This document shows, piece by piece, positions 1 to 54,161 of a DNA stretch of 54,161 bases; the stretch's first letter is position 1; each line of letters opens with the position of its first letter. Position numbers and translations under genes: made by a program. This DNA is from Thermoplasmataceae archaeon (lineage in GTDB: Archaea; Thermoplasmatota; Thermoplasmata; Thermoplasmatales; Thermoplasmataceae). The notes below the pieces were generated by a model. That model searched no databases, was not told the origin of the DNA, and saw nothing but the letters and a program-made list of their open reading frames with translations. The stretch lies in NCBI GenBank assembly GCA_046705365.1, contig JBJKQM010000016.1:1-54161 (forward strand), written 5' to 3'.

Positions 1-650
1 AAATATGAATACCACGCTGCCAGAAGGCATTCATACCTAGCTTCCAGGCTGTCGAACTTCAGGTTATTGAACAGTTTTTTAACTGCCAGCACGCTGAAGT
101 GCCTTGCAACTTCGCTTCCTGAGTTTGATATCAGTGTCTCAATCGCGTGGTCAAGTGCCCTTATACCGGTGGAATGCCAGAGGTCCGGCGGTGTTTCCAT
201 TGTTGCTTTCGGATCCAGGAACACGTAAGATGGCGTGATTGCCTTATCCCTGATTCCTGTTTTTTCACCACCTATCGTATATCCGGCGATGTGGGAGAAC
301 TCCGCAGCCGATAGTGTTGTGGGGATTGCAATATGCCTGACTGAAAGATCGTAATAGTACCTGACAACCTTTGCTGCATCGTTTACGCTTCCTCCGCCTA
401 CAGACAATATGACGTCACACTGGTGATTCCTGAACATTTCGGTTGCGTGCTCTATTTCTTCCATGGGTGAGTGCTGGGAAATTTCGATGAATTCAGAAAA
501 CGTAATTGGAAGGCGGGTCAGAAATTCCTTGTAAAAGGCCGTTCTGGAAACCGATCTGCTTGTGATTACAAGCGCTTTCTTTACCTTCAGTTCCTTTAAT
601 AACCTGGGAAGGTCCCTGACGGAATCTATCCCATGGTAAACTCTGTCCAT
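1..650 (-). CDS. Iron-containing alcohol dehydrogenase / maleylacetate-reductase family protein (3' end cut by window edge)
   Basis: Not in the ORF track. My own minus-strand translation from ATG at 650 gives MDRVYHGIDSVRDLPRLLKELKVKKALVITS...ILSVGGGSVNDAAKVV...LDHAIETL, and the frame stays open to position 1. It carries the GGGSxxDxxK motif typical of the Fe-ADH family. The start lies 17 nt downstream of the hmgA stop on the same strand. Confidence 0.6.
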   Translation of the reverse strand, partial: MDRVYHGIDSVRDLPRLLKELKVKKALVITSRSVSRTAFYKEFLTRLPITFSEFIEISQHSPMEEIEHATEMFRNHQCDVILSVGGGSVNDAAKVVRYYYDLSVRHIAIPTTLSAAEFSHIAGYTIGGEKTGIRDKAITPSYVFLDPKATMETPPDLWHSTGIRALDHAIETLISNSGSEVARHFSVLAVKKLFNNLKFDSLEARYECLLAAWYSY

Positions 651-667
651 TGGAAGGTAGTTATAAA

Positions 668-1813
668 TCACTTGTACCACGAGGACATGTAATCGCTGTC
701 TTCCAGTTTAAGGGCATCTTTAGTCAGCTTGAGTGGTTCGTATGCTTCTACCATGACCGCAACCTCATCTGTTCCTTCTTTCCCGATGGCCCCCTCTACT
801 GCCCCAGGTTGTGGCCCATGAATCAGTCCCCTCACATGCAGCGTGAGTGAACCTTCTGAAATTCCCTTGCGACTCATGAAATTCCCGGAAGAATAAAACA
901 GAACCTCATCTGTGTCTATATTGCTGTGGTAATATGAGATTGGTATGGCCCTCGGGTGGAAATCATACTTTCTCGGAAGGAAAGTGCCCAGCATGAAACC
1001 CTTGCTGCTGAATGTCTCATGCACTGGAGGAGGCTGGTGAAGTCTCCCGACAATGGGTGCCATTAGTGAAGTGTTGATGGCCCATGGATAAAGATAACCA
1101 TCCCAGCCGGCAACATCAAACGGATGCTGGTCTCTGATTTCTTTCAGGTAGTAATCATGGAAGTCCACTATCACTTCAAAGTTCCCTGTTTCATTGCTTG
1201 GAGGAGAAAGCCTTGGATAGCGTATATCCCTGGTGTAATAAGGGGAGCCCTCTTTTATCTGTCCGTATATATTGAGATATCTCTGGGGAATACTCACTCT
1301 TTCCCTGGATTCAACGAAGAAGAATTCTGCCTCGGGAGAATACTCCATTATGTACGTTGTTCCCTTGGGGATGTACAGATAATCACCCTGCTGAAATTCA
1401 AGTTCCCCGAAAGATGATTTGAGTTTTCCCTTTCCATTCTGGACGTAAAAGACCTGTTCCATGAAGGCATTCCTGTAGAATGATTTCATCCCGGTCTCTG
1501 GCTTTGAAATTCCAAGGTAGACGCTACTGTTGAACATCAGGTAATTTCTGCCAAATATTAGATCCCCCTCACGATTGAGCTGGAATCCTTTAATGTGTCT
1601 GTGCCTGAGTTCGTCCACCGAACCTTCTTCCAGTGATGGCCGATTTTCCCTCACGATTGATTTGACTCTCGTTGGTTCCCTTTCATGATATAGGAGGGAA
1701 TATGGCCCGTCAAAACTTTCCTCGCCAAACAACTCCTCCTTCAGTATCCTCTCCGGATCCTGGAATGTATGCCTGCTTTCCGGTAATTCTCCCTGCTTCA
1801 CATAGAACGACAA
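668..1813 (-). CDS. hmgA: Homogentisate 1,2-dioxygenase
   Basis: 381-aa ORF. The C-terminal region (YYHSNIDTDEVLFYSSGNFMSRKGISEGSLTLHVRGLIHGPQPG) matches the remembered HGD active-site region. It sits in a same-strand cluster with 4-HPPD and an FAH-family hydrolase. Confidence 0.8.
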   Translation of the reverse strand: MSFYVKQGELPESRHTFQDPERILKEELFGEESFDGPYSLLYHEREPTRVKSIVRENRPSLEEGSVDELRHRHIKGFQLNREGDLIFGRNYLMFNSSVYLGISKPETGMKSFYRNAFMEQVFYVQNGKGKLKSSFGELEFQQGDYLYIPKGTTYIMEYSPEAEFFFVESRERVSIPQRYLNIYGQIKEGSPYYTRDIRYPRLSPPSNETGNFEVIVDFHDYYLKEIRDQHPFDVAGWDGYLYPWAINTSLMAPIVGRLHQPPPVHETFSSKGFMLGTFLPRKYDFHPRAIPISYYHSNIDTDEVLFYSSGNFMSRKGISEGSLTLHVRGLIHGPQPGAVEGAIGKEGTDEVAVMVEAYEPLKLTKDALKLEDSDYMSSWYK

Positions 1814-1822
1814 TATTTCACC

Positions 1823-2734
1823 TCAAATAATCCTTGAATTCAATTCTCCAAATACTTCAGACCTGAAACTGACTGAGTCCCCGGGCTTAAGCCAGTCCTG
1901 TACTTCAGTGCCAAGTTCCAGGATGCAACCCTTGCCCAGTGTTCCGCTCATTATGACATCTCCAGGCTTCAGCGTTACATCCGTGGATGCCCACGATATG
2001 AGATCCTGGAATGTCCAGTGCATAGTATTCACGTTGTTGCGGGTAATTTCTCTACCATTAACACTGACACTGATGTCAGCATTGATTTTGTAGTTCTCAT
2101 CCATTAAAGCCATAATCTCATCCGCAGTGACAACAAGCCGCCCAAATGAAGTTGCAAAATCCTTGCTCTTGGAAGGGCCAAGGCCAATTGCCATTTCCTT
2201 CCTTTGCTGGTCCCTGGCGCTCCAGTCGTTCATGAGGGAAAATCCGAAAACATAGTCCAGCGCTTCGCCCTTGGGTATGTTCCTTCCCTCCTTCCCAATA
2301 ATTGCAGCCACTTCCAGTTCAAAATCAAGTTCGGAGGTGAATGAAGGCCTCTTTATCTCAGAATCACTGGGATAAAGAGAAGAATTTCCAGTGTAGTAGT
2401 AGGCAGGGAATTCGTACCATTCGGGAGGAACATCCAGGTTCCTTCTCTTCCTTGCGTTTCTCACGTGCTCCTCGAAAGCGTAAAAATCCCTGATCTGGTT
2501 TATATGAGGAACTGGAAGCTGGAAGGATCTTGGAGATAAATCCTGGAGAGAACTGAACTTGCCTTCTGCCATGAAATCACCTATCTTCTGCAGATTTTTC
2601 TCCATTAGAAAATAGAAGGAATTGCCTGAACTTTCCAGGTCGACTCCCGTTATTTCATTCAGATCATAGAAAGCCCCGTCCTGAAAAACAGACATGCTCG
2701 GGCCGTCGTCGGTTACTATATGAGACAGCTTCAT
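1823..2734 (-). CDS. Fumarylacetoacetate hydrolase (FAH) family protein, short form
   Basis: 303-aa ORF with an FAH-domain pattern (GFSLMNDWSARDQQ...GLGPSKSKDFATSFGRLVVT...PGDVIMSGT). It lies between hppD and hmgA. Confidence 0.75.
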   Translation of the reverse strand: MKLSHIVTDDGPSMSVFQDGAFYDLNEITGVDLESSGNSFYFLMEKNLQKIGDFMAEGKFSSLQDLSPRSFQLPVPHINQIRDFYAFEEHVRNARKRRNLDVPPEWYEFPAYYYTGNSSLYPSDSEIKRPSFTSELDFELEVAAIIGKEGRNIPKGEALDYVFGFSLMNDWSARDQQRKEMAIGLGPSKSKDFATSFGRLVVTADEIMALMDENYKINADISVSVNGREITRNNVNTMHWTFQDLISWASTDVTLKPGDVIMSGTLGKGCILELGTEVQDWLKPGDSVSFRSEVFGELNSRII

Positions 2735-2736
2735 CT

Positions 2737-3822
2737 TTAGAGGTTACCTCTCTTCTCCTGTTCAAGCTCTATTGATTTAAAAAGTTCCTTGAAGTTTCCT
2801 TTCCCGAATGAGGTTGCACCTTTTCTCTGGATCACCTCATAGAAGAAAGTTGGCCTGTCGCCTGTTGGTTTTGTGAATATCTGCAGAAGATACCCGTCAT
2901 CGTCCCGGTCTACCAGAATATTCAGCTTCTCGAGTTCCTCAAGTTTTTCGTCGATCTTCCCGACCCTGTCAGGCAGTGTCTCATAGTAACTTTCAGGTGT
3001 GTAGAGGAATTCCACCCCCCTCTTTTGCATTTCAGAAACTGTTTTGATTATGTTGTCAGTCTCGATTGCGATATGCTGCACACCAGGTGAGTTGTAGTAA
3101 TCCAGGTATTCCTGTATCTGTGATTTCTTCAGTCCGAGAGCAGGTTCATTGATGGGAAAAATGATTTTCCTGTCGCCATACTGGACTACTTTGGACCTCA
3201 GGGATGAATACTCTGTGCTTATGTCCTTGTCGTCAAAGCTTATTAGCTGGTCGAAGCCAAGACCCTTGATGTAATAATTGACCCAGGCATCCATCATCCT
3301 GTCCTCCACGTTTCCCACTACATGATCGATTTTCTTCAGGCCAACTGAATTTCCTTTTATATTGACCTCTTCAAAACCCTGAGGAATGTCGGTTTCTGCC
3401 TCGCTGAAATCTGTCAGAGTATGTACAGTTTCGCCATATGAGGAGAGTTCGGCTGTTTTCAATATTCCTGAGTCAGTCCTTGATTTTTTCTCATTTCTCA
3501 CTTTCACGACATCTCTTTTCCTGACAAAGTCAAGGGTGTCGCCTATATTGTCGACTCTCATTGAAACATCCTTCACTCCGTCCCCATGAAGTCTTACATG
3601 ATCGGCAACCGGAGAATTGTAGTTGAGAAAGCTGGTGAAAATTAATCTTACATTTCCCTGTTGCATAAGATAGGAAACCCTGTCTCTTACTCCTGTTTCT
3701 GGTCCTGCATAAGCCTTTAAGTCAAAACCCAGTGCATGTTGATGATAATAAGCCCACTGTTTTGCTGATCCAACGTAATATTCTACAGCATTGAGTGAAT
3801 TGAACAAATTCTCATTATCCAT
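2737..3822 (-). CDS. hppD: 4-hydroxyphenylpyruvate dioxygenase
   Basis: 361-aa ORF with two vicinal-oxygen-chelate halves. It contains GVQHIAIETDNI and the C-terminal GNFKELFKSIELEQ typical of HPPD. Confidence 0.85.
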   Translation of the reverse strand: MDNENLFNSLNAVEYYVGSAKQWAYYHQHALGFDLKAYAGPETGVRDRVSYLMQQGNVRLIFTSFLNYNSPVADHVRLHGDGVKDVSMRVDNIGDTLDFVRKRDVVKVRNEKKSRTDSGILKTAELSSYGETVHTLTDFSEAETDIPQGFEEVNIKGNSVGLKKIDHVVGNVEDRMMDAWVNYYIKGLGFDQLISFDDKDISTEYSSLRSKVVQYGDRKIIFPINEPALGLKKSQIQEYLDYYNSPGVQHIAIETDNIIKTVSEMQKRGVEFLYTPESYYETLPDRVGKIDEKLEELEKLNILVDRDDDGYLLQIFTKPTGDRPTFFYEVIQRKGATSFGKGNFKELFKSIELEQEKRGNL

Positions 3823-4009
3823 AAATAATCATGATTGAACCGTTATAAAAATTTATGGTGGAGTCGCTATTTTTCCGTGTCACTGAATAACAAAGTCGGT
3901 TTTCCCCTAATTCTTGACATGTTTTCCTCCGACCCATTTATACAGAGAAGAAAGCGTTTCATAGAATGGAAATCAATAATTACCAAATTGGAATTGTCCA
4001 GCGAGATAA

Positions 4010-4669
4010 TTGACTGCTGGCATATACATTTCAATTCTGGCATACAAATTCACCCCGGATTACTGGAATTTATCACCTGAAGAACAGCAGGGAATATTCA
4101 GCAAGTTGAATGAATTCTTCACCGAATACAGGAAGAAGATGATACATCTTCGAACTTACAGATCCATCAGGCATGACTGTGACCTCATTATCTGGACGTC
4201 ATCAGAAAGTCCTGAAGATCTTGCATCTCTGAGAGAAAACCTTAACAGGACCCTTGCCGGGTATGGTTATCCTGATTTCAGCATGTTCAGCCTTTACGAG
4301 CATTCTCCATACCTTAAGCAGGGCCAGAAACTTTCGGATTCCCTGAATTTCCCTCCTTTGAAATATTTCGTTGCCTACCCCATGAATAAGGACCCGGAGT
4401 GGTACCTGGTAGACCCAAAGGAAAGGAAAACAATAATGTCAGAACATATAGCAATGGCAACATCAAACCCTGAGAATGAAGATATCAGATCCTACACTAC
4501 CTACTCTTATGGCATTGCAGATCAGGAGTTTGTTGTAATGTATGAAACAGATTCACTGTCCCGATGGTCTCACGTAACAGCCAAACTTAGAGAGGCGAGG
4601 CAGAGGAAGTGGATTACGAAGGAATATCCCATTTACGTTGGAATCCTTGCCGAGCCATTCCAGTTTTGA
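4010..4669 (+). CDS. Chlorite dismutase family (Cld-like/HemQ-like) protein
   Basis: 219-aa ORF with a TTG start. YFVAYPMNKDPEWYLVDPKERKTIMSEHIAMA matches the remembered Cld-family core motif. Confidence 0.65.
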   Translation: MTAGIYISILAYKFTPDYWNLSPEEQQGIFSKLNEFFTEYRKKMIHLRTYRSIRHDCDLIIWTSSESPEDLASLRENLNRTLAGYGYPDFSMFSLYEHSPYLKQGQKLSDSLNFPPLKYFVAYPMNKDPEWYLVDPKERKTIMSEHIAMATSNPENEDIRSYTTYSYGIADQEFVVMYETDSLSRWSHVTAKLREARQRKWITKEYPIYVGILAEPFQF

Positions 4670-4682
4670 TCAACAAGATTTT

Positions 4683-6158
4683 ATGAATAGTATAAATGAC
4701 CAGAAATTGATAATAGTACGCTATTCCGAGGTAGGCCTCAAAGGGAACCGGGCAAGAAGCATGATGATCAGCCGGCTCAAGTACAACCTTAATGACGGGT
4801 TGAAAAGACTCGGAGAACAGGCCAGAATAACCACGGAAAAGGGAAGGATTTACATTAGCGAATACGCCAGGCAGGATTTAGTGTTCGATGTCTTGAGCCG
4901 TACTATGGGTGTAAAGAGCTATTCACCTGTTGTCCAATTCAACTACAGTACACCGGAAGAAATCGCAAAGAAAGCTGTTGAACTATATTCTGAGAAAATT
5001 AAGGGAAGAAAATTTGCAGTCAGGTCTAGAAGGGCCGGTGGGCAGAATTTCAACACGAAAGACCTTAACCTGATTGTGGGGGACGCGCTTTATGATTTTT
5101 CTTCTGGAGTTGACCTTACAAACCCTGAAGTGGAGGTGGATATAGAAGTGCGCAACAATCGTGCATATTTATACACTGAAACGTTCCCGGGTCCCGGGGG
5201 GCTCCCGCTTTGTTCAGAGTCACCGCTGGTTGCCCTTGTTTCAGGAGGAATTGATTCACCTGTTGCCGCATGGATGTTAATGAAAAGGGGTTCGCCTGTC
5301 GATTTTGTTTTTCTAAGCCTTTCCCATCCCATAGATACGGTTGAATTCCTGACCGGGGTGAAGGTGCTTGTGGAAAAATGGAGCCTTGGATACAACCCGA
5401 AAATCCACATCATTGATGGAAAGCCTCTAATCGATCTGCTTGTGGTATCGAAGAAGTTCAAGATACCCGGTGTCACCTACAAGCGAATTCTCTACAGGCT
5501 GGCCATAGAAATAGCCAGGGAAAGGAAAGCATTTGGAATAATTACAGGAGAATCCCTTGGGCAGGTTTCATCCCAGACTCCTGAAAACCTTCTTGCTATT
5601 AACCATACCATTGATTTTCCTGTTTACAGGCCACTTATCGGCATGGATAAGGATGAAATTTCTACTATTGCCAGGAAGATTGGAACATTTCCCGTTACAA
5701 GCAAGGGTGAATTCTGCTCCCTATTTTCCCAGAACGTGGTGCTTAACGCCTCCCCGGAGGCCATAGATAGGGACTTTGAAAATTTCACCATACTCGGGAC
5801 TCTCCTTGAAAATAGAACCACACTGGAAGGGACGCAACTGGATGGTTATCTCAGCTCTATCTCGGACGAAGACTATGAGATCAGGGAACTTCCTGCAGAT
5901 TCTGTGGTTATTGATATGAGAAGCAAGGCTAAATTTGAAGAATGGCACCATTCCGGGGCATTGAATGTACATCTCGGAGGCATAAGGAATCTCATTGAGG
6001 AGAACGGGAAAGACAAAGTGTATGTATTCTACTGCCAGAAAGGCCTTCAGAGCGCTTATGCAGCAAGTGAAGCTAGAAATCTTGGTGCCAGATCCTATTA
6101 CACTACAACTGAAAAAATGAAGGGAATGAAGAATCCCATGCATACCACAACAGGTTAA
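4683..6158 (+). CDS. thiI: tRNA 4-thiouridine synthase ThiI with C-terminal rhodanese domain
   Basis: The ORF track starts at 4638. I prefer ATG 4683 (MNSINDQKLIIVRYSEVGLKG), which removes the overlap with the upstream gene. It has a THUMP-like N-terminus, the PP-loop SGGIDSPVA, and a C-terminal rhodanese-like active-site stretch YVFYCQKGLQS. Confidence 0.85.
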   Translation: MNSINDQKLIIVRYSEVGLKGNRARSMMISRLKYNLNDGLKRLGEQARITTEKGRIYISEYARQDLVFDVLSRTMGVKSYSPVVQFNYSTPEEIAKKAVELYSEKIKGRKFAVRSRRAGGQNFNTKDLNLIVGDALYDFSSGVDLTNPEVEVDIEVRNNRAYLYTETFPGPGGLPLCSESPLVALVSGGIDSPVAAWMLMKRGSPVDFVFLSLSHPIDTVEFLTGVKVLVEKWSLGYNPKIHIIDGKPLIDLLVVSKKFKIPGVTYKRILYRLAIEIARERKAFGIITGESLGQVSSQTPENLLAINHTIDFPVYRPLIGMDKDEISTIARKIGTFPVTSKGEFCSLFSQNVVLNASPEAIDRDFENFTILGTLLENRTTLEGTQLDGYLSSISDEDYEIRELPADSVVIDMRSKAKFEEWHHSGALNVHLGGIRNLIEENGKDKVYVFYCQKGLQSAYAASEARNLGARSYYTTTEKMKGMKNPMHTTTG

Positions 6159-6182
6159 TATCACTATATTCTTTGTAATTGG

Positions 6183-6605
6183 ATGGGACAGGAATATCAG
6201 GAATCCTCTGACCTATTGGAAAAATTGCCTGACGGATCAAGGGCTGAAGGAAGATTCGTGGTAATATATGATGGAGCATGTTATTTCTGTGTACTGACAT
6301 CGAAATTTCTCAGAAGTGTTGATTTCCTGAAACAGTTCAGTTTTGTGACCCTCCAGGAATTTTCCTGGATCAAGGGTTCAAAGATCCCCTATTCTCTCCT
6401 GCAGGAAAGCATACATGTTGTTGACAGGAGAAAGAAGAAGGTCTGGCAATCAACCGATGCAATATCCAGATTGCTCCTGCGTTCTCCTCCAGCATTTCCA
6501 ATTCTGCTTTTGCTTTTGTTCCTTAGATTGATTCACGTTGCCGAACCGGCTTACCATTGGGTTGCACAGTCCAGATATGCCATTTCCTCCATACTGAAAG
6601 GATGA
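6183..6605 (+). CDS. DCC-family thiol-disulfide oxidoreductase (DUF393-like)
   Basis: 140-aa ORF with an N-terminal VIYDGACYFC (YDGxCxxC) motif. Confidence 0.6.
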   Translation: MGQEYQESSDLLEKLPDGSRAEGRFVVIYDGACYFCVLTSKFLRSVDFLKQFSFVTLQEFSWIKGSKIPYSLLQESIHVVDRRKKKVWQSTDAISRLLLRSPPAFPILLLLLFLRLIHVAEPAYHWVAQSRYAISSILKG

Positions 6606-6635
6606 CTTTTTAACCAGTACACATTCAGGATTCAG

Positions 6636-7046
6636 ATGAACCCTTTCAGGTTACTTTCCGCACTGCTTGTGGCATCAACTGTTTTCCTCGGCATTGGAGC
6701 ATTGATTCTGAGAATAGAGAACCTGGTCCCGCCAGTGCTTACCTTTTCAACATTTGTTGTAATACTGGTAATCCTTACTGTAGCTCATTTCACCTGGCAC
6801 GAGAAATTTCTGTGGGCTTCATTAGGTTCCATACTGGCCGTGGTTTCAATCATATTCAACAGCCTGCAGCCACAACACTTGTCCGCAATCCTCAACCCGT
6901 TCACTTCTGCCTCAATCACAGCACTTGTTGTATCAGATGTCATGGGATTCTACCTGCTCCCGGCCCTGTATCTATTGATCTATGCCTTCAGGTACAGGAA
7001 ATTAAGAGTTTTCTGGGCGCTGACAAGACTTCAGTCATCCGGGTAA
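6636..7046 (+). CDS. Integral membrane protein, unknown function
   Basis: 136-aa ORF with about four hydrophobic helices. Confidence 0.5.
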   Translation: MNPFRLLSALLVASTVFLGIGALILRIENLVPPVLTFSTFVVILVILTVAHFTWHEKFLWASLGSILAVVSIIFNSLQPQHLSAILNPFTSASITALVVSDVMGFYLLPALYLLIYAFRYRKLRVFWALTRLQSSG

Positions 7047-7061
7047 TTTTCTCGCCCTCAG

Positions 7062-7586
7062 CTATTCTGTGGGGTTCTGGTCTTCAAGGTCCTTTTCCCT
7101 GTGAAGCGCAGCTTCCTGCAGTGCTATATCCACAGCCTCCTGGGCAGACTGTACATGGAAAACATCCCCTTCCCTGTCCTTTCTTCTCCTCAACTGGAGA
7201 TCGCCGATAACTATAACCGACTTACCTTCAGAAACTGCAAAACTGGCCTCGGAAAGTGTTCCATTTGAGCCGTCTACAGCTATTATGGCTTCAGATGCCC
7301 TCACAATCAGGAAGTTTCTTGCAAATCCTATTCCCGATGGTATCTTAATGGAAAGGTGGCCGTTGCCTGCCTTCATGCTTGAACCCGGAAGGATCCCCAC
7401 AATAGTGCCATTTCCTTCCTTAACTCCTTTGGAAACCCACTCCATGACTCCGGTCATCCCTCCACAGAAGACTATGGCTTTCCTCTGGGCGAGGAGCCTT
7501 CCAAGTTCTATTGATACGTCTTTGTATCTTTCGTCTGCCTGGCTTCCTCCTATTACTCCTATATTGTACAACTTAATTCGCCTCAA
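7062..7586 (-). CDS. TIGR00725 / LOG-like (SLOG superfamily) Rossmann-fold protein
   Basis: 174-aa ORF with IGVIGGSQ...IVFCGGMTGVMEWVSKGVKEGNGTIVGILPG...AIIAVDGSNGTLSE, the pattern of the LOG/TIGR00725 family. Confidence 0.7.
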   Translation of the reverse strand: MRRIKLYNIGVIGGSQADERYKDVSIELGRLLAQRKAIVFCGGMTGVMEWVSKGVKEGNGTIVGILPGSSMKAGNGHLSIKIPSGIGFARNFLIVRASEAIIAVDGSNGTLSEASFAVSEGKSVIVIGDLQLRRRKDREGDVFHVQSAQEAVDIALQEAALHREKDLEDQNPTE

Positions 7587-7596
7587 GTGTCAAGTA

Positions 7597-8391
7597 TCAT
7601 GTGGTGAGGTTTCTTGTGAGGTGCCTGAGTGTGTAAACACCTATTTTTCCGTCCTTGATGTTGAATTCCACCTTTTCTTTATTTGCATATTCATCAAGGT
7701 TGCTGGCACCTGCTATTCTTGCTGCCTCGGTAAGCCTGTCCAGATATTCTCCCATGTCCACAAATTCCTTTTCATGGAAAGTTGCAAGCCATACACCCAT
7801 TATCCTTTTTAGTTCAGGCAGTGGGTCCTGTGAATCTTCCACCCTTATGTCCATATACACATCAGAACCTTCCTCAAATGGCTCTTTTGTTGAGGAAATG
7901 TATATGCATGCACTCTGCCTTCCACGCTTGTCTCCTCCCTGTTCTTCAGCAGCAAAAAGGGCAGCCATGATCCTGTCCTCAAGCTTGCCTTCCTTGTCCA
8001 TCTCCCTTGCCATAGCTTCAAGCACAGATGGGCCTGCAAGAATGTTTCCCTGTACCGAATAATTCTTTCCTGTTATATGGCCTGCATAATCCATGCATTT
8101 CTTGCCTGTGAATGCCATTGGATTACCCTTTGAATCAACTGCAGCAACCTGCCTCTTTTCACGGTCTTTGTCCTTTGCTGTAAGTGCCTCAATGGTCTCC
8201 TTGGAATTCTTGGTCCTGAGTAGTTCCAGGCCTTCCGGTCCGTAGGTATAATTGGCATAAGACTGGGTGGCAATACATCCTACTCCTGCTTTTGCCCATG
8301 GAACAACTGAACCTACAGAAAGGAATCTGCTGGCAACGCCAACCCCCCACTTTTCTTCATTTGGATCATAACATACAACTGAAAATGTCAC
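7597..8391 (-). CDS. DUF1028 family (Ntn-hydrolase-fold) protein
   Basis: 264-aa ORF. The N-terminus MTFSVVCYDPNEEKWGVGVASRFLSVGSVVPWAKAGVGCIATQS is typical of DUF1028. Confidence 0.7.
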   Translation of the reverse strand: MTFSVVCYDPNEEKWGVGVASRFLSVGSVVPWAKAGVGCIATQSYANYTYGPEGLELLRTKNSKETIEALTAKDKDREKRQVAAVDSKGNPMAFTGKKCMDYAGHITGKNYSVQGNILAGPSVLEAMAREMDKEGKLEDRIMAALFAAEEQGGDKRGRQSACIYISSTKEPFEEGSDVYMDIRVEDSQDPLPELKRIMGVWLATFHEKEFVDMGEYLDRLTEAARIAGASNLDEYANKEKVEFNIKDGKIGVYTLRHLTRNLTT

Positions 8392-8416
8392 TCTTAAAAA
8401 AAGGGAGGGGGATTGA

Positions 8417-17212: not shown

Positions 17213-17890
17213 TTATTTTATATTTATGGTACTTGGACCATTTTTGGTCCCAAGTATAATTATATTGCACAATCCTGTAAATATACCTACTTCTGCCACG
17301 CCAGGGATTTTCTTCAATTTTGATTCCAGTTCAGGAGGATTTCCAATTATGCCGAAATCACAGTCCAGGATGTAGTTTCCATTATCTGTTACGAAGTTTC
17401 CTTCTTTACGAAGGGTACACTTGCCCCCGAGTTTCTCAACATTCTGCAATGTATTCTGGTGCATAAACGGGAAAATTTCAACAGGAACTCCAAACTTCCC
17501 AAGACCCTCCGGTTTGTATTTTGTATCATCAGCAATTATGCATATCTTGTTGGAGTTGGCAGCTACAACTTTCTCCCTGAGAAGTGCGCCTCCTCCCCCT
17601 TTAATCAAGTTTCCTGCCTTGTCGATCTCGTCAGCACCATCTATATCCAGATCTATTAGCCCGGAGTAATCCTCGACTACATGTATCCCAAGCTCTCTGG
17701 CTCTACGTGCAGTATCTTTAGATGTGGGAACTCCGGTTATTTTGTAGCCATTTTTGATCAAATCAGAAAGGCCATCGAGAAGGTATTTAACAGTGGATCC
17801 AGTTCCGAGGCCAAGGACCATATCGTCCCTTACCAACTTCAATGCCTCAAATGCAGCAGTTCTTTTGAGTTGTTCCTGTTCATTGGACAT
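17213..17890 (-). CDS. rpiA: Ribose-5-phosphate isomerase A
   Basis: 225-aa ORF with GLGTGSTVKYL, DIDGADEID and KGGGGALLREKVVA. Confidence 0.9.
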   Translation of the reverse strand: MSNEQEQLKRTAAFEALKLVRDDMVLGLGTGSTVKYLLDGLSDLIKNGYKITGVPTSKDTARRARELGIHVVEDYSGLIDLDIDGADEIDKAGNLIKGGGGALLREKVVAANSNKICIIADDTKYKPEGLGKFGVPVEIFPFMHQNTLQNVEKLGGKCTLRKEGNFVTDNGNYILDCDFGIIGNPPELESKLKKIPGVAEVGIFTGLCNIIILGTKNGPSTINIK

Positions 17891-18001
17891 TAGACAATAG
17901 ATCGTATAGAACTAAATATTACTGTTGTTGACCCTATTGCTAAACTGGCAATGACCGGCATTTCCATGAAAGTGTTAATACACTATCAGTACTATGGTAG
18001 T

Positions 18002-18496
18002 ATGCAGAAGAAATCATGGAAGGAGTCGTATACTGAGTTGCAGAGATTAGTCCTTCCCCCAGATACCAATGTTTTCAATGATCTATATGGCGGAAGACTT
18101 GTAGAATGGATAGATAACGTGGCTGGAATTGTTGCTGCGAAGCATTCGAGAAAAAGAAATGTTACGGGCAGCATTGACAGCCTGTTTTTCCTCTCACCCA
18201 TAAATCTAGGAGACATTGTACATATGACTGGAAGAGTAAATTATGTTCACAAATCCACTATGGAAATTGAGGTGGACGTATTCTCTGAAGAAGGCCTCAC
18301 TGGAGAAAAGAGCTTCACGACCACATGTTTTCTCACATATGTAGCCATAACCCAGGATGGACGCCCTACTGAAGTCCCTGAGTTAATTTTGGAAACGGAA
18401 GATGACAAGCAACGCTTTGCCCAAGGAGAAATAAGAAGGGAACAGAGGCTCAAGAATCTGAAAGATGTAAAGAGCAGAATTCCCAAAGACATGTAA
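18002..18496 (+). CDS. Acyl-CoA thioesterase (hotdog fold)
   Basis: I prefer ATG 18002 (MQKKSWKESY...). LVLPPDTNVFNDLYGGRLVEWIDNVAGIVAAKHS is typical of YciA/BFIT-type thioesterases. Confidence 0.75.
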   Translation: MQKKSWKESYTELQRLVLPPDTNVFNDLYGGRLVEWIDNVAGIVAAKHSRKRNVTGSIDSLFFLSPINLGDIVHMTGRVNYVHKSTMEIEVDVFSEEGLTGEKSFTTTCFLTYVAITQDGRPTEVPELILETEDDKQRFAQGEIRREQRLKNLKDVKSRIPKDM

Positions 18497-18504
18497 TTTA
18501 TATA
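18497..18504 (+). promoter_or_regulatory. TATA-like box upstream of the four-gene membrane/ATPase operon
   Basis: TTTATATA is centred about 26 nt upstream of ATG 18526. This predicts a leaderless or near-leaderless transcript. Confidence 0.4.
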
Positions 18505-18525
18505 ACAATTACATTCTTTCCATTA

Positions 18526-18813
18526 ATGGACTTTAGTGCAATTAGTGAACTTATTTTACAAAATTCACAATTGACCGTTTCTGGTCAAATTCAAGGGATG
18601 ATGACCAGAATCTACGAGGTTGTAGCCTCAGTATCTGCTATTCTGATCGCCATTCTCTGGATCCCCATCGCGATAGGCTTTTTCAGTACTGATGAAAATA
18701 AAAGATACGAAGCCAGATTGAGGCTCAAAAATGCCATGATTGGAACTTTTGTATATGTAGTAGCCGTCAGCGGTTTTCTGTATACTTTAGTAAATTATCT
18801 TGTTACAGGATAG
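18526..18813 (+). CDS. Small two-helix hairpin membrane protein (VirB2/TrbC/CedA1-like pilin candidate)
   Basis: 95-aa ORF with two hydrophobic helices (VVASVSAILIAILWIPIAIGFF and AMIGTFVYVVAVSGFLYTLVNYLV). They are joined by a short charged loop, STDENKRYEARLRLKN. The functional call is by topology only. Confidence 0.5.
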   Translation: MDFSAISELILQNSQLTVSGQIQGMMTRIYEVVASVSAILIAILWIPIAIGFFSTDENKRYEARLRLKNAMIGTFVYVVAVSGFLYTLVNYLVTG

Positions 18814-18825
18814 GGTGCCGGTCCC

Positions 18826-19866
18826 TTGCAAGTACTCCCCATGATTCTCGGTCTGCTGAATGGGCTTGATACAATTTATAAGGCACTTATTGGAATCCTT
18901 TGGGATTCAACAATTTCTTTCGGGTTGAATCCGCATTATGCATTTCTTGTGCCATTTACTAACTATGGTAAATTCAAGATTCTTGGTTCCCTCATAACAG
19001 GAGAAGTCTTCTTTCAGTTCGCTTCTCTGGTTGTTCTTGTATCAAGCGTGATAACCCTTGCATTCAACAGCTTCAATGAACCTAAACCATACGGCAAGTA
19101 CATGGTTAGAATAACAACCGCTGTTATTCTTGGAGCAATTTCTTTTTTCCTGATGACATGGGTCCTCGCTGCTTTGGGTTCCGTTTATTCCACAATTTAC
19201 AATACCTCCGGAATTCAATGGTCTAACTTCCTTCTATTTTCCTCAAATGCGTTTGGGGGATCGAGCCAACCAGTAGTTGAAAACAATTACACTGCAATCA
19301 TTGAAATATTTGTTTTGACAGGATATTTTACGGCTGCTTTGTCCCTTTTTGCCGAACTGATGTTACGTCAGGCTCTAATGTTGCTTGCTCTTTTGCTGCT
19401 CCCATTTGGAACAGTTCTATACTCTCTGGAGCACGCAAGGAAGTTTACCGTGATCCTCTGGGAGATACTGATCGAGATGTCAGCTTATCCTTACATAGTG
19501 CTCGGGTGCCTGTATCTCGGGCATATATTCGCCTGGGATATGCCACTCCAGCTTGCTTTCCTGTTTCTGCCTTCCCTGATTCCAGGAATTATGTTCGCTA
19601 CCGGGAATAGTTTTCTGTCGGCACCGGTAATGGGCTTCATTGGAGGCCTTTCACTTTCCCGAACAGTTGGGAAAGGAGTTGAGGCGGGAAGCATTGCAGC
19701 AGGAGCAGTTGAAGGTGCTGGAGCTGCATCAACTTTCCAGCGCGGAGTCAGCTTCCCGGTTACAGAGAGGAATCCGCTTGCTAAGAACATGGTATACCAG
19801 AAAAAATCAAATGACCTGCCATGGAAGGAACTGCTTGATGAAGAACTGAAATACAGGAAAGAGTGA
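18826..19866 (+). CDS. Polytopic membrane protein (VirB6/TrbL/CedA-like candidate)
   Basis: 346-aa ORF starting at TTG 18826 or ATG 18841. It has about 6-7 TM helices and a hydrophilic Gly/Ala-rich C-terminal tail. Its stop overlaps the next gene's start (GTGA). Confidence 0.5.
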   Translation: MQVLPMILGLLNGLDTIYKALIGILWDSTISFGLNPHYAFLVPFTNYGKFKILGSLITGEVFFQFASLVVLVSSVITLAFNSFNEPKPYGKYMVRITTAVILGAISFFLMTWVLAALGSVYSTIYNTSGIQWSNFLLFSSNAFGGSSQPVVENNYTAIIEIFVLTGYFTAALSLFAELMLRQALMLLALLLLPFGTVLYSLEHARKFTVILWEILIEMSAYPYIVLGCLYLGHIFAWDMPLQLAFLFLPSLIPGIMFATGNSFLSAPVMGFIGGLSLSRTVGKGVEAGSIAAGAVEGAGAASTFQRGVSFPVTERNPLAKNMVYQKKSNDLPWKELLDEELKYRKE

Positions 19867-20525
19867 TTAAATTGCAGTACCCAAAACTGCCAAGAAATAG
19901 CTATTCCTATAAAGCATCCATATTTGGGATACCCATCCGGGATGCCTTAATATTTAGCATCATAGCCTCTATTTCAATTCTTTCAGTTAGAATTAACATT
20001 TACACCCCCATATTGGGAACTGCATCGATCGTGATTATTCTCCTTTTCAGAAGGAGACTTTTTTCAGGATTGAAAATCACCAAGAAAATTAGACTGAAAG
20101 GAAGAAAAATCAACATTTTCTTCCCGGTCAAAGTTCAGAGTCACAATGAACACCTGTTCACGCTGTTCGGAAAGAGCATTTCCATTTTTTTAGAAGTCGA
20201 AGGGATAAATATCATGGCAATTAGGGTCAATGACCAAAAAACGATTTTAGAGGGGTTGCGACACGCATTAGAGGTTTCTGAAATGAACATAGACTTTTTT
20301 TCCTGTTATCAGAGACACAGTGGGTCCAGAAATGGCATCTATTCTTTCAAGACATATGTCAGAATTTTTTCCGGAATCACCGTCTCAGATCTTGAATTGT
20401 CCATGGGTGAACTTGAAAAGAGGGTATCAAATTTTGAATCTAGTCTTGGAATTAACGGATTTCACGCAAGAGAGCTGAGGAAAAAGGAAGAAATAGAGGA
20501 TCTATTGAAAATCCTTATTCCATAG
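19863..20525 (+). CDS. 2-TM protein with soluble domain (VirB3-like plus VirB4 N-terminal-like candidate)
   Basis: 220-aa ORF with a GTG start. SIFGIPIRDALIFSIIASISIL and ILGTASIVIILLF form two TM helices. They are followed by a soluble alpha/beta region (HLFTLFGKSISIFLEVEGINIMAI...). Confidence 0.45.
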   Translation: MIKLQYPKLPRNSYSYKASIFGIPIRDALIFSIIASISILSVRINIYTPILGTASIVIILLFRRRLFSGLKITKKIRLKGRKINIFFPVKVQSHNEHLFTLFGKSISIFLEVEGINIMAIRVNDQKTILEGLRHALEVSEMNIDFFSCYQRHSGSRNGIYSFKTYVRIFSGITVSDLELSMGELEKRVSNFESSLGINGFHARELRKKEEIEDLLKILIP

Positions 20526-20537
20526 GGGCGTTATCTA

Positions 20538-21938
20538 ATGTTTAAGAAAAGAAAAGGAAGAGTTAGGGGCGATTCTAAAACCAGTTATATTGGCCACAGA
20601 AACTTCACAGAGTCCAACGTATTTTTTTCAGACATCGCTGTTTCCGAGATGGATTATGAGCTTGGGCCGTATTATCTCACTTCACTGGAAAGCTCCGGAA
20701 TACCTTTTGATCTTCGCGTCAGCCTAAGAGATGTGAATGATGCAAACAAATCAAGATTCCTGAAAAGAATGCTTTCAGAAAGGAAAACGGAGGTGAGAGT
20801 TACAGGCATAAGCATATCCGGAAACGAGACTTTGAAAAGGCAAATCTCTGACCTGGAAAATATTCTTTACCAGTACGAAAAAGAAGACGTAAAACCTGTT
20901 AACATTTCTTTAATTTTCCGAATATTTGCAGAGCACCCCGCCATATTGAATGAAAGAGTGGAAAGGGTGGCAAATGACCTTAGAATGTTTGGAATCCAGA
21001 TTGAAAAAATTAGGAGCTCCAAACGTTCCGTAGCTGATTTCTTTTCTACTGCAGTTAATAACAGGTACAACTACCTGATGAATACAAGGCACGCTGCTAC
21101 AATTGTTCCTATTTTCAGAGAACCCTCGGATAACGTGAATGGGGCAATAATAGGCGTAGATGACTTAACAGAAAGGTTTGTGAGGTATGACCCTTTTTCA
21201 CAAAACTCCCACAATATCCTTGTAATAGGAGAAACTGGCTCGGGAAAATCTTACTTCGGTAAACTGTTGCTTACAAGAAATATCAAGATAGGCACCGCTG
21301 AAAGGGCGATAATCTTTGATCCTTTGAATGAATACTTCTGCAGTTTCTTTGGTTCAGACTGCCATGAAACCGATATTCAAGGTTTTCTTGAAGAAGCAAA
21401 TTTGAAAAATTGGATTGATCATGACCCAGAAAGAACCCCAAATTGGGCCGGAGTTGTAATAATCAAACCCCGACCTGGGGACCTTGATGAGCCTGACCTG
21501 ATTTACCGGCTTCTTGAGCATATGAATTCAATGATGATGGACCAGTCGGGTCAGAGGACTCTCATCCTTATAGACGAATGCCACGTTATACTAAGAAATT
21601 CAAAAAACGGGAAAATTCTCAGCCAAATGGTTAGGCATTCTAGACACTTTAATACGGGAATTTTGAACATTTCTCAGAATACAGATGACTTCCTTAATGA
21701 AAGGACAAATTCCATTGCATTTAACAGTAACAGAATTTTCATTTTCAGAACCAGAAATTTCAAGGAACCCCACAGGAAAATATTAAAATTGGATGATTTT
21801 GACATTGAAACGCCGGAAAGGCTAATGGGGGGGAAAATGCATCCCTACTCTGAATGTATAGTCACAGACGGAGAATTCTGCAGAAAATTAAGAATTATCT
21901 CATCTCTATCAGAGGATGAGGTGCTTCAGCGTTTCTGA
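20538..21938 (+). CDS. VirB4/TrbE/CedB-like FtsK-HerA-superfamily ATPase
   Basis: 466-aa ORF with these motifs:
- Walker A: ILVIGETGSGKSYFGK (nt 21228-21251)
- AIIFDPLNEYF immediately after it
- Walker B: TLILIDECHVIL (nt 21561-21584)
- Sensor-like: GILNISQNTDDF. Confidence 0.7.
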   Translation: MFKKRKGRVRGDSKTSYIGHRNFTESNVFFSDIAVSEMDYELGPYYLTSLESSGIPFDLRVSLRDVNDANKSRFLKRMLSERKTEVRVTGISISGNETLKRQISDLENILYQYEKEDVKPVNISLIFRIFAEHPAILNERVERVANDLRMFGIQIEKIRSSKRSVADFFSTAVNNRYNYLMNTRHAATIVPIFREPSDNVNGAIIGVDDLTERFVRYDPFSQNSHNILVIGETGSGKSYFGKLLLTRNIKIGTAERAIIFDPLNEYFCSFFGSDCHETDIQGFLEEANLKNWIDHDPERTPNWAGVVIIKPRPGDLDEPDLIYRLLEHMNSMMMDQSGQRTLILIDECHVILRNSKNGKILSQMVRHSRHFNTGILNISQNTDDFLNERTNSIAFNSNRIFIFRTRNFKEPHRKILKLDDFDIETPERLMGGKMHPYSECIVTDGEFCRKLRIISSLSEDEVLQRF

Positions 21939-22228
21939 GTAGCTTTGTCTTCCTGTTTTACCTGCTCTTGTACAAGCCATAGTTCCAAAAGACCAAAGAC
22001 TACGAGGACAATAGTAAAGGAGTAAAGACCAATATCAGTCCAGGTCCCATATAAGACAGACCAAATAACATAGAAAGCCACGCCTATTGTGAGAAGCCCA
22101 AGTCCCATGAATCTTCCCCAGAAGTGTCTCCTCCAAAGGGGCAAATTTGAATCTGCTGCATCTAGTATTGCCATGATACGGTTGTTGCTAATTATCCGGA
22201 TGTATATCAGCATATCGTTATATTGCAC
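21926..22228 (-). CDS. Small 2-TM membrane protein, unknown function
   Basis: 100-aa ORF with the helices LGLLTIGVAFYVIWSVLY and LYSFTIVLVVFGLLELWLV. It is convergent with the ATPase and overlaps its 3' end by 13 nt. The start is uncertain. Confidence 0.4.
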   Translation of the reverse strand: MQYNDMLIYIRIISNNRIMAILDAADSNLPLWRRHFWGRFMGLGLLTIGVAFYVIWSVLYGTWTDIGLYSFTIVLVVFGLLELWLVQEQVKQEDKATQKR

Positions 22229-22346
22229 AATGAAAGCATGCCTCTATTGCATCGGCACACGTAACTGTCTTGCATCAATAAGAAGGGATAAATATTATTC
22301 CATTTAACTTATAAAGCCTTTTTATAGCCATTAGGAATGTGGGTTG

Positions 22347-23303
22347 ATGCCCCAGTCCCAAGAAAATGCCATTAATGTTTCCAATCTGGTGAAGACTTAC
22401 GATGGTAGAAAAATGGCAGTGGATGACATTACATTCTCCGTTAGAAAAGGTGAAATATACGGTCTCCTCGGAAAAAATGGAGCCGGAAAAACCACGACAA
22501 TAAAGATTCTTACAACACTTATCCCGCCTACTTCGGGGAAAGTGGAGGTTCTGGGGCATGATCCAGTCAAGACACCGGTCTACATCAAAAAACATGTTGG
22601 TGTAGTTCAGCAGGAAGAGTCATTCGACTTTGCCACAGTTGAAACTAACATGAAGATTTATGCAACTCTGTGGCAAATCCCGCGGGAAGAGGCAAAGGCA
22701 CGTACTGAGGAACTTCTGGAACTGTTTGAGCTGTCTGAAGTCAGGAAGACTAGGGCATTCGAGTTATCCGGGGGCCAGAAGAAAAAATTGCAGGTTGCAA
22801 GAGAACTGCTTCATGATATGGATATATTGTTCCTTGATGAACCAACAGTTGGCATGGACCCAATTATGAGAAGAAGAATCCTGGATAACATCAGAAAAAG
22901 GGCCCAGAATGGGATGACGGTCCTTTTTACAACACACTTTCTCGAAGAAGCAGACTACATATGCGACAGAATTGCAATAATGTCTAAAGGAAAAATAAGG
23001 GTTGAAGGAACTTCGTCTGAACTTAAAAACACTTATGGAGGTCTGAGAACTTTGGAGATAACCTCTGCCACAGTTCCTGAAGAGAATCTGGTGAACAGGC
23101 TGAAAGAGGAACTGACTGCATCCAATCTTGCCCAGGATGTCTATATTGAGGGAAAAACACTCAAGATTCTAGGGAAAGGAATAACGCGAGTACTAGAGGA
23201 TATATTGAAACTCGCCAGATCAAGCGTGGGAACAATAGAGAGCATAAACCTCCGGGATGCAACACTTGACGATGTCTTCATAGAAGTGGTGAATAGCTCA
23301 TGA
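22347..23303 (+). CDS. ABC transporter ATP-binding protein (ABC-2/DrrA-like)
   Basis: It has Walker A GKNGAGKTT, the signature LSGGQKKKL and Walker B ILFLDEPT. I chose ATG 22347. Confidence 0.85.
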   Translation: MPQSQENAINVSNLVKTYDGRKMAVDDITFSVRKGEIYGLLGKNGAGKTTTIKILTTLIPPTSGKVEVLGHDPVKTPVYIKKHVGVVQQEESFDFATVETNMKIYATLWQIPREEAKARTEELLELFELSEVRKTRAFELSGGQKKKLQVARELLHDMDILFLDEPTVGMDPIMRRRILDNIRKRAQNGMTVLFTTHFLEEADYICDRIAIMSKGKIRVEGTSSELKNTYGGLRTLEITSATVPEENLVNRLKEELTASNLAQDVYIEGKTLKILGKGITRVLEDILKLARSSVGTIESINLRDATLDDVFIEVVNSS

Positions 23304-24073
23304 AAGTACCGGCATCTATCAGACTGACATACCGCAATATCCTGGTAAACATGGACATGGGAACCATGGTCTTCATGCTTGGGCTGCCTGCAATGTATCT
23401 GCTGGTCCTTGGAACAATGTTCCAGTCCCTGATCCCCGGTGTTCCGGTAAACAACCAGAGCATTAGTTATACTCATTTCCTTGGCCCAGGGATTGTAGCC
23501 ATGCAAACGCTCACTGCCGGAAATATTGGAGGCAGTATGCTCTGGAGCGACAGGCGATGGGGTATGTTCGAGCAGCTCCTGGTAGGGCCGTTCAAACGAA
23601 CTGACTACCTGATGGGGATAATGTTTGTGGCAATAATTTTCACACTTGGAGGCAGTTTTATTATGTTTATTCTTTCTGAGGCTGTTTCAGGCGGCTTTAT
23701 CCTGACCCCGGTCTCATTACTGCTCACAATAACTTCACTGGTGCTCGGGACTGTGCTATTTTCTGCAGTTTTTCTTATTATTTCATCCATCGCAAAAACC
23801 ATGCAGACCTACAATACAGTCTCGATTGTGATGTTTTTTGTGCTTGATTTCGCCAGCTCAGCTTTCTATCCCATAAGCTCATCCTCAGAAAGTGTGGTAA
23901 GGTATCTTTCGCTTGCAAATCCACTTACATATGTGACAGATATTGTAAGGACTGCATTGATTGGAGCACCGGATACAGGCACACTTGTAAACCTGGGAGT
24001 AGTTACTCTTATTACTGCAATACTTTTTGCCATTGCAAGACAGATGTACAAGAGAATAAAGATGGGGATATAA
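23300..24073 (+). CDS. ABC-2 type transporter permease
   Basis: 257-aa ORF with 6 TM helices. It overlaps the ATPase gene by 4 nt. Confidence 0.75.
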   Translation: MKVPASIRLTYRNILVNMDMGTMVFMLGLPAMYLLVLGTMFQSLIPGVPVNNQSISYTHFLGPGIVAMQTLTAGNIGGSMLWSDRRWGMFEQLLVGPFKRTDYLMGIMFVAIIFTLGGSFIMFILSEAVSGGFILTPVSLLLTITSLVLGTVLFSAVFLIISSIAKTMQTYNTVSIVMFFVLDFASSAFYPISSSSESVVRYLSLANPLTYVTDIVRTALIGAPDTGTLVNLGVVTLITAILFAIARQMYKRIKMGI

Positions 24074-24208
24074 TCAAAAAATACCTCTCTTTTTAGGTAC
24101 ATTACGCACCATGTTTTCCAGATCGTACAGACGGTGCCGGAGGAAATTCCATATGTGATACTATATCGTGAAAATGTTTATCACTGTCGGTGCAATAAAG
24201 GAAAGCCG

Positions 24209-24571
24209 ATGCAAGACCCCGCCAACAAATATTTCAATTGTTCAGACAGGGAGAGAGCTATATTTGAAGCCGGAATAAAGCTGGGTACTGTTTATCACCA
24301 GTATGTGGGTGCCCCCCTTAATTTGAGTAATGTTGATTCGATGGAAAAAGCCATGAGTGACAGCGCCAAAGTGCAACCGTTTGTAGAGGATGCCGTGGTC
24401 AGAATAGACAAGGATATGATTTCAAAGAAACAGGGAGTTTACAAGTATATTACACTTGGCGGAGAAATGCTTGACGTATCCATACGAATAAAATACGGTT
24501 CAGAAAAGATCACTGCAAGACTGAGATATGTCCCCGATATGGACTACCCGCTGATGTATATTGAGGAGTGA
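24209..24571 (+). CDS. mptD: Archaeal dihydroneopterin aldolase MptD-like protein
   Basis: The track ORF starts at GTG 24134. I prefer ATG 24209 (MQDPANKYF...). SDRERAIFEAGIKLGTVYHQYVG is the remembered MptD family motif. Confidence 0.6.
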   Translation: MQDPANKYFNCSDRERAIFEAGIKLGTVYHQYVGAPLNLSNVDSMEKAMSDSAKVQPFVEDAVVRIDKDMISKKQGVYKYITLGGEMLDVSIRIKYGSEKITARLRYVPDMDYPLMYIEE

Positions 24572-24580
24572 GATAAAAAT

Positions 24581-25123
24581 ATGGCAGTAAAAATAGGGAT
24601 AACAGGACCCGTGGGGTCAATCAAGGCTGAAGCACTTAGAAAAATCATAGAAATGCTTGAAAAAGACGGCACTGTTGTACAGGGCGTACTGGTGTCGGAA
24701 GTTACTGACCATGGCAAACTGTCCGGTTATTCCCTTTTCGACATCAGCACAAAGAAAAAGATTGTTTTTGCCCAGAGCAGCATTGCTTCCAGGGTAAAGA
24801 TCGACAAATTGGGAGTTGATACCCGACTGCTCGAGGAAATATTAATACCAAGCCTCCAGAAAGCAAGGGAAAGCGCTGATGTGATCGTGATAGATGAAGT
24901 CGGCAAACTGGAGAACACTACAAAGAATATCCAGTCCGAAATAGAGACCACTCTGAAGTCGGAGAAACCTCTCATAGTGACACTCCATAAAAAATCAAGA
25001 AATCCTGTTTTGCAGGAGATTAGAGCCCTTGAAGGGATCCGGGTTTTTGATATTACCCCAATTAACAGAAGCATTCTGCCATTCAGGGTCCTTATGGTTT
25101 TGAGGGGAGAAGAAGGGACATAA
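24581..25123 (+). CDS. THEP1/MJ1559-type NTPase homolog with degenerate P-loop
   Basis: 180-aa ORF. ITGPVGSIKAEAL sits where the family has ITGxPGxGKTTL. The Walker B motif VIVIDEVGKLE is intact. Confidence 0.6.
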   Translation: MAVKIGITGPVGSIKAEALRKIIEMLEKDGTVVQGVLVSEVTDHGKLSGYSLFDISTKKKIVFAQSSIASRVKIDKLGVDTRLLEEILIPSLQKARESADVIVIDEVGKLENTTKNIQSEIETTLKSEKPLIVTLHKKSRNPVLQEIRALEGIRVFDITPINRSILPFRVLMVLRGEEGT

Positions 25124-26185
25124 TTGATCCTTGAAGAAGGACTTTCCAGCATAGAATTACCTGATTATGAAATAGACAAGGGCCCCGGGACCAAGAGGGC
25201 GGGTTTTTACAATACTCAGCAGGTCCTCAACCGTGATATAACGATTCTTTTGCTTAATGCCCTCAAACCTGCTACATATCTGGACGGGTTTGGCGGATCA
25301 GGGATCAGAGGCATAAGAGTTGCACTTGAAACAAATACAAGTGCGGTTATTTCCGACATAAACCGGCGTTCCGCAGAAATAATAGAAAACAATGTCAAGA
25401 GGAACGGAGTGGACGTTGAGTTTCTCAATGAGCCTTTCGAATCTGTGGTGTCCAGGAGGTATTTTGATTTTATCGATGTCGACCCATATGGTTCTGTTGT
25501 TCCCTTTATGGACGTCGCTCTAACTCATGTGAAAAACAACGGGTACCTGGGACTGACGGCAACAGACCTCTCAGCTCTGACGGGATCAGTCCCGGCAAAG
25601 ACAAGAAGGCGCTATAACGCTTTTGTGAAAACGGACATGCTCAAACATGAAACTGGTATCAGGCTGTTAATTGCATACGTGGCCCTACGGGCTGCGGCAA
25701 TGGATAAAGCAATAACACCGCTGGTGTCATTCTGGAAATCCCATTATTACCGGATAATTGTAAAAGTAAAACAGGGTTCAGGAATTGCGGACAGGATGCT
25801 TCAGAATATCATGGAAATCAGCAAAGACACGACAGTTTCCAAGATTTATGAACATCAGCCCGAAGGCCCAATATGGACAGGGCGGCTTCATGATGAAGAA
25901 GTGATAAAGTCCGCTATCGGGATAAAAAGCAACAGCATATTGCCGTCTACCTACAGCGTTATTGACTCCCTGAGAAATGAGGATACCCGAATCTTTTTCT
26001 TTGAATTAACTGATTTTGCAAGGCATTTTAAGCGGAGTCTGCCACAGTTATCTGTGTTCATGAACAGGATAGAGAAGGAGAAAAGCACTCCGGCTTACAG
26101 GACACACTTTTCCCCGACCGGTATAAAAACAGCAATTTCAGGAGAGGAATTCATGGATCTTTTTAAAAGAAATTCTGTGCCATAA
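25124..26185 (+). CDS. trm1: tRNA (guanine26-N2)-dimethyltransferase Trm1
   Basis: 353-aa ORF with a TTG start. It contains FYNTQQVLNRDITIL...LDGFGGSGIRGIR...FIDVDPYGS. Confidence 0.8.
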   Translation: MILEEGLSSIELPDYEIDKGPGTKRAGFYNTQQVLNRDITILLLNALKPATYLDGFGGSGIRGIRVALETNTSAVISDINRRSAEIIENNVKRNGVDVEFLNEPFESVVSRRYFDFIDVDPYGSVVPFMDVALTHVKNNGYLGLTATDLSALTGSVPAKTRRRYNAFVKTDMLKHETGIRLLIAYVALRAAAMDKAITPLVSFWKSHYYRIIVKVKQGSGIADRMLQNIMEISKDTTVSKIYEHQPEGPIWTGRLHDEEVIKSAIGIKSNSILPSTYSVIDSLRNEDTRIFFFELTDFARHFKRSLPQLSVFMNRIEKEKSTPAYRTHFSPTGIKTAISGEEFMDLFKRNSVP

Positions 26186-26249
26186 CTGAAGAGAATTGTA
26201 ATACTAGCAATTCGTAAATATAATAACTGTTTGTATTTTCTCGGTTAGA

Positions 26250-27068
26250 ATGAACTCCTGGTTGAGAATAGTCAGGCCAATTAATGGGCTTATGGGGGTA
26301 GTGGCCACCATAATCTCCGGTTTCATAGGCGTTGGGCTTTCTCTTCCTAGCCATATTTATCCTTTAATTGCGGCATCTGTAGCAGTATTCCTTGTAACTT
26401 CAGGTGGCAATATCATCAATGACTATGTTGACGTTGAGACAGACAAAATGAATCATCCGGACAGGCCGCTTGTCACCGGATCTATTTCACGCAGTTCAGC
26501 TAAAACGGTTTTCCTCGCTATGTTTATTGCAGCTGTAATTATTTCCGGAATATTCATCTCCATTGTAGCCCTGGCTGTGGTAATACTTGCAGAGGCTTTC
26601 CTTGGAATATATGAATTCCGCACCAAGAAAATGGGTTTCATCGGCAACGTAATGATAAGTATACTTGTCGGAATGATTTTTGTTTTTGGCGGCATCGCTG
26701 TTGATTCAATAAACAAGATGCTGATTCTTTTTGTTATGGCAGCACTTGCGAACCTCTCGAGAGAAATCATAAAGGATATCGAGGACGTCAAAGGAGATGT
26801 AGACCGAAAGACCCTGCCAAAAAGCATTGGGGTCAAATATGCTGCAGTTGTTGCAGCTGTTTCGGCACTCATCGCGGTTTCATTCTCATATCTCCCATAC
26901 TATCTTGGAATTTTCAAAATATTTTACCTCTTTATAGTGGCGGTTTCCGATGCCCTGTTCATTATTTCAGCCATTACTATAATAAGAAATCCCGGAATCA
27001 GTCAGCAGGTATCGAAGATTGCAATGATAGTTGGGCTCCTGTCTTTCGCCGTTGGAGGAATTATATGA
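26250..27068 (+). CDS. UbiA-family prenyltransferase, probable digeranylgeranylglyceryl phosphate synthase
   Basis: 272-aa polytopic ORF with NDYVDVETDKMNHPDRPL and a second Asp-rich site, KDIEDVKGD. Confidence 0.75.
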   Translation: MNSWLRIVRPINGLMGVVATIISGFIGVGLSLPSHIYPLIAASVAVFLVTSGGNIINDYVDVETDKMNHPDRPLVTGSISRSSAKTVFLAMFIAAVIISGIFISIVALAVVILAEAFLGIYEFRTKKMGFIGNVMISILVGMIFVFGGIAVDSINKMLILFVMAALANLSREIIKDIEDVKGDVDRKTLPKSIGVKYAAVVAAVSALIAVSFSYLPYYLGIFKIFYLFIVAVSDALFIISAITIIRNPGISQQVSKIAMIVGLLSFAVGGII

Positions 27069-27814
27069 ACGTTTACAGCCAGATAAAGAGCATTACAGAA
27101 AAGAGAAAGGTCCACATGACCCTCATAGATCCGGCCAGCCAGAATATCAGAAGATCTACCGAAATTGCGATTGAGGCAGAAAAGGCAGGAACGGATTTCT
27201 TCATGATTGGCGGGTCAACATCCATTGACATGAATGTTATGGATGAAACCATTAAGAGCATCAAGAAAGAGACTAAAACTCCAGTCATAATTTTTCCAGG
27301 TTCCTCATCGATGATCAGCAGGTATGCTGATGCGATATACTTCATGAGCCTTCTCAACTCAAGAAATCCTGATTTTATAATCGGCCATCAGGTCAAGGCA
27401 GCACCGATTTTGAAAAAAATGGGAGTTGAAACTATACCCATGGGTTACCTTGTTTTTGCGCCCGGCATGACTGTTGGCAAAGTTGGCGAAGCTAACCTAA
27501 TTGACAATGGAAATTCGGATATTGCAGTGGCATATGCCCTTGCCGCACAGATGATGGGCATGAAGTTGATCTACCTTGAGGCTGGCAGTGGTTCACCCGA
27601 AACAGTCAATCCCGATATTGTGAAAGCCGTCAGGAAAATTACAGAAGTCCCCCTGATAGTGGGAGGAGGCATAAGGAGCCCCGAAAAAGCCTCATTGATT
27701 GCTTCAGCAGGTGCGGATGTAGTGGTTACAGGCACGATAGTGGAGAAAACCAGTAAGGTGTTGGAAGCTCTGAAACCTATCGTTGAAGCTGTGAAAGAGA
27801 CCCACACATTTTAA
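27065..27814 (+). CDS. Geranylgeranylglyceryl phosphate synthase (PcrB/GGGPS family)
   Basis: 249-aa ORF with FMIGGS, IYLEAGSGSPE and LIVGGGIRSPE. It overlaps the previous gene by 4 nt. Confidence 0.85.
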   Translation: MNVYSQIKSITEKRKVHMTLIDPASQNIRRSTEIAIEAEKAGTDFFMIGGSTSIDMNVMDETIKSIKKETKTPVIIFPGSSSMISRYADAIYFMSLLNSRNPDFIIGHQVKAAPILKKMGVETIPMGYLVFAPGMTVGKVGEANLIDNGNSDIAVAYALAAQMMGMKLIYLEAGSGSPETVNPDIVKAVRKITEVPLIVGGGIRSPEKASLIASAGADVVVTGTIVEKTSKVLEALKPIVEAVKETHTF

Positions 27815-27838
27815 TTTTTGATCTCAATCTGGAAACAC

Positions 27839-28075
27839 ATGGCAAGGATCAGGGTTGAAATAAAATTCCATCCAGGGGTTGAGGATCCGGAAGCCCTTAC
27901 GATTCAGAAAAATCTGAAACTGCTGGGTTATGAGGGTATCAAAAGTGTGAAGACTTCAAAGACATATGAGTTTGAATTTGACGAGAGCAACACTGATCCT
28001 GAAAAGACTGTCAGGGAGATATCGGAAAAACTCCTTGCAAATCCGGTCATTCAGTCTTTTACAATAAAGGAATAA
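27839..28075 (+). CDS. purS: Phosphoribosylformylglycinamidine synthase subunit PurS
   Basis: I prefer ATG 27839 (MARIRVEIKFHPGVEDPEALTIQKNLKLLGY). It lies directly upstream of purL. Confidence 0.8.
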   Translation: MARIRVEIKFHPGVEDPEALTIQKNLKLLGYEGIKSVKTSKTYEFEFDESNTDPEKTVREISEKLLANPVIQSFTIKE

Positions 28076-28078
28076 ACA

Positions 28079-30394
28079 ATGTCAGAAAAAAAAGCGGCTG
28101 GACGTTTTTCAGAAATTATAGATCTTATTAATTCCGACGACAGGACACTTAACGACATCTCCTCTGCTATGTCACTTGGACTGAGCCAGGAAGAATTGTC
28201 AATGCTCAGGAATTATTTCAGGGAACTCGGGCGAAACCCCACAGATGTTGAACTTCAGGCTATGGCACAGGCATGGAGTGAACATTGCTGCTACAAATCC
28301 TCAAAGTTCTACCTTAAAAAGTATTTCTCCGGCCTCAGCAAGGGCAATGCGATGCTTGCAATGGAAGACGATGCAGGCGTTGTCTCCTTTGATGATGATT
28401 ACGCATACGTGGTGAAAATGGAAAGCCACAACCATCCTAGTGCCCTTGAACCTTATGGGGGTGCAGCAACTGGCGTAGGTGGGATCCTGAGGGACATACT
28501 ATGCATGGGGGCACAGCCGGTTGCAGTTTTGGATTCAATATACTTTGGTGATGTCTCTATCAGGAAATGGGAAGAAAAGAGCCTCCACCCGAGATTCATA
28601 CTTAACAATGTTGTGGGAGGAATAAGGGACTATGGCAATAAAGTGGGAATACCCAACGTAGCAGGTTCAGTTGATTTTGATGAATGTTTTAATCATTCCC
28701 CGCTTGTAAACGCAGGTTGTGTTGGAGTTGTCAGAAAGGACAAGATTGTTAGAAGCCTGATTTCAAAGCTTGGTGACCTCTTACTGCTTGTGGGAGGGAG
28801 AACTGGCAGAGACGGAATTCATGGAGTGACATTTGCCTCAGCGGTGCTCAAGGAGGAAAGCAGTGAAAACAAATCAGTTGTTCAGCTGGGAAATCCCATC
28901 ATCAAGGAACCCCTCATTCATGCTGTCCTGGAGGCAAATGACAGGAATCTAATCGATGGAATGAAGGATCTCGGCGGAGGTGGCCTCTCAAGCTCTGTTG
29001 GAGAATTATGCCTTGCAGGAGGTGTATCTTCCGTGGTTAAGCTGGACAAAGTGCTTCTCAAGGAGGAGAACATGAAGCCATGGGAAATCTGGATAAGTGA
29101 AAGCCAGGAGAGGATGCTTCTGGCCATTTCCCCGGACAACCTCGATGCTATTTCTGAAATCTTCAATAACTGGGATATAGAGTTCTCAGTCATAGGGGAA
29201 GTGGTAGAAGGGAACCATCTTATTCTTAAATATGAAGATGAACAGGTGCTGAACCTTGACCTTAATTTCCTCACTTCAGGACCGGTTTACTGCAGGTCAT
29301 ATGAACTTCCAAAGAAGAAAATGCTTGATTATGTCATACCTCCTGAAGATTTTGAACTTAAAGCATTCCTCAAGGAATTCCTTTCAGATCCTTCCAACTG
29401 CTCCAGAATGAACATTACGAGACAGTATGACCACACAGTGAGAGGGGACACTGTGATACGGCCAATGACCGGTTACCCTAACGCAGAAACACATTCAGAC
29501 GCAGCCGTTGTAAAGCCCCTGGAACATTCATCTAAAGGGCTGGCCATCACTGCGGGCTCCAGATATGACATGGTGGCAGTTGATCCAATGGCGGGAACCT
29601 TTGGCACTATGACAGAGGCCTATCTCAACATACTCGTCACAGGAGCTAAACCTTCCTCAGTAGTGGATTGCCTTAACCTTGGTAATCCGGAGGATCCGAA
29701 AATAATGGGTCAACTTGTTCAGATAGTGGAATCGATGTCTGAGTTCTGCCGCAGGCTTGAATTGCCGGTAGTTGCTGGAAATGTAAGCCTTTACAACCAG
29801 TTTTCCGGAAAAAATATAAAACCGGTTCCCAACATAATGATGGTTGGTGCAATGGACGATGTTTCCGGAGCAATAAGCGCCGATTTCAAGTATCCGGGTA
29901 ATCTCATTTACATAATAGGGATGGAATCCTCCAACCTCGGTGGGAGCCAGTTCCTTAAATACAGGAAAATCAAAAGCAACACGGTTCCATGGTTCGACAT
30001 GGATGAGCTCGCAATCATCTCGGAGAAATACCTTGCAGCATCTGGGAAGAACCTGCTGGTTTCCGGCCACGATGTTTCTTCAGGAGGTCTTGTTCAGACC
30101 CTTTTGGAAATGTCATTTGGCTTCAACATTGGCTTTGATGTAGATCTTTCTGACGTTTCAAACGCCAGAACTATGGAGAAAATCTTCGCAGAAGGCGGAG
30201 AACGGATTGTGGTGGAGGTAGCTCCCGAGAAAAAGGAGGAATTTCTCAGCACTTTTGAAGGCGTATCTGTTACTGAAATTGGAAAAACAACCCAGGATGT
30301 AATTCTTATCAGGGACAGGAATATGGACGTGCTAAAGGGAAATGTTGAAGAATTTAAGATTCCATGGGCGCATGGCCTTGACAGATATATATGA
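28079..30394 (+). CDS. purL: Phosphoribosylformylglycinamidine synthase subunit PurL (FGAM synthase II)
   Basis: 771-aa ORF with WSEHCCYKSSK, ESHNHPSALEPYGGAATGVGGILRD and duplicated AIR-synthase-like domains. Confidence 0.9.
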   Translation: MSEKKAAGRFSEIIDLINSDDRTLNDISSAMSLGLSQEELSMLRNYFRELGRNPTDVELQAMAQAWSEHCCYKSSKFYLKKYFSGLSKGNAMLAMEDDAGVVSFDDDYAYVVKMESHNHPSALEPYGGAATGVGGILRDILCMGAQPVAVLDSIYFGDVSIRKWEEKSLHPRFILNNVVGGIRDYGNKVGIPNVAGSVDFDECFNHSPLVNAGCVGVVRKDKIVRSLISKLGDLLLLVGGRTGRDGIHGVTFASAVLKEESSENKSVVQLGNPIIKEPLIHAVLEANDRNLIDGMKDLGGGGLSSSVGELCLAGGVSSVVKLDKVLLKEENMKPWEIWISESQERMLLAISPDNLDAISEIFNNWDIEFSVIGEVVEGNHLILKYEDEQVLNLDLNFLTSGPVYCRSYELPKKKMLDYVIPPEDFELKAFLKEFLSDPSNCSRMNITRQYDHTVRGDTVIRPMTGYPNAETHSDAAVVKPLEHSSKGLAITAGSRYDMVAVDPMAGTFGTMTEAYLNILVTGAKPSSVVDCLNLGNPEDPKIMGQLVQIVESMSEFCRRLELPVVAGNVSLYNQFSGKNIKPVPNIMMVGAMDDVSGAISADFKYPGNLIYIIGMESSNLGGSQFLKYRKIKSNTVPWFDMDELAIISEKYLAASGKNLLVSGHDVSSGGLVQTLLEMSFGFNIGFDVDLSDVSNARTMEKIFAEGGERIVVEVAPEKKEEFLSTFEGVSVTEIGKTTQDVILIRDRNMDVLKGNVEEFKIPWAHGLDRYI

Positions 30395-30420
30395 TGGAAT
30401 AATACGAGGATGTAAAAATA

Positions 30421-30690
30421 ATGGCAGATGACTACTATTCAAAAAGAATTTACATTGAAGAGAAGAATGTAACAGTTGATACCAGCTACAGGCTAAATTT
30501 TGATGCCGAGAGAACTTGCGGATTCACAAGAGTGTTCGTTGGAAAGGTTGAAAATCCTACACCTGATGACGAACTTTACGAGATTTACATGGAACTGCAC
30601 GAATGTGGCCTTACACATGAACAGGTCGAAAAGAAAGCTGAAAAAGTGATTGATGAGATAAAAACAGGGAAACTGGACGTTTCTTTTTAA
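30421..30690 (+). CDS. Hypothetical small acidic protein
   Basis: 89-aa ORF with no motif I recognise. Confidence 0.35.
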   Translation: MADDYYSKRIYIEEKNVTVDTSYRLNFDAERTCGFTRVFVGKVENPTPDDELYEIYMELHECGLTHEQVEKKAEKVIDEIKTGKLDVSF

Positions 30691-31361
30691 TTGAATGGCC
30701 CTGTGACTTCTACTATGACTTCACTGCCATCCTCAATTCCCAGTTTTTCCCTCAGGTATTCTGTTGAGATAATTTCCATCACGTCACTGTAGACTGATCT
30801 TTCTGGGAATATTATCCCACACTCTATTCCGGAAATGTTTCCCAGGAAGATTTTAACTGGACCGTAAGTTCTGTCTTCAGTTGTAAATCCGTCTATGTGT
30901 ATTCCATCCATGCTCCTTAGTTTGCGAAGCGCAAGTTCCGAACCAGGTTTTATTCTAAGATTCAAGGTACCAAGATATGGTATAAACCCGAGTTTCTCCT
31001 GGAACTGGACAATATACCCTTTTCTCGAGATATAATATCGGCCTTCCCCGAGGCCACTTTGAACTGTTCCTTGCAGTTTCATTTTAACCGGTTTTTCCAG
31101 AAGGATGGCAAGATCCGAGTATTCCTTGGCCAGGAGATTCATTCCTTTCTCAGTAATGCTAACTTCCTGTTTTCGCCCGTTCATCTGCCTCTGAATATAT
31201 CCACCGTTCAGCAAATTCAATATGAATCTGGAGGCAGACTGCTGGCTGATACCCATGAATTGCGCCAGCTCTGCAGATGACAGGGAAATAAGGCTCTTTG
31301 AACCGCCTAAGCTCTTTATGGCCTTGAGTGCCCAGTAGTTGTTATCAAATGTATCTCCCAT
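30687..31361 (-). CDS. ribK: wHTH-fused CTP-dependent riboflavin kinase (archaeal RibK)
   Basis: 224-aa ORF with an N-terminal winged helix (LAQFMGISQQSASRFILNLLNGGYIQRQ). The C-terminal region has an MJ0056-like beta-barrel pattern (GTVQSGLGEGRYYIS...YLGTLNLRI). Confidence 0.7.
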   Translation of the reverse strand: MGDTFDNNYWALKAIKSLGGSKSLISLSSAELAQFMGISQQSASRFILNLLNGGYIQRQMNGRKQEVSITEKGMNLLAKEYSDLAILLEKPVKMKLQGTVQSGLGEGRYYISRKGYIVQFQEKLGFIPYLGTLNLRIKPGSELALRKLRSMDGIHIDGFTTEDRTYGPVKIFLGNISGIECGIIFPERSVYSDVMEIISTEYLREKLGIEDGSEVIVEVTGPFN

Positions 31362-31443
31362 TAGCCCTCAACTTTTGGTAGAATAGTTCCCCCGCTAATA
31401 TTATTTTGCGGAAAGCGGTATTTGTGAGGAATTTACGCCCCTT

Positions 31444-31815
31444 TCAGGTAAAATCAATTACTCTGGCTCTTTTGAAAGAAAGGGTCCTGATGCCGGATCG
31501 CTTTGCCCTTGAAATAAGCTCACGATCATTGGTGAGTATGAAGAACCTATTTTTCGATGCAAGGTTGAGAATGCAGTCATCTGCGGGTCCATCGCCCTCA
31601 ACGGCAGGGAAACTGCCTGCAAGAGTCAGTGCACCTCTAGCATATCTAACATCCTTTGACATTTTTTCAAGTTCCTTCAGAACACAGGTGGGAACAACAA
31701 CACCAGAAACTTCCGGAATATTTTGAAGAAGAACCCTGAGATCCGCTTTATGCTCAAGGGAATAAATAAGAGAATTTGTGTCCAGAATAACTTTTGAAGC
31801 TATTCCTGAAGGCAT
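31444..31815 (-). CDS. PIN-domain protein, Fcf1/Utp24-like
   Basis: 123-aa ORF with VILDTNSLIY ... VPTCVLKELEKM ... ADDCILNLA ... ILTNDRELISRAK. Its ATG shares one nt with the aIF2-beta stop (TGATG). Confidence 0.7.
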   Translation of the reverse strand: MPSGIASKVILDTNSLIYSLEHKADLRVLLQNIPEVSGVVVPTCVLKELEKMSKDVRYARGALTLAGSFPAVEGDGPADDCILNLASKNRFFILTNDRELISRAKRSGIRTLSFKRARVIDFT

Positions 31816-32441
31816 CAGTTTTTCTCTCTGTCAACTACCTCAGCAATCGCGGTGTTGTTCCTTATTTTCTTGATTAGGACCTTTACTGTATCACCCTTCT
31901 TTACTCCTGGAACAAATATGTTGAAACCGCGGTAAAAGGCGCGTCCTTCTCCAGAATTTCCAATCTTGCTGATTTCCACAGTGTAAGATTTGCCTTCTTC
32001 TATTGTGGTATCGTCTGTCTTTACCTCCGAAGCTATTCTGATGGGATGTTGGGCTCCACAGGCTTTACAGGCAAGTACATATGTTCTACCGATTTTCTGG
32101 ATTTCTGTATCTGGAGAGTTACATTCATAACAGACAACATAGGACTCCATGTACTGCCTGATCTTGGCAGAAATCTGGTCCGCAGATATCTTTCTGTTAA
32201 TTGTAAGCCTTCTTCCATTTATTGTTACTCCAATTCCAAACTCAGTCATGAGGAATTTTGAGATGTGCTTTGGGTCCCTGTTAATCAGTTCAACAATGTC
32301 CTGAAAATTTCTGACAATTGTTACCTTACCTTCCTGGATAATATCGGGTTCTGGAATCTGAAGCCTCTGTTGACTTACAGTTGATTTTGAAAGAATGTCT
32401 TCAGTTTTCTTCAATAAGCTCTCGTAATCGCTAACGTCCAT
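31815..32441 (-). CDS. eif2b: Translation initiation factor aIF2 beta subunit with C-terminal TRAM-like domain
   Basis: 208-aa ORF with the aIF2-beta core (VTIVRNFQDIVELINRDPKHISKFL...VVCYECNSPDT...LACKACGA). A tail of about 60 aa follows (GKSYTVEISKIGNSGEGRAFYRGFNIFVPGVKKGDTVKVLIKKI). Confidence 0.85.
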   Translation of the reverse strand: MDVSDYESLLKKTEDILSKSTVSQQRLQIPEPDIIQEGKVTIVRNFQDIVELINRDPKHISKFLMTEFGIGVTINGRRLTINRKISADQISAKIRQYMESYVVCYECNSPDTEIQKIGRTYVLACKACGAQHPIRIASEVKTDDTTIEEGKSYTVEISKIGNSGEGRAFYRGFNIFVPGVKKGDTVKVLIKKIRNNTAIAEVVDREKN

Positions 32442-32694
32442 GAAATGTAATTGAGATCACTCATATAATCTTGTCAATAACAACACTTCAAAGGAATGAA
32501 TTTATTGATTGCATGTTATAAATACATACATAGTCTTACCATAATTATTATGTTTGAAACCCTACTAATTATTAAGTAACATAAAATCCCCTATTTTAAA
32601 GGATTACAAAAGCTATACAGTTTGATACAACAGACATACATTTCGCATCAAATGTACGTACAAATAATAACATTTAAATACTTACAACAGTATT

Positions 32695-33138
32695 TTGGTT
32701 AGAAGTCTCTTGAGTGTTGATAACAAAGATACCAAACTAACTCTGCGAATATCTGAAGAAGATCTTTCAGAGATAGATGAATTTCTTAACACCAACCCAA
32801 GATTCGGCAGTCGCTCTGAATTCATTAGACACTCAGTTCTGGATTATATTTCCAGAACTCGTATTGGCATACTTGATTCCAGTGACACTGGGATCAAGCT
32901 CAGTAAGAACATGGACAAAATGATCTCTATGGTCGTTCAGAAAGGCTTTTTCAAGACTAAGGACGAAGTCATTGAGGAGCTGCTGGAGAACGCTGTTAAA
33001 ACAGGAGAGCTCCATAACATTATAGAGGAAAAGATGCAAAGCTTCACCTCCATAATGAATGATCTTGAAAAATTCGATGAACTCACTGACAGATTCAGTG
33101 AGAATACAAGTAAGAATGGGAAATTGAAAAAAGTTTAA
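32695..33138 (+). CDS. Ribbon-helix-helix (CopG/CdrS-CdrL-like) DNA-binding protein
   Basis: 147-aa ORF with a TTG start (uncertain). KLTLRISEEDLSEIDEFL...GSRSEFIRHSVLDYI is an RHH pattern, and the C-terminal half is helical. Confidence 0.6.
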   Translation: MVRSLLSVDNKDTKLTLRISEEDLSEIDEFLNTNPRFGSRSEFIRHSVLDYISRTRIGILDSSDTGIKLSKNMDKMISMVVQKGFFKTKDEVIEELLENAVKTGELHNIIEEKMQSFTSIMNDLEKFDELTDRFSENTSKNGKLKKV

Positions 33139-33151
33139 GGTAGGTGCAAAA

Positions 33152-33928
33152 GTGGAAACGATTGGAACAAATTATATGGAAAGTGTCGTGAAAGGGCTGA
33201 TCAGAAAGTACTACCAGGAGAGGATGGACAATGTTGTCCTCGCTTTTGGCAAGGCCGGAGACAGAGTGGTTAGAAATATCAAACCACTTCAGATAAGGAG
33301 AACCGCATACCGATCAATTCAGGCCAAGGAGGAAAGGGCATTCACAATGGCTTCCCCTTCACCTGAGACAACTGAGATAGAGATATCTGAACCAGACCCT
33401 ATGAAAGTGACACTTCTTTCCAGGGAAGAGTATGAGTACAGGAAAACCCTGAACCAGTTTGACCAATGGGATGAATCACTGGAGACCGCATCTATATCCA
33501 CAACTTACTTCGGTGCAGATGGAGACTTTGAATCATTGTCTAAAGAACTCCTTAATGACATAGACAAATCCAATTCCTATGTCCTGGTTAGCGGTTTTGG
33601 GGGAACCTTTGCACAAAAAATGCATGTAAACTTTTCCAAGCTTCTCACAAAGAGGAAAATAGCACATGTGAACGTTATCATAAAACCATCAAAGGAAGAC
33701 CTGAAGAGGAGAAAACTTGCGGAAAGTGGAATAAAGGAAATTGAGGCCACAGGTGCAAGCGTAATAGTCTACGACAACCAGAAGCTGGTTGATAAACAGA
33801 AAGCTTACATTAGAGACAAATCAAAAGTCATAAGAAAAATAAATGTGGATATTGCCAGGCATGTGGAAGTCCTTTCAACAAGGCTTTCCAATGCATCTGA
33901 ACTTATAAAATATCAACTTTCTGCATAA
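33152..33928 (+). CDS. Truncated, degenerate FtsZ/tubulin-like protein (N-terminal GTPase-fold only)
   Basis: 258-aa ORF with a GTG start preceded by AAGGTAGGTG. VLVSGFGGTFAQK...VNVIIKPSKEDLKRRKLAESGIKEIEATGASVIVYDNQKL parallels the remembered FtsZ segment [12 protein letters not shown]...[41 protein letters not shown], with the same spacing. Confidence 0.5.
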   Translation: METIGTNYMESVVKGLIRKYYQERMDNVVLAFGKAGDRVVRNIKPLQIRRTAYRSIQAKEERAFTMASPSPETTEIEISEPDPMKVTLLSREEYEYRKTLNQFDQWDESLETASISTTYFGADGDFESLSKELLNDIDKSNSYVLVSGFGGTFAQKMHVNFSKLLTKRKIAHVNVIIKPSKEDLKRRKLAESGIKEIEATGASVIVYDNQKLVDKQKAYIRDKSKVIRKINVDIARHVEVLSTRLSNASELIKYQLSA

Positions 33929-33929
33929 A

Positions 33930-34400
33930 TTAGAGGGAACTTAATATCTCCCTTTCATTCATATTTCGTTCGCAGAAGTTGCACCTTATTACAAGAGGTT
34001 TTTTTGACACCAGTGAAAATTCACTGTTCACGGGTTCCTTGACATTGGTTATACAGTTGGCGTTGTGGCACTTCACAATTCCAATGATTCTCGCAGGGAG
34101 TTCCACTGTGTATTTCTGAGTAACCTCGTAATCTTTTACAATGCTTATTGATGCGTCAGGTGCAATAAGAGATATCTTGTCAACTTCAAACTTCTCGAGA
34201 TATCTGTTCTCTATCTTAATAACATCCTTGAAGCTCATCTTGCTGCTGGGTACCCTTATCCCAATGCTAACGGAATTGTTGCTCTTCTCCTCAATTTTAA
34301 GTATGGACAATACTTTCAATGCCTTTCCAGCCGAAATGTGGTCTATAACTGTTCCGTCCTTAATCTTGGTTATTTTAAGTGTTCTGTCCATTTTTATCAC
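33930..34400 (-). CDS. pyrI: Aspartate carbamoyltransferase regulatory subunit
   Basis: 156-aa ORF with [11 protein letters not shown] and a C-terminal zinc site (CHNANC...CNFCE). It overlaps pyrB by 4 nt. Confidence 0.9.
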
Positions 34401-35311
34401 CCCAGTATCATGGAAATAAGAGCCATCCTTACAGGAACTCCGTTGCTGGCCTGCCTGAAGTATGCAGCTTTAGGTGAAGAATCAACTTCAGGTGTGATTT
34501 CATCTATCCTCGGAAGTGGATGCATTATCACTGCCTTTTCCCTCATTTTGTCCACGGCATCCTGATTGATTGAGTAGGACCCTATGACGCTCAGGTACTC
34601 ATTCTGGTCAGTGAATCTCTCTTTCTGGATCCTTGTAACATAAAGCACGTCACTTTTCTCAACTGTGCTGTCAAAGTCGTTCGTGATATTTACTTTGAAA
34701 TCCTTGGGCAATCTTGACAGTATATATTCTGGGATCTTGAGAATATCCGGAGATACCAGGTTGACCTTTACGTCAAAATTAGAGAGGGCAAGAAGAAGGG
34801 AATGCACTGTTCGTCCATATCTTAGATCTCCAACCATTGTTATTTCCTTTCCATCAATTGAACCAAGTTCTTTCCTGATCGTATAAAGGTCCATTATGGT
34901 CTGGGTTGGATGCTGCCCGGAACCGTCTCCTGCATTAATTATGGGTTTGGACGAGAATCTTGCTGCCAGCTTGGCCGCTCCTTCCATGGGATGCCTGATT
35001 ACAATTACATCCGAGTAGCCGTCTGCCATGCGGACCGTGTCAGCCAGTGTTTCACCCTTGGCAGCTGAAGAGGATTTTGCTTCCGAGACTGAAATTACAG
35101 ACCCTCCCAGCCTGTTCATCGCACTCTCAAAAGAAAGGCGGGTTCTTGTGCTCGGCTCATAGAAAAAAGTGGCCATTATTTTGCCGTCAAGGTTCTTCAG
35201 GGTCTTTCCCTGTTTTAGCGCACTTGACATCTCATCAGCTTTTTTGAAAATATCATCCAGTTCGGCAAGGGAGACATCCTCAATGGATACAATGCTCCTG
35301 TTCTTTAACAT
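34397..35311 (-). CDS. pyrB: Aspartate carbamoyltransferase catalytic subunit
   Basis: 304-aa ORF with STRTR, the HPTQ region, [11 protein letters not shown] and HPLPR. Confidence 0.9.
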
Positions 35312-35408
35312 CAGTAAGTCAGATTGTGCAGAGAATTAAATATCTTTTTGAAGAGTGAATTTTCAAATCTTGAAAATCATTATTTGAATAGTAGTTATTT
35401 CAATCTGC

Positions 35409-36683
35409 ATGGACAGGAAGACTTCAGAAATATCGGGTTTCTACAAATTATCAGTTCCTGAAAGGCTAGAAATGCTCAGAGCATTTTCTGACCTTTCCAA
35501 TGAGGAGATGGAGACCCTCTTATCTACAGGCTCCCTATCTGCTGAACTGGCAGATAAACTAATAGAAAATGTAGTCAGCACACTTGAATTGCCAGTGGGG
35601 ATCGCGGCTAATTTCAGGGTTAACAGCAAAGATTACCTGATTCCCATGGCCATCGAGGAGGCATCAGTGGTGGCAGCGTGTTCAAATGCCGCCAGGATTG
35701 CGAGGTCTACCGGAGGCTTTGTGTCGGAGTCGACCGAACCAATAATGATCGGCCAGATCCAGATAACGAAATATGACAATTATGAATCCCTGAAAAAGAC
35801 GATTCTTGAACACGAGGCAGATATAATTCAGTTGGCGAATACCAGGAGCAAAACGTTAAGCTCCCTTGGGGCCGGAGCCAAAGATATAGAAGTCAGATTG
35901 CTTGACGACCCGGGGAAAAGTGCCGTTGTTCACATGCTGATAGACGTTCGTGATGCAATGGGGGCAAATGTGGTGAATAGCATGTGCGAGGCGGTTGCGC
36001 CATATCTGGAAGAATTAACAGGTTGCAGAACAAACCTGAGGATACTGAGTAACCTTACACCACACAGAATTTCAAGAAGCAAGGCAGTGTTTAAGCAGGG
36101 ACTAATTGGTGGAGAAGAGGTTGTAGAGAACATAGTGCGGGCGTATGAGATGGCAAACGTAGATCCATTCAGAGCAGCTACCCACAACAAAGGCATCATG
36201 AATGGAATCGACGCCGTACTTATGGCCACTCTCAATGACTGGAGATCCGCTGAAGCCAATGCCCATACATACCATACCCTGACCGGAAACCTGTCCCTCA
36301 CAAAATACAGTAAAACTCCGGAGGGAGATTTACTGGGAGAGATCGAAATACCCATTGCTGTTGGCACTGTAGGTGGATCGACAAATACAGTGAAGAAATC
36401 AGCCATATTCCGGAAAGTGCTCAACGTCTCAAATTCCAGGGAATTTGCCAACGTCCTTGCGGCTGTTGGCCTTGCCCAGAATTTTGCAGCAGTGAGGGCA
36501 CTAAGTGCAGAGGGTATACAAAAGGGCCACATGTCATTGCATGCCAGGAGCCTGGCTGCATCTGTTGGTGCATCTGGAGAAGAAATTGACATTGTTGCTG
36601 ATAAAATGATAACCGGGAAAACCATAAGTATGACCAGCGCAAGGGAAATACTAGAAGAAATTCGTAAAAGAACTAATAAATAG
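35409..36683 (+). CDS. mvaA: HMG-CoA reductase, class II (bacterial-type)
   Basis: 424-aa ORF. ENVVSTLELPVGIAANFRVNSKDYLIPMAIEEASVVAA parallels the remembered Pseudomonas mevalonii class-II N-terminal region. There is no N-terminal membrane domain. Confidence 0.8.
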   Translation: MDRKTSEISGFYKLSVPERLEMLRAFSDLSNEEMETLLSTGSLSAELADKLIENVVSTLELPVGIAANFRVNSKDYLIPMAIEEASVVAACSNAARIARSTGGFVSESTEPIMIGQIQITKYDNYESLKKTILEHEADIIQLANTRSKTLSSLGAGAKDIEVRLLDDPGKSAVVHMLIDVRDAMGANVVNSMCEAVAPYLEELTGCRTNLRILSNLTPHRISRSKAVFKQGLIGGEEVVENIVRAYEMANVDPFRAATHNKGIMNGIDAVLMATLNDWRSAEANAHTYHTLTGNLSLTKYSKTPEGDLLGEIEIPIAVGTVGGSTNTVKKSAIFRKVLNVSNSREFANVLAAVGLAQNFAAVRALSAEGIQKGHMSLHARSLAASVGASGEEIDIVADKMITGKTISMTSAREILEEIRKRTNK

Positions 36684-36712
36684 AAAGATAAAATCATAGG
36701 AGTGAAAAGTTA

Positions 36713-37456
36713 ATGGAAGAATCAGTAGAGATTGCAATAAAAAATGGAGACGTGCTTCTTCAGAAGGAAAAGGTCATGGATGCCATAAGGGAGTATCTAA
36801 AGGCCTACGAAGTTATCAAGGACTCACAGGACAGTGATACTGCAGATCTCTGCTACAGGCTTTCTCAGGCTTATAATACCCTTGAAAGCAAGAATGACGA
36901 GAATTCCAAGACTTACGCTGAACAGTCCCTGAACATACACCAGAAGGCTGGAGAAAAAGATCTGGTAGCCCTGGATTACCTGAATCTCGGCTATATAGAA
37001 ATGGATGCCAAGAAAAAAGGCGAAAGCGAACAGTTCTTCTTCAAGGCTTTCGAAATTGCAAAGGAAATTGATGACCCATTCCTGATCTCAACCACCCTGA
37101 ACGCTGTGGCAGAGCTTAAATCCACGTCAGCAAAAGAAAGGCCTGAAGCAGCACAGATTTACGAAGAAGTCTTGAAAATATCTGAAAACACTGAGGACTG
37201 GGAAAACTTCTTTGAAGCTATGAGAGGAAAGATAGGCATTATAAGAGAATCAGGCGATGAAGAAAAAGCTCTAAAGCAAGCCATGGAAGCCATTGAGCTC
37301 ATCGACAAGATCGGCCTTAAAATAAAGAACAAGAAAGAGAAGAAGGAATTCAGGAAATCTCTGGGATTCATTTATGATCTTGCCTCAGATATTGCCATGG
37401 AACTTGAAAACGTGGATGAAGCAATCAAGATAGCCCAACGTTCAAAAGCAGAATAA
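36713..37456 (+). CDS. TPR-like helical repeat protein
   Basis: 247-aa acidic helical ORF with repeated A..Y......a..a 34-residue-like units. Confidence 0.5.
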   Translation: MEESVEIAIKNGDVLLQKEKVMDAIREYLKAYEVIKDSQDSDTADLCYRLSQAYNTLESKNDENSKTYAEQSLNIHQKAGEKDLVALDYLNLGYIEMDAKKKGESEQFFFKAFEIAKEIDDPFLISTTLNAVAELKSTSAKERPEAAQIYEEVLKISENTEDWENFFEAMRGKIGIIRESGDEEKALKQAMEAIELIDKIGLKIKNKKEKKEFRKSLGFIYDLASDIAMELENVDEAIKIAQRSKAE

Positions 37457-37458
37457 AC

Positions 37459-38034
37459 CTATTTTTTATTCCATTTCTCCTCTATTTCTGCAAGAAATTG
37501 TTTTGTGTCAATGCTCTCATCTGACATAATGGAGAGAAGTGCTATTTCGAATGGTACATACTTCACAGATTTTAGTACCTCTCTTGCCCTTGTTATTGCA
37601 TCCTTCTTGGTCATCTTTCCTGAGGCAGAAATGGCTTCCAGTATCCTGTCCACAAGCGGCCTCTCCCTGGAATCGGAAAAAAGCTCTCCTTTAGTGACAG
37701 TAAAGTCAAGCGGCACAATTACACCAGAAGTGCTGAAATTAGGAATGTAAAACTTCTCCCTTCTCACCAGCAGACCTTCGTTCGAGGCCTGGGATATGAA
37801 TTCCTTAACCGTTTCCGGGTCAAGCAGATTTTTCTTGAATGAAAGGCTGTTCACAAAGTCCTGTTCCGTATATCCCTGAGTGGATTTTTTTCCGGATGAA
37901 ACTATTGCAATTAATTTTCTTGAGAGGTCTTTGTTCACGTTACCATAATGATCCCATACTATATTTTGTTTCCAACCCCCTGATACCTTTTGCTCTGCAC
38001 TATGAAATAAATAAAGTATACCTGGATGGGACAT
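37459..38034 (-). CDS. Conserved archaeal hypothetical protein (DUF2240-like)
   Basis: The track ORF runs to TTG 38082. ATG 38034 or an internal GTG near 37950 (preceded by AAAATATA) are alternative starts. The family call comes from weak recollection of the LL.P..V.EFI..A...GLL....Y.P.F pattern. Confidence 0.4.
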   Translation of the reverse strand: MSHPGILYLFHSAEQKVSGGWKQNIVWDHYGNVNKDLSRKLIAIVSSGKKSTQGYTEQDFVNSLSFKKNLLDPETVKEFISQASNEGLLVRREKFYIPNFSTSGVIVPLDFTVTKGELFSDSRERPLVDRILEAISASGKMTKKDAITRAREVLKSVKYVPFEIALLSIMSDESIDTKQFLAEIEEKWNKK

Positions 38035-38268
38035 GGAAGATAGGGGCTGAATATGCAGAGGCTTGTAATGCCCAATTAACAATACATTTAAAGTGCAATG
38101 CCGGTGAAGTGATCGACTTTCAAGCTGAAGGAGACCAGCTAAAACTTGAAGTGGAAGCTCCAGGCTTGTATAATCTTATAAAAGATGACAGACTAAATGG
38201 GAAATCTCTAAAAATTGGGGTGCCAGAAGGTGTAAGAGTTTACTCCTTCACCTTCGGTTATGCAAATT

Positions 38269-38742
38269 CTAATTCAATTTCGCAAGCTCTGATTTTACCG
38301 TTTCGTAATCTGGTTCTTTTCCAGGGTCCTCTGAGACCCAGGCATATTTTACGGTGCCTTCAGAATCCAGGACAAAAACTGATCTCTTGGAGGCGGTAAG
38401 TCCCTGAACATTAACAAAATTCTCGTGCAATGCTCCGTATGCCTTGCTTATAGACCTGTCTGCATCACTGAGAAGGTCGAATTCAAGCTTGTTCTGTTTT
38501 GCGAATTCTGCAAGTGAGAATGGCTGGTCCACGCTGACACCCACAACTGTGGCATCAAGGTCGTTGAAAGCGGCCATGGAGTCCCTGAATGTGCACATTT
38601 CCTTTGTGCATACAGAAGTAAAGGCTCCCGGGAAAAATGCCAATACAGTCTTGTGGCCCTTGTAATCTGACAGTTTCTTTTCTTTTAGTTTCGAATCCAA
38701 AGCTCTGAACTCGGGTGCTTTTTCTCCTACATTTACTGACAT
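38269..38742 (-). CDS. bcp: Peroxiredoxin (Bcp-type thiol peroxidase)
   Basis: The track ORF extends to 38931. I prefer ATG 38742 (MSVNVGEKAPEFRALD...VLAFFPGAFTSVCTKEMC), which is typical of Bcp. The upstream extension overlaps the divergent dph6-like gene. Confidence 0.8.
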   Translation of the reverse strand: MSVNVGEKAPEFRALDSKLKEKKLSDYKGHKTVLAFFPGAFTSVCTKEMCTFRDSMAAFNDLDATVVGVSVDQPFSLAEFAKQNKLEFDLLSDADRSISKAYGALHENFVNVQGLTASKRSVFVLDSEGTVKYAWVSEDPGKEPDYETVKSELAKLN

Positions 38743-38802
38743 ATTGTAACCACTCAAGCGATTGCGTAAATATATAAAACCGTAATCATGCTCTAGTCGA
38801 AA

Positions 38803-39447
38803 ATGAGAGCCATAGCATTGCTGTCGGGAGGTAAGGATTCCTTTATGGCGGCCCAGATTGCCAGGGAACAGGGTTACGAGATAGAGGCTGCACTCACTGT
38901 GATACCTGAGGAGTTCTCCATGATGTTTCATTATCCCAATGCTGCCAAGGCGGAACAGGTGGCTGCATTGCTGGACATACCGTGGTTCACAACCTGTGAA
39001 TCGAAGTTCAAGGTTGCAATAGAGAACTATGCGGGAAAAGGAATAGAAGCTGTCATTTCTGGCGCCATAGCGTCGGAATACCAGAAAACCAGAATAGAAA
39101 GATTATGCACCAAGCTGGGGATTGAATCTTTCACCCCACTCTGGAGGAAGAATCAGAGAGACATACTTGATGAAATACTCCTTCGAGGAATTAAGGCAAT
39201 GATTGTTTCTGTATCGGCAGAAGGATTCGACGACAATGATCTTGGAAAGATCATAAACGAGAATTACATTGAAGAGCTCGAATCTAAGAACCTGAAATAC
39301 GGCATTAACATATCCGGGGAAGGCGGCGAGTACGAGACCTTTGTCCTTGGATGCAGAGGTTCGAAACAGCTTGAAGTTACAAAATACAAAAAAGTCTGGG
39401 AAGGATCGCACGGCTACTTCATAATAGAGGAGCTTGAAGAAAGATAG
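38803..39447 (+). CDS. dph6: Diphthine-ammonia ligase-like ATP pyrophosphatase (MJ0570/DUF71 family)
   Basis: 214-aa ORF with the PP-loop LLSGGKDS and GEGGEYETFV. Confidence 0.75.
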   Translation: MRAIALLSGGKDSFMAAQIAREQGYEIEAALTVIPEEFSMMFHYPNAAKAEQVAALLDIPWFTTCESKFKVAIENYAGKGIEAVISGAIASEYQKTRIERLCTKLGIESFTPLWRKNQRDILDEILLRGIKAMIVSVSAEGFDDNDLGKIINENYIEELESKNLKYGINISGEGGEYETFVLGCRGSKQLEVTKYKKVWEGSHGYFIIEELEER

Positions 39448-39448
39448 A

Positions 39449-40045
39449 TCAATCCAGAGTTGTCTGAGTTCCTTCCTGGTCAGACATCACGTATCTTTTT
39501 ACGTCAAGTGAATAAGATATAAGTTCTCTGAGCATAATCATAAGTTTCTGGTTGTCCCTGGATATCGGTTCCATCATCAGGTTGTTTTGCGGAACCTTGA
39601 TGCCCTGTTCATTCAGTTTTGAAACATATTCCATTCTTCGCTGTGGAACAACTGTTCTGTACTCCCTTGGCAGTTCAACGTTGCATCTTTCAATTTCTCT
39701 GACAAAAATTGGCCTGTTAAAAAGATAATACAGCAATTCCAGGGCATGGTCTCCAGTATTCTCTGCTGAGTATTTCCTGGCAGCTTTCCCGATCATGTCA
39801 TAAATATCTTTTCCAGGTACGCTCTGAATTGAATAAATTCTTGATGGTTTTATTTCCTTTTCCCTTAGTACACCTGTATCGACAAGTGCTTTCAGGTAAC
39901 CGGTTAGCACAAGCCTGTGTGTGTTTATGCCTCTGGCTTCCAGGGACTTCTGAAGTCCGGATATGGACTTTTCCTCGTCCACCAGTTCAGAAATGATTTC
40001 CTCTTTCAGGCTTTTGTCTGGTTTCAGACTGTCCAATTCATGCAC
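39449..40045 (-). CDS. Hypothetical protein with N-terminal winged-helix-like region
   Basis: 198-aa ORF containing ISGLQKSLEARGINTHRLVLTGYLKALVDTGVLREKE. It overlaps the purB stop by 8 nt. Confidence 0.45.
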   Translation of the reverse strand: MHELDSLKPDKSLKEEIISELVDEEKSISGLQKSLEARGINTHRLVLTGYLKALVDTGVLREKEIKPSRIYSIQSVPGKDIYDMIGKAARKYSAENTGDHALELLYYLFNRPIFVREIERCNVELPREYRTVVPQRRMEYVSKLNEQGIKVPQNNLMMEPISRDNQKLMIMLRELISYSLDVKRYVMSDQEGTQTTLD

Positions 40046-41399
40046 TTCCCATTGCCAGGCTTCTTACTTTTTCTGTCTGGTCCAGAACTTTCTTGCAAAT
40101 CCTCTCTGCACTTCCGACAAAACTTGCCGGGTCCATTATGGATTCTAACTTTTCACCGGAAAGATTTTCCAACGCACCATTCCTTTTCAGGCTCTCCATC
40201 AGTGTAGTGTTATTGGCGTAGGCATCCATTGAAGCCTTCCTCACCATTTCATGAGCTTCCTGCCTTGGAATTCCTGACATGGTCAATTCGGAAACAAATC
40301 TCTCAGACAGCACAAAATCGTCGGATTTGAGGTTGCTGAGCATTCTTTCACTGTTTACCAGGAGATTATCAAAAACTGTGGTCATTTTGGTGATGATGTG
40401 ATCGGAAAGGATGCAGGAATAAGGAATTGAAAATCTTTCTGAAGCACTATTGGTCAAATCTCTCTCATGCCACGTGACCGCAGCCTCGTACTCCGGGATG
40501 ATGAAACTTCTCACAAGGCGTGCAAGGCTGACAACGTTTTCGGAAACTATTGGATTTACCTTGCTGGGCATGGAACTTGAACCCACCTGTTTATCCCTGT
40601 CAAAGAATTCAGAAACTTCATTTATTTCCGGCCTTTGAAGGTTTCTCACCTCAGTACCGAATTTCTCCAGCGAGGTGGCAATCCCACTTAAAACAGAAAG
40701 TAATTCCACATACCTGTCTCTGTTAACAATCTGGGAAGATGCAGTTTCTGATGTGATTCCCAGCACTTCCATGACCCTGTCCTGAATTTCAATGGCTGCA
40801 TCGCCCAAAGATGCCCCGGTCCCTACCGGACCCATTATTTTTCCAGCGATTACCCTTTTTCTAGACTGGACCACCCTTTCAATATGCCTGTTCACTTCAG
40901 AAAGATAAACAGCCATCTTGAGACCGAAAGTGATTGGACTTGCATGCTGACCATGTGTTCTGCCAAGCATCACAGTGAGTTTGTGTTCATCCACTATTTT
41001 TGACATGGAACTCTGGAGTGAAAGCAGATCCTCAATAAGATAATGGTAGAAATCCCTGATCTGAAGTGCAGTCGCAGTGTCTATAATATCATTTGAAGTG
41101 ACGCCAAAGTGGACATATTTCTCGCCAACAGTGCACTCCTCTGAGAGAGCCTTTACCACAGCCATTATGTCATGCTTGATCTCAGCCTCTATCTCCTTAA
41201 CTCTCTCCGGCTTAACTTTACCTGAATCCACAACATTCTGTATATCCTGGTAAGCATCCTTAGGTATGAGGTTGAATTCAGCTTCCACCTGGGCCAGTGT
41301 CTTTTCAACCTTAAGCATGTAATTTAATTTTGCCTCTTCTGAAAATATATTCTTAACTTCCTTCCTGCCATACCTGAATTCAATCGGAGAAACAGACAC
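40038..41399 (-). CDS. purB: Adenylosuccinate lyase
   Basis: 453-aa ORF with the fumarate-lyase signature GSSSMPSKVNP and HFGVTSNDI. Confidence 0.9.
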   Translation of the reverse strand: MSVSPIEFRYGRKEVKNIFSEEAKLNYMLKVEKTLAQVEAEFNLIPKDAYQDIQNVVDSGKVKPERVKEIEAEIKHDIMAVVKALSEECTVGEKYVHFGVTSNDIIDTATALQIRDFYHYLIEDLLSLQSSMSKIVDEHKLTVMLGRTHGQHASPITFGLKMAVYLSEVNRHIERVVQSRKRVIAGKIMGPVGTGASLGDAAIEIQDRVMEVLGITSETASSQIVNRDRYVELLSVLSGIATSLEKFGTEVRNLQRPEINEVSEFFDRDKQVGSSSMPSKVNPIVSENVVSLARLVRSFIIPEYEAAVTWHERDLTNSASERFSIPYSCILSDHIITKMTTVFDNLLVNSERMLSNLKSDDFVLSERFVSELTMSGIPRQEAHEMVRKASMDAYANNTTLMESLKRNGALENLSGEKLESIMDPASFVGSAERICKKVLDQTEKVRSLAMGSA

Positions 41400-41760
41400 A
41401 AAAGCATATTAGATTAAATCACTAAAAGCCTTTGTTAGATCCTGCAACCATTTCCCGAAATTCCATGATTATTTATCATTTACAGGAGAGTAGTATAGGT
41501 AGACCCGATGAAAGATATTCCCTGAATTTTGAACGTTTTGTAAAACACAATGATCATCTTCACATTGAATTTATGATTTGTTTCAAAGGTATCGATCCTA
41601 GTGAATAAGTGACATTACCATTTTTGATGCATTCACAATGTGAGAAAAGTTGTAATCGCATCTATAGATATTTATCTAAAATGGAGTATACAAAACAATC
41701 ATAATTTGTTTATTGTGTCAGACAGAAAGATTATTTATCATGTTTTAAATATATATTCTG

Positions 41761-42579
41761 ATGCTAGAGTCGTCCAGGGCTTATCTTTTGAAATTTGATC
41801 GTGTTATTGTTCCCATGGCTAAGGGAGATCGCTCCCGTGTGGTTCTGGATATGGCTTTCAAGCTCTCGGAAACCTATAAAACTGAAATCACTGCCCTGAC
41901 CATAAAAGAGGAACTGAAAGAAGTCACGTGGAGTGACAAGGTAAATGTCATCATCAATGCATACCGAGATGGCAAGGAAAGGAACATTAAGGTAATCCCA
42001 AAGGTGAGAACTTCTCGCAGTGTCAGGCAGGGTATTACGGAAGAAGTTTCCACAAGAAATTACGATTTGCTTCTGTTGGGGACATTTAAGCGGTCCATAC
42101 TTTCAGGCTCTCTGTTCGGAGGCATAGGAGATTATGTCATGAAGAACTCGAACATCCCCACTGCTGTCTTCAGCATAAAAGGAAGTGAGTTCCCGTACAG
42201 AAAAATACTGGTTCCAGTTTGTGAAACTCTTAACACCAGGGCATCTTTTGCACTGGCCATGCATTTCAAACAGGCTCTGGGTTCAAATCTGGTCCTTGCG
42301 GATTTGAGGAAATACGACAAGAAGAAAACCCACGGATTCAGCACTGTTTTTGACAGGATGGGTGAAATGATCTCGTCCTATGGTGACAATATTTCTGTCA
42401 TAAGGCCCAGTTTATCCACATCCCTGCTTGAGGAAATGGAACTGGTGATCAGGGACCAGCGACCAGACCTGATTGTTTTCGGGGTCAAAGACAGCAAAAG
42501 CGGAAAAGTAAGATTTAACTCTAATATGAAGAACCTTGTGAAATCAACTGTTCAGGACATAGTAGTCCTGAAAAAATAA
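41761..42579 (+). CDS. Tandem universal stress protein (UspA) domain protein
   Basis: 272-aa ORF with two Usp-like halves (RVIVPMAKGDRS...LLLLGTFKRS...G and KILVPVCETLN...DLIVFGVKDS). Confidence 0.65.
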   Translation: MLESSRAYLLKFDRVIVPMAKGDRSRVVLDMAFKLSETYKTEITALTIKEELKEVTWSDKVNVIINAYRDGKERNIKVIPKVRTSRSVRQGITEEVSTRNYDLLLLGTFKRSILSGSLFGGIGDYVMKNSNIPTAVFSIKGSEFPYRKILVPVCETLNTRASFALAMHFKQALGSNLVLADLRKYDKKKTHGFSTVFDRMGEMISSYGDNISVIRPSLSTSLLEEMELVIRDQRPDLIVFGVKDSKSGKVRFNSNMKNLVKSTVQDIVVLKK

Positions 42580-42582
42580 CTC

Positions 42583-43197
42583 TTACGACAGAACATTGGG
42601 CGGCAATATTTTCATTGCTGTCAGGTAGTTGATAATCCAGACATTGAGAGACACTGTATTAACATAATAGGTTCCGAATATGGGAAAATTTCTCTGTTCA
42701 TTCTGGTAAATCAGTGAATTGAGCTGTGTTTCAATATTTGTCATGGAGATATTCATATTTACGTTCTGGCCCAGCCCATGTATTGATGTTGCAATTCTTG
42801 CCACCTGATCTGTTGCGCCAAGAACAGGTATATTTGGATCCTCTCCTGATGCTGAATATGCGACCATGGCATAGGGAATCTGAGAAATATTCACGGTCGG
42901 ATTCTCGGATTTGAACTGCTGTATGTACTGCAAAGTCTGGTTAAGAGTATTGTTGGTATTTAGAGGATATTCATTGCTGGCAGCTGGCCTGGCCTGGAAG
43001 AAGTAGGATGCGTTGAATGCGTCTGCCAGCAGATAAGAACCGTAAATGGTCCCGTTTATTTCCACCGGAGAACCGGACGACTGGTAAGGCAATGCCACCT
43101 GCGTAATCTCTGCGGTAACTGTCGGATAAACGAATCCCAGTACAAACAGAATAGTAAATGCAAACGCGAAACCCTTCAGAATGCGCTTATAGTTCAC
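42583..43197 (-). CDS. kdpC: K+-transporting ATPase subunit KdpC
   Basis: 204-aa ORF with an N-terminal TM helix and SASGEDPNI (cf. SGSGLDP). It overlaps kdpB by 4 nt. Confidence 0.8.
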   Translation of the reverse strand: MNYKRILKGFAFAFTILFVLGFVYPTVTAEITQVALPYQSSGSPVEINGTIYGSYLLADAFNASYFFQARPAASNEYPLNTNNTLNQTLQYIQQFKSENPTVNISQIPYAMVAYSASGEDPNIPVLGATDQVARIATSIHGLGQNVNMNISMTNIETQLNSLIYQNEQRNFPIFGTYYVNTVSLNVWIINYLTAMKILPPNVLS

Positions 43198-45185
43198 CAG
43201 GTCACCCCCACTGCAATCATCACAGAATAGATCACTTTTATCAGAATAAATGGAAGGATAATTCCTCCTAAACCATATATGGAGACATTTCGCTTGAGGA
43301 GGTCCCCAATAGAGGTGGGCCTGTACCTTACGCCCCTTATTGCCATGGGTATGAGGAGCAGGATAATCAGGGTATTGAAAATAAGTGCAGCAGTAATTGC
43401 AACAATAGGGTTCTGGAGATTGAGGATATTGAGGAAATCGAGTTCCGGAAGAATTGTGAACATGGCTGGCACAATTACGAAGTATTTGGAGAGATCATTG
43501 GCAACACTGAAAGCGGAAAGTGCACCTCTGGTTATGAGAACCTGCTTTCCCAGGAAAATTATATCCATGAGTTTTGTTGGATCATTATCAAGATCTACCA
43601 TGTTTGCAGCATCCTTTGCCGCCTGCGTGCCATTATTCATTGCAAGGCCAACGTCCGCTCTGGACAAAGCTGGAGCATCATTTGTACCATCTCCCACCAT
43701 GGCAACCATCCTCTGCTGGTCTTTTTCCTTCAATACTACATTGTATTTGTCCATGGGAGTACTGTTTGCCACATACTCGTCAATGCCACTCTCGTTAGCT
43801 ATGAATGCAGCTGTCGTTTCATCATCCCCGGTGCACATTATGGTCTTTATGCTCATTTTCTTGAGACGTTCGAGCCTCTGCTTGATTCCTGGCTTGAGTA
43901 GGTCATTTAGCTCTATGACCCCGGCAAACTCTTCGTTTCTTACTACAACCAGAGCGGTTCCTCCCCTAAGTGAGACTTCTTTGCACAAACCCTCTATGTA
44001 AATATCGGAGAGGTTGTACTTCTTCTCAATGGCTTTCAGTGCACCCTTGAAGATTTCCTCCTCCCTGGATTTGACTCCACTGGATTTTGTTTCAGCTGAG
44101 AACGGCACGAATTTGTAATCCTTGAGGTCTTCCTTCTTAACTTCTATACCCTCCCGTTCAGCAAGTTTGACAATAGACATGCCTTCTTTTGTCAGATCAT
44201 CAAGGGAACTCATGGAGCAGTACCTGACAAAATCAGCGTAATCTACTCCTTTGTTGGGGTAGAACTTTACTGCTTCCCTCTCACCCATGGTGACTGTGCC
44301 AGTTTTGTCCAGTATTATAGTATCGATATCACCTGCGTTTTCAATCGCCTTTCCGCTTTTTGCGATGACATTGTATTGTGAGATCTTGTTGATAGAAGCG
44401 ACTCCAATTGCAGGAAGCAGTCCTCCGATAGTTGTTGGGATCAATGCAATAAGCAGGACAATCAAAACCATCAGGTTAGGCGTGAGTCCGGAGAAATATA
44501 TGGTGCTGAATAGCGCTGATACAACAATAAGGAAAATTAACGTGACACCGGAAAGGAACACAGTCAGGGAAATTTCATTTGGAGTCCTTGAACGCCTGGA
44601 GTTTTCCACAATGGAGATCATCTTGTCCAGGAAGGTTTCGCCAGGGTTATTGGTTACAACAACCTTGAGTCTATCCGTGACCAGTTTTGTGGAACCTGTC
44701 ACGCTGTCCCCGAAAATCTTCCTGGATGGCCTTGATTCTCCTGTGACGTTGGATTCGTTCACGAAACCGGTGCCTTCAATGATCTCACCGTCGATTGGTA
44801 TTATGTCTCCTGCTTCAATAAGGAGAATATCGCCCTTCTTGAGATCTGAGGAGTTTACCTCCTTGATCTCATCTCCGACTATGAGTTTGGCAATCACTTC
44901 TTTCTTGAGCTGCTTCAGGGAATCTGTAATTGCCTTGCTTTTGCTCTCTGAAATGGCAAGGCTGGTATTTGAAAAGAACAGGGTAAGGAAAAGATTGGTT
45001 ACGACTGCTATATAGAAGTAAGTATATGGCGTGCCGGTTGGTGCATTAAACCACGTGGGGAAAATAGCGATAAAAATTGAGATTATGAATGCAAATTCGG
45101 TCACAAACATAACCGGATTTGAGAAAAGATACTTCGGGCTGAAGTTTTTGAGAGCCTGTATTGCCACCTTAAAACCCTGATTCAA
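43194..45185 (-). CDS. kdpB: K+-transporting P-type ATPase subunit KdpB
   Basis: 663-aa ORF with DKTGTVT, MCTGDD and VGDGTNDAPAL. Confidence 0.9.
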   Translation of the reverse strand: MNQGFKVAIQALKNFSPKYLFSNPVMFVTEFAFIISIFIAIFPTWFNAPTGTPYTYFYIAVVTNLFLTLFFSNTSLAISESKSKAITDSLKQLKKEVIAKLIVGDEIKEVNSSDLKKGDILLIEAGDIIPIDGEIIEGTGFVNESNVTGESRPSRKIFGDSVTGSTKLVTDRLKVVVTNNPGETFLDKMISIVENSRRSRTPNEISLTVFLSGVTLIFLIVVSALFSTIYFSGLTPNLMVLIVLLIALIPTTIGGLLPAIGVASINKISQYNVIAKSGKAIENAGDIDTIILDKTGTVTMGEREAVKFYPNKGVDYADFVRYCSMSSLDDLTKEGMSIVKLAEREGIEVKKEDLKDYKFVPFSAETKSSGVKSREEEIFKGALKAIEKKYNLSDIYIEGLCKEVSLRGGTALVVVRNEEFAGVIELNDLLKPGIKQRLERLKKMSIKTIMCTGDDETTAAFIANESGIDEYVANSTPMDKYNVVLKEKDQQRMVAMVGDGTNDAPALSRADVGLAMNNGTQAAKDAANMVDLDNDPTKLMDIIFLGKQVLITRGALSAFSVANDLSKYFVIVPAMFTILPELDFLNILNLQNPIVAITAALIFNTLIILLLIPMAIRGVRYRPTSIGDLLKRNVSIYGLGGIILPFILIKVIYSVMIAVGVTW

Positions 45186-46966
45186 TGTAACACCCCCATT
45201 ATCGCAAGATTAAATGCGCGGGCCCAGGAAAGGAATGGCCCAAGTGCCAGTATCGGGAAGAAGGAAAGCACACCAAGCAGTATCATTACAGTAAGAAGCA
45301 TGAGCCCGTAGAGAAAAGTACCAGGATTTATGCTCCTCCCGAATTCAACTTTTGGGCTCTTGGAAGAAAATGAATCAGCAATGGCAAGCTGGAAGCCCAT
45401 TAAGAGGAACCTTCCCAGGATCATTATTATGCCGTCCAGATAGTTGAAATAGCTCTGGTTGGTAAGGAATCCCCCAATTTCAGATCCATTATTTGCGGCT
45501 GCTGTGCCAAATTCATAAAGGACCTGTGTAACCTGATCCGGTCTTGTAGATGGAAATCCTGCAAGCAGGGAGGGGAGCATCATTGTGACACCAAATGGAA
45601 TGAGTACAAGAAGCGGGTGGGTGACAAGGGATAAAGTTGAGTACTTAATTTCCTTTGAACTGATTTTAAGGCTCATGAGCTCCGGTAGCTTGCCTACCAT
45701 TAGTGAGGTTATGAAAGTGGTGAAAATTACGAACATGAAGAGATTCATCAATCCGGTTCCAACGCCACCTATGGGATCGTTGAGAAGAAGGTTTCCAAGT
45801 ATTCCAAGCGTGCCTGCAGGTGTAAATGCAAGCAGGGATGAATTAGCGGCACCAGTTGAGGTGAAAACCGCACCAGTGGCAAATATGGAACTCTGCGACA
45901 ATCCTATTGCAGTTTCCTTGCCCAGCATGTTTCCAGTATATAGGGTGCCGAGGTTGGAGAGTGCCGGTATCCCTGTGTATTCACCGAAAAATGTTAAAAA
46001 TGTTGTAAAAAGGAATACGATCATGACAACTGCGTACAGCATGTTTGAAAATCCCCTGCTGTTGAAAACCCTGCCAAGGGAAAATATGGAACCCAGCGGG
46101 ATCAAGGTGAAACCCACAAACTCCGAAAGATTGGTGAACCAATTAGGATTTTCAAAGGGGAACCCGGCGTTTGCGCCATAAAATCCGCCTCCATTTGTCC
46201 CAATATTCTTGATGCCTTCAAGGGTTGCAACAGGGCCCAGCGGGATGTTTACAATCCCTGATCCGCCAAGAACCTGCACATGCATTGCACTCGCCAAGGT
46301 CTGTGGAACTCCAAAAAGGAGAAGAATGACAGTGAGGCCAATTGAGAGTGGAAGTATCAGATAGAATATGGACACCAGGAAATCGTGGTAAAAATTACCA
46401 AGAAAACCTTTGTCATTAAGTATTCCCCTTATGAATGCCATGGATGCAGCAAAGCCAGTCCCTGCACCTACGAACATGAGGCCTGTAATAACAAAAGTCT
46501 GGCTGAAATAGGTGAGGCTAAGGGGATTTGAATAATGCTGCAGATTTGTGTTTGTCAGGAAGCTGGTTACAGTATTGAACGTCAATGATGCATCAAAATG
46601 CGAATATCCGCCCCCAAAAGGAAGGAAATTCTGGAAATAAAGGATAAAAAAAGTTATGATGCCCGCGAAGGCGTTAAACATCAGGAGGTTAAAAAAATAC
46701 TCCCTGAATTTCATGGTCTTTTCCTGGTTTTCCCCGAAGATCTTTTCAAAAAATGCAACAACTCTTCCGGACACTGGGTCAAGAAAAGTTGGTTCTCCAA
46801 GATACAGCTTTTTTATGTATCCGGAGATGAAAAATGCCATCACTGACATTATTAGAATGTAAATCAGAATGATGAATGAACCTGAAACTATCCGGTTGTT
46901 AAGGAAGAAGTTACCCCAGAACGACGGCGTTCCGGTGGACAAAAACAATGAACCAGTATAACTCAA
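45182..46966 (-). CDS. kdpA: K+-transporting ATPase subunit KdpA
   Basis: 594-aa polytopic ORF with a TTG start. It has selectivity-filter-like TNGGGF and NNGS motifs. Confidence 0.85.
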   Translation of the reverse strand: MSYTGSLFLSTGTPSFWGNFFLNNRIVSGSFIILIYILIMSVMAFFISGYIKKLYLGEPTFLDPVSGRVVAFFEKIFGENQEKTMKFREYFFNLLMFNAFAGIITFFILYFQNFLPFGGGYSHFDASLTFNTVTSFLTNTNLQHYSNPLSLTYFSQTFVITGLMFVGAGTGFAASMAFIRGILNDKGFLGNFYHDFLVSIFYLILPLSIGLTVILLLFGVPQTLASAMHVQVLGGSGIVNIPLGPVATLEGIKNIGTNGGGFYGANAGFPFENPNWFTNLSEFVGFTLIPLGSIFSLGRVFNSRGFSNMLYAVVMIVFLFTTFLTFFGEYTGIPALSNLGTLYTGNMLGKETAIGLSQSSIFATGAVFTSTGAANSSLLAFTPAGTLGILGNLLLNDPIGGVGTGLMNLFMFVIFTTFITSLMVGKLPELMSLKISSKEIKYSTLSLVTHPLLVLIPFGVTMMLPSLLAGFPSTRPDQVTQVLYEFGTAAANNGSEIGGFLTNQSYFNYLDGIIMILGRFLLMGFQLAIADSFSSKSPKVEFGRSINPGTFLYGLMLLTVMILLGVLSFFPILALGPFLSWARAFNLAIMGVLH

Positions 46967-47052
46967 AATTTCTCAGCTCCGACTATTGTGTAGAAGAGGT
47001 AAGCTGCAAGACCTAAGACAATAAGCCCAACCGCTATGTACGCAACAATCAT
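46963..47052 (-). CDS. kdpF: K+-transporting ATPase subunit KdpF (29 aa)
   Basis: Not in the ORF track because it is under 60 aa. My own translation gives MIVAYIAVGLIVLGLAAYLFYTIVGAEKF, a single TM helix with the AExF-type C-terminus seen in KdpF. Its TGA stop overlaps the TTG start of kdpA. Confidence 0.7.
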   Translation of the reverse strand: MIVAYIAVGLIVLGLAAYLFYTIVGAEKF

Positions 47053-47080
47053 CGGTTTCCCACTTTAATGTAACGAGAGT

Positions 47081-47090
47081 ATTTAAAAAT
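47081..47090 (-). promoter_or_regulatory. TATA-like box upstream of kdpF
   Basis: The minus strand reads ATTTTTAAAT, centred about 33 nt upstream of the kdpF ATG. Confidence 0.35.
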
Positions 47091-47145
47091 GACCTGAAAG
47101 ATTTATTTGGGCGAATATCGCCACAGCCATATATATAAGGAAAAA

Positions 47146-48690
47146 TCAGTTCAATATTTTTCCCATGTATGGGCCAACCCTTTCATAGCCCTGCTTCCTG
47201 AAATACCCTCTTACGCCTATACCGCTTATGACAAGTATCCTGTTGAGCCCGAGTTCGTCTCTTGTTATTCTTTCGGCCTCCCTAAGCAATTCTCTTCCTA
47301 TTCCGCGGTGTTGCCAGAGTTCCTCAGAGTGTGTGCCAACAGGTACTACTTCACCTAGAACCTTGATCTCTCTTATGACAGAACTGCCCAGCATTTCTTC
47401 ACGGTGATATAGTTCGGATGGTTTTCTCAGCCTCAGGAAACCAAATATGCTTTCCGGATTCTCGTAAGAAAGAAAGATTTCCTTCCCGGAGGCTGCATCA
47501 TAATCTCTTCTGACAAGTTCCATGTCCCTGGAACTGCCGTGTGAAATGCCAATTTCACGGCTCCTGATTTCCATAGTTTTTACGCCCCGCTCCTTCAGCT
47601 TGTTGTCAACGATATTCCTGATATCACTTCTCTTGACCCCTGCCTCAATGAACTTGACCGGGATGTCCCGCTGCATTCTCTGAACTCTGATCCATGGAGG
47701 CATTTTTTCCATAAAATATGCCACGAGGTCCGCTACTTCCTCAGTATCCGGCGGAACATACTTCCCCTGTTTCCAGAGGCGATAAAGCGAAGTCCCTTTC
47801 ACGACCAGTGTCGGGTAGATTTTAAGCATGTCAGGCTTGAAGTCTGAATCAGAGATCATCCTGTTAAAACTGGCTTTGTCGTCTTCCACAGTGGTACCAT
47901 ACATGCCCGGCATGACATGATATACTATCTTGAGTCCGGCATCCCTTGAAAGTTGTGTTGATCTGATGACCTCTTCAATTCCATGGCCTCTTCCGTTAAG
48001 TCTCAGAGATTCCTCGTGAAGAACCTGGACACCAAGTTCCACCTTTGTAGTGCCGTACGAAAGCGCAAGATCAATGTCTTTCTCCATGAACCAGTCAGGC
48101 TTAGTCTCCACTGTAAGACCAATGCATCTCCTTTCCGCGGTCTCGTTGATCTCAATGGACTGTTGGAGGGTAGGGGCAAGTTCCCGGTTCATAGCGTCTA
48201 TACACCCCTTGATGTAATCCTCCTGATATTCCTTTGATCTTGCAGTGAAAGTCCCACCCATTATTATGAGATCAATCTTGCTCGTATCGTGCCCTATTGT
48301 TTCAAGCTGCTTCAGCCTGTTAAAAACAATCCTGTATGAATCGTAATCGTTATCCCTGCCCCTCAGGGCAGCAGGCTCATATCCGGTGTAAGCCTGCGGA
48401 GAGTTATTCTCAACGCCGCCCGGACAGTAGATACACTTGCCATGCGGACACCTCTCGGGAGACGTCATTGCAGCCACAACTGCCACTCCAGAAATAGTCC
48501 TTGTTGGTTTTATCCTGAGGAGTGAATGGTATCTTTCGTCCACAAGACCAGAGGTGAGTATCTCTGTGTCTCCAGGTATGTAATCAAGCCTAAGCTCTCG
48601 CGCCAGTGCCATCTTTCTCCGCTGGAGTTCCTCACGGTTAAGGATTTTCCCTTGGTTTATCTCCCTCCCGATGAGCTCATAGAATTCCAT
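47146..48690 (-). CDS. elp3: Elp3-type tRNA uridine(34) modification enzyme (radical SAM plus GNAT)
   Basis: 514-aa ORF with a radical-SAM Cys cluster (CPHGKCIYCPGG) and a C-terminal GNAT domain (WQHRGIGRELLREAERI). Confidence 0.85.
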   Translation of the reverse strand: MEFYELIGREINQGKILNREELQRRKMALARELRLDYIPGDTEILTSGLVDERYHSLLRIKPTRTISGVAVVAAMTSPERCPHGKCIYCPGGVENNSPQAYTGYEPAALRGRDNDYDSYRIVFNRLKQLETIGHDTSKIDLIIMGGTFTARSKEYQEDYIKGCIDAMNRELAPTLQQSIEINETAERRCIGLTVETKPDWFMEKDIDLALSYGTTKVELGVQVLHEESLRLNGRGHGIEEVIRSTQLSRDAGLKIVYHVMPGMYGTTVEDDKASFNRMISDSDFKPDMLKIYPTLVVKGTSLYRLWKQGKYVPPDTEEVADLVAYFMEKMPPWIRVQRMQRDIPVKFIEAGVKRSDIRNIVDNKLKERGVKTMEIRSREIGISHGSSRDMELVRRDYDAASGKEIFLSYENPESIFGFLRLRKPSELYHREEMLGSSVIREIKVLGEVVPVGTHSEELWQHRGIGRELLREAERITRDELGLNRILVISGIGVRGYFRKQGYERVGPYMGKILN

Positions 48691-48772
48691 TCTTCTCCAA
48701 GATTGCTATTTGAGTAAAATATTTTCCAGGCACCAAGGACAATCTTATTTATTCCCATTCCACTGAGGTAGC

Positions 48773-49258
48773 ATGGTCGTTCTGGATATTGTTGAAATTG
48801 ATATGCCAAAGGATTCAAACGTAATCCTGGGATATTCACACTTTATCAAGACAGTTGAAGATCTCAATGAAATAATCAGGACTCACATACCACAGGCAAG
48901 TTACGCCATTGCATTTTCAGAAGCTTCAGGAGAGAGACTTGTAAGATACGAAGGAAACGATGAGGAATTACTTGAGAAAGCTGTGGATGCAATAAAACGT
49001 CTATCTGCAGGTCACACTTTCATAATATTCCTGAGGAACGCCTTTCCTATCTCTATTCTGAATCAGATTAAGAACTGCCAGGAGGTAGGAAGAATTTTTG
49101 CCGCAACCGCCAATCCTCTTTCTGTCATAATAGTGAAGTCTGAGAGGGGAAACGGAGTAGCGGGCGTAATAGACGGTTATTCTCCTCTTGGAGTGGAAGA
49201 AGAGGAGCACAAAAATAAGAGAAGGAAATTCCTCAGGGACATTGGCTACAAAAGCTGA
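48773..49258 (+). CDS. Adenosine-specific kinase family protein (COG1839-like)
   Basis: 161-aa ORF with GYSHFIKTVEDLNEII...AFSEASGERLVRYEGND...GHTFIIFLRNAFPISILN. Confidence 0.6.
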   Translation: MVVLDIVEIDMPKDSNVILGYSHFIKTVEDLNEIIRTHIPQASYAIAFSEASGERLVRYEGNDEELLEKAVDAIKRLSAGHTFIIFLRNAFPISILNQIKNCQEVGRIFAATANPLSVIIVKSERGNGVAGVIDGYSPLGVEEEEHKNKRRKFLRDIGYKS

Positions 49259-49331
49259 GGGCCCGTAGTGTAATGGATTATCACCTAGGCCTCCGGAGCC
49301 TATGATCCGGGTTCGAATCCCGGCGGGTCCG
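49259..49331 (+). tRNA. tRNA-Arg (anticodon CCG)
   Basis: I folded it by hand.
- Acceptor stem: GGGCCCG/CGGGTCC
- D arm: GTGT...ATCAC
- Anticodon stem: TAGGC/GCCTA
- Anticodon loop: CTCCGGA
- T arm: CCGGG-TTCGAAT-CCCGG
- Discriminator: G, followed by TTTT. Confidence 0.85.
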
Positions 49332-49437
49332 TTTTATAAAAATCACCAGTTCTACGACCTACGCTTAACACAGATTTCGTCTTAAGTGTCGAATCGTACC
49401 ATAATTCTATTATTTCAAGATTAGAAATTGAGATACT

Positions 49438-50079
49438 ATGGTAGCTCACGCAGCCCTTGCTGTTATTGCTGCACTGGTTATAACCGGTGGTGCAGGAGCG
49501 GCAGCAGTGGCAAATGGAATGCTTCACACTGGAGGTGTGGGAACGTTTAACCTGGGCACCCTGAATGCAGGAGAAACAGGAAACGTTACCGTAACAACCA
49601 GTATTGATCTGAACAGCTCAGGTGTCTACCACTTCAATATGGAAAAAGAAGACCACATTGGCAACACTTTCTCGACCTTTTCCGTATCTGTAGCGGTAAA
49701 TGGCACGACATACAACCTCAGCAATGGAGAGGGAAATGACTCTGGTGTTAACCTTACTGCAGGAAATCACACGTTCACAATCGCACTGCACTATGTGGTA
49801 AGGAACCATGTTGTTTCAAGCAACGAAACAAACGTACCTTTCCTGTTCCTTCACAAATCTGATGGCTTTGGAGACCACAACCAGACAAGTGAACTCAATG
49901 AAACAGAAATTAATGACTCCGCAGTTATTGTTCACTCTGCCGATTCAAATATAACACATGAGAACGGTCCAATGAAATTTGCACTTGCCTACATCACGTT
50001 CAATGTGAACGGAACTGTTGGACAGCAGGGTGAAGACCACAGCGGATCAGACAACATGCTGGCCAGGGCTTTTGCTTAA
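49438..50079 (+). CDS. Secreted/anchored sequon-rich protein
   Basis: 213-aa ORF with an N-terminal hydrophobic helix (AALAVIAALVITGGAGAAAV) and more than 10 N-x-S/T sites. Confidence 0.5.
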   Translation: MVAHAALAVIAALVITGGAGAAAVANGMLHTGGVGTFNLGTLNAGETGNVTVTTSIDLNSSGVYHFNMEKEDHIGNTFSTFSVSVAVNGTTYNLSNGEGNDSGVNLTAGNHTFTIALHYVVRNHVVSSNETNVPFLFLHKSDGFGDHNQTSELNETEINDSAVIVHSADSNITHENGPMKFALAYITFNVNGTVGQQGEDHSGSDNMLARAFA

Positions 50080-50141
50080 GTCATTATTAAATAATCTATA
50101 AAACCAAAATATATTATTTTTCATTTCAATTGCAATCAATA

Positions 50142-50609
50142 ATGATTCAATTAATCCCTATTTCTAATGAAGATTTTGAAAAAGATCTAAAGGTCTGGAT
50201 AAACGAGTATGCTGAAGAAAAAGTAAAGGCAGGCACCTGGCCGGAAGAGGGTTCTCTGGAGCGATCCGAAAAAGAATTCAGCAGGCTCCTGCCAAAGGGC
50301 AAAGATACCCCTGATCAGCACATATTGAGCATAGTGGATGAGGCTGGAACCAAGCTGGGAAGCCTGTGGTTTGGGGTTTACAGAGACACAGAACCATTTG
50401 GTGCATTCATCTGGGATATCAGGTTAACAGAAAACGTCAGAGGAAAAGGGTACGGAAAGGAGACTATGACGGCACTTGATAACTTGCTCAAGGAACTTGG
50501 CATTGGCAAAGTTACCCTTCATGTTTTTGCACACAATGAGGTTGCGATCAATCTTTACAAAAAAATGGGCTATAAGACTACCGATATTATGATGGCAAAA
50601 GAATATTAG
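50142..50609 (+). CDS. GNAT-family N-acetyltransferase
   Basis: It contains VRGKGYGKETMTALDNLLKELG...NEVAINLYKKMGY. I prefer ATG 50142 over TTG 50130. Confidence 0.75.
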   Translation: MIQLIPISNEDFEKDLKVWINEYAEEKVKAGTWPEEGSLERSEKEFSRLLPKGKDTPDQHILSIVDEAGTKLGSLWFGVYRDTEPFGAFIWDIRLTENVRGKGYGKETMTALDNLLKELGIGKVTLHVFAHNEVAINLYKKMGYKTTDIMMAKEY

Positions 50610-50620
50610 AAAAATGGTTT

Positions 50621-51100
50621 TCAGAGGATTTTTCCGTATACGTCCACTATCTCTCTGAAGCCCAGATCCTTGTAGAAATTTAGGGCAATTGGGTTAAGCG
50701 CAGGAAATTCCGCGGTAACCAATTTAATTCCCCTTTCTTTGAGTTCTTCGTATACCCGATCAATAAGAAGCTTTCCAGCACCTGTTCTCCTGACTTCCGG
50801 CATTACATAGAACTCAACGATCCTTGCCTCGGTTTCCGGGACATAATAGGATCTTTTGAGCAGGTTGACTGAAATTATTCCAACAAGTTTTCCGCCCCTG
50901 TCAGCTACGAGGGCTATTCGTGACTCCTTGTCTTCGACCATTGACTTCAGATGTCGCTCAGCATCACTCTTTGCGTCGTCAGCAACATTGAAAATTGAGT
51001 CGAATTCCCCGTTGAGCTTCTTGAGCCTCAACAGAAGATCAGTAACTTTGGCGATATCCTGTTCCTTAAGCGGCCTTATTTCAACTTCATTTTTTGACAT
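50621..51100 (-). CDS. GNAT-family N-acetyltransferase
   Basis: It contains VRRTGAGKLLIDRVYEELKERG...NPIALNFYKDLGF. I prefer ATG 51100 over GTG 51109. Confidence 0.75.
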   Translation of the reverse strand: MSKNEVEIRPLKEQDIAKVTDLLLRLKKLNGEFDSIFNVADDAKSDAERHLKSMVEDKESRIALVADRGGKLVGIISVNLLKRSYYVPETEARIVEFYVMPEVRRTGAGKLLIDRVYEELKERGIKLVTAEFPALNPIALNFYKDLGFREIVDVYGKIL

Positions 51101-52430
51101 CTGCACCACCTGGTAATTCTCTGATCAGTTTCTCATCCATGAGACGAATATACATTTTCCTGTTGGTTTCTATCATTTCTTCGGCGATCTTGAAGAATCC
51201 CTCTTTTGAATTTGCCTTTCTAGCAAGGCCCATCTCAACCGTCTTCGATGCAACCGCTGATGCCACTTTCGGGTACAGTTCCCATTCTTCCATTGTTGGG
51301 ACTATCCTGTCTTCTGACGGATCCTTGACAAAGTTGGCTATTTCATAAGAGGCCGTCACCATTATGTCAAAATTAACTCCCTTGGCCCTGGCATCCAGAA
51401 CTCCCCTGAACACTCCGGGAAAAACAAGGCTGTTGTTGACCTGATTCGGGAAATCTCCTCTTCCGGTTGCAACAATGCTTGCGCCTGCCTCTTTTGCAGC
51501 TTCCGGCCAGATCTCGGGAACTGGATTAGCCAGGGCAAAGAGGATGGCATTGTCATTCATTGATTTGATCCATTCCTTCTTTATTGTGTCAGGTCCTGGT
51601 TTTGCAGCTGATATCACTACATCAGCACCTTTGAAGGCCAACTCCGCAGGACCTTTCAGCCTCTCCCCATTTGTGCGCATTGCAAGTTTATACTTCCATG
51701 GATTGTTGAGCATTAGGCTATCCATGTCCTCCCTTTCAGGTTCCAGAATGCCCTTTGAATCAGCCATTATTATATTCTTCTCCCTGAATCCTGCAGCGAA
51801 GAGAAGATGGGCAGCTGCAATATTGGCAGCTCCGGAGCCAAGCAGAACTATTTTTGCATCCTCGATCTTCTTCCCAGCGACCCTCAATGAGTTGATGAGC
51901 CCGGCAAGTGTTATACAGGCTGTCCCAAGCTGGTCATCATGCCAGGCAGGGATGGATAAGCTCTTTTGCAGTTCTTCCAATACGAAGAAACATTTGGGAG
52001 ATTCAATATCTTCGAGGTTGAAACCTCCGAAGGATGGTTCGAGAGCCTTGGCCACAGTGATGAACTCATCCTTAGTCTTTGTGCGTATAGGTATTGGGAC
52101 AGCATTTACTGCTCCCAGGAAATTGAAAATCAGTGATTTGCCCTCCATGACAGGCATAGCCGCTTCTGCGCCAATGTTTCCAAGTCCCAGAACCCTGGAT
52201 CCGTCTGTCAGTATAGCTATACTGTTCCATCTTCCTGTGAGTTCGAACGAGAGCTCGGGGTCTTCTGCAATTTTTCTTGATACAGCCGCAACCCCAGGAG
52301 TATACCAAACAGAAAAATCCTCAAGCCTCCTGACAGGGACTTTCGACATTACCTGGATTTTGCCTTTGTAATATTCTGAATACTCTATTGCTTTCTTGTT
52401 AAAGCCTTCAGTTCTGGAAAAGTCGTCCAT
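51087..52430 (-). CDS. NAD(P)-dependent malic enzyme (short archaeal/bacterial type)
   Basis: 447-aa ORF with YTPGVA, VLGLGNIGAEAAMPVMEGKSLIF, FNLEDI and LLGSGAANIA. Confidence 0.85.
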   Translation of the reverse strand: MDDFSRTEGFNKKAIEYSEYYKGKIQVMSKVPVRRLEDFSVWYTPGVAAVSRKIAEDPELSFELTGRWNSIAILTDGSRVLGLGNIGAEAAMPVMEGKSLIFNFLGAVNAVPIPIRTKTKDEFITVAKALEPSFGGFNLEDIESPKCFFVLEELQKSLSIPAWHDDQLGTACITLAGLINSLRVAGKKIEDAKIVLLGSGAANIAAAHLLFAAGFREKNIIMADSKGILEPEREDMDSLMLNNPWKYKLAMRTNGERLKGPAELAFKGADVVISAAKPGPDTIKKEWIKSMNDNAILFALANPVPEIWPEAAKEAGASIVATGRGDFPNQVNNSLVFPGVFRGVLDARAKGVNFDIMVTASYEIANFVKDPSEDRIVPTMEEWELYPKVASAVASKTVEMGLARKANSKEGFFKIAEEMIETNRKMYIRLMDEKLIRELPGGADVKK

Positions 52431-52564
52431 TAAATCAATATATGGATTTTTTCTGGGTTAATTAACGTTATCTATGAAAAACGACGCTCAATTCGGGATT
52501 TGCCGATTTTCTGGAAAATTTCTAAATTCAAAAGAGTTTATGCTTTGATTAGAATCTGGAATCC

Positions 52565-53494
52565 ATGGATATGAACAATGTAAAGCTTGACTGGGGGCCG
52601 ATTCTGGAAGGCCAGATCAAGCATCTGGAATCTCTGTATCCTGATATCCCCATTAGAAAATCTTTCCATCCATTAATAGAATCTCTGAACGCAAACCGTA
52701 TAAAATCTCGAGTAATATTAAGCGGAATTAATGTTTCAGCATACGCATTTATCACTCCAAGCAATGAACATACTGACAGATTATATGCCACAGTCGGCTT
52801 TACTGATCCACAATTTGTGAGTGCGGAAAGAACCGGCAACCTCATGAAATGGCTTGAGGATACTGCGAGAATACAGAACAGATACCTCATGCTTAATGAA
52901 ATACATAATGCCGAAGAAAAAACCGATGAGTATCTTTTTCCAAGGAAATACAGTAAATTTGTGCGAAAGAGGCTTATTCTTGACCTCAATGAAATTCCAC
53001 AAATTGATACACCGATAGAAGGGAAATTTGAGAGCATCCCCATAGGGAAAGTAAATTTTGAAAAATACTCTGACAGTGAATTTTCCGCCTTTTCCGAAAC
53101 AGCAGACCAGATTCTTTTCAACTCAACAAATCGCAGGGAAAGGATAGAGTTTTCCAAAGGTCTTTTCGCCGGTAAATTAGGCAAGGTTATTGAACCAGCT
53201 TCAAAGATACTGTCTGCTAATGGCAATATAGTTGCAGCATCCCTTGCTACTGACTACAGAAGCCTGGATGGCACAAAAACGGCACTCATTGCCAATATAT
53301 TCGTAGACAAGAAATTCCAGGGAAAAGGTATTGCAAAACACCTTCTTGTGGATACCCTGAAATCCCTCAAAAATCAGGGCTACGAAGAATGTGCATTATG
53401 GGTTTCAACCGGAAATCCAGCAAGAAATCTCTATGATAAATTTGGTTTCAAGGACACAGGAACCGTAGAGACCTTCTATTACCTTAAACCATGA
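52565..53494 (+). CDS. Protein with C-terminal GNAT acetyltransferase domain
   Basis: 309-aa ORF. The C-terminus has FQGKGIAKHLLVDTLKSLKNQGYEECALWVSTGNPARNLYDKFGF. I do not recognise the N-terminal 170 or so residues. Confidence 0.65.
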   Translation: MDMNNVKLDWGPILEGQIKHLESLYPDIPIRKSFHPLIESLNANRIKSRVILSGINVSAYAFITPSNEHTDRLYATVGFTDPQFVSAERTGNLMKWLEDTARIQNRYLMLNEIHNAEEKTDEYLFPRKYSKFVRKRLILDLNEIPQIDTPIEGKFESIPIGKVNFEKYSDSEFSAFSETADQILFNSTNRRERIEFSKGLFAGKLGKVIEPASKILSANGNIVAASLATDYRSLDGTKTALIANIFVDKKFQGKGIAKHLLVDTLKSLKNQGYEECALWVSTGNPARNLYDKFGFKDTGTVETFYYLKP

Positions 53495-53523
53495 TTACAA
53501 TTACATTTGATTTTGACCGCGCG

Positions 53524-54123
53524 TCATAAGGCGTAGGAAATCGCACTGAGAATTACAGGAATGATAAAATTGTCATCCAACGGATGGACAGAGATACTTT
53601 CCACTATTGCAGAAATCAGGGCAAGAAACAGACCGGTGAAACCCAGTAGAATGAAACCGAAAATACCGGAGAAAATGAAGATTCCAAGAAATCCTGCAAC
53701 TGACTTTTTCCTGTTGTAAGGAAGCTTTGGGGAACGAATCATTGTACCGGAAATTGTTGCAAGAGGGTCTCCTATTGTCGTTACAAACACTATGATGGCA
53801 AGGACACTTACAGAATTAATAACTCCGAGGGTGATCATTATTCCAGCAGCAAACCAGATTGCACCCAAACCAAGAGGAGTTGTAGGCCTTTCAAATGAGG
53901 AAAGTGTCTTACCTATCCTGGAGTCTGGAAGCAGTGAAAAGTAGTTTCCAAACATATAAAGAGGAATTACTGCAAGGCTCAGTGCTATCACAAAGTTTTT
54001 CTGTCCGGACGCGAAAAGGACTACAAGAATAAGGATGCCGCCGGCTATCTGAAGGAAGTCCCTTCTTACCTCTTTCGCTTTACTGACACCTTTTGAATTG
54101 TTGTTGGCCGCAACATGTTGCAT
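53524..54123 (-). CDS. CTP-transferase-1 family membrane protein (dolichol/polyprenol kinase-like)
   Basis: 199-aa polytopic ORF with TIGDPLATISGTMIRSP...NRKKSVAGFLG and DDNFIIP motifs resembling dolichol kinase/CdsA-family proteins. Confidence 0.5.
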   Translation of the reverse strand: MQHVAANNNSKGVSKAKEVRRDFLQIAGGILILVVLFASGQKNFVIALSLAVIPLYMFGNYFSLLPDSRIGKTLSSFERPTTPLGLGAIWFAAGIMITLGVINSVSVLAIIVFVTTIGDPLATISGTMIRSPKLPYNRKKSVAGFLGIFIFSGIFGFILLGFTGLFLALISAIVESISVHPLDDNFIIPVILSAISYAL

Positions 54124-54161
54124 GCTCTGTTTGTCAGTGAATAGCGCTATGGCTGTTCCAA

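Follow-up and report, generated by a model that had tools for sequence, protein, structure and literature searches.

The window is a 54,161-nt (54-kb) stretch of a contig from a Thermoplasmataceae archaeon. It holds a block of four ORFs, all on the + strand and in the order g1-g2-g3-g4 (by direct reading of the ORFs), with a candidate promoter in front and a small convergent ORF behind:

18497..18504, + strand: TATA-like box TTTATATA, candidate promoter (sequence read directly)
18526..18813, + strand: g1, 95 aa, ATG start; candidate T4SS (VirB2-class) pilin
18826..19866, + strand: g2, 346 aa, TTG start; polytopic membrane protein in a VirB6/CedA-like position
19863..20525, + strand: g3, 220 aa, GTG start; N-terminal fragment of a split VirB4
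20538..21938, + strand: g4, 466 aa, ATG start; C-terminal fragment of the split VirB4
21926..22228, - strand: g5, conserved ORF with two transmembrane (TM) segments, 82-100 aa; convergent to g4

g1 and g2 are 12 nt apart, g2 and g3 overlap in a start/stop GTGA (19863-19866), and g3 and g4 are again 12 nt apart. The box TTTATATA lies 22-29 nt 5' of the ATG of g1, directly after the stop codon of a thioesterase gene, and most related loci have an equivalent A/T box at about -29 from g1. This geometry would suit the promoter of a leaderless polycistronic mRNA. The operon reads as one promoter-proximal unit of a candidate hairpin pilin (g1), a polytopic protein (g2), and a two-polypeptide VirB4 (g3 and g4). 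The ORFs, spacings, and TATA box of the original prediction were all reproduced on re-reading.

The original prediction did not include g5. The likely start of g5 is M19, which gives an 82-aa protein (21926-22174), and the gene overlaps the 3' end of g4 by 13 nt. The family alignment has the motif FY..WS..Y.TW.D.GLYSF...FG, and g5 has no match in Pfam. In 55 loci it was found directly beside the VirB4 3' end, and the linkage persists where the other flanks are rearranged (L036, L055, and L059 from Cuniculiplasma, and L037 from Thermoplasma). Judging from linkage alone, g5 is probably an accessory subunit.

The split VirB4 ATPase

Together, g3 and g4 are a true full-length VirB4. Three lines of evidence make this identification decisive. 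First, VirB4 models head the NCBIfam results for g4: VirB4_plasma (4e-21), CD1110-type VirB4 (3e-19), TraC (1.5e-15), CedB (4.9e-10), and VirB4_CagE (8e-10). (In Pfam, g4 scores above the gathering thresholds of both AAA_10, with 54.3 bits against 27.5, and DUF87, with 34.6 against 23.2.) In the g3 family, 6 of 28 members match the N-terminal part of VirB4_plasma, with a best E-value of 1.5e-5.

Second, about half of the relatives carry the counterpart of g3 and g4 as one gene, which the original prediction had missed. The AlphaFold model of a fused, 691-aa syntenic ortholog (P0018) has a pLDDT of 88 and a pTM of 0.86. In a Foldseek search of the PDB, its best 14 matches are full-length TrwK/VirB4 structures, including the N-terminal domain (E = 1e-22 to 1e-18 over ~700-770 columns).

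Third, both fragments are collinear with this fused protein: g3 with residues 5-170 and g4 with residues 228-688 (45% identity).

By hydropathy, g3 has two N-terminal TM segments and g4 has none. We conclude that g3 is a VirB3-like two-TM hairpin joined to the first subdomain of the VirB4 N-terminal domain, arising by recurrent gene fission, and that g4 is the remainder of that domain plus the RecA-like ATPase domain. The earlier description of g3 as VirB3-like was right about the hairpin but incomplete, as g3 also carries the first part of VirB4. The four motifs reported for g4 are present as described: GETGSGKS (Walker A, 231-238), FDPLNEY (260-266), LILIDECH (Walker B, 342-349), and ISQNTDDF (378-385). 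Residues G231-S238, D261/P262/L263/E265/Y266, E347/H349, and Q380/N381/D384 are invariant in all 19 aligned family members.

Public annotations of relatives read "HerA-like", "DUF87", or "Cdc6-like", and the PHROGs family phrog_2666 ("terminase large subunit") matches across the P-loop region at 3.3e-16. On that basis, g4 could be taken for a repair helicase of the HerA type or a packaging/terminase ATPase from a virus, and its membrane neighbors for unrelated genes. That explanation is refuted. In the fused-ortholog model, the matches to HerA (best E = 4e-9), FtsK (best 3e-8), and packaging ATPases are confined to the P-loop domain, and the NCBIfam model for HerA gives g4 just 0.018. Also, the ATPase has a TM anchor and a T4SS pilin gene in its operon, and neither a NurA gene nor a capsid gene lies close by. 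The full-length match to TrwK/VirB4 (E = 1e-22) rules out the HerA-type or packaging identity, in agreement with the original prediction.

In the window, an in-frame TAG parts g3 from g4. Among the split pairs, 25 of 31 are in different frames, with junction offsets from -89 to +107 nt (using longest-ORF calls), yet the junction always falls in the same linker. The split is ancient and recurrent.

The candidate pilin and the polytopic membrane protein

Hydropathy predicts that g1 is a hairpin of two TM segments with a basic loop between them. The window's own g1 matches Pfam's T4SS_pilin (PF18895) with E = 1.5e-4 and 22.2 bits, which is under the gathering score of 26.6, but 26 of the 28 members of its family match PF18895, with a best E-value of 6.8e-7. 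It also matches NCBIfam's Mycoplasma model for the Mbov_0395 ICE pilin-like protein (1.7e-5; 24 bits versus an equivalog cut-off of 40). As a family, then, g1 belongs to T4SS_pilin, with the window's own copy below the threshold. This bears out the VirB2-type hairpin of the original prediction. The g1 family has the invariant motif LW.P.A..F..(D)E...N A..GT, and g1 is the best-conserved protein of the block (57% mean column identity), more so than rpiA or Trm1. A profile comparison of g1 and g2 did not reproduce the N-terminal homology of VirB2 and VirB6 that has been reported for Ced.

The public gene call for g2 starts five codons downstream, which gives 341 aa. Hydropathy indicates at least five TM segments. 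The AlphaFold model has six long helices within residues 3-258, followed by a disordered hydrophilic tail (pLDDT is 67.5 overall and 70-87 in the TM core), and a C-terminal helix, PWKELL..ELKYRKE, is retained in the family. Neither g2 nor its family matches any sequence in Pfam, NCBIfam, or the PDB. When the model was compared to the PDB with Foldseek, the best four matches were TrwI/VirB6 of R388, at non-significant levels (E = 0.39-1.3, probability 0.54-0.63, TM-score 0.31-0.42). In 67 loci, g2 invariably sits between g1 and VirB4. The topology, the position, and these top-ranked but non-significant matches are only suggestive that g2 is a VirB6; the VirB6/CedA-like label given to it earlier fits the topology and position, but the assignment is weak.

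Chromosomal context and inheritance

Intact ORFs of the block are found in the genomes of about 64 Thermoplasmata species. In about 40-48 of 71 species loci, the block lies in a shared context, between MarR-rpiA-thioesterase on one side and DHNA-Trm1 (sometimes preceded by an ABC gene) on the other, and this context is retained down to 45% identity of the ATPase. Distances for the block correlate with distances for housekeeping genes (Mantel r = 0.84-0.93; none of 999 permutations reached such a value). The block's GC content and codon usage are unremarkable. Its family hardly occurs in 2.9 million viral contigs, and its relatives on plasmids are all remote (identity no higher than 30%).

All 43 of the other scanned ORFs in the window have housekeeping roles; a relaxase, coupling protein, or integrase was not among them. 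Nor is there a DNA-processing gene (relaxase, nuclease, ParA/VirC1, HerA, or Rad50) beside the block in the window, or an integrase or att-like feature near it. Housekeeping genes stand between the block and the one tRNA in the vicinity (15680-15783). Given the shared context, the co-divergence with housekeeping genes, and the absence of a relaxase, coupling protein, or integrase, the block is a domesticated, vertically inherited module. The checks of synteny and composition thus came out as the original prediction of a chromosomal locus with housekeeping flanks would have it. Nor did we find a non-T4SS ATPase, a lack of T4SS likeness in the membrane proteins, or a bounded mobile element, the three outcomes it had named as counting against it.

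The in-frame TAG within VirB4 and the missing partner genes (relaxase and coupling protein) could instead indicate what is left of an integrated plasmid or conjugative element that is decaying in place. This is effectively refuted by the intact ORFs in a fixed, co-diverging context, by the age and recurrence of the split at one linker, by the conservation of g1, by the native composition, and by the lack of integration features.

Another possibility is donor-type conjugation, with an unlinked VirD4/TraG-like coupling ATPase helping to mobilize chromosomal DNA or resident plasmids outward. The closest plasmid relatives of the block's VirB4 do sit on archaeal conjugative plasmids or megaplasmids. 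However, archaeal conjugative plasmids have their own VirB4, so they would not need the block's. Also, there is no coupling ATPase in the 54-kb window or beside the block in the 71 loci, in a gene-order survey that searched only for homologues of window genes. We consider export quite unlikely.

Possible function and comparison with known systems

By analogy to Ced and Ted, we lean towards cell-to-cell DNA exchange as the most likely use of this minimal, T4SS-derived machine. As it is inherited at the same spot across Thermoplasmata, it is a strong candidate for the DNA exchange machine of these wall-less, acid-loving cells. Thermoplasmata cells are enclosed by a single membrane and have neither a wall nor an S-layer, so a set of three to five proteins would be enough to span the envelope. 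In our proposed mechanism, g3 and g4 would form a VirB4 hexamer that is held at the membrane by the VirB3-like hairpin of g3 and docks onto a channel or platform of g2; docking could plausibly take place at the C-terminal helix of g2, which is invariant and cytoplasmic. Driven by ATP hydrolysis, g1 would be pulled out of the membrane and would polymerize, probably together with lipids, to form a short conduit or a conjugative-type pilus. The block has neither a linked relaxase nor a linked coupling ATPase, so the substrate would probably be chromosomal DNA; repair functions of the host might process it, and it would then recombine in the recipient.

As precedents, the chromosomal VirB2/VirB6/VirB4 sets known as Ced and Ted serve in DNA import (PMC9905601), and in Mycoplasma, which has no wall, the cell with the T4SS is the one that receives chromosomal DNA (PMC4251992). 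A point against our proposal is that a 2025 cryo-EM survey of surface filaments from Thermoplasmatales does not mention a conjugative-type pilus (PMC12448462). By analogy, transfer may be in the import direction, as in Ced, or bidirectional.

T4SS-derived machines are also known to secrete proteins or act in adhesion. The same apparatus might serve as a pilus for adhesion or contact, or it might convey proteins, lipids, or metabolites, for instance in contacts between Thermoplasmatales and DPANN archaea (ARMAN/Micrarchaeota). In favor of such a role, the block lacks a linked relaxase, coupling protein, or gene for DNA processing, and Thermoplasmatales do interact physically with Micrarchaeota and Parvarchaeota (PMC5864196; PMC6336744). 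In L068, from a GC-rich Thermoplasmata lineage, the gene immediately upstream of the block encodes a 1777-aa surface protein with PKD domains, which hints at a contact function. But all characterized minimal archaeal VirB2/VirB6/VirB4 sets (Ced and Ted) move DNA (PMC9905601), the nearest sequence models are conjugative-transfer proteins (Mycoplasma ICE, CD1110, TraC), and the locus survey found no conserved effector-like gene. A role that does not involve DNA is possible but on the unlikely side.

Our preferred reading, DNA exchange, can be set against four kinds of known systems. In the inner-membrane complex of R388 (TrwM/VirB3-TrwK/VirB4-TrwI/VirB6), TrwK is the best structural match for the block's ATPase (full-length, TM-score about 0.55-0.6) and TrwI is the top-ranked but weak match for g2, at sequence identities of about 10-13%. 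The R388 system is plasmid-borne, belongs to diderms, and has at least 11 proteins; it includes an outer-membrane core as well as VirB11, VirD4, and a relaxase.

The nearest plasmid-borne relatives of the ATPase are the VirB4 proteins of archaeal conjugative plasmids (the Sulfolobus pNOB8 family, a Thermococcus nautili plasmid, and haloarchaeal megaplasmids), and these are remote (21-33% identity by tblastn; 1e-36 to 1e-64 with the block's family HMM). HMMs for g1, g2, and g5 found nothing in these plasmid VirB4 loci, so only the ATPase is common to both. Unlike the block, the plasmid loci also hold genes for an integrase, for replication, or for a toxin-antitoxin pair.

Among curated models, those that score best for g1 and for g3/g4 come from the MPF_FATA modules of monoderm bacteria, especially Mycoplasma ICE (Mbov_0395, pilin-like, and Mbov_0397, VirB4). 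Like the block's host, Mycoplasma has a single membrane and no wall. However, the block scores far under the equivalog cut-offs (74 bits versus 590 for VirB4, and similarly for the pilin), and the Mycoplasma genes lie on an ICE that is mobile and supplies a transposase and transfer functions of its own, whereas the block is fixed in the chromosome.

Ced (CedA/CedA1/CedA2/CedB, in Sulfolobales) and Ted (TedA/TedB/TedC, in Thermoproteales) are, like the block, chromosomal and non-mobile sets of a VirB2-like pilin, a polytopic protein in the VirB6 position, and a VirB4-like ATPase, and they too lack a relaxase and a coupling protein. Just as Ced and Ted differ from each other in this respect (PMC9905601), the block has membrane components whose sequences are specific to its lineage, and g5 parallels CedA2 in size and position only. 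There are also several differences. g4 scores 38.7 bits on the CedB equivalog (cut-off 700), which is lower than on bacterial VirB4 models; the block's VirB4 bears a hairpin of TM segments like that of VirB3 and has recurrently been divided into two polypeptides; its pilin falls in PF18895, a monoderm-type family; and it does not have the ParA, HerA, or Rad50 neighbors of Ted loci. The same cluster in Cuniculiplasma was already listed as "type IV secretion components", with arCOG numbers, by Golyshina et al. in 2016 (PMC5155288), so the novelty first claimed for it was overstated. The host belongs to another phylum, Thermoplasmatota, and, unlike the hosts of Ced and Ted, has no wall or S-layer. 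As judged from its sequences, the block is not a sequence-level member of Ced or Ted but resembles them in architecture.

Layout of the block and its membrane proteins

The four genes of the block lie on the forward strand behind a TATA-like box, and a small fifth gene converges on the last of them:

18497-18504: TATA-like box TTTATATA, 22-29 nt upstream of the g1 ATG and right after the stop codon of the upstream thioesterase gene
18526-18813, + strand: g1, the candidate pilin, 95 aa
18826-19866, + strand: g2, a polytopic membrane protein, 346 aa, TTG start
19863-20525, + strand: g3, the N-terminal fragment of a split VirB4, 220 aa, GTG start
20538-21938, + strand: g4, the C-terminal fragment of the split VirB4, 466 aa
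21926-22228, - strand: g5, an ORF of 82-100 aa with two transmembrane (TM) segments, convergent with g4 and overlapping it by 13 nt

All four reading frames of the block were recovered at the coordinates of the original prediction, and the spacings that it described are also correct: 12 nt separate g1 from g2, g2 and g3 overlap at a GTGA start/stop, and g3 and g4 are 12 nt apart. This is an operon-like packing. The topologies were borne out by hydropathy and AlphaFold, with two TM segments in g1, six long helices and a disordered tail in g2 (at least five TM segments by hydropathy), two TM segments at the N terminus of g3, and none in g4. The A/T promoter-like box ahead of g1 is present, and most of the related loci likewise carry an A/T box in front of g1, at about -29. 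Judging from its sequence, the box fits a putative archaeal promoter for a leaderless polycistronic transcript.

The related loci come from a genome scan that took one genome per species (71 loci, nearly all from Thermoplasmata). Iterative HMM searches of these loci found g1 in 64, g2 in 67, and g5 in 55. A small MarR-type winged-helix regulator is encoded beside rpiA, upstream of the block (16839-17210, + strand); it is kept in 42 loci, and it stays near the block in rearranged Cuniculiplasma loci as well. This regulator is a candidate for controlling the operon.

Of the proteins of the block, g1 is the most conserved. It has TM segments at residues 32-50 and 71-89 (by hydropathy) with a conserved basic loop between them. 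In an alignment of the family, about 25 variable N-terminal residues are followed by an almost invariant core, LWIPIA..FFS.DE..+..A..RLKNA.IGT. The protein from the window matches the T4SS_pilin family of Pfam (PF18895) with 22.2 bits (E = 1.5e-4), slightly short of the gathering score (26.6), and it matches the NCBIfam model for pilin-like proteins of Mycoplasma ICEs (E = 1.7e-5). The pilin signal is shared by the family: 26 of 28 orthologs independently match PF18895 with E = 0.01 or better (best, 6.8e-7). A g1 profile searched against the sequences in PDB gave chance matches only, to cytochrome oxidases.

For g2, searches of Pfam, NCBIfam, and PHROGs with the single protein, of Pfam and NCBIfam with 28 relatives, and of PDB sequences with the family profile gave no matches. 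Neither the protein from the window nor the 28 family members have sequence-profile similarity to VirB6/TrbL or CedA. The AlphaFold model of g2 reaches a pLDDT of 67.5 as a whole and of 70-87 within the TM core. (A homolog search with a diverse g2 alignment, which was meant to deepen the multiple alignment, added at least two further sequences; with so few gained, the pLDDT stayed where it was.) When this model, with its pLDDT of 67.5, was compared to 350,542 PDB chains with Foldseek, the best four were all TrwI, the VirB6 of R388 (E = 0.39-1.3, probability 0.54-0.63, TM-score 0.31-0.42). The view that g2 is VirB6-like draws chiefly on its topology and its invariant place between the pilin and VirB4, which it occupies in 67 loci; the fold likeness, which comes from a predicted structure, is no more than suggestive.

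The C-terminal helix of g2 is nearly invariant (PW.ELL..ELKYRKE). In the window's protein it is an amphipathic helix at residues 332-345 (PWKELL.EELKYRKE), which follows a disordered and poorly conserved linker of about 70 residues. It resembles a short linear docking motif and is plausibly a docking site for the ATPase. An N-terminal homology between VirB2 and VirB6 has been reported for Ced and for Agrobacterium; a profile-profile comparison of g1 and g2 did not reproduce it (probability 0.6%).

The convergent gene g5, which was missing from the original prediction, has no match in Pfam. It contains a strongly conserved motif, FY..WS..Y.TW.D.GLYSF...FG, lies beside VirB4 in 55 related loci, and remains attached where the other flanks are rearranged.

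The VirB4 motor and its fission

The ATPase motifs that were originally described in g4, GETGSGKS and LILIDECH among them, were confirmed, and in an alignment of 19 family members their key residues do not vary. In Pfam, g4 matches AAA_10 with 54.3 bits (gathering score 27.5) and DUF87 with 34.6 bits (gathering score 23.2). In NCBIfam, VirB4 models rank first: VirB4 of Mycoplasma ICEs (E = 4e-21), CD1110-type VirB4 (3e-19), and F-type TraC (1.5e-15). These are followed by CedB (4.9e-10), VirB4/CagE (8e-10), coupling proteins (0.008 or above), and HerA (0.018). All of the scores to named VirB4 families are below the curated cut-offs (37.5 vs. 643 bits for TIGR00929, 74.4 vs. 590 for NF045975, 68.9 vs. 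325 for NF045971, and 56.2 vs. 567 for TIGR02746). Since g4 falls far short of these equivalog cut-offs, it represents a divergent lineage of its own and not a named VirB4 subfamily. By fold and by Pfam domain, g3/g4 is a member of the VirB4 superfamily, outside all of the curated subfamilies.

We found 118 homologs of the ATPase. Named sources are available for a minority of them, and these are all Thermoplasmatota. The VirB4 ortholog of Thermoplasma acidophilum is CAC11731.1 (Q9HKK6). Many of the homologs measure about 685 aa, as much as g3 and g4 combined. One of them, P0018 (691 aa), is a syntenic ortholog in which the two parts are fused; by BLASTP, g3 is collinear with its residues 5-170 and g4 with its residues 228-688. 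We looked for the N-terminal domain of VirB4 in this fused protein, using an AlphaFold model built from an alignment of 63 sequences that included g3 and g4 (pLDDT 88.1, pTM 0.86).

The original prediction held that the ATPase is of the VirB4 type. The main alternatives were HerA, a terminase, or a viral packaging ATPase. The best 14 PDB matches to the P0018 model are all full-length TrwK, the VirB4 of R388 (E = 1e-22 to 1e-18, with about 700-770 aligned columns), and the C-terminal domain of Thermoanaerobacter VirB4 comes next. In contrast, HerA, FtsK, DndH, and viral packaging ATPases cover the P-loop domain only, with E = 4e-9 or worse, which rules out these alternatives. Because the fold match to TrwK is full-length, and with VirB4 models at the top in NCBIfam, we conclude that the motor is a genuine VirB4. 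According to its predicted structure, it is a VirB4 with the VirB4 N-terminal domain and a VirB3-type N-terminal membrane anchor of two helices. The public labels of these proteins (DUF87, HerA-like, Cdc6-like, or hypothetical) seem to need correction.

It had also been proposed that g3 is a VirB3. This fits its VirB3-like two-TM hairpin, but g3 also holds the subdomain with which the VirB4 N-terminal domain begins. The N-terminal part of the VirB4_plasma model is matched by six of 28 members of the g3 family (best E = 1.5e-5).

VirB4 is a single fused protein in 36 of the related loci and is split in 31. Every junction falls at around residues 218-239 in the numbering of the fused form, in a linker that the model predicts with low confidence. 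In the window, g3 and g4 share a reading frame and are parted by a TAG plus 12 nt (20523-20537), as might be expected if a nonsense mutation had arisen recently. This is ruled out by the other split loci: in 25 of the 31 pairs, the two parts are in different frames, with junction offsets of -89 to +107 nt (from longest-ORF calls). Such a pattern indicates a stable and recurrent gene fission. TAG is the codon for pyrrolysine in some Thermoplasmata (Methanomassiliicoccales), and the TAG between g3 and g4 might be imagined to be a recoding site. The differing frames count against this as well, and readthrough as the rule seems unlikely, though it may occur in this particular genome. For the domain organization of VirB4, the recurrent fission amounts to a natural experiment.

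Our scan for GETGSGKS[FY] also drew a few bacterial VirB4-like genes (loci L070, L073, and L074). In L070, from a Saccharibacteria (CPR) metagenome-assembled genome, a separate g3-like ORF of 210 aa lies directly upstream of a 583-aa VirB4. This arrangement echoes the published tie between the VirB4s of Patescibacteria and those of monoderms or archaea (PMC12102498).

Chromosomal context and vertical inheritance

We then considered whether the block belongs to a mobile element. We scanned 43 other ORFs in the 54-kb window, and every one is a housekeeping gene, among them rpiA, a 4HBT thioesterase, an ABC-2 exporter, DHNA, Trm1, UbiA, GGGP synthase, PurL, aIF2-beta, ThiI, Kdp, HMG-CoA reductase, PurB, and malic enzyme. 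None of the 43 is an integrase, a relaxase, a VirD4/TraG coupling protein, or a replication gene. The same neighborhood extends over at least 20 kb in genomes whose ATPases are 57% and only 45% identical. Of the related loci, 42-48 have MarR-rpiA-thioesterase upstream of the block, and about 40 have DHNA-Trm1 downstream of it.

The block has also diverged along with its neighbors. Pairwise distances for g1, g2, and g4 correlate with those for the housekeeping proteins RpiA and Trm1 (r = 0.84, 0.90, and 0.93, respectively; none of 999 Mantel permutations were as high). This is comparable in tightness to the correlation between RpiA and Trm1 themselves (r = 0.86). The GC content of the block is 0.407, as compared to 0.431 for the window (12th percentile), and its codon usage is also unremarkable. 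This native composition rules out a recent horizontal acquisition.

Among 2.9 million viral contigs, the family is essentially absent. The relatives on plasmids are remote ATPases only, with at most 30% identity, from haloarchaeal megaplasmids, a Thermococcus plasmid, and pNOB8-type plasmids; HMMs for g1, g2, and g5 detected nothing in the T4SS loci of these haloarchaeal, Thermococcus, and pNOB8 plasmids. From the fixed context, the co-divergence, the native composition, the near-absence from viral contigs, and the remoteness of the plasmid relatives, we conclude that the block is a chromosomal feature that has been inherited vertically, under purifying selection. As the original prediction had it, the block is chromosomal and lies outside of any mobile element: its context is fixed across species, its flanks are housekeeping genes, and it co-diverges with them. 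An ICE or a conjugative plasmid, or the decaying remnant of one, is ruled out by the context, the co-divergence, the composition, and the pattern of VirB4 fission.

A 104-nt tRNA gene lies 2.7 kb upstream of the block (15680-15783, - strand; Rfam score 51.8 bits). (ARAGORN missed it, presumably because the gene holds an intron.) It is ruled out as an att site, as syntenic housekeeping genes stand between it and the block.

Several other features of these loci are worth recording. On the chromosome of a Ferroplasma sp. (CP133597.1; L076, 13128-15170), the block consists of three genes, of 85, 308, and 678 aa, with no g5 beside them, and it lies in a different housekeeping context, with a Dam-like methyltransferase upstream and a Hel308-type helicase about 2 kb downstream. 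A divergent lineage of Thermoplasmata metagenome-assembled genomes, with around 70% GC, is represented by L068 (1492-6825) and a similar group (L064-L072); there, both g1 (114-210 aa) and g2 (386-497 aa) are larger. In L068, the gene just before the block encodes a 1777-aa surface protein with PKD/Ig domains, glycosylation genes follow downstream, and none of 10 flanking ORFs scanned is an integrase. Finally, a 258-aa ORF in the window (33152-33928, + strand) has a weak match to the Tubulin/FtsZ GTPase domain (E = 7.4e-6, 26.8 bits vs. a gathering score of 33); it could be a CetZ/FtsZ-like protein that is divergent or truncated.

Proposed function and comparison with Ced and Ted

By analogy with Ced and Ted and with what is established for T4SSs in general, g3 and g4 would form a membrane-tethered VirB4 hexamer on a platform of g2. 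With ATP, this complex would draw g1 from the membrane and polymerize it into a conjugative-type pilus or a short conduit. In cells that are bounded by one membrane and lack a wall, a small set of proteins could span the whole envelope. Since the block is immobile and lacks both a relaxase and a coupling protein, the simplest assumption for its substrate is chromosomal DNA, which would pass between conspecific cells and then be fixed by homologous recombination.

Two precedents support the exchange of DNA. First, Ced and Ted import DNA (PMC9905601); Ced is switched on by DNA damage, and the cell expressing it is the one that takes up the DNA. Second, in Mycoplasma, which are also wall-less, chromosomal DNA flows into the cell that bears the T4SS (PMC4251992). 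The best curated matches of both g1 and g3/g4 are to Mycoplasma ICE proteins. Wherever it could be checked, the original interpretation is supported, and it is plausible that the block is a DNA-transfer machine. The main rival is a role in contact or secretion that does not involve DNA, for instance towards DPANN partners. In the L068 lineage, the surface protein with PKD domains that is encoded next to the block, on its upstream side, hints at such a role, and the import of DNA by Ced and Ted and the flow of DNA in Mycoplasma speak for DNA transfer.

Taking DNA transfer as the function, a fuller picture is that the block encodes a third, independently domesticated T4SS-derived organelle, whose vertical inheritance goes back nearly to the root of the order. 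This organelle would extend a lipid-bound pilus from a naked single membrane, exchange chromosomal DNA, underlie the pervasive homologous recombination of Ferroplasma and other acid-mine Thermoplasmatales, perhaps act as a conduit to DPANN, and run on a two-polypeptide VirB4 that has repeatedly been split and re-fused at one linker. We offer this whole picture tentatively, as a serious possibility that falls somewhat short of probable. To our knowledge, the mechanism of recombination in Ferroplasma populations is not known, and the block is a concrete candidate for it. (The extensive recombination in natural Ferroplasma populations is from Eppley et al. 2007, as cited in PMC12350378.)

The original prediction suggested that such a module might be new in this group. 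In fact, Golyshina et al. 2016 (PMC5155288) had already listed the Cuniculiplasma cluster as components of type IV secretion (arCOG05340, the VirB4 arCOG04034, the multipass arCOG05369, and a membrane protein found only in Thermoplasmatales), and an E-plasma genome paper mentions a VirB4 component. We did not find any paper that analyzes the cluster, links it to Ced or Ted, or reports the order-wide synteny or the fission of VirB4. In reviews up to the end of 2025, Ced and Ted are the only reduced archaeal T4SSs named, and conjugative pili go unmentioned in a 2025 cryo-EM study of the pili of Thermoplasmatales. The cluster is partly annotated already and functionally uncharacterized.

If our reading is correct, then archaea have domesticated conjugation machinery on at least three occasions. 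Reduced T4SSs would also reach into cells that lack both a wall and an S-layer, where an envelope-spanning machine might require only three to five proteins. This would be an attractive minimal system for structural work.

How similar is the block to Ced and Ted, whose hosts are both crenarchaeal? By sequence, it is unlike Ced: g4 scores just 38.7 bits against the CedB model (NF041017), as compared to a cut-off of 700, and this is below its scores to bacterial VirB4 models. None of the Ced-named models in NCBIfam match g1 or g2 with E of 1 or better. In its gene neighborhood, it is also unlike Ted, which is frequently linked to ParA/VirC1-like, HerA-like, and Rad50 genes; none of these are near the block, either in the window or in the syntenic loci with Pfam annotation. 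So the proposal of a Ced/Ted-type module does not hold in the sense of sequence-level membership in Ced. It does hold for the organization of the system. Like Ced, the block is chromosomal and non-mobile and has neither a relaxase nor a coupling protein, and it shares with both Ced and Ted a three-part architecture, in which g2 takes the VirB6 position, and a chromosomal, relaxase-less status.

Follow-up and report, generated by a model that had tools for sequence, protein, structure and literature searches.

A conserved operon of Thermoplasmatales pairs a ribbon-helix-helix gene with an FtsZ-superfamily protein reduced to its N-terminal domain

The window analyzed here, a stretch of 54,161 nucleotides of DNA from a Thermoplasmataceae archaeon (GCA_046705365.1), encodes a 258-aa protein that truly belongs to the FtsZ superfamily but retains just the N-terminal domain. 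We refer to this protein as half-FtsZ. Its gene (33152..33928, forward strand, GTG start) is the second of a vertically inherited two-gene operon found across Thermoplasmatales, and the first gene of the operon encodes a ribbon-helix-helix (RHH) protein. Thermoplasmatales carry, in other words, a conserved third FtsZ-superfamily member, a natural N-terminal-domain-only FtsZ whose nucleotide loops have been rewritten and which is encoded in an operon with a predicted DNA-binding partner. Half-FtsZ probably acts on cell division as a modulator and not as a building block of the ring.

The similarity of the 258-aa protein to FtsZ is far above chance. When a profile of the half-FtsZ family was compared with an FtsZ profile by hhalign, family residues 29-253 paired with FtsZ from S1/T1 through H7 (probability 98.7%, E 3.5e-16, 192 columns), and this S1-to-H7 region, the N-terminal GTPase domain only, is all that the protein covers. 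The match of the protein to the Pfam Tubulin model (E 7.4e-6, 26.8 bits) lies under the 33-bit gathering score, and its match to TIGR00065 ftsZ (E 4e-7, 29.7 bits against a cut-off of 295.2) is confined to positions 97-199 of the 353-position model. Within the family, PF00091 was matched by 13 of the 21 members at E <= 0.01 (best, 1.4e-10), and in the same Pfam search none of the 21 matched FtsZ_C or Tubulin_2; the half-FtsZ of the window gave no match to PF13809 Tubulin_2 even at E <= 10. The AlphaFold model of half-FtsZ (pLDDT 73, pTM 0.68) has its secondary-structure elements in FtsZ order (S1-H1 ... S6-H6-H7), and a Foldseek search with this model returned FtsZ for all of the best 50 PDB matches, at probability 1.00 and a TMq of ~0.5. 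Phage tubulins fit the model less well than FtsZ. A profile search of the PDB gave a similar picture: 47 of 50 matches were FtsZ, BtubA and tubulin appeared only at E > 1, and neither CetZ nor TubZ was among the 50. These profile and structure searches bear out the tubulin/FtsZ fold proposed in a first-pass annotation of this DNA, and the details given there could be reproduced. Both ORFs are real as it described them, with GFGG..KL at 33593-33787 in a protein of 258 aa; half-FtsZ and the E. coli FtsZ segment that it quoted both have 32 residues from G to KP, with 8 identities; and the approximately 13 identities that it counted after KP proved to be 13 in 34 residues, with one gap.

The nucleotide loops of half-FtsZ differ from those of FtsZ to varying degrees. 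The equivalent of the T1 loop in the hhalign columns is AFGKAGDR (residues 31-38; 33242..33265, forward strand), which replaces GxGGGGxN and stands where FtsZ has GVGGAGGN; it is partly retained, with G33 invariant in the family and G36 conserved at 90% or more. In the place of T2/H2/T3 lies an acidic, largely disordered insert (residues 58-112; 33323..33487, forward strand) with 14 D+E and 6 K+R, pLDDT values below 50 at residues 61-88 and 101-111 of the AlphaFold model, and no FtsZ counterpart in the hhalign alignment; the motif EPDPxKVxLLSREEYEYRK within it is kept in close relatives only. The equivalent of the T4 loop, SGFGGTFAQK (residues 147-156; 33590..33619, forward strand), replaces the tubulin signature GGGTG(T/S)G, so that GFGGTFAQ stands against GLGGGTAS in FtsZ, with the near-invariant H158 just downstream. 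The family consensus at this position is SGFGGxFAQxMH, in which F149, G150, Q155, and H158 each reach 90% conservation or more among family members, and these four residues and P179 make up a set of new near-invariant positions. By motif inspection, T5 (P179, E182) and T6 (N209) are retained, T2/T3 are lost, and T4 is altered, and the best-conserved segment common to half-FtsZ and FtsZ is T5-H5-T6, KPSxxExxRRxxAxxGI...YDN. The protein closes with a long helix in the AlphaFold2 model (residues 223-257; 33818..33922, forward strand) that is the equivalent of FtsZ H7, and it ends at the conserved tail RLSNxSELLKYQL. The hhalign alignment likewise stops at H7, directly before the T7 loop. The T7 synergy loop (NxDxxD), the C-terminal domain, and the C-terminal tail are absent from half-FtsZ, and there is no space for a C-terminal domain, because pyrI begins 2 nt past the stop codon on the opposite strand. 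The replaced T4 signature, the reduced T1 loop, the acidic insert in the T2/T3 position, and the end of the chain at H7 had all been described from the sequence beforehand, and each description held up. Judged by these motifs, a loss of GTP binding is plausible.

Given its resemblance to a truncated FtsZ with broken motifs, half-FtsZ might be taken for a decaying pseudogene or a chance ORF, a reading to which we attach next to no probability. It is ruled out by dN/dS values of 0.036-0.16 together with the conservation of length, which stays within 244-276 aa in approximately 18 clusters at 50% identity, and relatives have also kept the start codon, the Shine-Dalgarno (SD)-like site, and the partner gene. 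The gene is under strong purifying selection and is functional, not decaying. The family is present in Thermoplasma volcanium (BAB59798.1), T. acidophilum, Thermogymnomonas, Oxyplasma, and many MAGs. Picrophilus, Ferroplasma, and Acidiplasma are FtsZ-less genera. The suggestion that the locus had "gone rogue" therefore gives way to an order-wide, length-conserved family with fixed synteny and strong purifying selection.

The pairing of half-FtsZ with the RHH gene is strict. In all 14 distinct neighborhoods examined, half-FtsZ lies directly after an RHH gene of 136-158 aa and beside aIF2-beta, and in 12 loci of the genome scan the presence of both genes was confirmed by tblastn. In the window, the RHH gene ends 13 nt upstream of half-FtsZ, as had been noted earlier, in an order that matches the known archaeal ftsZ2 order, and an SD-like sequence, GGTAGGTG (33139..33146, forward strand), lies 5 nt before the GTG start. 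The two genes overlap by 4 nt in T. volcanium, by 14 nt in the orthologous locus L022, and by 4 nt in L023, and the gap between them is 0 nt in O. meridianum. The neighbors of the pair are housekeeping genes, namely, aIF2-beta, pyrBI, purL, and that for HMG-CoA reductase. No canonical FtsZ was found in the window by tblastn, Pfam scans of 50 other window ORFs found no SepF, ESCRT, actin, or Min genes, and PADLOC gave no match.

The RHH gene (32710..33138, forward strand) most likely starts at the conserved TTG at 32710, giving a protein of 142 aa, and not at 32695, where the mechanically called ORF of 147 aa begins; TTG or GTG occupies the start column in 13 of 13 aligned orthologues. The 69 homologues found are 131-179 aa long, mostly 142 aa, and dN/dS for the gene is 0.064. 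On sequence grounds, we take the product to be a DNA-binding protein composed of two RHH-like units and a long helix. In the numbering of the 147-aa ORF, the highly conserved N-terminal RHH unit spans residues 12-58 (NCBIfam ParR match, residues 9-54), the second RHH-like unit spans residues 65-103 (ParD antitoxin match, residues 65-116), and the long C-terminal helix spans residues 105-140 in the AlphaFold2 model, the helices of which fall at 21-33/40-58, 71-82/89-103, and 105-140. The pTM of this model is low (0.35). A structure search with the model gave nothing significant (best E, 0.9), and the tandem-RHH reading thus draws on profile matches and helix periodicity only. Among the profiles, Pfam RHH_8 matched at an E of 0.004, the ParD antitoxin model TIGR02606 at 2.3e-6 (27.5 bits; cut-off, 46.2), NCBIfam ParR (PRK13916) at 2.2e-5 (24.4 bits; cut-off, 140), and CdrS (NF058555) at 1.1e-3 (18.9 bits; cut-off, 100), so that the ParD and ParR models score the protein marginally above CdrS, and every one of the three falls below its cut-off. 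The protein gave no zinc-ribbon match in Pfam or NCBIfam and, being without cysteines, has no zinc ribbon.

A candidate operator for the RHH protein lies in the region upstream of the operon. The palindromic element TACATTTCGCATCAAATGTACGTACA (32637..32662) is made up of the inverted repeat TACATTT/AAATGTA and the palindrome TGTACGTACA and occurs once in the window. Relative to the start codon, most lineages have it at -58/-52, and its TGT..TAC core is invariant in 13 orthologous upstream regions. The element is followed, 30 nt before the start codon of the RHH gene, by the sequence TTTAAATA (32673..32680, forward strand), which resembles an archaeal TATA box and which we take to be one; this sequence is conserved in 11 of 13 aligned orthologues and reads TTATATA in the remaining two. 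Two additional TACA cores (32604..32620) are conserved, TTACA at 32604-32608 and ATACA at 32615-32619; they stand 11 bp from each other and 21 bp from the palindrome, at offsets of -106 and -95 that are conserved in close relatives only, and TACA/TGTA is overrepresented in the intergenic region as a whole (10 occurrences versus 3.6 expected, p ~0.004). In the middle of this divergent intergenic region, an alignment of 7 close orthologues revealed a conserved block, ATAAATACATACATAGTCTTAC (32518..32539), which may serve as an additional operator or promoter. An Rfam search of the intergenic region gave no match. The first-pass annotation had singled out two upstream copies of TACAACAG (32626-32633 and 32683-32690) as possible operator half-sites. 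There are 4 copies of this sequence in the window against 1.2 expected, and we rejected it as an operator because neither upstream copy is conserved in orthologues; a different palindrome, TACATTTCGCATCAAATGTACGTACA, is the conserved one.

The spacing of the TACA cores, at approximately 11 and 21 bp, would suit a partition-like DNA segregation module in which the RHH protein served as a ParR/TubR-style centromere adaptor and the FtsZ-fold protein as its cytomotive or tethering partner. Pairs of an adaptor gene and a filament gene are the rule in plasmid partition, and besides the NCBIfam ParR match, the best PDB sequence match of the N-terminal RHH unit is 2q2k, presumably the pSK41 ParR-centromere complex. 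We nevertheless consider such a module quite improbable. The ParR score is far below the cut-off, the promoter-proximal palindrome alone is conserved in distant lineages, with no repeat array, and no GTP-driven polymer is expected of half-FtsZ because it has neither a T7 loop, nor a C-terminal domain, nor an intact GTP motif.

The promoter-associated palindrome also recalls the type II toxin-antitoxin layout, in which an RHH gene comes first and a larger partner overlaps or abuts it. On this analogy, half-FtsZ would be a division inhibitor, the C-terminal region of the RHH protein would neutralize it and the protein would repress the operon, and stress would release the inhibitor, forming a checkpoint. 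The second RHH unit has the ParD antitoxin as its best NCBIfam match, and the leading, nonsignificant matches in the structure search were RHH antitoxins; searches with RHH proteins match antitoxins largely because antitoxins dominate the databases. Such a checkpoint strikes us as improbable, since the locus is single copy, strictly vertical, and fixed in synteny across the order, unlike mobile toxin-antitoxin modules, since PADLOC gave no match, and since the palindrome does not cover the TATA box but is positioned upstream of it. Half-FtsZ matched no toxin family in Pfam or NCBIfam.

Half-FtsZ coexists with a canonical division apparatus. Thermoplasma has been credited with a complete FtsZ machinery, and within the Thermoplasmatales, which lack a cell wall, several members combine an FtsZ system with a minimal ESCRT system (Makarova et al. 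2024). For T. volcanium, the FtsZ proteins given by Pende et al. are BAB59948.1 and BAB59169.1, alongside SepF, and BAB59798.1 is not among them. Because T. volcanium has two recognized FtsZs and SepF, half-FtsZ is probably an extra paralogue and not the degraded FtsZ2 of the lineage for which it had first been taken. This bears on the possibility that the pair is the lineage's own cdrS-ftsZ2 locus by orthologous descent, with FtsZ2 truncated to a pseudo-GTPase. Archaeal ftsZ2 is commonly preceded by RHH genes, and CdrS regulates division (PMC7439475, PMC8406309); the order is the same here, a small RHH gene being followed directly, on the same strand, by an FtsZ-family gene, and the CdrS model does match the RHH protein weakly. 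We regard orthologous descent as distinctly unlikely, not only in view of the two other FtsZ-scored proteins and SepF in T. volcanium but also because the closest full-length matches of half-FtsZ are assorted FtsZs, with no particular affinity to archaeal FtsZ2. The earlier suggestion that the RHH protein might be a CdrS/CdrL protein fares no better, given its 142 aa, its two RHH-like units and long helix, its lack of cysteines, and its better scores with ParD and ParR. An older duplication of a cdrS-ftsZ2-like module may be the origin of the pair.

We infer, with something short of even confidence, that the pair is an autoregulated, nonpolymerizing modulator of FtsZ assembly. The RHH protein would autoregulate the operon by binding the conserved palindrome that closely precedes the TATA box, and it may regulate further genes too. 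Lacking a T7 loop for a neighboring subunit, half-FtsZ would form no normal GTP-hydrolyzing head-to-tail polymer. The retained T5-H5-S6-T6 region belongs, in FtsZ, to the nucleotide-face side of the longitudinal interface, and from its retention together with the missing T7 loop, we propose that half-FtsZ docks on canonical FtsZ1/FtsZ2 subunits or filament ends, where it would modulate the assembly of the Z ring by terminating chains or by sequestration. The RHH partner would control how much half-FtsZ is present or available, possibly by way of direct contact of the RHH C-terminal helix with the exposed H7 face of half-FtsZ. From the sequence, a role as a cap, a regulator, or a scaffold is plausible. 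Isolated FtsZ N-terminal domains reportedly fold alone, and FtsZ interface mutants in which one face is blocked are said to be dominant-negative cappers.

Several observations bear on a modulator role. The coexistence with canonical division machinery in T. volcanium speaks for it, as do the precedents of division control by CdrS and by plant ARC3. The FtsZ-like domain of ARC3 reportedly lacks GTPase motifs. Against it, the nucleotide face that docking requires is the most altered part of half-FtsZ, and no further division gene lies in the window. A different ligand or activity is hinted at by the new invariant Gln and His, and the FtsZ fold may have been repurposed altogether, with half-FtsZ being a ligand-binding, enzymatic, or nucleotide- or metabolite-sensing co-regulator of DNA binding by the RHH protein that has no direct action on filaments. 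We think this unlikely, if still credible. The replacement of the GTP motifs by the strongly conserved GFGGxFAQxxH, with Q155 and H158 near-invariant, and by P179 points in that direction, the tight coupling to the gene for a DNA-binding protein would fit a sensor-regulator pair, and the operon sits amid housekeeping genes. Set against these points, the strongest retained similarity to FtsZ lies in T5-H5-T6 and not in a novel pocket, the Pfam and NCBIfam searches matched half-FtsZ to no enzyme family, and the order of an RHH gene followed by an FtsZ gene has its precedent in division. To return to modulation of FtsZ assembly, a more specific form of it, which we hold to be improbable, is a DNA-anchored Z-ring regulator, in which the chromosome-bound RHH protein would recruit or release a nucleotide-independent half-FtsZ and thereby couple the state of the nucleoid to FtsZ assembly. 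If true, this would be an archaeal counterpart of nucleoid occlusion or of a division checkpoint, built from a domesticated FtsZ fragment in wall-less archaea.

We found no paper describing the half-FtsZ family, two reviews of archaeal division do not mention it, and neither the T. volcanium accessions nor arCOG14071 gave a literature match. Should half-FtsZ cap or sequester FtsZ, prokaryotes would have their first example of an FtsZ regulator derived from FtsZ itself, an ARC3 analogue, and half-FtsZ would provide a handle on the control of archaeal division. Direct testing is possible, because the proteins occur in the cultured and structurally tractable T. acidophilum and T. volcanium.

Among known systems, the archaeal cdrS-ftsZ2 locus (Darnell et al. 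2020, PMC7439475; Liao et al. 2021, PMC8406309) resembles the pair in its RHH gene directly upstream and co-oriented, its operon-like arrangement, and its place on a euryarchaeal chromosome. CdrS, however, is a small single-RHH protein (the NCBIfam model has 61 positions), whereas the partner described here has 142 aa, two RHH-like units, and a helix of 35 residues, and FtsZ2 is a full-length protein that has its GTP motifs, T7 loop, C-terminal domain, and tail, whereas half-FtsZ has only an N-terminal domain, with degenerate loops. CdrL, an RHH domain followed by a C-terminal double zinc ribbon, is restricted to Halobacteria, in contrast to the cysteine-free partner in Thermoplasmatales. With canonical FtsZ (M. 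jannaschii FtsZ1, 1w5e/1fsz; T. maritima, 1w5f), half-FtsZ shares the S1-H7 fold, the order of its elements, and a recognizable T5-H5-S6-T6 sequence, but its tubulin signature is gone, its T1 loop is weakened, its T2/T3 region has become an acidic insert, and its chain ends at H7.

The plasmid partition pairs ParR-ParM (type II) and TubR-TubZ (type III) likewise join a gene for a small DNA-binding adaptor to one for a cytoskeletal fold, and the N-terminal RHH unit weakly resembles pSK41 ParR. The partner of ParR is, however, the actin-like ParM and not an FtsZ fold, TubR belongs to the winged-helix proteins, and TubZ, a tubulin homologue, is full length and GTP competent, whereas half-FtsZ lacks the elements for polymerization; moreover, the locus described here is chromosomal, with a single palindrome at its promoter. 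FtsZL1/Tubulin_2 (Makarova and Koonin 2010) is likewise a divergent, noncanonical branch found in prokaryotes within the FtsZ/tubulin superfamily and has a gene neighborhood of its own, but that neighborhood is different, and the half-FtsZ family aligns specifically with FtsZ proper, without a Tubulin_2 match. Plant ARC3, which consists of an FtsZ-like domain, a middle domain, and MORN, directly inhibits the assembly of the Z ring (PMC12232670). It is eukaryotic, multidomain, and without an RHH partner; the likeness, one of functional analogy only, lies in a diverged FtsZ-like domain that regulates FtsZ assembly instead of serving as a polymer and is itself controlled by a binding partner, as we propose for half-FtsZ.

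The 258-aa protein is encoded by a GTG-initiated open reading frame (ORF) on the plus strand (33152-33928), lying, as the first-pass annotation had noted, 13 nt downstream of a ribbon-helix-helix (RHH) ORF; the gap contains an SD-like sequence, GGTAGGTG. pyrI, on the opposite strand, starts 2 nt past the stop codon, and therefore no C-terminal domain is hidden in another frame. Single-sequence profile searches gave specific though subthreshold matches to Pfam Tubulin (E = 7.4e-6, 26.8 bits; cutoff, 33) and TIGR00065 (E = 4e-7, 29.7 bits; cutoff, 295), and nearly all matches in PDB sequence searches were FtsZ. With a family profile, 47 of 50 PDB matches were FtsZ (best, Thermotoga maritima 1w5f, E = 3.2e-7), tubulin and BtubA appeared only at E > 1, and neither CetZ nor TubZ was among the 50. 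When profiles of 21 family members and of 10 true FtsZs were aligned (98.7% probability, E = 3.5e-16, 192 columns), the match spanned strand S1 and the T1 loop through the whole of helix H7 and ended immediately before the T7 loop. The AlphaFold model (pLDDT 73, pTM 0.68) arranges its elements in the same order as FtsZ and terminates in a 35-residue helix; its top 50 PDB structure matches were all FtsZ (probability 1.0, TMq about 0.5), and phage tubulins matched more weakly than FtsZ. The likeness to FtsZ/tubulin proposed from the sequence is thus upheld: the protein is truly FtsZ-like, and we refer to it as half-FtsZ.

Its nucleotide loops are degenerate, as had been claimed. In the aligned FtsZ (P0046), T1 reads GVGGAGGN and T4 reads GLGGGTAS, compared with AFGKAGDR and GFGGTFAQ in half-FtsZ. 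The T2/T3 motifs (NTDxQ ... GxGxG) have no counterpart, being replaced by a partly disordered acidic insert (residues 58 to 112; 14 D+E versus 6 K+R), and the T7 loop and C-terminal domain, present in P0046, are absent. T5-H5-S6-T6 is the best-preserved part (KPFQFEGAKR...A...I...L...IPNQKL in P0046, KPSKEDLKRRKLAESGI...YDNQKL in half-FtsZ). Against the Escherichia coli FtsZ segment quoted earlier, the G-to-KP spacing is 32 residues in each protein, with 8 identities, and a recount past KP again gave 13 identities, over 34 residues. Because T2/T3 is gone and T4 is rewritten, canonical GTP binding appears doubtful; retention of G33, G36, G150, P179, E182, and N209 makes GTP binding still conceivable.

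An initial homologue search returned 28 proteins of 254 to 276 aa and one 144-aa fragment, with 61 to 100% identity. When 1.84 billion representatives were scanned exhaustively with HMMER, 18 matches had E < 1e-10 (16 of 244 to 272 aa and two shorter fragments), beyond which matches grade into ordinary FtsZs. Members occur in Thermoplasma volcanium (BAB59798.1/Q97B03, 244 aa), Thermoplasma acidophilum (248 aa), Thermoplasma sp. Kam2015, Thermogymnomonas acidicola, Oxyplasma meridianum, "Thermoplasmatales archaeon AK," and many Thermoplasmata MAGs, labelled "hypothetical protein" or given the automatic annotation "cell division GTPase." Every member of the wider family has G33 and P179, and conservation reaches 90% or more at G36, L145, F149, G150, Q155, H158, A190, and N231. 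Where synonymous sites are not saturated, dN/dS against orthologues is 0.036 to 0.16, showing purifying selection. Together, length, conserved residues, and dN/dS argue for a functional, length-constrained family with its own motif set, SGFGGxFAQxMH, and the idea that the gene is a pseudogene or chance ORF can be set aside with near certainty.

Pairing with the RHH gene is obligatory. In all 14 distinct neighbourhoods with called genes that we examined, which cover the whole divergence of the family, a same-strand gene of 136 to 158 aa lies directly upstream of the half-FtsZ gene, and aIF2-beta is divergent from that upstream gene; in additional loci from a genome scan, tblastn confirmed both genes. 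A half-FtsZ family member (hhalign probability, 100%) was also reached downstream when the search began from the RHH homologue that has diverged furthest (37% identity). Because the two genes abut or overlap (by 4 nt in T. volcanium and locus L023 and by 14 nt in L022, with a 0-nt gap in O. meridianum), they are suggested to be cotranslated in fixed proportion. In Thermoplasma proper (L022 and the T. volcanium locus, BA000011.4 642357-658773), aIF2-beta is kept upstream, an AsnC-family regulator and an AsnA-like gene replace pyrI-pyrB downstream, and the aIF2-beta/RHH intergenic region is only 51 nt.

The intergenic region of the window has 26.5% GC (window, 43.1%). The TACAACAG pair put forward as RHH half-sites is not conserved and shows only a mild excess (4 copies versus 1.2 expected). 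Conserved upstream of the RHH gene are a box, TTTAAATA (32673-32680), and, just 5' of it, a palindromic element, TACATTTCGCATCAAATGTACGTACA (32637-32662), which comprises a 7-bp inverted repeat and a 10-bp palindrome, has an invariant TGT..TAC core in 13 lineages, and occurs once in the window. TACA/TGTA cores number 10 in the intergenic region versus 3.6 expected (P of about 0.004); their offsets from the start codon are fixed in close relatives (-106, -95, -74, -58, and -52), and distant lineages keep only the -58/-52 pair. TACATTTCGCATCAAATGTACGTACA is a credible candidate RHH operator. A second conserved block, ATAAATACATACATAGTCTTAC (32518-32539), about 120 bp 5' of the palindrome, may serve as a second operator or a distal promoter, or may belong to the aIF2-beta control region.

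No other division gene lies in the window. Elsewhere in it, three co-oriented genes at 18826-21938 comprise ORFs of 346 and 220 aa, neither with a Pfam match, followed by a gene for a 466-aa HerA/DUF87/AAA_10-type ATPase; a DUF87 ATPase also lies close to the pair in O. meridianum (L021, 14394-16013). A 123-aa winged-helix protein (16839-17210) has subthreshold matches to MarR_2 and the condensin subunit ScpB (23 bits; cutoff, 27.4). A conserved ORF of 85 to 89 aa without a Pfam match lies between purL and a riboflavin kinase gene in the syntenic loci L001 (3142-3405), L004 (3277-3546), L021 (5678-5935), L023, and L025 to L027; the corresponding interval here is 30394-30687. The window also carries a minus-strand kdpABC potassium-pump operon (kdpC, 42583-43197; kdpB, 43194-45185; kdpA, 45182-46966) with a divergent tandem universal-stress-protein gene (41761-42579), and three GNAT acetyltransferase genes within 3.4 kb (50130-50609, plus; 50621-51109, minus; 52565-53494, plus) flanking a malic-enzyme gene.

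Half-FtsZ coexists with canonical FtsZ in T. volcanium, for which Pende et al. list two FtsZs (BAB59948.1 and BAB59169.1) and SepF (BAB59368.1); BAB59798.1 is not in their table. Makarova et al. (2024) report complete FtsZ machinery and a minimal ESCRT system in Thermoplasma and Cuniculiplasma, and Picrophilus, Acidiplasma, and Ferroplasma without FtsZ, SepF, and PRC-barrel proteins. Because other proteins are listed as FtsZ in T. volcanium and the Thermoplasma machinery is complete, half-FtsZ is most probably an additional paralogue and not a replacement for FtsZ2, which speaks against the reading of it as a degraded FtsZ2. Lacking the T7 loop and C-terminal domain, it would be unable to activate a neighbour's GTP hydrolysis or to lengthen a head-to-tail filament. 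Tentatively, our best single hypothesis is that it acts as a chain-terminating or sequestering modulator of FtsZ1/FtsZ2, its expression autoregulated by the RHH protein, a proposal favoured by the retained T5-H5-T6 surface and the precedent for RHH-then-FtsZ gene order. With its nucleotide loops rewritten, half-FtsZ might instead have been repurposed as a ligand-binding or co-regulator protein, which we consider unlikely.

The RHH partner (32710-33138, plus) has 69 homologues of 131 to 179 aa. Its mechanical ORF begins at TTG 32695; TTG 32710, conserved as TTG or GTG in 13 of 13 aligned orthologues and giving 142 aa, as in most homologues, is most likely the true start. An N-terminal segment, KDTKLTLRISEEDLxEIDEFLxxNPRFGSRSEFIRH, is close to invariant. 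The AF2 monomer comprises helix-helix units at residues 21-33/40-58 and 71-82/89-103, followed by a long helix at 105-140; its domain packing is unreliable (pTM 0.35), and a structure search with it gave no significant match. Profile matches, all below cutoff, are typical of RHH proteins: Pfam RHH_8 (E = 0.004, residues 12 to 52) and NCBIfam ParR (2.2e-5, 9 to 54), CdrS (1.1e-3, 15 to 55), and ParD antitoxin (2.3e-6, 65 to 116). The ParD match and the abutting or overlapping layout of the pair would accord with an inhibitor-antidote checkpoint, an improbable reading. Slightly more improbable is a partition-like module, to which the ParR match and the best PDB sequence match, 2q2k (E = 0.007), presumably the pSK41 ParR-DNA complex, would point.

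No mention of the T. volcanium accessions was found in the literature searched, and the tubulin-superfamily and archaeal cell-biology reviews examined contain no account of a short FtsZ from Thermoplasmatales; arCOG14071 may be this family. What is new here is a paralogue of FtsZ reduced to the N-terminal domain, in which the nucleotide loops have been rewritten and which has its own two-unit RHH protein as a partner. The proposal of a diverged cdrS/L-ftsZ2 locus is partly supported: the observation itself is confirmed, and the gene order is shared, but true orthology to cdrS-ftsZ2 is rather unlikely. CdrL carries a zinc ribbon, whereas the partner has no cysteines and hence no ribbon of that type; its CdrS match is below cutoff, and it is more than twice as long as the 61-position CdrS model.
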